Of a DNA stretch of 64,000 nucleotides, positions 1 to 64,000 are shown in pieces. Origin of the DNA: Takakia lepidozioides (Eukaryota; Plantae; Bryophyta). Each line of letters starts with the position of its first letter. Within the stretch, counting starts at the first letter, position 1. The notes beneath the pieces are model-generated. The model was not told the origin of the DNA. It worked only from the letters and a program-made list of their open reading frames with translations, and made no database searches. The stretch is from NCBI GenBank assembly GCA_030704615.1, contig CM060731.1, positions 74,214,001-74,278,000 of the forward strand, in the 5' to 3' direction. The position numbers were made by a program, and so were the translations under genes.

Positions 1-394
1 TGGCCATCTACGAAATGCAGGAACACTAAAACTTAAGCTGCGCGTTTAACTTATAATCTCTTGCACGTATGTGGCGCCGAGGACGCCTGCAGCCGGGGAT
101 TTCCCATTGAGGGGGAACGAAGTCTTTCCATATTGTCAATAATTGTCAATATAATACGCCAAGTAATAGAAAAGGCCCGGGGGAGTTGAATGCGCCCGGG
201 CCGGTAAGCGTATGTGACCCGCAGCCGTGCCCCCCTTAGTTTGGCGCCTCAGGCGCGGTCACCACGACGACGCCCATGTCTTGGTAGCACGCAGTCTAGA
301 GTCCATTTTTCTGTATAACTAACATTAAATTCGGGACGTTTTTCCAATGTAGCAGCATGCAGCTCAGTGGTGCGAACTCTCTCACCTGAAAACT

Positions 395-552
395 AAGGAT
401 CCAGGTTCGAAATTCAACAGTTCTGCACCTGAGGTTTTTGCGCTGCTACTTCAAAAAATTTCGAAGTCCTGAGTGGATGCCCATCTTCATGCATAGTCAT
501 ACATGTATGGAAATACATGAGAAATATAGGGTTGTGGGCCTGGTCTCAGGTT
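395..552 (+). repeat. Left inverted-repeat arm of a non-autonomous TIR/foldback-like element
   Basis: aaggatccaggttcgaaattcaacag...aaaaaatttcgaagtcctgag...gcccatcttcatgcatagtca...ggtctcaggtt is the imperfect reverse complement of about 24165-24318; agtccatttt (about 300) also mirrors 24324-24333. Confidence 0.75.
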
Positions 553-1770
553 GAGATATTGTCAAATCTCGCAAATACATGAGAAATATATGGACATGCA
601 TGTTCCCGGATAAGCTCCCAATCCTTGTAATTTTGCTACTTCGAGAAAAATTCTAAGTCCCTGCAAAAGTAGTTACATGGTGACTATACTTGGATGACCA
701 ACTTCGAAAATAGTCATACAGGAGAAAATATATGGTCAGGCATGAATACATGAATTGTCTTCATGCACAAGTCTTGAATGGTATATATTATAATTATGTA
801 TGACAAATATATCATACTTCAAACCATGTATTTCCATGCAGTATTAATACTTTATCTCTATGCATAAAAATTGTGAACTCACGGGTTCAATTTACAATGG
901 ATGAGATGGTGACTATGAATCTTCATATCTATACTAATATCATTCTTTTTATTTTCAATCGTTGCAAAGTCATACATGATTTGGATGCATTGTCATATCT
1001 ATTAGCATAGTCGTACATACATGATGTCATGTCTCATTCATGCATATTTCTTGTGGCATATGTATGACAATGCATCAAACTTGTCATGTATTTTCATGCA
1101 TTATTAAAACTCTATTTCTATGCATACAAGTCATGAGGTCATGGGTTCATATAACAATGAATGAGATGATGAGTATGAGTCTTAATATCTCTACTAGTAG
1201 AATTCTTTTATTCTTATTACTTGAAAAATAAAATTACATGTGTCATACATGGCATACATGACATCTGGTATTATTTTCATGCATAGTCACACATAAGAAA
1301 TCAGTTGCATTGTCATACATACATACAGACATACGATGTGATGTGTGTCCATGCAAGACTTCTGTCTGAAGACAACTGATGTATTTCCATGCATGGCCAT
1401 TAATTTCTCATGTACGACTATGCAAGATGAGCATTTAAACTTGTATATATATATATAAAGGGGGAGTAGGGGCCCTTTTTAATCAAATTAAATGAAACAA
1501 AGGTTCACATTAAGGTGGAAGAAATAACCACCAGGGAGGCCGTAGAGGCTCATTGAGGGGGAACTTCCCCATGACCAAGCATACTAGCTAAGAGCAAATG
1601 AAGCGGAGGAGCTGGAAAAAGATGAGTGAAGCTAGTGCATGAGGAGAGATAAAGCAAGTGAGCCTAAAGAGCAAGGCTGATAAGCAGCGATAACACTGAG
1701 AACAGTTGCCTGGTGGCAAAAGTAGTACCCAAGTCTGGAGCAGGGAGAAGTTTGAGAAAAGATTCTTGAG

Positions 1771-4700
1771 CTACGTGCTAAAAACGCAGCTGAGTCCTAG
1801 ATTTGGCAACTCGAGGCTTCTTGTGCCTCCAGTTGAAGTCCACATCGTCCCCATCACTAGGGGATATCCCATGAATTGGGAGTGGAGACTTTCCAGTAGT
1901 ACTGCATGTTGGGAAGACAGGTAGTGCAAGGCCCATTGCAATTCCCCCCCCTGTGGTGGGGGTGGGTTGGCATTTCCTTTGTCATCAAGCACCCTTATGG
2001 GGTACAGAGATTGCTTGTGCAAATCCGCCTAGCCTGTCAGCTGCAGGTTGCCCTCACAGTCTGAAATGAACTGAATTCCAGAGGCTATCTGATCATTCAT
2101 AGAAAGGACCAGCATGACAGTATCACCTCCATTGGTTGTTGCAGCTGTCCAAGTTGGCAAGGCCTCCAAGTCACCTCCATTTCTCAGCAGGTCAGTTATG
2201 GAATCTGGCACGTCTGCAAGAAGAGAAGGCCATGCAGCGGCTCGTCTGGCCCCTACACTCTGTGTCACTGCAGCTGGAGATAGGTAACTGCCCTGCTCCC
2301 AAGTATTGCCCAGATGAGTAAGACCTTTGTGCTCCCAGAAGGCCCACTTTGGTCTTTGTAGGAACAATGTTTGCGAGTTGAAAACATTGTTCCAAAACAG
2401 AGGTTGTCGCCAGGCCTCTGCAAAGTTTGCTGGTGGTCTTTGAGTAAGCTTGTCCCTAAGAGACTGCCACGCAGCCCATATGGATTGCCATGGGCGGGAT
2501 CCCAAGTGCAGATTCACATTTTTCCCTTGAACAATCCAGCGAAGTGAATCTGCCCACAAGTGGGATGAAGAGGATTTGGCACCCATCAAGTAAGGCTGGA
2601 TCAATTTACTCCATGGTCTGTGACGGTGCGTAATGGCCCTAGGGATCCACTTGGCTAAAGAGCCTTGATCTGTGCCGCTGGATCCAAAATTGCAAGCCCC
2701 CCCTTCTTTTTGGGCTGGCAGAGTTGCTCCCAAGAAAGCAGAGCCCGTCTTACCGGAGTTTGCACTGTTGCGCCCCAGATAAAATTCCGAATAAGAGCTT
2801 TTATCTCTTTCACCATGGAGGTACCTGGGTCCCACACTGCTGCAGAGAACCAACAAGAGGCCAGTAGAACCTGGTTTGCCACCAGTGCCCGTCCAGCAAT
2901 TGAGAGCATGGAGGAGCTCCAGTGGGCAAGAGATCTTTTCAATCTGGAAAGTACGTTCTGCATTCTGCTCTGTTGGGACACATTAATTCCAACCTGATGG
3001 CCCAGCAGCGTGTGGGATTCCCCTTCCTGAAGCCATCGGAGGCCAATGTCTTCCCCCCAAGCAGCACAGTGAGTAGAGGAAGCTTGACTTTGCAACACCG
3101 AGAGAAGTCCCACCGACTTTCCCCAATTGATTTTCAAGCCACAACTAAGACAGAAAATGTGCAGGGCTTCAAGTGCATGATCAATGTTGTCCCGAGATGA
3201 ATTGTCCAGCAGTAAGGAGGTATCATCAGCATACATTGACAGCTTCACCATTTCCGGTAGGAAGGTAGGTAAATGAAGGCCCACAATGTCCTACCTGGCT
3301 TCAAACAAGTGCTCAAGAGAATCTGCCGCAATGAGAAAGAGGAAAGGTGCCAATGGGCACCGCACCCTTGTCTCACCGACCTAGAGATAGGGAAGGATTG
3401 GGAGATGACACCATTCACCATTACCTTACTAGAGGCAGACTGAAGAAGGATCCTTACCCAAGACAAGAACTGACCACTTAAACCTGTTTTTTCCAAAGCA
3501 GCGAGGAGGAAGGTCCAGTCAATAGAGTCAAAAGCTTTTTCAAAATCCAACATCAAGAAAGCAAGAGGCTGATTGTTCAGATTTGCCCGGTGAAGCGCTT
3601 CATGGGCCATCATGATGTTATCCAAGATCATACGGTCTTTAAGAAAACCGGTCTGCTCTTTTCTGATGATCTGAGGCAGCAAGGGCTGGATTCTCAAAGC
3701 AAGCGCCTTGGCTATAATCTTGTATGTAGAGTTGAGTAGGGTGATAGGTCGGTAGTTGGTTACGTTGTCCCTCTCCCCCTTTTTGTAGATGAGAGTGATA
3801 AGGCCTTCGGAGATCTGAGAGGACATCACCTGCTTCTGGAGGATGTCGTTGGTCATGCCCAGAAAGTCATCTCCAAGAGTTCCCCACAAAGATTGAAAAG
3901 CTCAATGGGCAGACCATCTGGACCTGGGCTTTTAAGAGATGCCAGGGCATCTACTGCCTTACCCAGCTCAGACTCAGTAAAGTGTTATGCTAACTTGGAT
4001 TTATCTGCAGCAGATAGGGCACAGAGTATATTTCTCAAGAGAGCATTAAATCTTGCTTCGTTTATCTCTGGAGTGTGTGTTTTTTTTTCAAAGAGTTGTC
4101 TGAAGAAGCCGGCTGCAATGGTGGCCATCTTCTTCGGGACAACACTTGGAATGCCAGCATCATCACGCAAAGAGGGGATCAAAGTAGAAGCACGACGCTG
4201 AGCAGCTTTAACAAAGAAATATTTAGACATTTTTTCCCCCTTCAGCGACCAATTTACCCCTGCCTTGACCCTAATGAACTGCTCCCTGGAATGTAACAAC
4301 AAAGAGAGATTCTTCTTGGCTGTTTTGTAGGAGATCATGGTTTGAGGGTCATCTCTACCTTCTTGAAGCTGGTACTGACAGACATGAAGGCATTTTGTGA
4401 GTGCCCTCTCTTTTCTGGAGGTGTCTTCGGCCTTTTTCCTAGACAATTCCTGACAGATGCCTCTCAACTTCTGTAGCTTGGATAGAAAGAGGAGAGTGGG
4501 AGAGGTGAAAGGTAGGTCAGCAGAGGACCAAACTCTTTGCAGCTCTAGAACAACCTCTGGGTCTTTGAGGAGGGAGGGGTTGAGCTTAAAGAAACCCCTA
4601 CCCTTTGCTCTTGTCCCCGGGGTGTGTAAAGAGAGATTGACAATGGAGTGGTCAAAACCAGGAGGCACTGGGGCCAAAGGGGATCTGACAGTCCAATTTA

Positions 4701-5379
4701 ACAGGTGCTCAGAGTAATAGATTCTATCTAGACGAGCCAGGGAGAGATTTGGAGACTCCCTGTTATTAGACCATGTAAATTTCAGCTCTCCCTCAGCTGG
4801 GGTGGTGGCGTCCAGCAAACCCACCGCCATGCATAGAGAGTCCCAAGAGTCTCTTTCAGCAACAGACAGGCCATGAACATTAGAACCGAAGCGATCATTA
4901 TCAAACTCCACCATGTTAAAATCCCCACCCACAATCCAATGTTGGATGTCACCAAGCTGCAACATTTTCAATCTTATAAGAGACCACAGCTCTATACGTT
5001 TCTCCTCACCATTGGGAGCATAAACATTTAACACCCCCACACTCCCAATCGCTGGACCCATATGCAGAACGACTAGTTGAACCCTACCCTGAAGCCATAT
5101 GTCATTAGAAAGAACAGAGGGCCCCAAGGAGGGGGAAATAAAAATTGCTGTGCCACCTCTAGTGTCAATGATCATGGGGTTCCAGAATGCGGAGGCAGGA
5201 GGCCACATAGAAGTCCCCACAGATGCAATTTTGGCTTGGTCGAGCTTATGCTCTTGGAGAAAGATTAGAGAATATTTGTTTATGAGATTGGAGGCCCATC
5301 TTCTGATTCTGGCCCTTTTTGGGGCTGAGTGATCAGATCCAATGCCACGGATATTCCACGTAGAAAGGTAGAAATTCAT
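1771..5379 (-). pseudogene. LINE ORF2: AP endonuclease plus reverse transcriptase, with frameshifts and a stop
   Basis: APE motifs STWNIRG, FLQEH, NVYAPN, GGDFNM, ARLDRIY, DH; RT motifs NYRPITLLN, LDFEKAFDS, VRQGC, YADDT; spread over ORFs 3985-5427, 3245-3889, 2655-3284, 2029-2856 and 1771-2022. Confidence 0.92.
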
Positions 5380-5534
5380 TGTACTGCCAGGGTAAGGCCC
5401 GCGTTGATCTCGCAATTTGATGGCCATGTAGGTAAGAATTTGAATTTAGTCCTTTTGTCTCAGGGTTGCAGCGTATTTATCCATTTAAAACCAGCAGGAG
5501 GTGGCAGTAAATCAGGTAGGTTCCACACAAAGAC

Positions 5535-6248
5535 CTATCTCGACTTCTTTCTTTTGCTGAGACATCCCAGTTCCAGGAATTGGTTCCTGCTATCTGTTAG
5601 CATAGAAAGATCTGACAGGGAGAGATGCCAAGAGAGCATTGAAGAGAGGTAGTCAACAACAAATTTTGAACACAAGATGTTGTATGATTCACACCATCCT
5701 GGTAGAATTTTAAGGGCAAGCTGTTGATGCTCCAGCACAAGGGTCCAGCCACGATTCCTGTTTGTCTCATCATGCACAAAGAAGATGAGTGGAGAGGGAG
5801 AAGAAGCATGAGGAAACATGCTTACCGGTGGGGGTGAGTCCACAGTTTCCTCGGGCTGTCCCATTTCTTCAAAGCATTTGCTAGCTGCATTGGATGAGAA
5901 CAACATGTCAGTGTCGTTATACAAGATTATTGCTCTGTTTGTGGGCTCCACCTCCCGGGAGATGTTGCTCTCTTGGACTGCCTGGTCTGCCAGGCCCTTG
6001 AGCTTTTGTAGGCTTGTAAGTTCAGCCACCATGCGCTGCCCTTCTTCCATGATTAAGGAGCTACGAGCCCAGGTGTTTGGGTCCTTCACCCTGCAAGGCA
6101 AGCCAAAGGCGTCTACCCACAGCCCTTTGTTTGGTTTGACCGTTATGTGCAAGTCTTTGAAATGGAAGATCGGAAGCACATGTACCACCGCCAGATTAAC
6201 AAGGGCATTGTTGTTTTCAACCATAATGCCTATGTTGTGGGCGTGAGA
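5535..6248 (-). pseudogene. LINE ORF1, C-terminal part
   Basis: Directly upstream of ORF2; removing 6249-22956 and one AGA restores the in-frame junction KEKDITLF-SHAHNIG. Confidence 0.75.
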
Positions 6249-7290
6249 CACTAGAAGAAAAACGCGGAATAACCACTCTGTTAACCATTCATTTTGAGTG
6301 GTAAAAGACACTAAACCACTCTGGCCCTAGAATGATGAAGAACCAGTGCATTAGGACATGTGAGTGGTAAAAGACATTACGTGGCACCGGTGGTTAAGGA
6401 CAGTGGTTCGAACCACTCACGTCCGGGTCCACCTGTTAGCTGACGTGTCACTGAGGTAAACCAACCACTTATGACGTGTCACAGTGGTAAACTGACGTGT
6501 CATAGTGGTAAAGTAACCACTTCCGTTTTGTAGTGGAGATGTGTAAGCCGGTGGTCCGTGGATGATATTGGAGATTATGTCGACACGTGGCGACACTCTC
6601 AGCATGGTCACGTGTCACGTGTCGTGTGTCAGTGCTACGAAATGGATGGAGTGAAAAATTCAATGACTTCCGAAACCACTTGTTGAGTGACCACAAAATG
6701 ACTCACAGAGTCATTCTATGAAAACTGAGAATATACAATATCACTCACAGAATGGGTATGTGAGTGGATGACGTCTCTCAGCATGTCATTGGAATGATTA
6801 CCCACAGAGTGGTGTGTAAGCTATTTGAGTCATTCATGGTGTCTCTCTGAGTGGGAACTATGGATTTGAGTCATTACCAACAGAGTGGTGTGTAAGTGAT
6901 TAGGAATACCACTGGAGGAATTCATACCACTAGTACAGTAATATATATGTAACTACTTATACCACTATACAAGTGATAATGTACGCAATTGTGTGCATTT
7001 GGCTACTCCCACGGTTTTAAATTATACCACTATTACAGTGATGTGCAAGTGATTATGAACATGACTAGAGGAACACATACCACTAGTGTAGTGTTTAAAG
7101 AAGTACCATTGGGGATTCAAGCTCCACAAAATAGAATAGAATCCCAGAGAGTTAAGTGCTGGAACACTGTCAACAAAATCCAGCCATGATAAAAACACTA
7201 GGCCTAACTTCTACACGGCGTCTCCGCATGCATGCTAGGACCGGCCAGATCCTCACGGACTTTTTTCCAAACATCTCCCTCTCTCTATCT

Positions 7291-7319
7291 CACTAGAAGA
7301 AAAACGCAGAATAACCACT
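7291..7319 (+). repeat. Second CACTA terminal sequence (nested or duplicated left end)
   Basis: cactagaagaaaaacgcagaataaccact differs by one base from 6249-6277. Confidence 0.8.
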
Positions 7320-7360
7320 GGCCCCCTTAACCACTATTGTCTTTTATCACTCTATAAATC

Positions 7361-7548
7361 TGTCGTGCGCATACATATCGCTACACAACTACATCGCTGT
7401 CCAAAACCACACAACACATGTGCACACCACACACTAGTATACCACTAGTCTACCACTAGTCCAGCCACTAGTCCAACCACTAGGCTACAACTAGTCAGTC
7501 ACTAGGCTGCCACTACGCTGCCCACTATGGCAGTCACTAGTCCACACA
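7361..7548 (-). repeat. Terminal repeat segment A, copy 1 (188 bp; U3-side part of the LTR)
   Basis: Appears identical to 7879-8066; contains tandem CCACTAGT motifs. Confidence 0.95.
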
Positions 7549-7549
7549 A

Positions 7550-8066
7550 TGATAAAGAAGAAGAATACAAGCACAAGCTCATGCGGGCTCACAAAGCTGA
7601 AGCATAAACTCATGCATATATAACCTCATCACTCAAATACAAGTCAAGCCAAGTGCACCCCACGCCATGGGGAATCCACACTACGGCGCCATAGCTAGGC
7701 GCGGTGAGGCTCAACTCGAGAAAGATGAGCCTCCCGCGCTTGCCGTGAAGATAACCACTCCAGGGCCTAAATCTGCCTTGACCCCTGGATTGACACTTGG
7801 GCCAATCCCAAATATCAATATGTAAAAACTAGCTATTTCCTAGCTAGTTTCACACTAGTGGTAAAATAACTTGACAGCTGTCGTGCGCATACATATCGCT
7901 ACACAACTACATCGCTGTCCAAAACCACACAACACATGTGCACACCACACACTAGTATACCACTAGTCTACCACTAGTCCAGCCACTAGTCCAACCACTA
8001 GGCTACAACTAGTCAGTCACTAGGCTGCCACTACGCTGCCCACTATGGCAGTCACTAGTCCACACA
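7550..8066 (-). repeat. Complete 3' LTR (A'-GC-B', 517 bp, TG...CA)
   Basis: On the minus strand it starts TGTGTGG right after the PPT and ends TTTATCA; made of A (7879-8066), GC (7877-7878) and B (7550-7876). Confidence 0.85.
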
Positions 8067-8077
8067 ATCGCCCCCTA
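8067..8077 (-). promoter_or_regulatory. Polypurine tract of the DNMT-gypsy element
   Basis: Minus strand TAGGGGGCGAT abuts the TG start of the 3' LTR. Confidence 0.7.
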
Positions 8078-8325
8078 GCTGGTGCTTAGGTCCCTCTAAG
8101 TCCAGGTAGCCACAAGATGTGATAGTGACCATAGCCTCACTAAGTCCTCCACCACTATCCCTACTACACTCAAACTCGATAGATCAAGAGGCCGGGTGCA
8201 AGAGTTGCCCCATCGTTAGTCGCCGTCTTGCAACCTGTGAACTTGAGCTTGGGATCTCATGTATTGACTCCTATGAGCTTGGCCTCCCATGTCTTGTTAG
8301 CTGCCTCCAGTCATGTCCACTGCCA

Positions 8326-11300
8326 CTATCCCAAGCAGTGTGGACACAACCAATCTCCGTCAGGAACCTTCTCAAGAGGTGGTGTCAAGCATCCCATATG
8401 CCAACCCCTTGAGCACCGATCACACACCAGCATGGTGGCTGCCCCTTTGGCAGACCCACAGAGCATGCACCTCAAACCTGCAGGTACCACTGCCAAGTTT
8501 GGGTCAACTCTGCCATCGACATTGGGAAGGTGACATGGCGCACAATTACGCACATGGTCTTTCCAAGTCATGCCATCCCGACCCTCTAAGATCAGGACCC
8601 CTGAGGGCAACACCTCTCGAACCCTCAGAATAACACGCCCTGCAGTAACATCCAGAGTCGTAGGAGCAGTCTGCTGCAAATAAACATAGTCACCAGGGCT
8701 AAACCTCCGAACCCCAGGACGATATCCTCCACCACGTATAGTGGCATACCTCAACGTATCACGGTGCTGTGCAATGGCAAGGTTCTCAAAAGCCATGGGC
8801 ATGACTTTCTTGAACAACTCTGCACGCTGATCACATGCACGTACCCACACGTCCGGATCGTCAAGGTTAAGGACTTGAGCAGTGTCCCTACGAATGGCTG
8901 CAGGCAAATCCGGCTCTCGGCCAAAGAGAAGGAAATATGGTGAGAAGGAGGCAAGTGATGCTTGTTTGCTGAACCTGTAGCCCATGGCTAACCAAGGAAC
9001 CTGAAGATCCCAATCTCCTAGGTGTCCCTTCTGCAAGCCATACTTGCGCAAACCCCTCTTCACCGTCTGAACAACTCTCTCTGCTAAGCCATCGGCCTCA
9101 GGATGATCCCGAGAAGTGGTGCGGTGGTCTATCAAGGCTTTATCACACAAAGCCTGAAACTCCCCAAGAACTCTCTCCCTTGGTCCGTGAGTACCTCAGC
9201 TGGAGCACCAAATCGGCTAAGCACACGATCAAAAAGAATGCATACGCAGCCCCCTCACTAGCCTTGTCAGGCAATGGAACCAACTCAATCCACTTGGAGA
9301 AGTGCTCCACCATCACCAACACATATCTGTGGTGGCGCATAGTCAGTGGCAACGGTCCTGCGAAGTCAAGACTCCACCTGTAGCCCAATCCCATGATAGG
9401 TAAAGGATGCAACTGTGGTGTAGGGGCGTTGAATGAAGCACGCACCCTGTCACACACCATGCACCTAGCCACAAACTGTTGCACCTCTGTATGCATACCA
9501 CGCCACCAATACTGCCCCTGCAGTAAACTGTGAGTGCGTCGCACTCCAAAATGCCCCAACTCCTCATGGGCATGCCGCACTAACCGTGCACGCTGTGTGG
9601 GGTGAGGCACAATCCTCACCCGACCATCCTCCCACACTCGAAGTAGGTGTATCCCCTCCCACTTGAACCTCTTGGCTCGTTGCAGGATCCGATCCCTCTC
9701 CCTGGCAGTCACAATGGCTGCCGTGTCTCCCGTGCGGAGGTAGTCCAACACAGCCGAATCCTCATGTATATCTCTGGCACCACCTAGCTCATCACTAGCC
9801 TCAGGGTCCTCAGACACTCCGTCTACAGTCATCCCTGTTGTAGGTCCAATCTGACCTCCCGATGCCAAGATACACAAAAATGCAGATGCGTGCCATCCCG
9901 GCACCATCTCCTCGTCCGTCTCACCATGCCACCGAGCTCCAGTGTCATCCTGCTGGCTCATGCATGGATTGCGACTCAATCCATCCGCATCCCGATTGAC
10001 CAAACCCGGTCGATGCACAACCTGAAAGTCATACTCCTGGAGTATAAGTGCCCACCGTGCAAGCTTCCCTGTAAGCTTGTCTGACTCCATCAACCACTTG
10101 AGTGGCTGGTGATCCGTGACAAAGGTGAAAAGATTGCCGTATAGATAGCACCTGAAGTGTGCCACGGCCCACACTGCAGCTAAGCACTCTCCCTCATATG
10201 AGCTGTACTTAGCCTCTGCAGCGTTGTTCGAGCGGCTAGCGTAAGCCACTACGAACTCTCTTCCCTCATCATCCACCTGTGTGAGCACCGCTCCAAGCCC
10301 CAGCATGCTCCAATCCGTATGCAGCTGAAAGGGACGCCCCCTGATAGGTCGTCTCAAGATAGGCGCCGAGGTCAACCTCGCCTTGAGCTCTTGAAAAGCT
10401 CGTTCCTGCTCATCTTCCCACTGCCACTCCTGGTCCACCTTGGTCAGCTTGGTTAGAGCCTTTGCAATGGTACTAAATCCCTTGACAAACCGTCTATAAT
10501 AGTTTGCCAACCCCATGAAAGCTCGAACTCGGCTCACATCCGTGGGGCGTGGAATTTGTGCAATGGCCTCTACCTTAGTCTGCTGTACCCCCAATCCTCC
10601 AGGATATATCATGTGACCCAGATACTCAATCTGGTTGTGGAAAAACTTGCACTTCCCCGGATGCAACTTCAATCCGTGCGCTCTCAAGCGCTCCAATACC
10701 ACCTGAAGGTGTCTCTCATGCTCCTCCATCGTAACACTAAAGATGATGATGTCATCTATGTAGCACCGAGCAAAGTCCACCCCTGCTAGAATCCTATCCA
10801 TGACTCTCTGAAACTCTGCAGGAGCATTCTTAAGCCCAAATGGTAAGAACCGCCACTGATATAGGCAATCCTTGCCGTGTTCATTGATCCCCCAGAATGT
10901 CGTCTTCTGCTTGTCCGCCTTCTTGATTGGCAACTGGTGATATCCGGATCGTAAATCCAAAGTGCTAAAGGCCTTAGCATGCCCGATGGCATCAAAGATC
11001 TCCTCTGGTGTTGGCATGGCATACTTATCGGACTTGGTCTGACGATTTACAGGCCGGTAATCACCGCACATACGTCTCTCCGTCCAATTGCCATAGACAT
11101 CCTTCTTGGCTGGCATCACTGTGGCTGAAGCATACTCTCCACCAGAGAGCTCCACCAAACCTGCCTCCCAAAGATCTTGAGTCCTCATCTGAATCAAAGA
11201 CCTCTCCATGTCACTGTATCTATAGGGTCTCCGAAAGATTGGCGTGTCAGTGGCCAACTCAATACGGATCTCTTGACCCTTCAGTGCTCCCAAGTCCTTC

Positions 11301-11449
11301 AAACTGAAGGCAAAGCAATTCCTGTAAGCCCTCAGGAACCGCCGTATACGTCGTCTCTCTCCTCCGGTGACAATGGGTCCAATGTCAGGCTCCCAATTGT
11401 CCTCCGTAACTACAACCTTAAGTCCAGTGGGCTTAGAGGTAGAGGACAC
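8326..11449 (-). pseudogene. pol: RT, RNase H, DDE integrase and C-terminal PHD finger (frameshift near 9150-9240)
   Basis: [21 protein letters not shown]; TDWS...ECLA...TDH; HHCC HEELGH...CMVC; LDFAGP and DGLAER; PHD CMLC...CDRC...HMGC...WLCPHC. Confidence 0.95.
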
Positions 11450-11749
11450 GTCCCGTGGTTGCTATGCTGCAACCTCTTGAGCAGTACTCCCTACCTGCTC
11501 AGTCAATGACAAGGCATCATCCTGCCCCATCATCTCATCCTTGAGGACCTCCTCAACTTGAGAAGAATCCCCAACCTCATCCATCACAGCCGCCTTGGCT
11601 GCCAACTCCCTCTGAACCTCGAGCACCTCCCACGTGTGCCATGGATGCATGCACCCCGTGGTCCTCATATGCTCGCCCCCACTCACTGCCTGTACCGTCT
11701 CGGTAGGCAGAGAGACCATTGAGGGAAGTGTATTCCGCACTCTGCGTTG

Positions 11750-12720
11750 CTCAGCTAGAGCCAAGCTGATAATCCAGGTCAAGCAATTGAGATCCATTGC
11801 TTGCCCCAACACTTGACGACGTGATGCCTCAGAAAGAGACAACACCGCCGTGGTACCAGTGGTAAAACCCATTGTCCGCTCACGCTCGTCAGCATTAGGC
11901 TCCACTAACTGCTGCAACTGAGCATCCCACAGGAGGCCAGGTCCACTATCCCGGAAAGCATGCGATCCTGGGAAGCTGAGCAGTGTAGGTAATGCTGCTC
12001 GTGGTTGACCCACCTTGTTGACCACTGCCAAAGGCGAACGGTCATCGTGTCTCACACGTTGAGACTGCCTCCCTGTGTCCAGAATGTTATCCACTGTGAG
12101 ATGTGCTGGCCGCTGCACCCCATCAAATGCACGCTTGAGCAGTGCGGGTGGCATCATGTTAGTCCACCATAGCCATGGACGATGAGCCCGTGACCCCACT
12201 GTAGCTGCATCCAACAACACTGCTGACCCAAGCCACGACCGGACTTGATGCACACTGGCCATCACCCTGGCCCGAGAATGCCCATCAGTGGCACATTCTC
12301 CAAGATGTATGCTGGAGATACAGCTTGATGAAGCTGCAAGTGGCGCAAAACCCGCACCATCTCCCAAAACAGACCCGACCTCGAGTCTCGCAATCCATTG
12401 CCATGCCCGGCTGATGAATGCCCTTGGCAGGGCCAACCTGCCACTACCAGATCAATGGAGCCAACCCGCTCCAAATCCTGCGCCCCCAGCAACGAAATGT
12501 CTGCTGGCAAGGCCTGCTGATATCCACGAATTGTAGACACCGACAACACTCAGGGTACCGCTGCACCAACTGAGCAACATGGCGAAGTGAAACGCGTCGT
12601 GCAGTCTTATCCCTCTTCCACATACAGGTAACGCCGAACTCGTACACCTGCCTGTAACACAGCAGCCAATCCGGTGCTGATCCCGCCAAACAAGTCCAGA
12701 AGACAAATGCCTTCATCCGG
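11750..12720 (-). pseudogene. C5 cytosine DNA methyltransferase domain (DNMT3/Dcm-like) within pol
   Basis: Ordered motifs: I LLDLFGGIS (about 12680-12705), IV DLVVAGWPCQGHS (about 12415-12455), VI ILENV (about 12293-12308), VIII AHRPWLWWTN (about 12158-12187), IX ERERTMGF, X LGQAMD (about 11792-11809); split over three frames. Confidence 0.92.
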
Positions 12721-13059
12721 AGACTGCCACACAATAGGTGTGGTGTCCAATGGAGACAATTGAGGTGGTCCTGGTGCAATCCCCACATCTCCTCCTCTCC
12801 TGACGTACAAAAGCCTCCACCCAGGCTTGTTGGCACCCGTCGATCAGCATCCCGCTGCAAATCCTTGCTCGTGCCCCACAATGGAGTCTGAGCAACCATG
12901 GTAGGCAACTCCGCCATACCATACATGTCATCCTGCTCTCCCGGAGGTGGTACATCCTCTGAATGAGCATTGCCCTCAAGCAACTCTCTAGGCCAATTCA
13001 CTGCCGCTGTGAATGCTGCAAGTCGGCATCTTGCCTCGCTGGGCAACCGCAACTCCTCC

Positions 13060-13500
13060 TATGAACATCACAGGGAGCTGCACACGCCGGCCCTCCCCTG
13101 ACTGCCATGCAGGCCTATAGGAAGCTGACTCCTCCCAAAAATCCAGGGTGAAGCCCATGGGGTACAACACTGCCCCACCAACCAGGACGTCGTATGAGAC
13201 TGCGTCTGTCACAATGGCCTTGGCTCGCATCACTGAGCATCTATCGGGTTGATCCGGCCGTAGTCTGATAGCCAACTCATGCCGTGTCATGCCGCCGAGC
13301 CTGGCTCCGATCCTCCCAGAGACGTCTGTATCTGGAAAAGACAAGGCTCCATATCCGCCTCCGTGAGGTCCAAGCCTGCAATAGCAGCTCTGCCCAGCAT
13401 CAGTGGCTGAGCTCCCGAGTCCAACAAGACTCGCAGTGGCCGGTACCTCTTGCCTGCCGGTCCACTCAAACAGAAAATGCCATCCTGGTTGTCTAACATG
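13060..13500 (-). pseudogene. Retroviral-type aspartic protease (frameshifted)
   Basis: PLRVLLDSGAQ catalytic motif and downstream YDVLVGG motif. Confidence 0.85.
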
Positions 13501-14188
13501 ACAACTCCAGGTGTCCCATGGCGCGCTCAATGGCTGGGCCTAGCTGGCAGCTCCATCACCTGGCAGCTGCAGCTTGCCATGGGCGCCGCCGTGCAGTCTT
13601 AACCCTCAAATCCGAGGATCCCTCCGGCACTACACCTCCACTATCTCCGCAGAAGATGAAGTAACCTCCCCTCTCACAGAGTGTAGCTGCCAGCCTGAAC
13701 ACCTCAGCTGGTCTTACCCCCGGCGTCGCAATCATGGTAGCCGAGAACAATGGAGCCTGGCACACAGATGTGGCGCGCCTAGCAGCACACTAGCTGCCGT
13801 AGCCTTGGCAACACTAGGTAGTGGTGCTACCCGTGTAGCTCTCCCCAATGGCATAGTAACCTCCGCCTCGGTAACAGTCGGGCGAGAACTAGGTGCCATG
13901 GATGGCGTCGACACTGTCTCCGCCAATGTGAATGACTGAGGAAGCCTAGCCTGACGGCTTGCCTCCCCACGCTGTGGATCCAACTCCACCTCTGCACCTC
14001 GTGGCTCAGGAACTCGTGCTGCTCCTCGAGTCACGGCTGCAGCAGACTCCACCTGCACTAGTGGTAGTGCTGCTCCACACATGAATCCCATGCCTCCCAT
14101 ATCTCCTCCCTCAGGAGCAGGAGGTGGACCATCCGGCCTTAGAGAGCCGGTACCACCTGAGCTGTAGCCATGGCAGCGAGCCTCTGCT

Positions 14189-15820
14189 CTAGCTGCTGAA
14201 GCCGGTTGGCCATGCCTTGGTCAACACCCCTGACCTCCGCGTCCTTGGCCACGTTGAGCTTGCCCTTGGCTGCACCTCGTGGCTGGCCACCTCGTCCCTC
14301 TGGGCTGCTCCACCTCGCCCCCGGCCACCATTGTTCCCTTGGAACTGGCCTGGGCGCAACTCAGGATGCAAACCATAACACTGAGCCTCTCCATGCCCGT
14401 GTTTGCCACAATGCCCACACTGTAACTGTGCAGGCTGTGCATGTGCCGGCCCTTTGCCTCCCTCTGGCAATCCTTCTTGACATGGGGTCCTCCACATGTC
14501 CAGCACACCACATCCGCCCGTTGTTGGCCAGCAAATGAAGGGAGAGACCCCTGCATCTGAGGTCCTCTCTGCCCTTCCCTGAGCTTCACCTGAGCCCCCT
14601 TGTTGCCTTGAGCACGTTGAGGTGGTGGTTGGCTAGGAGCACCACTACCCCGTGGTGTCTCCTTAGCAAATCCCACCATGACCACTCGTTCCTCCACCAT
14701 GTTGAGCTCTATCCGCTCTGCCAGCAAAAACACATTTGCTAAGGTGGGTTGGGCCGCTTGTAGGAGAGTTGCATCCCGCACCCTTCTCCTCAGCTCCTTG
14801 TCCAATATCCCATACCAGAATTGGACTGCCTGAGCTTCCGTAACCCCTTGGGTTACATTTATCAAGCGCCTCATGCGAGTGAAAGCCTCCCTCAAGCTCT
14901 CGGTCGGCTTCCGTTGGAACTCTTGCAAGCTCCGCAACTTCTCTGTCCTCACCCCTTGGTAGTTCCCTCTCAACTCTTCGAAGAACTCCACAACAGGGTT
15001 GAAGGCAGGCACGGGTGCTAGTGCTGGTGCGGTAGTGGCTTGGGTGGACGTCGTAGCTACTGTACCACCAGTCCCACTGCTGCTTGCTGAGCTGCCGGTG
15101 CAGCGGCAGGTGTAGCCACTGCCCTCGTGGCTCTAGTGCCCCTAGTGATGGAGACATAGTCGGGTGACCAGTACATCCTCCACTCCTCGATCTCAACCTC
15201 ATGCCCCCGCCTGAACTCATGGTAATCATCCATAGGCGGCCCCTCAAGGTGCTGAAACAGCCCCTTCCATGCCATGAAAGGCGTAAATAGTTGTGGATTG
15301 CGCATTTGCTGCAAATCACACCAACTATCAAACTCTTGGATAAAATCATCCAACTCGATGGTGCCCACCGCCCCAGAGTACCTTCGTGGCCCCTTGGTAG
15401 CTCCATACATCTCCTCCATTGTGTCCCACAACAATGGCAAAGAAACAACTTGCACCCGGTATGAGTCCTCCTGATTCACAATCCGAATCAGAACCTTCCG
15501 TAGAAGACACAGGAGGTGAAGGTGGCCTAAACCGCACACCTCGTCTCGTGTACCCACTAGTATCGCTAGTGCTCGAACCGGCACTGTCCCCAGCAACTAG
15601 TGGCACCTCCGTGTTGACACTCAACCGGTCTCATGAACATGTCCCTAACCCCCTCTCCACAAGGTAACCGGGTAGAGAACCTGCGGCTTATGGTTTGGAA
15701 TACTAAGTTCCTAACATAGCCTACACCTGTACCTGCATCCACCGCAAGCACTCCTATGGTTGGCTGGTCATCACCTCCAACCTCACCACAGGGAGAAACA
15801 ATGATGGTCTGGCTGGTCAT
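14189..15820 (-). pseudogene. gag of the DNMT-gypsy element (frameshifted), with two zinc knuckles
   Basis: Capsid-like YSGAVGTIELDDFIQEFDSWC and FQRKPTESLREAFTRM; knuckles CWTCGGPHVKKDC and CGHCGKHGHGEAQC. Start position uncertain. Confidence 0.8.
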
Positions 15821-16299
15821 CACCCCAGCCTCACCATCGACAGCATGCTCTAGGACTGGCCGGTGATCAAATCCGGACCAATCACTATAAAAACAAGCGC
15901 CCACACAAAACTAGCATGGCGCACAGTCAAGCATGCAGGTATGGAGGGGATCCAAACACAAGAAATCAGAACGACAACTCCCCCCACACCAAAAAAACAA
16001 CTCCACGGTGTTGCTCCTGCAAGGACACCCCAGCCCAAACCGGACTGACTCTTGCCTCCACCTACGGAAAGGTCTTGGCCTAATGAGAGGGTGGAAACTA
16101 CGAGGAAGAGAAGCTAAAGCAATGCCTAATGCATGCCCTCATCCCAACACTCTTCCTCTCCTCTCTTCACCTCACCTGGGGAATCATGAATACTCCAACC
16201 GCCCTCCACGAGCTTCAAATTCGGCCTTCCAGACCACATGCCAGTCCTTAGGCAGTCCACCAGTGCCTCCACGAGTCAGCACAGGCCGTCCACAGGGTG

Positions 16300-17320
16300 G
16301 GCCACCAACAGACCAGCACAGGCCCACACAGCTCACTGGTCACACGTCACCACAGGCCACTAGGCACAGTCACAGCTCGTCACAGCCTGCCGCACAGCCT
16401 GTCACAGAAACAGCCAAGGCCTCAGCACAGCCCCAAAGGCCATGGGCACGGCCTGTCACGGCCCCTCACAGCCCGTCACAGCCTCAAAGGCCTCAGGCAG
16501 GGTCACAGCCCTCCAAAGGCCTCACGGCCTCACAGCCCCTTCACAGCCCAAAGGCCTCAGGCGCGGCCTGTCACAGCCCTCACAGCCGTCACAGCCCCAA
16601 AGGCCATGGGCACGGCCTGTCACAGCCCCTCACAGCCCGTCACAGAGGCCTGCCTGTCACAGCCACAGCCCGTCACAGCACCCCTCAGGCCGTCACAGCC
16701 TCAAAGGCCTCGGGCACGGCCTGTCACAGGCCCCTCACAGCCGCAAAGGCCTCAGGCACGGCCTTCACAGCCCCTCACAGCCCTCACAGCCCAAAGGCCA
16801 TGGGCACAGCCTGTCACACCGTCACAGCCCCACAGGCCTGGGCACAGTCACAGCCCCGCACAGCCCCACAGGCATAGGCAGCCTGTCACAGCCCCATCAC
16901 AGCCCATCACAGCCTCAAAGGCCTCAGGCACGGCCTGTCACAGCCCCTCACAGCCTCACAGCCCCAAAGGCCAGCACAGCCACATCACAGCCCCCACAGG
17001 CCTCACAGCCTGTCACAGCCCCAAAAAGGCCACTGGCACAGCCTATCACAGCCTGACACAGCCGTCACAGCCCCACAGGGCACAGGGCACAGCCTCACAG
17101 CCCATCACAGCCCACAGCTTGCCACAGCCCGTCACAGCCCGTCACAGCCGCAAAGGCCTCAGGCACGGCCTGTCACAGCCCCCACAGCCCATCACAGCCC
17201 CAAAGGCACACAGCCTGTCACAGCCCGTCACAGCCCCATCACAGCCCCACACAGTCACAGCTCACAGCCTATCACAGCCCATCAGCCTGTTGCCACAGCC
17301 CGTCACCCACAGCCTGGCAC
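16300..17320. repeat. Degenerate CACAGCC(C)/AAAGGCCTC satellite in the 5' leader of the gypsy element
   Basis: About 1 kb of short interleaved units such as tcacagcccc, gcctgtcacag and aaaggcctcagg. Confidence 0.9.
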
Positions 17321-18835
17321 ACATGGCCGCTCTGGCAGTTTAGCCATTTCTCCAAGGGGTTTAGCCACGCCAAGCTAGGGTTTGTGTCTCTTGGACTCTA
17401 GGCTTCTTTCCACCGAGCTATGGTGGCTGTGAGGAAATCAGCAAGGTATCCTTGCTCTTTCGGCTCCCACACACCACCATAGTAGCCCTAAGCCATGAGG
17501 TGGTTGCCACAAACCAAGCCTTCTTTCTCACTTAGCCTCCCCAAACACGCCACTAAACTCAATGGCAAACAACCAAGCCCTGCTGGTTCCCAGCCCTTGT
17601 GAGCACTCATTCAAGCACTCTCATTGGCCATAACATCTGTCTTAGAGCCTATTCCAGCCCTCTACACCTGTTGCTTCAAGAGTTGCGCTCCCTTCAAGCT
17701 TGAAGTTGAAACCCCAACTCACATAGGCCCTACAAGTGCTTTTCTTTCACTCCAAGTGGAAACCAGCCCTAGACCTTCCGTTCTAGCTCTCTAAGGCTTG
17801 AAAACAAGAGCCTCAATGGGCTGAAGGCATGCTCCACACATGCCCCACTCTCACCATAAGAGAATCAGCTCATTTGCTTCATTTCTTGCATCCACAAACC
17901 TGAAAATACAAGCTTCAGCAGGCTGAAAGCATGCTCTACATGCCCTACAGGGAAACCAGCCCCTTCCTTCCTTCCTTGCACTCCCACACCTAAAAGTGCA
18001 AGCCTTCACCAGGCTGACAGCATGCTCCACACATACATTGCCCTCATAAGGGAAGTCAGCCCTTCCCTCTTCCTTGCTTGCCCTCCAAGCTTGAAGATGG
18101 AAGCTTCAATGAGCTGAATACATGCTCCACACATGCAACCTCTTCACACAGAGATATCAGCCCCCTATCTTGGCTCCTTGGCTCCTTGATGCTCTCTATG
18201 ACAAACTAAGCACTCCATAGCCTTTGCCAAGCTCCTGAAACCCTAAGGCTTACATTTCCAGCCACAAGACACTTCTTGTGGTGCAAGAACTCTTCTTCCA
18301 AGCTCTGAAACCCTAGGTGCACATTCCATGGCCTTGCCGCACCTCTTAGCTCATGTTCCAGCCCTGCTCTTGCCATGACAAGAGCCCTCTCAATGCTGAA
18401 GCTCGAGATTGAAACCCAATCTCACCATACTCCACAAAGTGCACTGATTTGCCCCAAGCAAAATCAGCCCTTTCGCTTGGTCTTGCAATCCTTCACACAA
18501 TGAAAGCTCGCATTCCCAAGTCCAGTTCTCAGCTTTGCCACCAAAGCCACTATAACCTGCTCTTGACTGGTCCTCTTCCCAATCGTGCTTGCTCATGCAT
18601 GTACACAATCTGAAACCATCAAGGTGCTCTGAAATTACCTGCAGCATGGTGCTTTCATCTCTGAAGCTGAAGATCGAATGCCAAGGTCTACCACCTCGTA
18701 ACCCACATCGCCTCCGCTTCTAACAACCAAGAGCTCCATGGTGCTCCTTGCATAACAACTTGGTTTCTCTCAATCTCAAGCAAAAACCACAAGTGCTACA
18801 ACTAACTCGTATCTAGCACTCATAGATACGAGCTG

Positions 18836-18847
18836 ATCTTTCTCGAG
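18836..18847 (-). promoter_or_regulatory. Primer-binding-site position, self-complementary (non-tRNA) type
   Basis: Follows the LTR CA end, lacks TGG, and 18836-18848 is the exact reverse complement of 19012-19024 inside the LTR. Confidence 0.6.
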
Positions 18848-19174
18848 TGATAAAGAAGAAGAATACAAGCACAAGCTCATGCGGGCTCACAAAGCTGAAG
18901 CATAAACTCATGCATATATAACCTCATCACTCAAATACAAGTCAAGCCAAGTGCACCCCACGCCATGGGGAATCCACACTACGGCGCCATAGCTAGGCGC
19001 GGTGAGGCTCAACTCGAGAAAGATGAGCCTCCCGCGCTTGCCGTGAAGATAACCACTCCAGGGCCTAAATCTGCCTTGACCCCTGGATTGACACTTGGGC
19101 CAATCCCAAATATCAATATGTAAAAACTAGCTATTTCCTAGCTAGTTTCACACTAGTGGTAAAATAACTTGACA
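18848..19174 (-). repeat. Terminal repeat segment B (327 bp; the only LTR part at the element 5' end)
   Basis: Appears identical to 7550-7876. Confidence 0.95.
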
Positions 19175-19896
19175 AATCACTCCAAGTAATGGTAACCACT
19201 GGTCAGTGGTTAATTCTGATGAAATGCCACGGTGGCAAAATATGGAGTGGTTGGAAGTGGTTTCAACCACTGAGTAATCCACGTGTAATATGTAATTTTA
19301 TATTTATTATTCGACATTTGGTCAAATATTTATATTAATAATGATAATATCCGACATGGACGGGTACAGTGATAAATTATGAGTGGTTAAAGACACCTCA
19401 GTGATAGGAAGTGGTTGAAACCACTTTCTACTCCACGGGGTAATAATTTGTTTTAAGATTTTTATCATTTCAAAATATATTATTCCACGTGGACGAGGAT
19501 AGTATTGGAGTGGATAAAGACCCCCCAGTGATTGGTACCACTTGCATAGTGGTGGAATGTGAGTGGTTAAGACCCTTTTGTAACTGGAACCACTCTTCAA
19601 GTGGGCACTTGTGAGTGGTTACATACACGTGAGTGATTGGTACTACTTCTAGGATGGTTGTGAGTGGTTGAAGACACCTCAGTGATGGGAGGTGATTGAA
19701 ACCACTTGCTACTCCACGTGTAATAATTCAATTTTTATTTAAGATTTATCATTTCAAAATATATTTAATTATGAACTATATTATTCCACGTGGACGGGGA
19801 CAGTATACGTAGATCTGGAGTGGTTAAAGACCCCCATTGATTGGTACCACTTTGAGAGTGGTGTAGAGTTAGTGGTTACAGACCATTTAGTAACTG

Positions 19897-19980
19897 GAAC
19901 CACTCGGTTAGTGGTGGGAACCACTCGGTTAGTGGTGGGAACCACTCGGACAGTGGTTGGAACCACTCGGCCAGTGGTTA
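19897..19980. repeat. 21-bp tandem palindromic repeat (CACTA subterminal type)
   Basis: About 4 copies of ggaaccactcggttagtggtg, each containing the ACCACT...AGTGGT inverted pair. Confidence 0.85.
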
Positions 19981-20248
19981 CGCGTTAGTGATTACATACA
20001 TACCAGTGATTGGTATTACTTCTGTGGTGAAAAACTTTAGTGGTTTGTGTGTTGATGGAAAACCCAAAATCCATCCATCTATCGCTACATTCATCCATCC
20101 AGTCATGAGTGAGGGGACTTCGCGTTTTTTTTTGTCTTCCCTGCCATTGGCATCTGTTTGTTTTCTTTGTGTCGAGTTTGATCGTGAAAGACAAACATGA
20201 CAGAGCTATGTTTGTTTTCTTATAGTGTCGAGTTTGATCATGAGAGAA

Positions 20249-20590
20249 GACGAGCGGAGCTGGTGGGATAGGGACAGACATGGACTCAAGACCTAGAATC
20301 GGGGCATGAAGGTGTGCATGATGGTGGGACAACCGCGATCGCAAGGTGTGGCTTTTTCTCAATGTACAATGACGAGCAAAGCTGGTGGGATAGGGGGCAG
20401 ACAGGGACTCAAGACCTAGAATCGGGGCATGAAGGCGTGCACGGTGATGGGACAACCGCGATCGTAAGGTGTGGCTTTTCTCAATGTACAATGACGAGCG
20501 GAGCTGGTGGGATAGGGGGCAGACAGGGACTCAAGCCCTAGAATCGGGGCATGAAGGCATGCACGATGGTGGGACAACTGCAATTGCGGG
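20249..20590. repeat. 122-bp tandem repeat, about 3 copies
   Basis: gacgagc..agctggtgggataggg recurs at 20249, 20371 and 20493. Confidence 0.9.
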
Positions 20591-22711
20591 GTTTGATACT
20601 CATGGGAGAAGGAACAACATTCTGAATTACAGTAAGAGGTCATGAAAGTGCTTGAGTGCTATGGAATGGGTGTCTCTGTTGGTGAAGTGTTGCTGGTGTA
20701 CTGCCTTTAGATGTTGCTCATGCCAGCGATACAATCATTAAAGTAGGGGATGTCTTGTGTGAAGAGATGGTGAAAGGATTGTTGAACATCTGCTGAACTT
20801 AGTTGGAAGGAGGACATGTGGTCTTTATATGAAAGTAAGTCTTACTACCAACGTCAGCCCCTGACAGAGGTAGGTTCTGTTCCTTTTGTTCTCGCTCAAA
20901 CTGGGCGCGGGGTCAATGGCCACAAGGCTACGGCAAACAACGTCTTATGAATACAATCTCACCCTTAGTTCCTCTCAGATGTGGAAGCGATTGAGCATTT
21001 TCATGATGTGTAGGGTTTAGGGTAGGGTTTTGTGTAAAGCAGAGGTAGAGGCAAAACCGAGCATGGTTTAGGGTAAATCTAAGAGAGTAAGAGGCTGGGG
21101 TGTATGGCGGAGGAATGATCTTTGGAGTGATGAACTGATAGAGAAGGGAGTGTGCGGGGCTGGACTGAGAGTGAGGGAGAGGCTGGAGAATGGCTCATGA
21201 AATGTATATGCTTACAGTGACTGAGATGGTGATTGGTTTATATAACCAAGCCTATTACTACTATGATTGGCTTGTGAACTTAAGGCATGAGTGGTTGATT
21301 GTTTCATTTCGAACCTGATATGCTTTGAGCCTGGTTCCGGAGTTTTATCTCCAGACCTGCAATCTGCTTTTGTGATGAGTTTACAATCTGCATATATGGT
21401 GGTAAATGTTATATATCAAACCTTGGTTCTTTCCTAAATGTGAATGACCTGGACACTTTGTGAGAAAGATGAATGGCTTACGAGTTGGACTATGTATGGC
21501 TTGACTACTGGATTAAATTTCAAAGGGTTAGAACATGTGTTAGGCTTTTAATACTGAATGGATGTGGGACATTGCTAGGGCGCCAGCATGACATTCCATG
21601 CATTCACGCCATTGGATGCCAAACTTTTCTTGGCATGTTGGGCCAAGGTTTGTATGCATTCACGAACTGCCGACCTTGCTCGTTGCCCGGTTGACCTTAT
21701 TTTCCATCATTGCTAACTTTGTGGGGTGGAGGGGCTTGTGTTAGGCTGCATCAAAGCGTGCAAAGGAAGGGGGGACTGAGGTTGTGGCGAATGCTACTGG
21801 TCCACCTACGACATGGTTGCAACAAGGCCCGAATGGCCCATGGGTGCAATCCAGAGGTGGGCAAACGTGGCTGCAGCAAGGAGCACCTACCTGGCAGCAG
21901 CCCATGGCCCCTCCACAGACGACGAACACGTGGTCATGGATTCCAAGTGGGTCCAATGGAGGACCCCAAGGAGCTTGGGTACAAGGAGGTGCCCAAACTT
22001 GGGGCCCTCCATGCAATGCCGCTGGTGGGCAGTGGGCAGGCCCCCCTTTTATTGGTGTGTGCCATGAATTCTATGCATCAGGTATGGTAAAACGTACTCA
22101 TGTACTATACCTTGTTGTTTTGTTGGCATGTAGAAGGGGACTAAAGCAGAGGACCCTGCCCCAGCCATCGTGAAGGGAGCTGAGAAGAAGTACATGCGAA
22201 AAGGAGAGCGTGTAACAGAGCCACTGCTGCCAAAGGCACAAAGTCCTTGACTGATGCAAATGGTGACATAACACCAAGTTCTAGCGGGAGTAAGAGTCAG
22301 GTGGGCCTCAGGAGGCACCTCTCCATGTAGCAGTTTCCGTACTAGAGATGAGCATGCATGCACATGTTGGCTATCAGTTCTGTACAATGTGGCCATTTAC
22401 ATGTTTGGTACTTCAAACTATTAGTAGATGCATTGCTAAATGAAACTGCTAAGGGGTGTTGGGCGTGATGTTTGCAGGCTGAGAAAGCCGCTCTTGATAC
22501 TGTCACCAACAGTGCACCAACTGCGGCGCCTTCAAAGGCAACCCCCAAATATCAACCCCCTGCCACAGTGGCAGATATTCTTATGCTACCAAAAGTACTC
22601 TACATTTCAATGATTGCTTATACTGGGCGGTCCTCATTATCTAGTTTTCAATGTACATGTATGTCTTCATGGGTTGATTAATGTGGGTTTTATGGTGGGT
22701 GTTGTGTGCAG

Positions 22712-22956
22712 TTTAAGTTGAAGGACAAAATCAGCATGTATGATCCTCATTTACCATGACACAAGGCTGCCAGTGGAATTGTCACTGGTGTGCCTGGCAA
22801 AGATACATATCACTGCCGTGTTATACCTGAGGGATTGTGGCGGGTTGAGGTGAATGATATCTATATTTCCAATTATGTCTTGCCTCACCCTAACGAGGAA
22901 GAGGTCCCACCGCAAACAATGTTGGAGGATGTCGTTGGTCTGAATTGTCTTTGGCT
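22712..22956 (+). pseudogene. CACTA TnpA/Tnp1-like (DUF8039-type) exon, truncated
   Basis: AASGIVTG...YHCRVIPEGLWRVEV...LPHP...LEDVVG...W fits the recalled En/Spm TnpA C-terminal pattern; follows an acceptor tgtgcag; has an in-frame stop. Confidence 0.55.
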
Positions 22957-23962
22957 AGAGAAGAGTGTGATGTCTTTTTCTTTTCCCACACTTAGCTCCT
23001 TGGTCATGTCTTCAGTGACCCAGGCTGAGCAAAAGCCTTCCCCATCCTCCGGGAAGCAAAAGTTAGTGTAATCGTCAAAGAAAGTATAGACGAGCGGGGT
23101 CACACAGATCGCTGCCCTGTCTCTCGCATAAACCGATCCTGGGGCCCAACCAGTCAAAGGCCTATTTTTGAAGGAGTGCAGCTCGAGGAAGGAAATCGCC
23201 AGGCTGGTGCTGTCCAAGAGTTGTAGCTCTTCTTGCGAGAAAGAGAACGAGGCCCAAGCTTCCTTCATCCTGACTGGGTGAAGATCATATGGCTGGTTGG
23301 GATGAACCCATTTGGACTTGTCTTCACTTCGTTTCCTTTTTTTGGAGGACTGGCCTGCCTGAAGCCTTTCTGCATCCGATTCCAGGGAGACTTGCATTGT
23401 AGTATCTGGAGCCACCAGGTTAAATGAAGAGCATGGTTTGTCGTTTGGCATGCACGAGGGCTTGGAGGATTCAGAGCTTTTTTGCTTGCTGAGCTTTGGG
23501 CAGTTGGAGCGAATATGGCCTTCTCCATTGCAGATGACGCAGATCGTAGAGATGAGTTCTTCTTTGATTGTGACCCCAATCATGGATCCAGGGGAAGAGG
23601 AAGACCTTGACCGCAGACAACTGCGTGTTGAATTTTAGAGCCAGCTCTGCTTCCTCCGATGAACTGAAAAGGGCCAAATAGAAACCTCTACCCATGAAGA
23701 GGCAATAGTGATGGGGAAGACCTCCCTCCGCTCCGAGGTGCTCCACTATCCAAGTGCGTACCGAACTCCTGGATTTAAGTTTCCCAGGGAAATAGATGAG
23801 GATCCCTCTTTGCGTGAGTTTTACCATCTGCGTTTTGAGTTTTCCCTTGTCCAATTGCAGAACTGGCTGATTGGTGACCATCTTGGGTATGGAGTCGTCC
23901 CATAATGCATCCTCTGCCCTGGGAGATTGCATGTATGTGGATGGGCTTGGGCCTTTACCCAA
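22957..23962 (-). pseudogene. LINE ORF1, N-terminal part (DUF4283-like plus zinc knuckle)
   Basis: FMGRGFYLALFSSSEEAELAL...FLFPW resembles plant L1 ORF1; CVICNGEGHIRSNC is a CX2CX4HX4C knuckle. Confidence 0.8.
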
Positions 23963-24164
23963 AATGGAATCCCCCGAACCGTTGGAAGTCAGATAATTTT
24001 TAACAATCCATTTTGCCTTCCCTCTGCTTACCGCTTACCTTTGAATTTCCAGCTTTGCAATAAACAAAGGGATGACGAGAAGCTGGAGACTCCAGCATCT
24101 CACTTTTTTGAAGTTGCAAAATCAAACAAAAACTCTAGTATTATCTAACATCATACACTAATCG

Positions 24165-24318
24165 GTATCCGAACCTGAGACCCCACATGCATGACCATGT
24201 ATGTCTGACTATGCATGAAGATGGGCATCCACTGAGCTTCTCAGGACTTCGAAATTTTTTGAAGTGGCAGCGCAACAACCTCAGTTGCAGAGCTGTTGAG
24301 ATTCGATCCTGAAACCTT
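24165..24318 (-). repeat. Right inverted-repeat arm of the same TIR/foldback-like element
   Basis: Reverse complement aligns to 395-552 with a few substitutions and small indels. Confidence 0.75.
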
Positions 24319-24734
24319 CGTATAAAATGGACTAACCAGAGTTACATGAGAAACCGGGGTTACAAAGGGTTACACCGATCGTAGGGTTACACTACCGGAG
24401 TTACATCGACCAGGGTTACACTACAAGCGCCTCCCATCAAGAATCAAAACCTAAACCTCGCCACCTACAACACTATCACCTTACCACCATGCTACCAACC
24501 GCAGCTTGCAACCCACTTGGATTCTTAAGTAGTTAATAGTGAAACTGAGATTTGACAGGCCCCTGCCGGAGGAGCCCATGCTGCAAAAATACTGTCAGAT
24601 GACACGCGTCCGTTAAGTTCTTACATTATTCCTATTGTCTTCAGTCAATAATTATGTGATACAAGAAGGGTCCAATATAATAATATAATAAAATTAAATA
24701 ATGTCAATAAGCATTGACAGTATTATGTCAGAGA

Positions 24735-25160
24735 TTTCCAAAGATCTGAATCTAAGTCTGCAAGTCAAAAAAAAAAAAAAAGTCTGCAAGTCTGACGTCT
24801 AGACGTCTAGACTCTGCTGCATAAATCTGACATAGAGGCTGTAGTGTCCAAAGCCTTGTATGTTGCCAGGAAATTGTCTGATGAGAATGAGGTTAAGTTA
24901 GGCAGAAATTTCCCTGAACTTGTTTCCAGTCTCACATGGGGGAGGCCATCATGGATGGCCTCAAGGGTTTACCCACTCTGGGCACTAGACTGAAATTTAA
25001 ACTCGGGGCGGGAAGCCTACCTTAACAGATGATGCAGAGAGGAAAGGGGATTGCAAATGCCCGCTGTATATGGGCAAGCTGAAGACAAAGTCCACTTTCT
25101 GATTCATTGCCCTGGATGCTCTCACAGAGACACCCATCAAGGGATTTGGGATTTGCTCCT
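24735..25160 (+). mobile_element. Fragment of an RTE/RTEX-like LINE ORF2 C-terminus
   Basis: Homologous to about 30345-30740; encodes degenerate KFKLGAGSL...EDKVHFLIHCPG. Confidence 0.55.
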
Positions 25161-25769
25161 GTAAGTATCATAAAATCCTTCCACCGCTTGTTATTTCAGT
25201 TTCAATACCCTAAGGATTGATACCCAACCTAAAAAGGAAGTTTGATGGAGAACAGTAGCAATGATGGAAAACTTACTGCAACCAGGCAATCTCTGATAAT
25301 TTACAGAGCCTACTGCTCAACACACAGGCCATGAGGGCCCAATGGACGGTCTGAAGGCACATGTTGAAGGATTGAACCCAGGATCACACCTAGGTTATGC
25401 ACAGGCAAGGCACAAACACCAACACTGGGTTCAGGCCTCTCAAACCTTCTCGAGAGTGACACCAAACATCGGAGTGACACGAAGCGTGGTGACACCGCGA
25501 TCAAGCTCCGCAGTCCAGAGAGCCCATCGAGAGCTCCAAGTCAAGGCTTCCCTCTTCAACGCTCTGCTGCCCGCGCGCATTCTACCTAGTTTCTTCTCTA
25601 ACTGTACTAGCTGCAGGGAGGACTGCAGAATGGTTCTTCAGCTCCACAATGGCCTGTCACTTCATTGCCGAAGTGGTCGCCCTACCTTCTTCCCTCGCTC
25701 CTCCTACAACTTCTGCATTTCAGAAGCGCCCATTCTTCTCTTCGCCTGTCAAATACTGGTAATTCCCTT

Positions 25770-26870
25770 CTGGTACGATGCACAGCTAGCAGGCTAGAAC
25801 TGCACCAATCTGAACATCTAGCAGTTAAGAATCCCACGAACGATGAGATCCAGCTTCCACCTCTCGTCTCTTCCTTGATCATCAGCGGCCTCCCACCTCG
25901 ACAGCAGAGCATGTTTCATGTTGAAGCCGAGGAACGCCTTCTAAAAATTGCACGGCACTGGCAGGTCAAGTCGTTTGAAGTGTATTGTCGTCTAGCCGTC
26001 TCGTCTTCAGCGTTCTGTTCAGCGGAACCGTCAGTTGTGATCGTCTTGTAGCCATCTGTATGGTGTTCGCCCTGGCATTCATGTTGGATGATCTTCTCTT
26101 TGATTCGCCAAACGACTTGTACCTCGAGGGGTATGGCATTGATCGCAGCATCCGTGAGAGCCCTCACAAAATCGGAGAGTTCCTCCACAACTTGGACCTC
26201 TCTTCATGCAACAAGAGCCTCCGTGCGATCCCACCCCGATCGAGGGGATGATGTGGGGGAATCGGGTCAGGATTTGAGACGCTTGTCCACCCCGGGATGG
26301 TTCAATAATTTTGCAGACTCTCTCCGCGAGCACCACAGAGTCACCCTTGCCAGCCATGTCGACGTTCTAGGCGACCGCTTTAAATATAATTTGCAAGAAG
26401 ACTTGGAGACTTTCACCCAAATGCGCGCCTGGAACTCTGGAGGCTTGTTTAGTCTGAATCTCGTGGAGTTGGGCAAGAACGCCTTTCTTCCAGACGAGAT
26501 TCGTGCGCAAAGCATGATGCAACAGCTGACCAATGCGGCGTCATTCGGCCACTTTCGTCAACGATTTTCTCCTACCCCAAGGAGATGCAGGAGGAAGACA
26601 ATCCGCGCAATCTAATCAAGGGTTGATGGAAATCTGAAGGCACGCTGCTACCCCAAGCTGCGTGGAGAGCCGTCGACTTGACGAACTCTACACTCGCTCG
26701 TCTTGGAGCTGGAGACGCAGTTGGCCGTGTGGACGCGGAACCTGGCGCCTTTGCTGTGCGCCGCTACGTGGAAGGTGTGAAGGAGCTTCTGTCTGGCCAT
26801 ATTCTGGAGCAGCCTGAACAAGCGCTACCGGCACCCGACTCAGTTTTCCAGAGCTCAGGGCCATCACCAA
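25770..26870 (+). pseudogene. Microbial terpene synthase-like (MTPSL) gene, copy 1, frameshifted
   Basis: LDDLLFD aspartate-rich motif, RAWNSGG, disrupted ND.FSYPKE (NSE motif) and WSSLNKRY (WxxxxxRY) followed by HPDSVF; no introns apparent. Start uncertain. Confidence 0.85.
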
Positions 26871-29800
26871 TGTCCATCACCCACTGCAATGTCAGATTTA
26901 GAACGTGATCAGATGCAGCTGCATCAACTTTGATATCTTTTACCCAAACACTGAGTCACAATGTCGACCATATATGTCAGCATGCTTGAAGTGCACAGGA
27001 GGACTTGATATATTTTCATGTACATGTGATAATGTAATGCAACTGGTGTTACTCATAGCAACGTTTGTCTATATTAGAATAACGATTTGGATTCTGCATA
27101 TATGATGCTGCTGCTTTTGATCTGCCATCTCATGTTTTAGCAAAGAAAAGAAAAAGGAAATGGAGAAGCGGAGAGGAGCGAATCGGACTAAGTTTGTTGG
27201 ACTAGAAAAGAAAAGCAAATTTCAATTGTGGATCAGGTTCCAGTGTTTTTGTACTTGTATCCCTTGGGCCCTTTGGCTCTCCTGTGGATGTAATACAAAA
27301 CATCTCTTTCTCTTTCTTACTGTATTGGTCCTGTGGCCCTGGGTGGGGTTCATGATGGACTCAACAAGGTTTCTCTCTTTTTCACAAATGTTTGGCAGCC
27401 TACCTGCACGAGGCATTCACCCTTAGACAATCACTAGAACATTAGTTCTTATCTCTCTGGCTTCCTGTTTCCTCTCATGTTTTTCTTCCCATTTTGTCTA
27501 TGAGCTTTCCGCGGACATTATAAAGCACCATTTCATTTCATTTCATTTCTCTTTCTTTCTTTCTTTCCTTCACCCCGTTTTGGGTCCATGGTGCTTCTAG
27601 TTTGCCCTTGTACCTTTACTTTGCCCATGGTCCCTAAGGCCCCATAAGAGGTAACAAATTTCTTTCATTCTTATTTCTCTTTGCCCCATGAACATATTGC
27701 CCAATTCTCTTCTCTTCGTTTTCTCTTGTAGTTCCAATATGTGCCATGTAGTTCCTGTGTGGACATGATGAATCTCATTTCTTCCTCTTCTCCTCAATGT
27801 TGTTTTAAAGAGTTTTCTTGAGAAATTTTGGCAGGCCAGAATCTGTATTAAAAAGGGTAGGTCTCTCTATTGGAGGCACATTCCTACAGCGAACACACCC
27901 ATCAATGTCCTATCAATGAGCGTTTGTGATCTGTGGCAAGACTCCAAGAAGCACAGGTACATCAGTAGTCATCTTTCTCTCTGGCTGTTTCCTCTTTCAT
28001 GGTCCACAAAGGGGAAGATCGTAGGTCGAACTACTGAAGCAATTTCCCTCCAGTAGCAAGGTTTGCTTATATATACCAGTCATGCGGAATGTGGGATGTG
28101 AACTCCATCAATGCTGTTCACCCCAGGCATCATATTTACAAGGATGCCAATTATCCCTTCGTTGCATGTTTTGGGTGGTAAGTGCACCCCGGTCTTGAAA
28201 TTCGCTCTGTTTCTCCAAACTTTTTTTGTCTAGATTCTAGTTTGCTCAGAGTGGTTTGTCCTGGAAGGCCTTCTGGGATCACCTGAAGCAGCAGCCTCCA
28301 TAACTCCTAGTGACATCAGAACTGAGAATTCGTACCGTAACAACCATTGTCCTCCGTAACTCCCCCTTTGCGCCCAAGTTTGCTCCTGATAAGACCTGCT
28401 TCTACAGTAGTCTTAGCAGACTAAGAAATCAAGCTCTTTAGAGGAAATCAGTGGCGTGGCAGCTTGCTCTGATGGTCTGTATCTTGAAGTATTATCCATG
28501 GGTTTCAATAGTATCTTTGATGAAGGGGATGAAACCCAGGCCATGCCTTCAGGGCAATTTCAACACTATATCTTGCACATGTGTCAATAGTTATAACCTA
28601 CTCCCCAATCTCGTTGGCTGCAAAAAGCAGCCAACTCACCCTGACACTGTGGAGTAGGAAGTGTTCTGTTATGGTTTTTGGCAAACAAGTGCCAGTATGT
28701 TAGTTTGTTGGTTCTCTGAGCACTTTAGTCCTTTTTAAATGAACATACAGGCTCCATACAGACTCCACAATGTATTCTTTGTCTTTGCTTCCAGGGTTTG
28801 GCTGCTGATGCTCCCACAGTTCCATCTCATTGTTCCCTGTCTTGCCTTGCAAAGCGCTGGAAGGCTGCAAGGGATTTTGCGACACATTGGCAAACACACT
28901 CATCGAGTTCATCAGTAGACAATCCAGAGGTCTATCAGATCAAGTGAAAAGGCTCCAGTTCAATTTCATCCAGTGCAGAGGTCGAAGTCGAAGATCAATT
29001 CACTTTCATCTGTTCAGCCCACTCCATTTCACCGTGCAGCTAAATCACATTGGCATGGGGTTGTACATACTACATCTCCTAAAAATTTCTTGCATTCAAA
29101 TTGCAACGGCAAAACTTCTGAATTTTTTAATAGATGCACCTGCATTTCCGCTCCCAATAGGTGTCTCCTGGTTTCCATGGGTAACTGTAAGCATCCATAT
29201 CCTACATCCCTTTCTTTGTAGGCTAGCTTGCTGGCTAATGTTGAGAGCTCTCTTCCATGACCTTACCTGTGAGTCTATTGCTTCCTGGTCTCTCTCTCTC
29301 GTTATGTCAAGCTTGCTTTCCTTTACCTTTCTTTCTTCTCGACCACAGCTTTCTTTTCAGGTTGAGTTTCATACACCCTGGTGGGATGAACCCCGACAGG
29401 CTCTTGGAGGTTATTAGCTTGTGGGGACTGCACCCTCTAATGGTATAGTCGTGCGCACATACTCTCTCTCTCTTGGCTTCTGGGCTGCTTTTGGCTGTGA
29501 TTTTGTCTCTTCTTTCTGGTTTCTCCCTTTTGTACCATAAGCTCTTTGAGATTTCCACGGAGGTTATAAAGTACCATTTCATTTCATTTCATTTCTCTCT
29601 CTTTCGTTTCTATAGTGTCTCTCTCTCTCTTACAGCCCAATTGCTTGTCTACACCACTCTCTCCATCTCTTCTATGGGCATTGGAAAGGTTCAGGTTGGG
29701 ATCCCAGCCTGAGGATGGAAACTGGTAGATGATGGGTTAATCTGCAGTGTTGTGAATGCTTGTACCCTGCGTGTGCCAGGGAAGACAGGCAGGGGATTGG

Positions 29801-30049
29801 GGCTGAGGAACATTTCTTCTTCCACTATCCACTATATTATGGAATCAGGGCCTGCTACTACGACCTGTTCAGAGACAGAGGTCTTTCTTTCATCATGAGG
29901 ATCAGTTATACCTGGCTGCATATCTACATGAAGCTCTCACCCTTTGCAAATCTCCTGATTCCGAACAGTGGTTTTTGGGCTGCTTGTAGAGGGCCCCTGA
30001 CTTTCTTCTTTCCTGCCATGCTTTGCCGCGTTATTAGGCATGCCTTGGA

Positions 30050-31230
30050 GTATGAATCTGCAGTGTGGGTTGATAACTCCAACCAGGCTAAGTCTCTAGA
30101 ATCCATTCAAGTGAGGGGTGCTCAAGGAGTGCATGTCAATATGCTCCAAAACAGTTAATGTGGCTGTTCGGGGTGAGATTGGCATTCCTCCCTTGAGCTC
30201 CCCACTGATGAATTCAAGGTCAGATGGTGGGGCCAGTCGCAACTTATGACTAATATCAGATATCCTAAGTTAATTGACTCTACATCTTGGAAGCAGGATT
30301 GCCCTGTCAAACAGGCCAAGTCCTGGCGGAAGAGGGTAATAGATTTTCAAGGATCTAAATCTAAGTCTGCAAGTCTAGACCCTGCTGGATATATCTGACT
30401 TAGAGGCTGTAGGATCCAAAGCCATGACTGTTGCCAGGAAATTGTCTGATGAAAATGAAGTTAGGCAGAAAATTTCCCTGAACTTGTTTCCAGTCTGACA
30501 TGGGGGAGGCCAACATGGATGGCCTCAAGGGTTTACCCACTCTCGGCACTAGATGAAATTTAAACTGGGGGCGGGAAGCCTACCTTTGAACAGCAAACAG
30601 ATGCAGAGAGGAAAGGGGGATTGCAAATGCACGCTGTATGGGCAACCTGAGGACAAAGTCCACTTTCTGATTCATTGCCCTGGGTACTCTCGCCAGAGAG
30701 ACACGCTCTTCAAATCCATCAAGGGATTTGTTCCTGTACCTCTGTTTACCAACTTCGAAAATCTCAAGGCTTGTTTCCAGTATGTGACGGGTGAGGATCT
30801 TAAGGCTGATCTAAAGGGCCTATCTGCCCTTGGCACTAGACTGAAATTTAAACTGAGGCGGAGACTCCACCTTTGAACAATAACATGCAGAGTGTAAAGG
30901 GAGATTATCCGTACCTGACATGTGGGCGGCCCGAAGACACTATCCATTTTCTGATACGATGTCTGGGGTATCCTCATCAGAGTGTGACGCTCTTCAGGAC
31001 CATCAAGAACATAGTCCCTGCACCTCTGTTCACCAACTTTCAAATCTCGAGGCTGAACCCGAAGCCCCCTGCTGGGGTCTAATTGTTGGGCAGCTCGCAC
31101 ACATCAAATCTGGAAAGCTGAGCCGCGCAAACCACTTGCTTACACACCAAGGTAAGTCCGGCACTACTGGAGTGAGCCCCCGTAAAGGTAGTGTCCTCTT
31201 GTTCCGTCCAAACTGGGCGCGGGGTCTATG
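30050..31230 (+). mobile_element. Degenerate RTE/RTEX-like LINE 3' region with a duplicated zinc-knuckle segment
   Basis: CTLYGQPEDKVHFLIHCPGY and TCGRPEDTIHFLIRCLGY; the 3' tail aaactgggcgcggggtc is shared with about 20900-20915 and, inverted, 48578-48600. Confidence 0.6.
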
Positions 31231-31247
31231 TATAGCGTAATGCCCTG

Positions 31248-31413
31248 CGTAAAGAACTGCCACAAATTTTTTAAAAACAATTTAATGTCCGGTGCATTCT
31301 GCATTTCGGAGCTGATGGGGCGCATTCCAAAATGCAGAATGCAGAATGCACCGCGATGAATTCTTTTTAACGGCACGATACATACAAAGAAAATTTTGTG
31401 GCAGTGCTTCACG
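31248..31413. mobile_element. Small palindromic MITE-like element
   Basis: cgtaaagaactgccacaaattt versus aaattttgtggcagtgcttcacg; inner inverted pair tgcattctgcattt / aaatgcagaatgca. Confidence 0.65.
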
Positions 31414-32379
31414 GCAACATAACCTATTTTTAGAGCAGACTCGATGACGTGGCGTGTTTCTACTGGATTTGAGGAGGGGTGCTATATGTGGTATTCTATG
31501 ACCTACTAGATTTTAACGCCTCTCATTGTTTAATAATAGGGTCATGAATGCACGGGCGGGCCCCGCCAGTAGGACCCTTGGGGTGGAGCTCATAAGCCCA
31601 CCGCCCGTTCATTAGGTCGGCGAGGTTCTGAAATTTTTCTAAGTCCTTGTTAATCTACCGTGGCGGACCTTCTAGCGGACTTGGCATACCCTCCAATAGA
31701 CCGACTCCAACCTTCTAGCAAACCCTCCAAGAGACCGACGAGCGGATTGGCACCTCTCCAGTAGACTGGGAAGAACCCCCTCCAGCAAAGGGGCAGTCCC
31801 TTCGACAAAATATATATTTAATAACACACATTATTGCCACACCGTACAACGTAACGAGATTTAAACACCATACCTCTATTTATCATTCATTACTGTTAAA
31901 TGAGAAGCGATTTTAACTACCTACGCGGCTCGGTAGTTCCCGGCTCCTTGCTACATTCGGCGGTGGTAGGTACTGTACAAAAGTAAACTGACTGGCTTGC
32001 TGCCCTAAAAACTGGTTATGACCAGTAGCGCTCGAGAGGAGCCCCTTCTATCAGCCCCCTGCTATCAGATATAGCAGATCGCCATGACACCTCGCCACTA
32101 ACACGGCTTGGTAGGTCCTAGCTCGCTGCTATATCTGGTAGCGCAGGGGCTCCTTTCGAACGCTACCTAGTCTATAGCCGGTAAGAAGGAGCTGGCTATG
32201 GCAGTAACTTGAGGCCCAAAAGTTACTGCCGTAGTTGGTCTCCTTCGAACAGGCTGAGGTTGGGTAGTATGTGAGTATGCTTACACGAGCAGATTGGCAT
32301 ATTTCATAGATTCTCAATCTTGTGAGTATGCCACAGCGAAAGGAAAATACGCTGATGCCACTCAAATGCGAAACTACTG

Positions 32380-32850
32380 AAAATTTTATGCTCACGCGAA
32401 ACTATCTTTTTTTCTTTTTTCTTTTTTTTTATATTCTTTTTTGGAATTATTTTGCAAACGAAACTGTTTGTGCTCACGTGAGCACAGATTTTGAATTAGT
32501 TTCGCGGACAAAAATATTGCTAATTTTTTTTAACCCTTTGTTTGATTAATTTTTTTTTCCCCCTGATATTCTCTTTTGGAATTATTTCGCAAACGAAAAC
32601 TGTGTGTGCTCGCGTGAACACAAATTCTGAATTAGTTTTGCTGGAAAAATATTGCTATTTTTTCAATCTGTTTGTGCTCGCGTGAGCACAAATTCTGAAT
32701 TAGTTTTGCTGGCAAAATTGCTATTTTTTTCTATCTTTCTTGTTAGTTTTGTATTTTCCCTGATATTCTCTTTTGGAATTTTTTCGCAAACAAGAAACTT
32801 TTTGTGTTCGCGAGAGCACGGATTTTCAATTAGTTTCACTCGCGATTTTT
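32380..32850. repeat. Imperfect AT-rich tandem repeats
   Basis: About 4 recurrences of tgtgctc(a/g)cgtgagcaca...gaattagttt. Confidence 0.7.
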
Positions 32851-33894
32851 TTTTAAAAATTTATTTATAAATAAAAGAGGGACATTAGCCCCAAAACATT
32901 ATCTGTCCGTGTATGACTTCTATTTCCGTTTGCAAACATATCTCCCCCATAACCGTGGATTCTGCTCGTGTGAGTTTTTTTTTTTACTCACGTTGTGCTC
33001 ACGCCCTACCAATCCCCGAACCAGCTACCTGAACATGATCGGTTGATGTTGGATCGAGATGCATGCGACCGGCTATAGCAGGTCAATGCAGATACCTACT
33101 CGTTTCAACCTTCCAGTTTGTCGCCCCGCTCTGCTGCTGATGTGAGCAATTTAAGTTTTGGCGCAGCACTCTTTTGTCTCAATTTTGAGAGAGTTGCTTC
33201 TGCTGATGTTCCTACAATTTCTTCAGTTGCTACCGTTGATGATCAATACCGTTCCTATTATAATTGAGCCACATGTGGTTGTCCGTACTGAGGACCTAGA
33301 ATCTAAGAATGAACACGTCGACAATGATATATATGATGAGGAGCAATTTCCCCTATCAATCCTAAAGACATACTTAATTTCGTTGTTGTTTATGGAGTCT
33401 CATTGCATGCTATAGAAAAATTTATGTAGGGTACAGCTCCTCCACGTGATAATGAACCTAAAATTCCTCGTGGACCTGTTCCTCGCAAAAATTGGTTGCC
33501 TATCAATGAGGCAGAGTACCAAGATGTTATTAATGACGTGACACAAACTCTAAGTACTGCTAAGAATGAAAAATGGGTCATTAACAATTCAATGAGTGGA
33601 GGGCTTTCTCTGTTCTTGATGTGACAAAGAAGTTTGAAGAGCTTGAGCTTGAAGAGTGTGCTCAATTGCTTGGTCGTTTTTTCTACATACAATTTTTTTC
33701 AGATCCCTCACAAACCCATTGGAAAGCAGTGAAGAGGATATTTTGAGAGGCTTCTCATTGTTTGATAATAGCGACGCCAATGCGGACACGTGTGGTTGTG
33801 GCGGGGCCCGCATGTGGGAGAGGGGGTCGCGATGGGGGGGACGTCCACTACTATGTGCCCGGTGACAAATCCATAGATATAGAGCAGTTAGTCA

Positions 33895-34197
33895 GATTTT
33901 TCTATCTCAGAAGAGATTTATGGAAGAGATAATCAAGAGGTTCAATATGCAGGAATCTAAACTCGGTTAGTACTCCCGCAGACCCACACATTCAACTCAG
34001 CCTCTCTGTAGAAGACTCTGATGAAGAAGATTTTTCAGGTGCCATATAAAGAGACGATTGGGTGCCTGATGTATGCATCCACGTTGACAAGACCTAACAT
34101 AACATATGTAGTCAACAATGTAGCGAAGTATTCCAACAAGCCCAAGAAAATAGATTGGACTAATGTGGAGAGTATTCAGGTATCTGAAAGGTACCAA
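33895..34197 (+). pseudogene. Ty1/copia reverse transcriptase fragment
   Basis: LSQKRF...KRFNM, VPYKETIGCLMYASTLTRPNITYVV and RYLKGT are copia RT C-terminal motifs. Confidence 0.85.
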
Positions 34198-37100
34198 TGG
34201 GAAGTTGAGAGGGTGTTGAGTCTGCTCATGTAGGCGCTTGATGGTATCTCGTTGAGGACCCAGGTGAACAAGCTGAGGGGTGCAATGGCCCAGATTGCGA
34301 TGAGCCCCAAAGGTTCTTTAACTAAAAATCTTCAAGCATTTTTAGTTGAACTAAATGGTTGTTGAAGAACAACAACCTCCCTGTCTGAAGTCGTCCCATC
34401 GGCAATAACTTTCATCCACCATTATCCTTACTATTGGTAACTGGAGTCGTATACAAAACAGAAAAAAAAACTGGCATCTTGTGAGATAAAAAATGCTTCC
34501 ATGTGGTGTCTTTCTTTCACTTTGGAATAGATAATTTGTTTCGCTAACATATGCTTAAATGTACTAGTGAGATTGAGTATAATTTGGTCTGGAAGACTCA
34601 ACGGGATTTGCATAATGTCTTGGATGAATTAGGGTTTGCTTATCCAAATCCATTTTCTAATCAGACTGCTCCAAGACCTAGAGTTGGGTCACCCCCAATC
34701 CTCATATTGAGAATTTTTTTAACATATGGTTGCTAGCGGCACATTCTCGCATATCCATGTCCAAACATCAATTGGTGGTTGTTGAAATTCTTGCACAATT
34801 TTTGGCTGGGCTGACTGTTTGTGCCCATGAAAAGGAAGAGGAATAGTTCAATAGAAGAATATTAATGCAGCCAACCAAGAATATCAACGACAATGTTCCA
34901 TATGGCCGGAATGTAATTGACATGAGAACAAATCTCCCTATTCCATAGCATAGAAAGATTGGAAATCAGGTGGAATTGGACGCATATGGACAAGTATGAG
35001 ATGATCAAGATTTTACAATTTGTGATGAAAAGATATGAATCCACTTGTTTTATTTCACACACTGCTATCTTTGACATAAGTGGAAGCCACAGTTGGGCCT
35101 CAGCATTAGGACAAGTTCATGCTACAATGGAGGAAAAAGTACATCACTACATAAATCCAATTCAAGTGTACATAGCCCCCATAGTTGCTTCCACCATTTT
35201 TGATATGTTTTGAGACCTGCAATCTATAAAGGTTTTTTTTAATGTTAGAGTCACCAAATCTGAATGGAAGTCAATATGTTGTATCTAGAACCTCCTGAGC
35301 GCTTTTATGGAACGATGCTTATTTGATGGACCAGCCGATCCCACTCTCTGGATGGTCTCAAAATTCATAAAAAAAAACGGCTTAGATAATATTGGATGCA
35401 TCCCATATTGGACTTCAATGAATTCTCAACAACGTGGATGATTTTGTTCCCCATTTTATTCTCTTCTTGACATTGCAAGGACCACAATTCTTTTGAGTAC
35501 TGGCCCATTTTATTCTCTGAGAGTGGTGTCCCATGAGCATTGTATTGGCAGTTCAAGGCGAATAACTGTTTTGTTTTTTGTTGATTCTCTTAAGAGAAAC
35601 TATCCATCATGTTGGAGTCATTCCATAAACACCCAAAGAATAGAAGGATCGAAGATTGAACCCACCCTCCGAAAAACATAGGTGATAGTAAGGAAGAAAA
35701 TGTAGTCAAAGGACTTTAGACCATGTCAAGGCACCGCTTGGTGTGTTGTGCGAGTCATGCCCCTTAGTCTCACCTCCCCCATATGTTCAAATCTTGCTAC
35801 TTAGCTGGGTGTGGTAACATATTCTTGCCGATTTCTCTGAATCTGAGAGTGGTGTCCCATGAGCATTGTGCTGGCAGTTCAAGGCCAATTTTGTTTTTTT
35901 TAAACTCTCTTAAGAGAAACTATGCATCATGTTGGAATCAACGAAGAAAATGTGGTCAATGGACCTTGGACCATGTCAAGGCACCGATTGGTGTGTTGTG
36001 CCAAATCATGCCCCTTAGTCTCACCTCCCCCATATGTTTTGCTGTGGCTTGTTCTTTTTGGGTGGGACATTTAAAACATTATGATTAGGTTACTTTGTGA
36101 AAGTCATTAGAGATGCCCTCCATCTTATACGAAGTCATTTTTCTCTCACTTTAGTGGAGAGGGCCAATTTATGTGGTTTGGTAGTTGTTTCTTTTTATCA
36201 ATATTGTCACATCTCAAGAAAAGAAGTCTGCTCCTGCTTCCTTTTGTCTTATGAGCGTTGTGTTCGGCAGCAAGGTGACTTTGAAAGAGGTTATTTTTTC
36301 CTATCACTATAACTAACACTTGGGCCTGGTTTGTGAGTGTTCGTTCCAAGGTGTTTCCCTTAAAAAAAAGAAGAAAAAGAAAACAGAAGCTTAGTCCAAA
36401 AAATCCTCCACCGCCCACATTTATCAAGCAAGCACATGTAAGCAAGCACATGTTACGTAGGTTGTAAGCATGATGAACTGCATTTAATACGGGTTGACAA
36501 CAAAGCATCGATTTTGCGAACATGCCTACCAAATTCATTATATATATATATATATATATATATGTACGTTCCGGAACATCTTTCTTAGGTGTGACGGAGC
36601 ATGTGACCACCTTATATACTGGGCATGTGAGATGAATGAAACTACCATGGATTCAGTGGGCTCTTATCGATGACAAAATTTCCCAGTCTAATAATATGGA
36701 TGAACGTGTCGGCTGTTGGATGAAATCCACTGGATGAAGTGAAAGCCAGCTTAAGCAAGCGACGACGTGCCCGCAACCCTACCTCGCCGGCCGGATCCCC
36801 ACTTCCCGGGCCCGGCCGTTCTTCGACCGAGCCGCCATCGCGACGTGCCGCTCGTGCCGCCCTAAGCATATCCCTAATATCACGCTAACACTCACTAAAC
36901 AGCGCACTAACCCACTCACTAAAGTCCCTTGTACATCAACTCCCAATCAGCGCCCTTTCAATACACCGCCCGATTGAATATTGTCATTAATTGTATTTTC
37001 GCCCTGACTCCAGAGTTTTGGATAAAGCCGTATTTGGGCGACATGATTTCTGCGGACTGAATTACTGTGGCAGGACCTCTGAGCGGCCTTTAAGACCCCC

Positions 37101-38199
37101 CCTTTACTGCGCCACGCCGGTTCTGCACCATTCGGCTCTTTTTCATTTCCATACCCGCACTAGGCCCTGCCCGCCTACTCAAAGCGCCGGGCGGCCCGGC
37201 GGCCCTCCCCAGCCGCCGCCTCTGCCATCGCATAATTCCAGGGATTCCAATATGTAATGCCAGGCGATTTATTTGACCGCTATTTTCTGGGTCAAATGCT
37301 GCCGGTAATTTCTTTTTTCTTTTTTTCTTTCTAACATTTAAAAAAAAAGTTTTTTTTCAACACCTGGGAGCGACAGCTCACAAATCAGGCCCCTTAATAG
37401 TGAGAGGAGAAAAATAACCTCTTTAGACTCTCACAGTAACCTCGCCACAGTCGTCAAAGATAGCAGGATTTGACCCCAGAATCCTCTGGGTGGCACTCTG
37501 TGCACTATCCAGCTGAGCTACTGACTGTTGGTTTAGCAATTCGAAAGGGGAAAATAGGTTTTTGGTTAAACTTGACAACTTTATTTAGCCAATAGATATA
37601 TATCAGAGGGAATATAATGTCCTGTATTATTTGTAAATTGTAGACATTACTATTTTATTTCGATAAATTGAGGGAGGGAATGATTTAGCAACTGCTGGCT
37701 GTCTAATTTATTCCATCCCAGGAACCACCCATTTTGTTTCCACAGTTTATCAACATTTCCTATTTATTGAAGGGCCTCTGTCGCCTTCAAACAAAGCCAT
37801 GAAAGAAAGAGAAAAGAAAAACCACTGACATAAATCATGAAAAATGTAAACTGTAGGGAATTAAAGTAAATTAGACAAAACTACGAGAATAGGTAGGAAT
37901 CGCCATATACGGCGAAAGGAGATATGGGGCAGGGTGGCGATACCGGGATTCTGAAGGCCTGGCTATATACGGCTCTGCCGCCGAGCAGCCTCGACGTGCT
38001 GCACGTCCGTCCCTTCTCTTACGAGTCAACGACCACTCACTTACTTACTCTCTCCTCGCTCTCTCCTACTATTACCGCAGAGGACGTTAGCTACCAGAAA
38101 GAGCCATAATTTCAGATAGCTAACGTAAACGTCACCGCTACGGCTTAACAGAAAGTGTAACCACGGTCACCCGTGATTGTTCGGAGACAGGGGCCCCAC

Positions 38200-38276
38200 C
38201 CGGCCGGCCGCAGCGGCTGCGCCCGAAGCTGGTGGGAGGAGATCTGGCGTGGGGCGAAGGCGTATATAACCGCCAG
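38200..38276 (+). promoter_or_regulatory. Putative core promoter of pectate lyase 1 (GC-rich element plus TATA)
   Basis: ccggccggccgcagcggctgcgcccg and gtatataaccgcca (TATATAA 38263-38269) are conserved upstream of the paralogue. Confidence 0.6.
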
Positions 38277-38630
38277 CTTTCGTTGGCTTGTCTCGCAGCG
38301 ATGTCCTGTGCCCGTGAAAGGCCTGATCAGAGTAAACAGGGCTGCTTATTCATGAGCTATAATTTGTGCAGTGGTTAAGTTATTAGCAGTTGATCTCTGG
38401 AGTGCATGTCTAGAGTGCTCAGTAAGAGTCTAGATAGAAACTTTTAAGTACTGCAAGTCTTTTTCGAATCGGGCTTTCAAGGAGAGCTGAGTGAGTCCGT
38501 TGAAATTTGAATTCTTGTGCCCTCACTTTGGGCTGAGAGAGGATGCATTGGGCTCTAGTTAGATAGTCTCGGTGTTAGAAATTGAAGTGGTTTCAGGTTG
38601 CAGTTCATCGGCCAAAAGCATCCCGCAGGG

Positions 38631-40744
38631 ATGGCCGACTCAGCTAGTGCCCACCAGTTTCTCTTGGGTTTCTTGCTTGTGGTGATGGCTTGCTGGCAGT
38701 GGGGGAGGGTGGAATGCCGAACCAAACCCTTGGAAGCGAACACCAATCCTGTTTCTGCGGAGGACGATCCGAATTCGTTTTCGTACTCATCTTGAATTTC
38801 CAACTGTTGAGTTCAAAAATATGTAACTTATATATGCATGCGCCATGCGATTTTGAACTGATGTTGGAGCGCGAAATCTCCCTGTACACGTGCATGCACA
38901 TGGCTCGAGATCATGTGACTAGTTATGTACAAAAATTCATGCTCGGGACTGTACCTTACGTAGCTTATCTAGAATTATGACACTCCTGAGACGGAAACAG
39001 AAGGTTCCGGACGTAGAACTCTATGGTATGGCTCATTGAGTCTTATAACGTGTGTATGTGCAGCGTGGAACGGAGCAACAACGCCTCAGTCTCTTTGGGT
39101 AGCTACGGCGCATGTGGAACAGGGAATCCGGCCGATGACTGCTGGACATGCGATCCTCACTGGGCGTCGCACCGCCAGGCTTTGGCAGACTGTGCGATTG
39201 GATTCGGGAAGCAAGCTATCGGTGGTCGAAATGGAAGAATTTACGTCGTCACCTCTGAAGCGGATGACGATGTTGCAAATCCTGTGCCTGGGACATTACG
39301 CTATGCTGCTACTCGAACTGAGCCTCTCTGGATAATCTTTGCACGCGACATGAAAATTTACCTCAAGAATGAGCTGATCATGACCAGTTTCAAGACCATC
39401 GATGGGCGCGGTACCAATGTGCACATCACAGGCGGTGCAGGTCTCACACTACAATACGTATCGAACATCATCATTCATGGAATCCATGTCTATGATATTG
39501 TTGCGACGGGTCCTGCGAGGGTCATAAGCTCAGAAACGCACGTCGGGGACCGTGGGAGAGCAGATGGAGACGCCATCAGCCTCTATACCGCCAGAAATGT
39601 TTGGATTGACCACAACTATTTGGCCAAAGCTAACGATGGTTTGATCGATGCTATCATGGGCTCCACACTTATCACCGTCTCCAACAACTACTTCACCAAC
39701 CACGACAAGGTACAGATCTATGCTCTGCAAGCTGTTTGAATCTTTGTGGCGTGACTTTCAGTTTTCACCTTCAAAAGTGCGGATGATTCATCATGTTGTT
39801 GCGTTGCGCGCAGGGCATGCTATTCGGTGCCCACCCCACCGACTTTTTTGACAAGAATATGCAGGCCACCGTGGCCTTCAATACTTTTGGACCAGGCCTT
39901 GTTCAGCGACTGCCAAGGTTCACTAGTCACGCTTCTGTGTACTGTTACTTTGATGCTATTGTCATTCTAGGTGGTCTGTATGTCAATTGGCCGTAGTGAC
40001 GCTGCATGTTCGTCGACAGGAGGTTTAGCGCCAGTGTCATTCTACTGCCAAGTGTGTCTTCCTGAAGTCTAAACCGGGATAATTCAACTGTTCGGTTATG
40101 CATCATTCCTTCCAGATGGTTAACATTGTCTAATTTATCTAGTTTCACAAATGTGGCGCAGATGCCGGTTTGGGTTCTTCCATGTCGTGAACAATGACTA
40201 TACAGCCGGTTGGGGCATATACGCCATTGGAGGCAGTGAAGCACCCACCATTCTCAGCGAAGGCAACCAGTTTTCTGCTCCGAACAGTCGTGATTCCAAG
40301 GAGGTTAGGCTCGCCGCTCTTTGATTTCGGAAGATAGAATGACACCTGCACGAGCTACGATCATTTAGATACAGCTATGGAATGCCTCCAATGTCAGCCA
40401 GCTACTTGTCAAATTGTCTGGGTCACATGTCTTGATAAATTGAGCAGTAGGTCTGTGTGCGTAGCCTAAAGCTTGAATTTTTCACTTGGTCTAGGGAAGT
40501 GTGAACCTTGTTCGCGGACCTGCAGGTGACGAAACGCATTCAGGACGGTGGAAGCAATTTTGGAGGCTACCAGAGTTGGAACTGGATATCTGTGGGCGAG
40601 ATTTTCCTGAATGGTGCTTACTTCACTAGCACGGGAGCGACTTCCCCAGATTCCCCCATGTACAGTAAAGCTTACAGCTTCTCTGCACGTCCCGTCCAGC
40701 TTGTCCCTTCTATGACCAAAAATTCCGGTCCCGTTCTCATCTGA
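38631..40744 (+). CDS. Pectate lyase (PL1), copy 1; exons 38631-about 38782, 39064-39709, 39814-39917, 40162-40303, 40526-40744
   Basis: Signal peptide; [48 protein letters not shown]; GT-AG introns keep the frame. The exon 1 donor is uncertain (stop at 38793 if unspliced). Confidence 0.85.
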
Positions 40745-41793
40745 AAGTCCCGTGTTAATATACCCTCTCCGGCGAAGCTTGTATTGTTGTTCACTACCAC
40801 AGACGGCCAGCTTGTCCCTTCTATGACCGAAAATTCCGGTCCCCTTCTCTGTGCATCTGGAAGTCCTTGTTAAGAAACCCTCTCTGGCGAAGCTTGCATT
40901 GTCGTTCACTGTATATCACAGGGAGACTTGCGGATGCGCTAAACTGTGTCCGGTAAAGGTGTTCCGGGAGACCTGCCGAGGCTGCCGTAGTGTTTGGCCC
41001 ACATAATCATCCAGTACAATACCCCTCTGTAGTTGCGGTGGTGCAGAATGTTTGGATCCATATTCCTGCTGATGGATCGACCTCTCCAGCCGCTGGGGAC
41101 TGTTAGAAAATACTGACATTAGTGTTTAGAGTGAGATATATATGAGTATGGTCAATCCGAATTTTATGTATGTAAGAATGAGAGAGAAGAAGACAGGACT
41201 TGATCTCTTCAACAATTCAATAGTCACTTCACCCTGAAGGGCTGTAACAGACATGTCCATTCTATATGGATCTATATAATCTAGATGTTGAAATTACATC
41301 CAACAGGGACGGCCTGTTTTGTTAAATACCTAGATACATATAGATTGTATTATGCAACCTTACACCAAGTGGCTATGGCTGCCAAGTGTGAGGCCAGGTG
41401 TAGACGAATTGGGTAGATCAACGTACGATTTTGACAGATCGGTTTGGAAATCAAAGAGGAATTGTAACATGGTGCCAAAGTAGTAGATACTAGATACCTA
41501 TGCAAGCCTTAGTCTGTGCAGATGCAAGCTCCAGCTGCAAATCATAACCTCCAATGCATGCTTTTCTACAAAACCTCTGTTAAATTTCAGTCCTGCAGGT
41601 AGCTAACGGAAAACAGGCCAATCTCACATTAGCGTAACCACGGTTAGCCGTGATTCCTAATTATTCGATTTCATATTTAATTGACAATTGGTTTGAAACG
41701 GGTTTTCTTACGTATGAAGCCATTCTTTACCTTTCAACGGGTGATATTGGCGGGCATCTTTAGGAAATAAAAATACTCAATTTATTATTTATA

Positions 41794-42663
41794 CCATCCC
41801 TTATCAACCATTTAGGCATTTTTGCGCCTAATAATTATTAAAAACCAAACAGACTGCTCAGGCACGTTTCTCAAACCATTTCTCACATTTGGCATCTTCC
41901 TGCTATCAGTTTTTAGAATTAGGCACATGAGAAGAGAAAACATTTATTTTCTTAAGAATAAAAGTACAAAATATAAACCCAATGCCTGTGCCAACATGCC
42001 CAGGTCAAATCTCCTCCAAGCCTCTAGCTACCCTTCATTTCCGTGCAAACCCTAAAAGTGCAATTTGTTGTACGCCGTGTTCCAAGGCTCAAGCTGATAC
42101 AGTGCTCACTAAGTCACTAGTGATAAACAAGAACTTACTTGATTTCAATAATGGTACGTGTTGGTACAGTGCTCTTGAAATATTGGTAAGCTGCAAGCTC
42201 TTAGGATATCCCTGATATCTACCTTGACCTGAGTGTAGAGGAAACTATGTGTAGATGTCTTGCAAATTTGCACATTGAAAATGAGGATATCCTGATCTCA
42301 ATGTGGTGGACCAGGTAGATGGAGAGATCATGATGATTAGCGAGGAGGATGAATATGATGACATTGTGGAGTCCATGCAGGGTTCTTTCGAAGTTACATG
42401 GAGCTCTCGCAAATAGATTGGGATTTGTAGGAAGTTATTTCCGCACGCATATATTTGTATTGATTTTTGTTCAATGAAATTTTTCATCTTATTACAAACA
42501 ACATGAGAAGAGGCTTGAAAGTTTTTTGCTGGAATTTTTAGGCATTAAGCACTTTGGTCCCATAATTTCCATGCAATTAGGCCAAAATTTGAAAAATTCC
42601 CAAAACGCGTTAGGCACTTTCAATTTTGAATTACTTTTCGCCTAAACGGTTGATAAGGGACGG
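41794..42663. mobile_element. Non-autonomous Tc1/mariner-type element
   Basis: TIRs ccatcccttatcaaccatttaggc and gcctaaacggttgataagggacgg, flanked by TA on both sides. Confidence 0.8.
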
Positions 42664-42819
42664 TATCTCCTCTAATAAGAAATACCTAGATTGGGAAAAA
42701 TTTACCCTTTAAAAATATTTTAAAAACATTATTACTAATACCCGCTCCACAGATTGACGGTGCGAAGTTGGGGACCGTGGAAAATGGGGAAGGGGGACCG
42801 GGCCCGGGTGTGGACCCGA

Positions 42820-42874
42820 CCGGCCGGGCGCAGCGGGTGCGCCCGTGCGGGGGTCAGGTGTATATAACCGCCAT
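42820..42874 (+). promoter_or_regulatory. Putative core promoter of pectate lyase 2
   Basis: ccggccgggcgcagcgggtgcgcccg plus TATATAA at 42861-42867, matching 38200-38276. Confidence 0.6.
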
Positions 42875-43327
42875 CTTTCCTCTCATCGCTCGCAGAGAAG
42901 CTGTGCGCTTCACGAGATTGCTTGCGAGCAATTTGTGGAGGCATTAAGATCAGAGGAGTATACCACTGCATTGGGTGTGGCAAAGCTTGTACCGGGGAGC
43001 CTGCCTATGTACTGAGAGTCTGTGAGTGGGAGAGAAACTGTGCGAGGGGAGATCATTTTGTTTTCGGGCTCTTGGAGCAAAGTGGGAGTGAGTGGAGCTG
43101 TACTGGGTGTGTTGAAGCTTGCATTCTTGTGCGCACCAGTTCGGGGAGGGTTGCGTTGGGAAATCTGTACCTCGCTCCAACTCATTCACAGCTCACAGAA
43201 GGAGAGTTAAAGAGTCTGTTGAGTTGCTTGGCTTGTCAATATGTTGAAGATGACTTCTCGGTAGATTGTGGAAACTATCTTGGCACCCCCGGACCCCGCA
43301 GCCAGATCAGAGGTGAGCATAACAGGG

Positions 43328-45676
43328 ATGGCCAACTCAGCTAGTGCCCGCCAGTTTCTTCTGGGTTTCTTGCTTGTAGCGATGGCTTGCTGGCAGTGGG
43401 GGACGGTGGAATGCCGAATCAGCCTCTTGGAAGCCTTCACCAATCCTGTGTCTGTGAAGGACCCTGCCGGTTCGTATTCGTTTTCGGAGAGTCTTCCTCA
43501 TGCTGCTCTTGCTGATGCTGCTCCATCCATTCTGCGAGACGAGAATTTCATCTCAGAGATCCCTGATTCCGACATTCGGGATTCTAAGTAAGAAGTTACT
43601 GCTCACTCCTGTCCCAACTACCTTACCGTTTCCTACTTCTCCTTACAAGTGAACTGATTGGACAATGTGGGTCTCTTACCCCTTGAGGATGTCACTTCTC
43701 CTTCTCTCTCCTCTGGTAAGATAACCGACTGTATTCGTTCGTGGGTAAATTGTGGAATTAAGGAATGAAGTAAGGGCCGATCATTGCGAGATGACACAGG
43801 CATTTGGCTGCTGTTGAGGTCTCTCGATTCTGCCGACATCTCACTAGTAAGAGATACCTACAACATTCCGATGTTTAGTCGGAAGCTTCTGTAACTTAAT
43901 TTTACATTATCATTGCACACTCGAGACCTGAACTCCCCGGAGATCTCTACTGTTTGTGCTATGCCTCATTGTGTTTTGTAACGTCTGTATGTGCAGTGTG
44001 AAACCGAGCAACGATGGTTCAGGAGGCGCCCACACTTTGGCTAGCTATGCCGGATGTGGAACTGGCAATCCCGTCGATGACTGCTGGAGGTGCGATCCTC
44101 ACTGGGCGTCGCACCGCCAGGCTTTGGCAGACTGTGCGATCGGTTTCGGGAGGCGTGCTATCGGTGGTCAAAATGGGAGAATCTACGTCGTCACCTCTGA
44201 AGCGGATGACGATGTTGCAAATCCTGTGCCTGGGACATTACGCTATGCTGCTACTCGAACTGAGCCTCTCTGGATAATCTTTGCACGCGACATGAAAATT
44301 TACCTCAAGAATGAGCTGATCATGACCAGTTTCAAGACCATCGATGGGCGCGGTACCAATGTGCACATCACAGGCGGTGCAGGTCTCACACTACAATACG
44401 TATCGAACATCATCATTCATGGAATCCATGTCCATGATATTGTTGCGACGGGTCCTGCGAGGGTCATAAGCTCAGAAACGCACGTGGGGCAGCGTGGGAG
44501 AGCAGATGGAGACGCCATCAGCCTCTTTACAGCAAAGGATGTTTGGATTGACCACAACTATTTAGCCAAAGCTAACGATGGTTTGATCGATGCTATCAGG
44601 GGCTCCACATCTATCACCATCTCCAACAACTACTTCACCGACCACGACAAGGTACATCTCTGTCCTGCAGGTCCGGTGCAAGTGCGATGTAGGTATATTC
44701 ATCTGTTTGGCGTGACTTTTGAGCATTGTTGCACTCTGCAATCTCTGACCTTCTTGTGGTGCAAACAGGTCATGCTATTCGGCGCCCACCCGACCGACAC
44801 TATTGACAGGGGTATGCAGGTCACTGTGGCCTTCAACATTTTCGGTCCAGGCCTTGTTCAGCGAATGCCAAGGTTCACCCACGTGCTTAACTCTGTCTGA
44901 ACATGTTAACTTTGATAATGCCACTCAACTATCCTGTCAGTTTGTATCTCCTACAAGTGCAGGATAAGCGCCTCTCTAAGGAAGGGTATCGTTGTAAGCA
45001 TCTCACTGCCTCGTCTCCAGAAAGTGGATTTACATTGTGATTTATGAGACGTCTCTTCTAGTGTTGTCTTGTAACGAATTTTCACGGAATGTGCTGCAGA
45101 TGTCGGTTTGGGTCCTTCCATGTTGTGAACAACGACTATACAGCCGGTTGGGGCATATACGCCATTGGAGGCAGTGAAGCACCCACCATCCTCAGCGAAG
45201 GAAACCAGTTCTCTGCTCCAAACAGTCATAATTCCAAGGAGGTTAGCGTCACCGCTGGCCACTCTTTAATTGGAGAAGTGATTCATCACAACTGCCATGA
45301 TCATTGAAACTGGAGCTGTCGAGCGCCTATACTTTTTTAATTTGGCTGTGTCTTGTACTACACGGTAGGCGCCGATTAGTCTTTTGTTTCAGATAGTTCG
45401 CTCAAGAACTTTTCACTTAAATGGAGTGTGGTTTTGCAGGTCACGAAACGCATTCACGATGGTGGAAGCAATTATGGAGGCTACCAGAGTTGGAACTGGA
45501 AATCTGCGGGTGACATTTTCTTGAATGGTGCTTATTTCACTAATACGGGAGCGGCTTCCCAAGCTTCTCCCTTGTACAGTAAAGCTTACAGCTTCTCTGC
45601 ACGTCCCGGCCAGCTTGTCTCTTCTATTACCAAAGATTCCGGTCCTCTCGTCTGTGCACCTGGAAGTCAGTGCTGA
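43328..45676 (+). CDS. Pectate lyase (PL1), copy 2; exons 43328-43587, 43997-44651, 44769-44872, 45100-45241, 45440-45676 (465 aa)
   Basis: Exons sum to 1398 nt in one frame with GT-AG introns; signal peptide and PL1 motifs WIDH, DGLIDA, QRMPRCRFG. Confidence 0.93.
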
Positions 45677-48577
45677 TTCAGTCCTTTTGGAAGAGGCCTT
45701 TGTACTATCACAGGGAGACCTGCGGAGGTGCTAAACTGCGTCTTGCGAAGGTGTTCCGGGAGACCTGCTGAGGCTGCCGTAGATGTTGGCCCACACAATC
45801 TTCCAGTACAATACACCTACTGCTGCATTTGCGGTGGTGCAGAGTATATGCCTGCAGATGGATCGTCAACAACTCCCAAGTTGTTGGGGACCTGTGTTGA
45901 TTTCTTACATTTATAATTCTGCGACCTCACACTGGCGGGCTATGATTACCGGCCAGTGTAGACGAGTTGTTATTAGTTGTTACCTGGACTCTTTTCGTGT
46001 TACGCAACCTCACACCAGGTGGCTATGGCTACCAAGTGCAGGCGAGTTAGATAGGTTCAGTGCAACCTCACACTGGACAGCTGCGGCTGCCGGGTGTAGA
46101 CGCGTTGTAGGGCCAGGGTGTATTTCTCAACTGGTTGTTGTTAATCACTGATGAGCATTCAACTTGTTGCTCTTTTGATCCAATGATACTCTCCTGATAA
46201 GGCATTGACATTGATTGGGCATAAAAGATGCATGTACAACATGGCAAATTGCAACTGCTTTGCAAGTGTAGTGACGTAGAGACACAAGCTTGTAAACATT
46301 CATGTATCACTACAGATCTTTATCGTTTCCTGCCTCCTCCTTCATGCAATGTTTAACTTCATGTTTAGAGTCCCACCCATTTGAGCATGAATCTTGTGCC
46401 CTTTAGATGGTCCGGTCATGTGCTGCAATCCTGCAACAATCGACCTCCTTTATCAGTTCCTCCAGGGTTTTATTTGAAAAGGAAACCCTTCAACTTGTCA
46501 TGCCCAACCTGCATGTGTCTCCTAGCTCCTGTCGGCCTCACCGCGTCCCTGGCGTTTTCGTCTCGCGTCGGTGCTTTACTCTCCTAAGCTTCTCCAGTTC
46601 CTACGAATCTACGTTACCAGAGCCAGCATATCTCCGGATTCATATGCAAGTTTCAAATCTAAAGCCCTGCTTATTGGCCGGCATATACGTAAGAGATTAG
46701 AGCAAGCCCACCAGAGACTCTATCTCACAAAACTGCGCCAGCCAATTCCTTCATGAGGCCTTGCATGAGATCATCAAAGGTTCAAATCATATCCAGCAGG
46801 GACTAGATTCGGAAACGGAATTTGAACATTCTCTAATTTATACGAGTTGTCAACACACAATAAACCGCCGTTAAGGCAGTGATCACAGTGATTACAGATA
46901 GTAAGTGGCCATTACAACCTAGTGTAACAGGTATAAAACAGTTTCCCTCAATTGGAACCTGCGCTTTCTCCGGACTGTACTGCACGGATGGCAGGTGCAG
47001 AGGACAAGAGCTAAAGACTTCTCGGAGACCCAACGTGAGAGCAACGTGGGCTTAAAAACTGGCACACTTTTTGGGCTCAGTTTCCCATGGAGCTACTCCT
47101 GAGCAGCGTGTCAGACTTGCAGTCGCAGGCACGAAGACAAGGGCGTGGCCTTACTGCACGGAGCCGCACTCAGCCCAGTTTCACACGTTGGAATCCCTGG
47201 CACCACCGCAACAACCCACACGCCCATCAATGCCCACCTGCAGGAAAATCCAGAGGCGAGCTCCTGAGCACTGCGAGTTTTCACACTGACGGCGGTCCTC
47301 CGCTCAAATCTTCAAAGCCTTCTACGTTTGCAATGTGCATTCTCCTCCGGCACTGTCCAAGCGGACGGGGTCATGTTATTAATGCTTGATTGTACTCAAA
47401 GACGAGGGCTAGACGCAGACATGCCGCCTCCCTTCAATCTTGAGCGATATCTTGCACGACAAAAGAGTGGCTACAGTTTGTAGTAGATCCAATCGAGGTT
47501 AATCCTGCATGTCTACCGCGATATTGCAACCGTGACATGGATCAATGTTCAAGAGATAGTAATGGAGAGATTCGACCCTTCCATTTTGAAAACCGGATTG
47601 CATACCACAGATGGATGCTGCGTCCATTGCCACGATTAGCTAGTTGTCAAATGCAGTATTCGAGTCAATTCATCTCTTTCAAGCTCTACTGTGGCTGCTT
47701 CTCCAGAACAGTAGGAAAATTCTCCTTTGTAAACCTCAATTCTTCCTTGCTGTCCCTATGCAGACAGAAACGGCATGCACAAGAATAAGAGCAGCCTTCT
47801 GTCGCAAAACCCAATGGGCCATATGTTTTTTGTGCCGATATGTAAGGCCAGGCCCAATGAATGTTCCAAGCGGGTTTCAAACATGCTTTTAGGGTTCAAG
47901 ATACCCCTTGATTAGAATGACTTATTCTAAAAGTACCCATGAAAGTCACCATGAAAAGTAATGGCGATGTGAATCAAATCACCGGTTATCTCGTTGGCAT
48001 TATTATGCTTTCTAAGATGATCTAAAGACCCCTCCTGATGTAAATTTCGGGTTGACTGGTGTATCACCCGTGAGGCCAAATCCCACAATCCAGTCTAGTC
48101 TACCATCCTTCCAACTTGGTGAGTAGTGTTGAGCATTCTCGAGATTGTCCACATGGGAATACTTTCGCAGTTGCCAAATGCTGATCTGATCTCTGACAAA
48201 TGCGATAACCTTGATTCGATAGCTGCAGAAATACTTCAATGAGTGACAAACTGAAACCTGAAAAGACGCAGCATAGCTATGTGCAAGATGCCGTCGTACT
48301 CCGATTAGCTGTGCATCAGTCACTCCCTCAGGTGCAGGGTCTCCACGATATCTGCAACACTCGATTGCATCCACTCCCTGCCACACAGACACAAGTGCAA
48401 GATGGAGACTACCCGACGGAATTGCAAGAAAATAAATTCATATACTCAAGCTGCTTTTTGTGTGTTGAGAATGTATTCATACGAGGGAATGTTGTTTGAG
48501 AGAGAATGTACTCATAAGAGGTTGTTTGCCTGGTGAAGAGGGAATGTTGTTTCTGACGTTTACCGTAGCCATGTGGC

Positions 48578-51500
48578 CATAGACCCCGCGAGTAGTTTGG
48601 ACGGAACAAGAGGACACTCCCTTTATGAGGGCTCACTCCAGTAGTGCCGGACTTACCTTGGTGTAAGCAATTGGTTCTTTCCAGATTTGATGTGTGTGAG
48701 CTGCCCAGCAATTAGACCCCAGCAGGGCGAGGGCTTTAGGCTCAGCCTCGAGAGTCTGAAAGTTGGTGAATAGAGGTGCAGGGACTATGTTCTTGATGGT
48801 CCTGAAGAGCGTCACTCTCTGACGAGAATTCCCCGGACATCGTATCAGAAAATGGATAGTGTCTTCGGGCCGCCCACATATCAGGTATATATCCTTTTAC
48901 ACTCTGCATGTTATTGTTCAAAGGTGGAGTCCCCGACTCAGTTTAAATTTCAGTCTAGTGCCAAGGGCAGATAGGCCCTTCAGATCATCCTTAAAGATCC
49001 TCACCCGTCACATAATGGAAACAAGCCTTTGATTTTCGAAGTTGGTAAACAGAGGTACAGGAACAAATCCCTTGATGGAAGAGGATGTCTCTCTGGTGAG
49101 AGGGCCCAGGACAATGAATCAGAAAGTGGATGTTGTCTTCAGGTTGCCCACACAGCAAGCATTTGCAATCCTTCTCTGCATCTGTTTGCTGTTCAAAGGT
49201 AGGCTTCCCGCCCCGACTTTAAGTGGGTAAACCCTTGAGGTCATCCATGATGGCCTCCCCCATGTCAGACTGGAAACAAGTTCAGGGAAATTTTCTGCCT
49301 AACTTCATTTTCATCAGACAATTTCCTGGCAACAGACATGGCTTTGGACACTATAGCCTCTAAGTCAGATTTATCCAGCAGGGTCAAGACTTGCAGACTG
49401 AGATTCAGATCCTTGAAAATCTCTTCTACCTCTTCCGCCAGGACTTGGCCTCAGGGCGATCCTGCTTCCAAGATATAGAGTCAATTAACTTAGGATATCT
49501 GATATTAGTCATACGTTGCAGCTCTCACCCCACCATCTGACCTTGAATTCATCAGTCGGGATCTCAAGGGAGGAATGCCAAACTCACCCCGAACGGCCAC
49601 ATTAGCTGTTTTGGAGCATGCTGACATGCACTCCTTGAGCACCCCCACTGAATGGATTCTAGAGACTTAGCCTGGTTGGAGTTATCAACACACACTGCAG
49701 ATTCGTACTCCAAGGCATGCCTAATAACGCGGCAAATGCATGGTTTTTTTTTACTTCAGAGTTGATCCCTCTGCTTTATAGTGTTCACAGGAAGCTGAAA
49801 AGCCTATGCAGCTAGATGGGACCAAAAAAGCAGGAAACAAGAAAATCGGGGCCCTCTACAAGCAGCCAAAAACCACTGTTCGGAATCAGGAGGTTCGCAA
49901 AGGTTGAGAGCTTCACGTACGTAGTCATGCAGCCAGCTACAACTGATCCTCATGATGAAAGAAAGACCTCTGTAAGGGATTGGCTGTCTCCCAATTCTGA
50001 AATCTCTGATGTTACTCGGAATAATGGAGGCTGCTGCTTCAGGTGACCCCAGAAGGCCTTCCAGGACAAACCACGCTGATCATCCAGTCAATAAAAGTTT
50101 GGAGAAACAGAGCGAATTTTAAGACGGGGGTGCACTTACCACCCAAAACATGCAACGAAGGGATAATTGGAATCCTTGTAAATATGATGCCTGGAGTGAA
50201 GAGCATTGATGAAGTTCAAATCCCACACTCCAGTTGACCTGGCTAGTAGACCCAAAGTCACTTCAATCAATTGTCAGGGCCCCAGCAATAGGACTGCCCT
50301 ATGTACACTCTTTCTGTTCTTATTCTCTGGATGAATCAAGAAATTCTTTATTTTCAAATGAGGAAGGCCCACGGTAGAGCTGCTTTTGGTCAGGGAAGGA
50401 GAGGAACTGAGTCTTTAATTGATGTACAGTCGCCAGAGAATGTCACTCAGATTGGATCCAGGAATTTTCTTTGCACCCACATGACTGGTATATATAAGCA
50501 AACCTTGCTACTGGAGGGAAATTGCTTCAGTAGTTCCACCTATGATCTTCCCCATTTGTGGACCATGAAAGAAGAAACAGCCAAAGAGAAAGATGACTAG
50601 TTACTGATGTACCTGTGCTTCTTGGAGTCTTGTGGCCACAGATCACACACGCTCATTGTGACTTAAAGGCCAGCAAGATAGGACATTGATGGGTGTGTTC
50701 ACTGTTGGAATGTGCCTCCAATAGAGAGACCTACCCTTTTTAATACAGATTCTGGCCTGCAAAACTTCTCAAGAAAACTCTTTAAAACAACATTGAGGAG
50801 AAGAAATTGGGCAATATGTTCATGGGGGAAAGAGAAGGAAGAATGAAAGAAATTTGCTACATTTTATGGGGCCTTAGGGACCATGGGCAAAGTACAGGTA
50901 CAAGGGAAAACTAGAAGCACGATGGACCCAAAACGGGGTGAAGGAAAGAAAGAAAGAGAAACCTCGTTGGATCCATCATGAACTCCACCGAGGCCCACAG
51001 GACCAAGACAGTAAGACAGAGAAAGAGATATTTTGTATTACATGCATAGGAGAGCCAAAGGGCCCAGGGGACACAAGTAGAAAAACACTGGAACCTGATC
51101 CACAAATGAAATTTGCTTATCACTTTCTAGTCCAACCAAACTTTGTCCGATTAGCTCCTCTCCGCTTTCTCCATTCCCTTTTTCTCTTTCTTTGCCAAAA
51201 CATGAGATGGCAGATCAAAAGCAGCAGCATAATATATGCAGATCTATTCATCGTTATAGAATTATAATATAGACAAACGTTGCTATGAGTAACACCACTT
51301 GCATTACATTATGAAAATATATCAAGTCCTCCTGTGCAGATCGATCATGCTGAAATATATATGAGGAACATATTGAACATGGTCGACATTGTGACTTCTT
51401 GGGTAAAATATATCAAAGTTGATGCAGCTCCATCTGATCACGTTCTAAATCTGAACATTGCAGTTGGTGATGGACATTGGTGATGGCCCGGAGCTCTGGG

Positions 51501-52364
51501 AAAACTGAGTCGGGGTGCCTGTAGCGCTTGTTCAGGCTGCTCCAGTGAATGTTGCCAGACAGAAGCTCCTTCGCACCTTCCACGTAGCGGCGCACGGCAA
51601 AGGCGCAAGGTTGCGCGTCCAACACGGCCAACTCCGTCTCCAGCTCCAAGACGAGGCGAGTGTAGGAGTTCGCCAAGTCGACGGCTCTCCACGCAGCTTG
51701 GGGTAGCAGTGTGCCTTCAGATTCCATCAACACCTTGATTAGATTGCGCGGATTGTCTTTCTCCTGCACCTCCTTGGGGTAGGAGAAAATATCGTTGACA
51801 ATAGTGGCCTAAATGACGGCCGCATTGGTCAGCTGTTGCATAATGCGTTGGGCACGAATCTCGTCTGGAAGAAAGACGTTCTTGCCAAACTCCACGAGAT
51901 TCAGACTAAACAAGCCTCCAGAGTTCCAGCCGCGCATTTGGGTGAAAGTCTCCAAGTCTTCTTGCAAATTATATTTAAAGCGGTCGCCTAGAACGTCGAC
52001 ATGGCTGGCAAGGGTGACTCTGTGGTGCTCGCGGAGAGAGTCTGCAAAATTATTGAACCATCCCGGGGTGGACATGCGTCTCAAATCCTGACCCAATTCC
52101 CACATCATCCCCTCGATCGGGGTGGGATCGCACGGAGGCTCTTGTTGCATGAAGAGGAGGTCCAAGTTGTGGAGGAACTCTCCGATTTTGTGAGGGCTCT
52201 CACGGATGCTGCGATCAATGCCATACTCCTCGAGCCACAAGTCGTTTGGCGAATCAAAGAGAAGATCATCCAAAATGAACCCCAGGGCGAACACCATACA
52301 AGACGATCACAACTGACGGTTCCGCTGGACAGAACGCTGGAAAACGAGACGGCTAGACGACAAT
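48578..52364 (-). repeat. Inverted duplicate of about 25984-31230
   Basis: Collinear reverse-complement match covering MTPSL, the intergenic DNA and the LINE fragment; about 28320-29875 is absent from this arm. Confidence 0.9.
51460..52364 (-). pseudogene. Microbial terpene synthase-like gene, copy 2 (5' truncated, internal stop)
   Basis: ILDDLLFD, RGWNSGG, TAG at 51809-51811 just before ATIVNDIFSYPKE, and SGNIHWSSLNKRYRHPDSVFPELR. Confidence 0.88.
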
Positions 52365-52560
52365 GGGCCAACGGCATCGGCTATCTTAGAGGTTGCATTT
52401 GGGCCTCCACATAGGAAACGCACTTTGATGCATGGGGGATTGCACTTGGACTTAGATGACACTGGACACTTGGGCCAACGGCATAGGCTACCCTAGTGCA
52501 ATATAACCCATATTTTGGTACTTGTGGGGGTATCAATGATGCCAGCATTTCACATTTGCA

Positions 52561-52858
52561 GACCTAGTATCAACAATGGTATAACAACCTTGATACCAAC
52601 TTCGGGTAAAGAGAGAGAAGACCTATTATCAACAATGGTATAACAACCTTGATACCAACTTCGGGTAAAGAGAGAGAAGACCTATTATCAACAATGGTAT
52701 AAAAACCTTGATACCAACTTCGGGTAAAGAGAGAGAAGACCTAGTATCAACAATGGTATAAAAACCTTGATACCAACTTCGGGTAAAGAGAGAGAAGACC
52801 TAGTATTAACAATGGTATAAAAACCTTGATACCAACTTCGGGTAAAGAGAGAGAAGAC
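52561..52858. repeat. 59-bp tandem repeat, 5 copies
   Basis: gacctagtatcaacaatggtataa.aaccttgataccaacttcgggtaaagagagagaa starts at 52561, 52620, 52679, 52738 and 52797. Confidence 0.95.
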
Positions 52859-54341
52859 TCCGGCCAAGGCCGGCGTAACTAAGAGCCACTTCACCTTACA
52901 GCTACTGCTTCGGGTAAAGTATTTAAAAAATTACATTTCAAAAAGAAGCACACACTCATTGTAGCATGCAAGTTCATATGCTTACTATAGAATGAGGTAC
53001 CAAAAATATATATATATATATATGTGATGTCTCCCGAAGGGAGCGCAACTTATGGTGTCACTTATCCCAAAGGGCTACTGCCTTCCAGCGGGAAGGTGTT
53101 GAGGTACAACATTATAGACCAAATACCTCACTGCCGACTACTTTAGAAAAGACCACTCTACCGTGATCGCAATCCAAGAATCAATATGAACTCGATTTTA
53201 AGTAAATCTAGACTTTCCAAAGTCCAGGAATTTATTTATTTATTTATTTAAATTGAATAAAAAATCACTATGAAAACTAATTTAAATAATTTTATTAAGT
53301 TTATTGTAGATGTTTAGTAAATATTGTTGTTCCCATAGAATCCATACCCTGATCACATCCCTAATTTGAGGTGAAATCCTAGTTTTCTACAGTTTCACAG
53401 GCAGCACGGGAGACCTCATGTCCTTCACAGTTGCTACAGTTTCTTTATATTAGCCTACAAAAAAAATGCCAAACATTGTCACTCCAAAAGTAGAGGAGTA
53501 TTATATCTGTTGTCTCAAGTTCGACATCTCCACTCAGGCAAGGGAGATTTCCCGATCTATGATTAGAACATAGTAAGATAGAAAGACATCCCGTCGAGAT
53601 ACATATCAAAATGTTCAAAGTAATTTATAATTACAACATCACCAAACCAAATTTGTACAGACAAATTGAGGTCCCTCACTATGGGCACTAATCAACCATG
53701 CCGCATTAGATGGGGCCATGGAGTTGAATGCGAAGGGTCCAGTTCCGCCAGCGTGGACCCCTCACGCCCACCCCCCGCTCCAACGCCTGCACACCGCGCA
53801 GCAACAGCCGCGCGGCACGCCCTCCCGTACCTCATGTTCCCGCTTCCGGGACATGAGACGTGCCTTCCCATCCCTCCTCTCATCCTGCCCTCATGCATGG
53901 CATCATCCTCCATCCCCCCTGCATGCCTTCATCCTCCCCATGCTACATGGCATCCCAAGCATACATCATGCCCTCTTTCAAAATCATTCTGACATCTATT
54001 CAAATTTCAATTGGCAAATCTGAAGAAAGAATGGACGTTGGGATATATGCCACATCGTCACATACACTCCAACCCTAATCCAGGGTTCTGCTACCCTCAT
54101 TGTGCATTTCCTTGTACAGTAGTTCTCTCCATGCCTTCCAAACGCGTCCCCACCCTGGCACTCTGCGTTCATCTTCCATATTGAATTGTGTTTGTATAAT
54201 GTTGCCCACATGAACATGTTACATTGCATTGTAAGTTGCAATCATGTAGATGTCTGGCCCACATGAAGAAGTTTGTGCTTGCATAGGGTCCAATTTGTTG
54301 TCTGATGCATGAATTTCCATTGCAGCTAGACATGCCCACAA

Positions 54342-55065
54342 TGTCGCGGCCCTTTGCCTTGAGGGCAGGGGGTCGGGACACATGAGGGGCTGCCCCTGTG
54401 GTGGGGGCAGCGGCAGCGATAGGTATGGGGGGCTGAAGCACCCTTGAGTGCCCAAGGCACTCAAGGAGGCGGAGGCGCTCACTAGGTGGAGCCCCGCACA
54501 CCGGGTTGCGGTGGAGGTGGCTCCACAAGGGGTGGTGGTAGCTTAGTGGGACTTAGTGGGGGTGGCATAGGACTCACCATGGGGTGGAGACCTCGAGGTG
54601 GGAGTCGTGGGGAGTCTTGGGACTCATCACGGTCCATTGGGGCCGCGGTGAGTGGGCCAAGACTCACCGCGACTCACCACCGGGAGTCGAGGGTTTTCGT
54701 GGTGGTTCGCCATAAAATGGCATGGCTGGTTATGAAACCCCCGCGGACAGCTACAGAAGTATATATAGGGAGTAGTAACCCCGAGAACGGTGCAAGCCCG
54801 TTGGTGACCAAAAACTAGTGAGTAAGCGAGCGAGCCGGAAAGCGACCAAAGAGTGGGGAGCTGTTCCGGACTGCCATCTACCAAAGGGAATTCTCCTAGT
54901 CCCAAATAGGTGGAGGGTTTAGAGGGAAGCGGAAGGGGACCGTTATGTCCCGGTGAGCAGCCGAAACTCCAAGTTGGCCCGGCGGCCAGGTTGGGAGTCA
55001 GGCGCGCGCATCAAAGCGAGTAACTATGACTTGAAGGGGAGTTTACCGAACTGAGGTGTGCGACA
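54342..55065 (+). repeat. 5' LTR of the chromovirus
   Basis: tgtcgcgg...gtgcgaca; no differences seen versus 60590-61313. Confidence 0.96.
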
Positions 55066-55067
55066 CT

Positions 55068-55079
55068 TGGTATCAGAGC
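55068..55079 (+). promoter_or_regulatory. Primer binding site for tRNA-iMet
   Basis: TGGTATCAGAGC, 2 nt after the LTR. Confidence 0.95.
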
Positions 55080-55120
55080 TTAGAGTTCAGTACGCGATCG
55101 TCCTTGGGATTGGCCTCATC

Positions 55121-58100
55121 ATGGGGTCGGGCAAGCCGAAGCGAAAGCGGAACGGCCCAAAAGATGATGATCCCGGTGAGCCCGATGGGGGCGACGTGTC
55201 ACCGAGGCGGCCGTTTGAGGAAGCGATTAATGTTTCCGAAAACGAGGCCGCTCAGGAGCGGGAGGAATCCGAGGAGTCGGAGCCCGAGGAATCTTTGAGA
55301 GCTCCGACAAACCAAGAGATGCCTCCCATGCCGGCAGCCTTTTGGGAAGGGTTGTTGGCGCAGTTTGGCGGGACGTTGAAAGACGTGTTGAAGGCGGCTA
55401 ATGCCACTTCCACCAAGGCAAAGTTTAAGGTGAAGCCTAAGGAACCCGGCACCTTCGAGGGCGTTCGAAACCGGAAGGCACTCAACACCTGGCTCCTGGA
55501 GCTAGAGCAGTACTTCCGGGCGGCCAAGTTGAGTGACGAGGATCGGGTGGAAGTGGCTCCCACCTATTTGAGGGGCTATGCTCAACAATGGTGGCAGAAA
55601 CGCCTTCACGACCGAGGCCCAAGCCCGGAAACCTTGAACTGGAGTGAGTTCAAGGAATTGATGAAGAGACAGTTTGTGCCCCTCAACGCATCCTGGCTTG
55701 CCCGGGACAAGATGAGGAATTTGAAGCAAACAGATGACATTCGGGGGTATGTCCAGGCTTTCAATGTGCTGTTGCTCGAAGTCGCGGACATGGCAGAACC
55801 AGAAATGGTCTTCAACTTTGTGGCGGGACTGGCCCCATGGGCTAGGCGGAAGTTGGAGGAGAAGCCACCCAAGACTTTGAACGAGGCAATTGAGAGAGCT
55901 GAATGTTTCTCGGATGTCCCTAGGGGTGAGAGACAAGGCCGTACGGAGCTGAACCACAAGAAGACCCGGCGGGAAGGTGACTCCTCCCGACCGGAAAAGA
56001 AGTGGGATAGGCCACGCGGCGAAAATGGCACGTGGAAATCGAAGGGAGGTCCTTCACACGTCAAGGCGGCACCCGGTGCTTCGAAAGGAAAAGCGGGTGG
56101 AGCGACTTATGGCGGACAGAAGGCGACCTTTGATGGAGTGTGTTTCAATTGCGGGGAGCCCGGGCACATGGCCAAGAAGTGCACGAAGCCCCGGCAATTG
56201 AACATGACTCGGGCGACCACGGAGCTGTCGGAAGATACCATCAGTCGCTTGGTGGAAGCGGTGGTCGCCAGGACTTGCAAGGTAGGCAAATTTTCTTGTG
56301 AGTTGTATCAGGAAACTGGCGCCTTACGAAAAGGGAGTCAGTTATTGTTCGTGGATGGGATAATATCCGGAACTAATGTGTCGTTGTTGGTGGACACAGG
56401 AGCGTCGCACTCCTTCATGACGCCGGCGGCGGCGCGAAAGTTGGGACTCCCGACAAGTGACGTGGGGGCCTCTATTGAGGTGCGCTCTGCCAAAGGAGAA
56501 CCTCAGTTGGCGACAAGGTTGGCGTTTGATGTTCCTCTTCAACTGGGGAGTTGGGAGGGACGTGAGAACTTCACTATCTGCGAGATCGATGGAGTGGATC
56601 TCATTTTGGGAATGACCTTTTTGAGCAAATCCGGAGCGGTCATAGATGGCCGCAAGAGAGTAGTCACGCTGCCATGTGGGAATGGTGGCGAGGTTTTACG
56701 AGTGTCGGAAACGCCCAAATCCGTGGGAGGGCGAATAAACCTTCTATCAGCAAAGGAGTGGGCCGTGGAGGAGACACACGAGTCCCAGTTTTTGCTTTAC
56801 ATTAGAGAAGTGAAAGGAGAAGGCGATGGGGAGCCGAGCCCAGATTGGATCAAGGGGATTTTGGAGAAATACCAGGATGTGATGCCGGAGGATTTACCAA
56901 GCGGCTTGCCACCGCGAAGAGGAGTTGACCACAAAATTGAGGTGATACCGGGATCGGAACCGCCTGCCAAGGCGCCCTACCGGTTGAGCCACAAAGAGTT
57001 GGTCGAGCTGAAGACTCAGCTCAAAGATCTAATGTCAAAGGGGTACATCCGGCCGAGTAAGTCACCTTACGGAGCCCCGGTGCTATTTGCAGACAAGAAG
57101 GATGGGACGCTGCGGATGTGTGTCGATTACAGGGCTCTGAATAAGGTGACTATCAAAAACCGGTACCCTTTGCCAAGGATCGACGACCTCTTCGATCGGT
57201 TGGCAGGAGCGAAGTATTTCAGCCGGATCGACTTGCGCTCCGGCTATCACCAAATTCGGGTGGCGGAAGGAGATGAGGAGAAGACCGCGTGCAGGACAAG
57301 GTATGGTTCATATGAGTTCTTGGTGATGCCTTTTGGGCTCACCAATGCACCAGCGACATTTAGCACGCTGATGAACAGCCTTTTCCAGGAGTGGTTGGAT
57401 GACTTTGTGATCGTGTACATCGACGACATCTTGGTGTACTCGAAAACAAAGGAGGAGCACCTGGAGCACCTCAAAAGGGTGTTCCAAAAATTGCGAGAAG
57501 GGAAGCTGTATGCCAAAGCTTCAAAGTGCGAATTCGGGGTCACAAAAGTGGAGTTCTTGGGGCACGTGATTACACAGGATGGGATCAAAATGGATGACAG
57601 AAAGGTGAGGGCGATCTTGGACTGGGAGCCTCCGACTTCGGTCCCGGGAGTGCGATCCTTCCTAGGACTCGCCTCCTATTACCGGAAGTATGTGAGAAAT
57701 TTCGCCAAGATCGCGGGGCCGCTGTCGGACCTTCTGTGTAAATCCAAAGTCTGGGTATGGAACACATTTTGTGGCCAAGCTTTTGCTGAATTGAAGCAGC
57801 GGATGACGGAAGCTCCAGTCTTAAAAATCCCGGAGTTCGATCGTCCGTTTGAGATTCATACAGATGCATCGGACTTCGCAATTGGGGGTGTACTTATGCA
57901 AGATGGACGTCCAGTGGCTTACGAAAGTAAGAAACTGAATGAAGTGGAGCGACGGTGGCCGACGCACGAAAAAGAGATGAAGGCGGTGGTACATTGCCTT
58001 GAACTCTGGCGCCACTATGTTGGTTCCAACCCAGTGAAGGTGTTCACGGACAATGTCACGGTGAAGTATTTTGCCACGCAGCCCAAGTTGTCCCCAAAAC

Positions 58101-59683
58101 AACTTAGGTGGCAAGATACTTTGGCAGTGTTCGACGTGGATATCCAGTACAAACCGGGACGGGACAATGTGGTGGCCGATGCTTTAAGTAGAAAGCAGCA
58201 GCTCTTGTTGGTGTACAAGGGCGAGACGGCGCTCCAAAGGAAGATCCGGAAGGCTTGCCGGAAGGATGAGCTGGCAAAGTGCGTGATGCAGAACTTGAGA
58301 ATGGGGGTTAAATCGCAGTTCCACTTGCAAAACGGACTGCTCCGGTATAAGCAAAAACGTCTCTATGTGCCAAAGGGAGGGATCAGGGATAGTCTCTTGA
58401 GAGAATGCCATGATAGCCCGCTTGCGGGCCACGGTGGAGCCAAGCGCACTGCGGCACTCTTGAAGAAAGAGTATTTCTGGCCCAAACTGAGGGAGGAGGC
58501 AGAGGAGTATGTAAAGACATGCACCACATGCCAACAAAACCGGAGCGAGTATAAAAAGCAAGCGGGGCTGTTACAACCCTTGCCGATTCCAGAGGGGACT
58601 TGGGAAAGCGTCTCGATGGATTTCATGACTGCTATGCCGCTGTCAAAAGGATTCGATGCAATCATGGTGGTGGTAGATAGGTTCAGTAAAATGGCCCATT
58701 TCATCCCCACCAAGGAGACGGCAACTGCGCAGGAGACAGGGCGACTTTACTTCGCCCACGTCTTAAAGCATCATGGAGTCCCGAAGGATATTGTCTCGGA
58801 CCGCGACCCAAAGTTTACGAGTAAATTCTGGAGAGCACTTTGGAAGAAGATGGGGACGAGGCTGAAGATGAGCACCGCCTTCCGACCTACGACGGACGGC
58901 CAAACGGAAAGAGTGAATTCCGTAGTGAAGCAATTCTTGCGGAATTACGTGTCGGCAGACCAATCAGACTGGATGGAACACTTAGACGCGGCAGAGTTCT
59001 GTTATAATAACACAGAACACTCCGCGACGGGAGTTTCCCCTTTTGTGTTGGTCTATGGAAAAGCACCTCTGGTGCCGACAAGTTGGGCCGCCCAGGACGT
59101 TGAGGAACCGGCAGTAGCGGCGGTACTGGAAGAACGCGAGCGTTTGTTGAAGCTCGCAAAGTACAACATTGCCAAAGCTAGGAAACGGTATGAAAGGCAG
59201 GCGAATCGGAAGCGGAGGGAAGTGAAGTTTGAGGCAGGCACAGAGGTCTGGTTGAACATCAAGAATTTTCGACTACCTCCGGAAATGAGTCCGAAGTTCG
59301 TACCTCCGTATGCGGGCCCCTTTCGCATTCGGAGGGTTATGAATGAGGATGTGTATGAATTGGAGCTGCCAGCAAACAGCAAGGTGCACCCAGTATTCCA
59401 TGTCTCCCTTTTGAAGCCTTACTTCAAAGATGAAGCACGTCCGAATCGGCAGCAAGTGTTGCGTCCGCCACCTATGCTGTTGGATCATGAAAATGAACCC
59501 GAGTACGAGGTGGAGGCAATACTTAAGTCGAGGAGGTTCAAGAACCGAGAAACGGAGTATCTCGTCAAATGGAAGGGCTATCATCTTGTGGAGGCATCTT
59601 GGGTGCGTGCCTCAGAAATGGGAAACGCATCCGAGGCAGTTGCAGCGTTCGAAGGGCGACCTCAAAAGCGGAAGAAGCGTTGA
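55121..59683 (+). CDS. Gag-Pol polyprotein (gag, CCHC, PR, RT, RNase H, IN, chromodomain)
   Basis: [14 protein letters not shown]; LVDTGASH; YIDD; TDASD; HDSPLAGH...CTTC; SMDF...SDRD...DGQTER; AGPF; YEVEAIL...YLVKWKGY. Confidence 0.97.
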
Positions 59684-60589
59684 TGGGGACATCAACCTTG
59701 GAGCGTGGGGGAGGAAATGCATGCTTAGCCCGGTTTAGCTAGCTCAGGAATCCGATTGCAAAAACTTGTATTGTACAAAAATTTGTGATAAAGGAAATGG
59801 GTTCCAAATATTGTGCGTCCTATTGTGTTTGGAATGGTGATGCATGGTGTGGTTGGCTGGTGTGTAGAATGCATGCTAGCTTACAAAAGTGGGAGAGGTA
59901 AATTGGGTTAATCGTGTGTTTGCGTAGTGCCGAAATCGGGTGACTCCCATCCAAGGGGCAAGGAAACTTGCGCCTTATTTGGGAGTTCAAGTGCTAGTGC
60001 GCACCTGGCGCGTGCGCGTACTATAACTGCGCTACCGAGGGGGTTGCCTTGTAGTGCGGGCTAACGCGGAAGCTACGTGCTTCCGTTCACGTACTATAAT
60101 CGTGTAGCCTCGGGACGAAGTCGTAGTGCGGCTTCGGCGTGTTCCCGTACCTCAGGCCAGCATTCCAAGGCGGACCCAATTGTAGTGATTGGGGCGCACG
60201 GTTGGTTCAAGGTTATCTTCCTAGTCAAAGAGGGTTCCAGGTGAACCCTTGCTCAAGGTGATGCCAAAAGCGGCATCATGAGCGATCGCAAGCAATGTTG
60301 TTGCAGTAAGGCGATTCGATCCTCGGGGAGGATCGTTCCTTGGCCTTGAAGTAGGCCAAGAAGAGTGCACTGGGAGGAGCTGGAGAGGCTCCACCCTTGG
60401 CCGGGACTTGGAGGAAGTCGGCCGAACTAGCTAGTGGAGAGTGGAGTCAAGTGTGGGGTTTGGTTCTTTGCCATGGGACGCCATGGTACGGAAACAAACT
60501 CCTTGATGTGGGACGCCACAACTTGGATGTTCGTTTCTACAAAATGGACAAGTCGATGAGGACATCGACTCCCTGTTGGTAGGGGTGTG

Positions 60590-61313
60590 TGTCGCGGCCC
60601 TTTGCCTTGAGGGCAGGGGGTCGGGACACATGAGGGGCTGCCCCTGTGGTGGGGGCAGCGGCAGCGATAGGTATGGGGGGCTGAAGCACCCTTGAGTGCC
60701 CAAGGCACTCAAGGAGGCGGAGGCGCTCACTAGGTGGAGCCCCGCACACCGGGTTGCGGTGGAGGTGGCTCCACAAGGGGTGGTGGTAGCTTAGTGGGAC
60801 TTAGTGGGGGTGGCATAGGACTCACCATGGGGTGGAGACCTCGAGGTGGGAGTCGTGGGGAGTCTTGGGACTCATCACGGTCCATTGGGGCCGCGGTGAG
60901 TGGGCCAAGACTCACCGCGACTCACCACCGGGAGTCGAGGGTTTTCGTGGTGGTTCGCCATAAAATGGCATGGCTGGTTATGAAACCCCCGCGGACAGCT
61001 ACAGAAGTATATATAGGGAGTAGTAACCCCGAGAACGGTGCAAGCCCGTTGGTGACCAAAAACTAGTGAGTAAGCGAGCGAGCCGGAAAGCGACCAAAGA
61101 GTGGGGAGCTGTTCCGGACTGCCATCTACCAAAGGGAATTCTCCTAGTCCCAAATAGGTGGAGGGTTTAGAGGGAAGCGGAAGGGGACCGTTATGTCCCG
61201 GTGAGCAGCCGAAACTCCAAGTTGGCCCGGCGGCCAGGTTGGGAGTCAGGCGCGCGCATCAAAGCGAGTAACTATGACTTGAAGGGGAGTTTACCGAACT
61301 GAGGTGTGCGACA
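60590..61313 (+). repeat. 3' LTR of the chromovirus
   Basis: Preceded by the PPT-like ggtaggggtgtg (60578-60589). Confidence 0.96.
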
Positions 61314-61318
61314 CACAA

Positions 61319-63005
61319 TCTGCCAGCACCATGTGGTTGAATCTATCGCTGCCCAGGGGCCCACTGGTGGTTTTCACAAAGAAGTCCAAGATCACCAGAC
61401 TTCAGACATAAGTGCGCAATGGATAGCAGGTTGGTTGAACCCTCCTTGGGTGAAAGCAGAGCTAGCTGTCATGATACAAGGTCTAGCACAGTGTGGTGAT
61501 GCAAGGATACTATGTATGGCAGGGCGACTGAAAGACGCGGTGCACATTTTGAACCGGCCAAGACATTTCGGCAGACTCCGACACTTACGTCTGTCTCTTA
61601 CAGGAGTGCATCAACATGCAAGGCCTAGAAGAAGGAAAGCAAGTGCATGCCCACATTATCCGAACTGGGTTCAAGCCAAAAGTCTTCTTACTTAACACCC
61701 TTATGAACATGTACGCCAAGTGCAGGAGCGTGCTGGATGCACGGCAAATGTTTGACAACATGCCTAAACGAGTGATATTTACCTGGAATATAATGATAGC
61801 AGGATATGCCAATTATGGGTGCGGGAGGGAGGCAATTGAGATGTATGAGCAAATGATGCAGGAAGGGACGACACCCAATAAGGTGACATTCATATGCATT
61901 GGCAAAGCATGTGCCTGTCTGGCATCCCTGGAGAAGGGCAAAGGGGTCCATGCCGACATTATCAGAGTTGGGATTGCACCAGATGTGATTATGGAGACTA
62001 CCCTTGTTGACATGTATGTCAAATGTGGGAGCATGCAATATGTGCGTCAAGTGTTTGATAATTATACTCATCATGGGTGTTGTATGGAGGCTTTTGAGAT
62101 GTATGGGCAAATGATACATGAAGAGGTGACTCCGGACAAAATAACTTTCAATTGCGTTCTCAGGGCATGTGGCAGCCTAGCAGCCCTGGAGAAGGGCAAA
62201 GAGGTTCATGCTAACATTATCAAATGTGGAATTCCACCAGCTATCATCCTGGAGACTGCCCTCAAAAACATGTACGCCAAATGTGGGAACATGAAGGATG
62301 CGCTTGAAGTGTTTGACAACATGGCTGAGTGTGATGTTGTGTCATGGAGCACTATGATTGCAGGATATGCTCAGAATCACTGTGGTAGGGAGGCTTTTGG
62401 CATCTATGACCACATGATTAAGGAAGGCGTGGCACCCAATAAATCACATATATCTTCTAAATGTTTGTGCCAGCCTTGTAAGCCTGGAAAAGGGCAAAGA
62501 ACTACATGCTGAGATAATCAAATCTGGAATCCCAACACATGTCATTCTGAACACTGCCCTTGTTAACATGTATGCAAAATGTGGGAGCATGGAGGATGCC
62601 ATTCAACTGTTTGACAAAATAGCTCAACGGAATGTGGTTTCATGGAATGCGGTGATTGCAGGATGTGGTCAGCATGGTTGTGCCAGGGACGCCCTTCAAT
62701 TATTTGAACAAATGCAAGAGAAAGGGTTGAAGCCAAATAGTGTCACATTTATTTGTGTTCTCTCTGCATGTAGCCATGTAAGCCGAGTGGATGAGGGTTG
62801 TCACTACTTTGATTACATGAATCAAGTTCATAGCCTTGCTCCTACAGAGGAGCATTTTGGCCACATGGTGGACCTTTTTGCGCGTGTAGGAATATTGATT
62901 GATGCGGAGGAGTTTGCCAACAGAATGTCTATCAAACCAGGTACTTCAGTGTGGGGGGCCTTGCTTGGTGCCTGCAGAATTCATGGCAATGTGGCGGTAG
63001 CCGAA
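61319..63005 (+). pseudogene. PLS-class pentatricopeptide repeat gene, frameshifted and truncated in the E domain
   Basis: Repeated LxxMYAKCG...FDxM...VVSWxxMIAG...PNxVTF units and VWGALLGACRIHGN; frame breaks near 61560 and 62440. Confidence 0.9.
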
Positions 63006-63119
63006 CTCTTTTGCTTGCAAAGCAGGGGTTGGGTTCATCTGCAAGTTTTTCAATTTTTATTTTTATTTTATTGTGGCAAAATGCCTCCTGCAGTTGAATC
63101 CGCAGGAGGCTGCGACTTG

Positions 63120-63740
63120 CTCCTCCACCGCATCTGCAGTACAAAGCGTGTGTCAAGCACATACCCCGTCTCCTTCATCTGCCCAGACAATCTTTTTGGC
63201 TAAGCATGGATTTCCTTAATTCTGGGATGCAGTTTGTCATCTACAACAAAGCTGTGCGCCCTGTTGCCAACCTCAATGCAGCAACGACCTGGCTCATTCC
63301 TAACCTCTATGACCTTCATCATTTTTCTCACCTTTGCACTATCATCCTCGCCTCCTTCATCTGCCCAGACAATCTTCTCAGCTAAACATGGATTTTCTTA
63401 ATTCTGGGATGCAGTTTGTCATCTACAACAAAGGTATGCGCCCTGTTGCCAACCACAATGCAGCAGTGACCTGGCTCTTTCCTAAATCCTCTAACCTTCA
63501 TCATTTTTCTCACCTTTGCACTATCATCCCACCTGCGAGCTGCAACATAGATGTTTGATAGCAACACATAAGTCGCGGCATCTTGTTCATCCCACTTGAG
63601 AATAGATATTGCAGCATGTTCAGCCATCTCCACATTGCCATGGATTCTGCAGGCACCAAGCAAGGCCCTCCAAACCATAGCTTTGGTTTCATTAGCATTT
63701 TGTTAATGAGCTCCTCTACCTCATCCAATTGCCTCATATG
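63120..63740 (-). pseudogene. PPR E/E+ and partial DYW-domain fragments, internally duplicated
   Basis: VWRALLGACRIHGNVEMAE, YVLLSNIY, KEPG...HTFVVDDKLHP (present twice) and GYVLDTRFVL; in-frame stops. Confidence 0.85.
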
Positions 63741-64000
63741 TTCGCGGTGGCAAGCCGCTTGGTAAATCCTCCGGCATCACATCCTGGTATTTCTCCAAGA
63801 TCCCCTTGATCCAATCTGGGCTCGGCTCCCTATCGCCTTCTCCCTCCACTTGTCTTACGTAAAGCAAAAACTGGGGCTCGTGTGGCTCCTCCACGGCCCA
63901 CTCCTTTGCTGACAGCAGATTTATTCGCCCTCCCACTGGGTTGGGCATTTCTGACACTCGTAAAATTTCGCCACCATTCCCACACAGTAACGTGACTACT
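63741..64000 (-). mobile_element. Truncated fragment of the same chromovirus family (PR-RT linker), continuing beyond the window
   Basis: [17 protein letters not shown]...[17 protein letters not shown] closely matches about 56660-56918. Confidence 0.92.

Follow-up and report, generated by a model that had tools for sequence, protein, structure and literature searches.

Retrotransposons that carry a C5 cytosine DNA methyltransferase (DNMT) are known from Klebsormidium and from dinoflagellates. In Klebsormidium nitens, the Gypsy element KnitGypsy-Dnmt3 contains a Dnmt3-like domain with a Ka/Ks under 0.2 (de Mendoza et al. 2018, PMC5890265). According to the available text of that paper, the domain was assigned to the Pol ORF and seen as an acquisition of the K. 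nitens lineage, and a figure legend gives the repeats of the element as the 'same as a DIRS retrotransposon'. The domain produced no methylation in yeast, a result that the authors deem inconclusive (PMC5890265). In the same source, the Dnmt3 domains of SymbioDIRS elements carried out de novo CG methylation in yeast; its species table includes Physcomitrella and Selaginella and not Marchantia.

A review by Morozov et al. (2019, PMC6338049) holds that methylases carried by transposons do not occur in 'land plants, such as tracheophytes'. Sarre et al. (2025, PMC12344493) treat DNMT3 embedded in retrotransposons 'in streptophytes and dinoflagellates' as an earlier finding, and the supplementary trees of that work could include bryophyte copies. 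The available texts of bioRxiv 2021.11.30.470311, PMC9033089, PMC9940879, PMC8557442, PMC6453930 and PMC11982613 do not report a family of the type described below. Our search of the open literature, with subscription papers, theses and repeat databases outside its scope, found no DNMT-bearing retrotransposon of a land plant.

In this study, we analyzed a stretch of 64,000 nucleotides of Takakia lepidozioides DNA (the window). It contains what we take to be a recent, broken copy from a family whose Gag-protease frame ends in a DNMT3-like methyltransferase. The reading we favor, and consider reasonably probable, is that this enzyme is packaged at Gag-like amounts and methylates new cDNA before integration.

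A Ty3/gypsy element with a methyltransferase domain

The element (Table 1) has the domain order Gag-PR-DNMT-stop-RT-RH-IN-PHD. The Gag-PR-RT-RH-IN order, the Ty3-type reverse transcriptase (RT) and the DDE integrase are those of Ty3/gypsy elements, as are the TG...CA termini with a short target-site duplication; two complete, directly repeated terminal LTRs are absent, and the repeats are split instead. The best solved match of the RT is Ty3 RT (E 2.3e-72), and the Gag remains are 49-79% identical to pieces of the Marchantia protein P0007. A preliminary description of this DNA had overlooked the in-frame stop, the PHD finger and the split repeats. The tandem array, about 1 kb long, lies in the 3-kb leader of the element, where sister contigs have deletions. 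No tRNA gene was found within the 64-kb window.

Table 1. Features of the Takakia element and their positions in the window
Feature	Position	Strand	Evidence or remark
Whole Ty3/gypsy element, 11814 bp, ends TGTCA...CGACA	7361..19174	-	repeats, termini, depth step, flank-joining contig
4-bp target-site duplication, element 5' end	19175..19178	.	termini; empty-site contig in run X5
4-bp target-site duplication, element 3' end	7357..7360	.	termini
Repeat A1, 327 bp	18848..19174	-	100% identical to A2
Putative self-primer stretch inside A	19013..19028	-	15/16 complementary to primer-binding position
Primer-binding position, self-complementary type	18832..18847	-	directly after A1
Degenerate GC-rich tandem array, long 5' leader	16327..17306	-	
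Gag remains (capsid, zinc knuckles), several frame breaks	14160..15596	-	PF03732 weak, E 0.0022
Aspartic protease (LDSGA), broken	13060..13574	-	PF13650 weak, E 0.048
DNMT3-like C5 cytosine methyltransferase domain	11738..12723	-	motif scan, PF00145, profile, homologue fold
In-frame TAG, then CAA CCA; closes Gag-PR-DNMT frame	11456..11464	-	likely readthrough signal
RT, RNase H and N-terminal integrase part	9233..11461	-	one open frame
Rest of integrase, then C-terminal PHD finger	8329..9233	-	frame breaks near 9230 and 9165
PHD finger at integrase C-terminus	8335..8469	-	PF00628, E 4.3e-11
Purine-tract-like CTAGGGGG, directly before B1	8069..8078	-	recurs before B in related loci and in L070 and L071
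Repeat B1, 190 bp	7879..8068	-	100% identical to B2
Internal junction CACGACA-GC-TGTCA	7872..7885	-	both terminal att-like ends, 2 bp apart
Repeat A2	7550..7876	-	
Repeat B2, element 3' end	7361..7549	-	

The preliminary description had reported a C5 methyltransferase with ordered motifs on the strand of the element, between the protease and RT of a Ty3/gypsy element, and this is confirmed: a genuine DNMT3-like enzyme domain lies there. Its motifs follow one another in canonical order, I (LDLFGG), IV (GWPCQ), VI (ENV), VIII (AHRPW), IX (ERERTMGF) and X (LGQAMD), with protease remains upstream and RT, RNase H and integrase downstream. The piece with motifs IV to VI matches PF00145 significantly (E 3.9e-13; 50 bits, with the cut-off at 22). 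Taken singly, the motif I piece, the C-terminal piece and the middle frame gave no Pfam match, and the C-terminal half of the domain, used alone, gave none in Pfam or the PDB. With X at the frame breaks, the domain aligns over 317 residues with uninterrupted homologues, including ones from Calypogeia and Marchantia, at 73-75% identity, which excludes chance for the assignment. Because the homologues align end to end, no intron is needed, as had also been claimed.

By profile and by the predicted fold of a homologue, the methyltransferase appears closer to DNMT3 than to DRM, DNMT1, DNMT2 or bacterial enzymes. The family has motifs I to X in order, the catalytic Cys, the Glu of ENV and the two motif VIII Arg residues of DNMT3-type enzymes. 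Against the PDB, its profile matches DNMT3A at E 4.8e-16, DRM at 5.5e-10 or weaker and bacterial enzymes at 2e-5 or weaker. A fold based on a 12-sequence alignment was poor (pLDDT 57.5), and a 74-sequence alignment was used instead; the predicted fold of P0008, a homologue 73% identical to the Takakia copy, reached pLDDT 92.8. Its nearest structures were DNMT3B (Z 29.1, rmsd 2.6, 279 aligned) and DNMT3A (Z 27.8), followed by M.MpeI (25.6), DNMT2 (21.8-22.5) and DNMT1 (19.0); Foldseek matched it to DNMT3A/B at E 3.7e-19. A search of the ESM Atlas returned nothing beyond generic PF00145 clusters.

To judge from its sequence, the Takakia copy is dead, and no active enzyme could come from it. Three frame breaks, near 12617, 12548 and 12280, split the domain over four frame pieces. 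Trp replaces the second motif VIII Arg, which 142 of 146 family members have; the catalytic Cys, the Glu and the first motif VIII Arg are retained. These breaks probably exist in the genome and are not artifacts of assembly: a second LTR element in the window has an unbroken frame of 1542 codons, and at the same places many sister contigs cease to match or vary in length.

This second LTR retrotransposon (54342-61314, plus strand) lacks a DNMT and has 725-bp LTRs that are 100% identical; its single open frame encodes Gag-Pol with a chromodomain. It is far less CpG-depleted than the DNMT element and lies just before a PPR gene spread over two frames (61553-63200, plus strand). A broken LINE with AP endonuclease and RT frames occupies about 2030-6330 on the minus strand. 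Terpene synthase genes of the Terpene_syn_C_2 type lie in an inverted duplicate (25984-31230 and 48578-52364, about 90% identical); such microbial-type terpene synthases mark non-seed plants. Tandem pectate lyase genes (39017-39736 and 43932-44897, plus strand) have their best named matches in Sphagnum (80% identity) and Ceratodon (71-72%), and in a tree of 57 sequences they form a clade with sequences of these genera (support 0.997 on the branch to the rest). This moss placement is loose, because no fern, lycophyte or hornwort was named among the 120 hits listed. The embryophyte host that had been proposed agrees with the grouping of the pectate lyases with moss sequences and with the microbial-type terpene synthase and PPR genes; taken together, the genes point to a non-seed land plant, likely a moss.

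Range, conservation and layouts of the family

A search with the C-terminal half of the domain gave 32 proteins, most of them with gag or protease in front. The best hits from Calypogeia, Marchantia, Riccia and Sphagnum were 62-76% identical; two Sphagnum models were lower, at 45% and 51%, and Monoraphidium was also among the relatives. The Marchantia models (P0003, P0005, P0007, P0009 and others) are annotated as hypothetical proteins or DNA methyltransferases. P0007, which is Mp4g09160 of Marchantia polymorpha, has all motifs in one frame; for six of the Marchantia gene ids, no paper was found in the open literature. A profile search yielded 476 clusters at E up to 1e-30. We examined 30 proteins, 28 of them from the best 150 of the 476, and the seven named clusters among those examined were from Closterium (3), Klebsormidium nitens, Mesostigma viride, Cymbomonas and Scenedesmus. 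P0369 is labelled as part of a Candidatus Obscuribacterales genome bin and is probably plant DNA in that bin. P0231 also carries a G-patch, and a PHD finger was found in 14 of the 24 proteins scanned.

Close relatives thus occur in Marchantia, Riccia, Calypogeia and Sphagnum, and those in Klebsormidium, Closterium, Mesostigma and chlorophytes are more distant. Among the 32 hits and the best 120 of 268, none bore the name of a vascular plant, which does not imply absence from vascular plants, and no relatives were found in viral contigs. The preliminary description had mentioned DNMT retrotransposons from dinoflagellates and Klebsormidium. These had indeed been described already (PMC5890265, available text), and the family is widespread in bryophytes and green algae, not limited to the present host.

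Scanning of metagenomes gave 283 confirmed stretches, the best 80 of which were retained. In these, gag or protease lies upstream in 53 of the 57 loci with room for it, RT, RNase H and integrase lie downstream in 51 of 52, and a PHD finger is present in 27 of 28.

Substitution patterns indicate that the DNMT domain is kept under purifying selection across the family. Near-invariant catalytic residues include the Cys (145 of 146), the Glu (146 of 146) and the motif VIII Arg residues (143 and 142 of 146); motif IV has Glu-Cys in 69 and Pro-Cys in 66 of the 146. In comparisons of the Takakia domain with 15 loci, synonymous sites are near saturation, and dN is 0.20-0.30 for 11 closer loci and 0.42-0.46 for four distant ones. 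Between L070 and L071, dN/dS is 0.135 for the DNMT and 0.044 for RT and RNase H.

Two layouts occur among the 57 sequences with both DNMT and RT domains. The DNMT precedes RT in 8 (the Takakia copy, L070, L071 and five others) and stands between RNase H and integrase in 49, Scenedesmus included; the two layouts form separate RT clades (support 0.87 and 0.93). The RNase H-DNMT-integrase clade is large, with P0227, P0161, P0175, P0180 and others, and Scenedesmus as its named member. In trees of the 57 sequences, built without host DNMT3, 12 of 16 strong RT splits recur in the DNMT tree and none is in conflict.

Split repeats and the mode of insertion

The repeats follow the order A1, ORFs, B1, GC, A2, B2 (A-ORFs-B-A-B), with AATC duplicated outside. 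The element is recently inserted, as is evident from the full identity of both repeat pairs and from an empty-site contig. This contig, of 308 bases in run X5, joins 7295-7360 to 19174-19420; with 97-98% identity, it could come from a close paralogue or from the allele of a different individual. At 7361, read depth in runs X2 and X5 goes up about 70- to 95-fold within 50 bases. Run X2 contains 19 contigs with unlike flanks at the outer end of B, and the inner ends of A and B lead into uniform sequence (18 of 164 loose ends listed). In run X8 (organism B), no contig matched the 3' end of the element, which is no proof of absence.

Similar arrangements were found in related loci. The A-X-B-A-B form is also that of L031, a member of another family; L041 and L063 have B-A-B at the 3' end, and 4-bp duplications are present in 5 of 6 related loci with both ends. 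The junction CACGACA-NN-TGTCA recurs in L031, L033, L063, L070 and L071; an opposite-strand control gave 0 matches in 642,658 bases. A stretch resembling a purine tract, CTAGGGGG, stands before B1 and not before A2. Complementarity links the first 10-16 bases after A1 to a stretch in the middle of A. It is found in the Takakia copy and, although the letters differ, in 11 of 18 related loci (control, 16 of 1800 10-mers), and in a family of related loci the stretch in A lies about 32 bases after TATAAA. In two families the predicted pairing is kept although the sequence differs; a minimum-energy fold of the primer region did not form it.

We read the repeats on the basis of the standard LTR scheme and of self-priming of the Tf1 type. 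A primer site after A1 and a purine tract before B1 would then mean an ordinary cDNA with B+A as its LTR. This arrangement suggests that the true LTR is B+A (B-NN-A) and that the split form may have come from an opened two-LTR circle. Self-primed reverse transcription would make the ordinary LTR of B+A, the ends of the cDNA would be joined into a two-LTR circle, and the integrase would open the circle at the internal CA-NN-TG site. A cut of the 5' LTR at CA-NN-TG, with a 2-base stagger, would yield exactly the inserted form, with ends like those of integrase 3' processing. The Takakia copy was probably mobilised in trans by an intact sister.

It is also quite possible, if short of probable, that the split repeats were copied from RNA, as has been proposed for PAT and Ngaro elements: the transcript would extend into B2, and template switches would rebuild both ends on linear cDNA with no circle opened. 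Only four A2|B2 junctions were seen, and the three that are precise agree with copying from RNA, while the fourth, with filler DNA, argues against it. A single permutation also fits; the other one, A-B-A-ORFs-B, equally expected from a symmetrical circle, was absent among the mapped 5' ends. Copying from RNA is harder to reconcile with the primer site and purine tract that define the B+A cDNA, and with the constant 2-bp spacing of the att ends in lineages diverged to saturation at synonymous sites.

Copies that end at B1, without A2-B2, were seen at L019, L021, L022, L025, L026, L032, L035, L053-L056, L066 and L068. They could be one-LTR-circle products, B-B recombinants or the result of assembly collapse. 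An origin from one-LTR circles was not adopted: L022 and L063 have a flank in common and yet are of different form, and this favors assembly collapse or B-B recombination.

The stop codon, the role of the enzyme and known systems

UAG-CARYYA is the readthrough signal of TMV-type plant viruses, and we take the TAG CAA CCA of the Takakia element to match this context. The TAG (11462-11464) ends the DNMT frame, and RT is next in frame. We surveyed the best 80 of the 283 metagenome loci together with the Takakia copy, and 60 had both anchors. A stop, TAG in 40 and TAA in 15, lies 10-30 codons before the RT anchor in 55 of the 60. It is followed by CAR-YYN in 52 of these 55 and by exact CARYYA in six (the Takakia copy, L026, L029, L070, L071 and L075). 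In 44 loci the stop is followed by CAACCC and then ATG, so that reinitiation is also possible there; these 44 look like one family and are therefore not independent. The first Met after the stop is codon 3 in this family, 14 in L070, 85 in the Takakia copy and 117 in L071. L071 is intact, with open frames of 1369 codons (Gag-PR-DNMT) and 1047 codons (RT-RH-IN-PHD) and a single stop between them. Several gene models of Marchantia, Calypogeia and Sphagnum end at about the same place, and P0160 has DNMT and RT in one frame without a stop. We found no report of UAG-CARYYA readthrough in retrotransposons in the open literature.

Since the DNMT stands at the end of the Gag-PR frame before a conserved stop, it is likely made at the Gag level and packaged. 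Most ribosomes would terminate after the DNMT and a minority would read through UAG-CAR-YYN into RT and integrase, so that the frames suggest a DNMT made with every Gag and a Pol made by readthrough. The packaging proposed in the preliminary description gains indirect support from the place of the domain at the end of the Gag-protease frame, from which we still infer it. In 49 of the 57 elements, the DNMT follows RNase H and would be made at the Pol level, which counts against the Gag-level reading there. Inside the particle, the protease would free the enzyme. The cDNA would be the only double-stranded DNA present, and the new copy would arrive already methylated, probably at CG. The PHD finger, which resembles PHD1 of KDM5B and KDM5A and the fingers of ATXR5 and PHF21A, would steer integration to chromatin with unmethylated H3K4, presumably the ligand here as it is for those proteins. 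CpG depletion was rejected as a sign of self-methylation, for it is not specific: at codon boundaries, the observed/expected ratio is 0.39 in the pol of the element and 0.74 in a nearby chromovirus without DNMT, and a LINE has 0.30 and a host PPR gene 0.46.

A broader proposition is that an ancient Gypsy lineage of green plants, from chlorophytes to mosses and liverworts, packages an active DNMT3 at capsid stoichiometry by means of a leaky stop, and that its DDE integrase opens a two-LTR circle at CA-NN-TG. As a whole we put it forward tentatively and regard it as rather doubtful.

Action of the enzyme after or outside reverse transcription, on the insertion site, sister copies or host chromatin, for self-restraint or for competition with other elements, we think unlikely. 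A protein made at the Gag level would be plentiful and not bound to remain inside the particle, the integrase has a chromatin reader in its PHD finger, and such roles are listed by de Mendoza et al. (PMC5890265, available text). However, the DNMT itself has no targeting domain, and fusion to Gag or Pol, in either layout, keeps it with the cDNA. It is more improbable still that the domain is kept for something other than DNA methylation, such as binding or methylating element RNA or serving as a structural part of the particle. The inactivity of the Klebsormidium domain in yeast, inconclusive for its authors (PMC5890265, available text), and Glu-Cys in place of Pro-Cys in motif IV of half the wider family would fit such a role. 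The catalytic residues, in contrast, are all near-invariant, the predicted fold is nearest DNMT3A/B and not DNMT2, and the Symbiodinium DIRS domains methylate CG (PMC5890265, available text). A one-off capture of a host DNMT3 or DRM cDNA by the Takakia copy, for which the broken state of that copy might speak, is refuted by sister contigs that cover the DNMT about as deeply as RT (summed depths in run X2 of 0.72-1.19 million and 0.99-1.21 million, which are not copy numbers), by the same layout in dozens of loci and four named genera, by a motif order not permuted, unlike that of DRM, and by the lack of a DUF3444 match in the frames scanned (plant DNMT3 architecture in PMC6453930, available text).

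DNMT3-bearing Gypsy elements as a kind were already known from KnitGypsy-Dnmt3 (PMC5890265, available text); the membership of land plants, the wider range, the position of the stop and the permuted LTR were not found in print in the open literature. Methyltransferase-carrying retrotransposons are extended into land plants, from which they had been called absent (PMC6338049, available text), and the findings suggest that the Klebsormidium case belongs, as one branch, to a lineage extending across green plants. Several gene models of this type exist in Marchantia polymorpha, so that what a transposon gains from its own DNMT is testable in a genetic model. Because of such models, DNMT counts in annotations of bryophytes can also come out too high. 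The position of the stop and the anatomy of the repeats lead to two testable mechanisms, packaging of the enzyme at capsid level and integration from an opened LTR circle. If the latter is true, LTR circles, usually held to be dead ends, would be a substrate for integration.

Among known systems, PAT, Ngaro and TOC1 elements have split direct repeats in the order A-ORFs-B-A-B, and the Takakia element shares this repeat order. Unlike them, it has a DDE integrase, TG...CA ends and a 4-bp target duplication. The tyrosine recombinase and missing target duplication of DIRS, PAT and Ngaro elements are not its features, and no tyrosine recombinase was found in the element frames scanned. These split-direct-repeat retrotransposons are mentioned in PMC8557442 (available text). 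With REM1 and Gypsy-7a_cRei of Chlamydomonas, the Takakia element has in common a green-lineage Gypsy structure with a PHD finger; the available text on Gypsy-7a_cRei gives no methyltransferase for it (PMC9940879). Mammalian DNMT3A and DNMT3B are the best sequence and fold match among solved structures, at about 22% identity. Compared with these and with bryophyte DNMT3 (PMC6453930, available text), the enzyme of the element lacks PWWP, ADD and DUF3444 and lies within a polyprotein. SymbioDIRS-Dnmt3 and SymbioLINE-Dnmt of dinoflagellates likewise have a retrotransposon-borne C5 methyltransferase (PMC5890265, available text), but belong to other retrotransposon orders (tyrosine recombinase, LINE) in an unrelated host.

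The closest system is KnitGypsy-Dnmt3, with which the Takakia family shares an intron-free, non-permuted Dnmt3-like domain in a Gypsy polyprotein frame under purifying selection; its description makes no mention, in the available text, of an in-frame stop, a PHD finger, self-priming or a repeat mechanism (PMC5890265). The Klebsormidium protein GAQ93235.1 (P0259), a candidate copy of that element, contains a knuckle, protease and DNMT, with its end immediately behind the DNMT, so that its protease-DNMT layout is that of Takakia. The two DNMT domains are only 36% identical, and the host here is an embryophyte. In a midpoint-rooted DNMT tree, built without a host DNMT3 outgroup, P0259 falls on the Takakia side with support 0.98; the RT trees are without Klebsormidium. 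The Takakia family is most likely the land-plant branch of KnitGypsy-Dnmt3.
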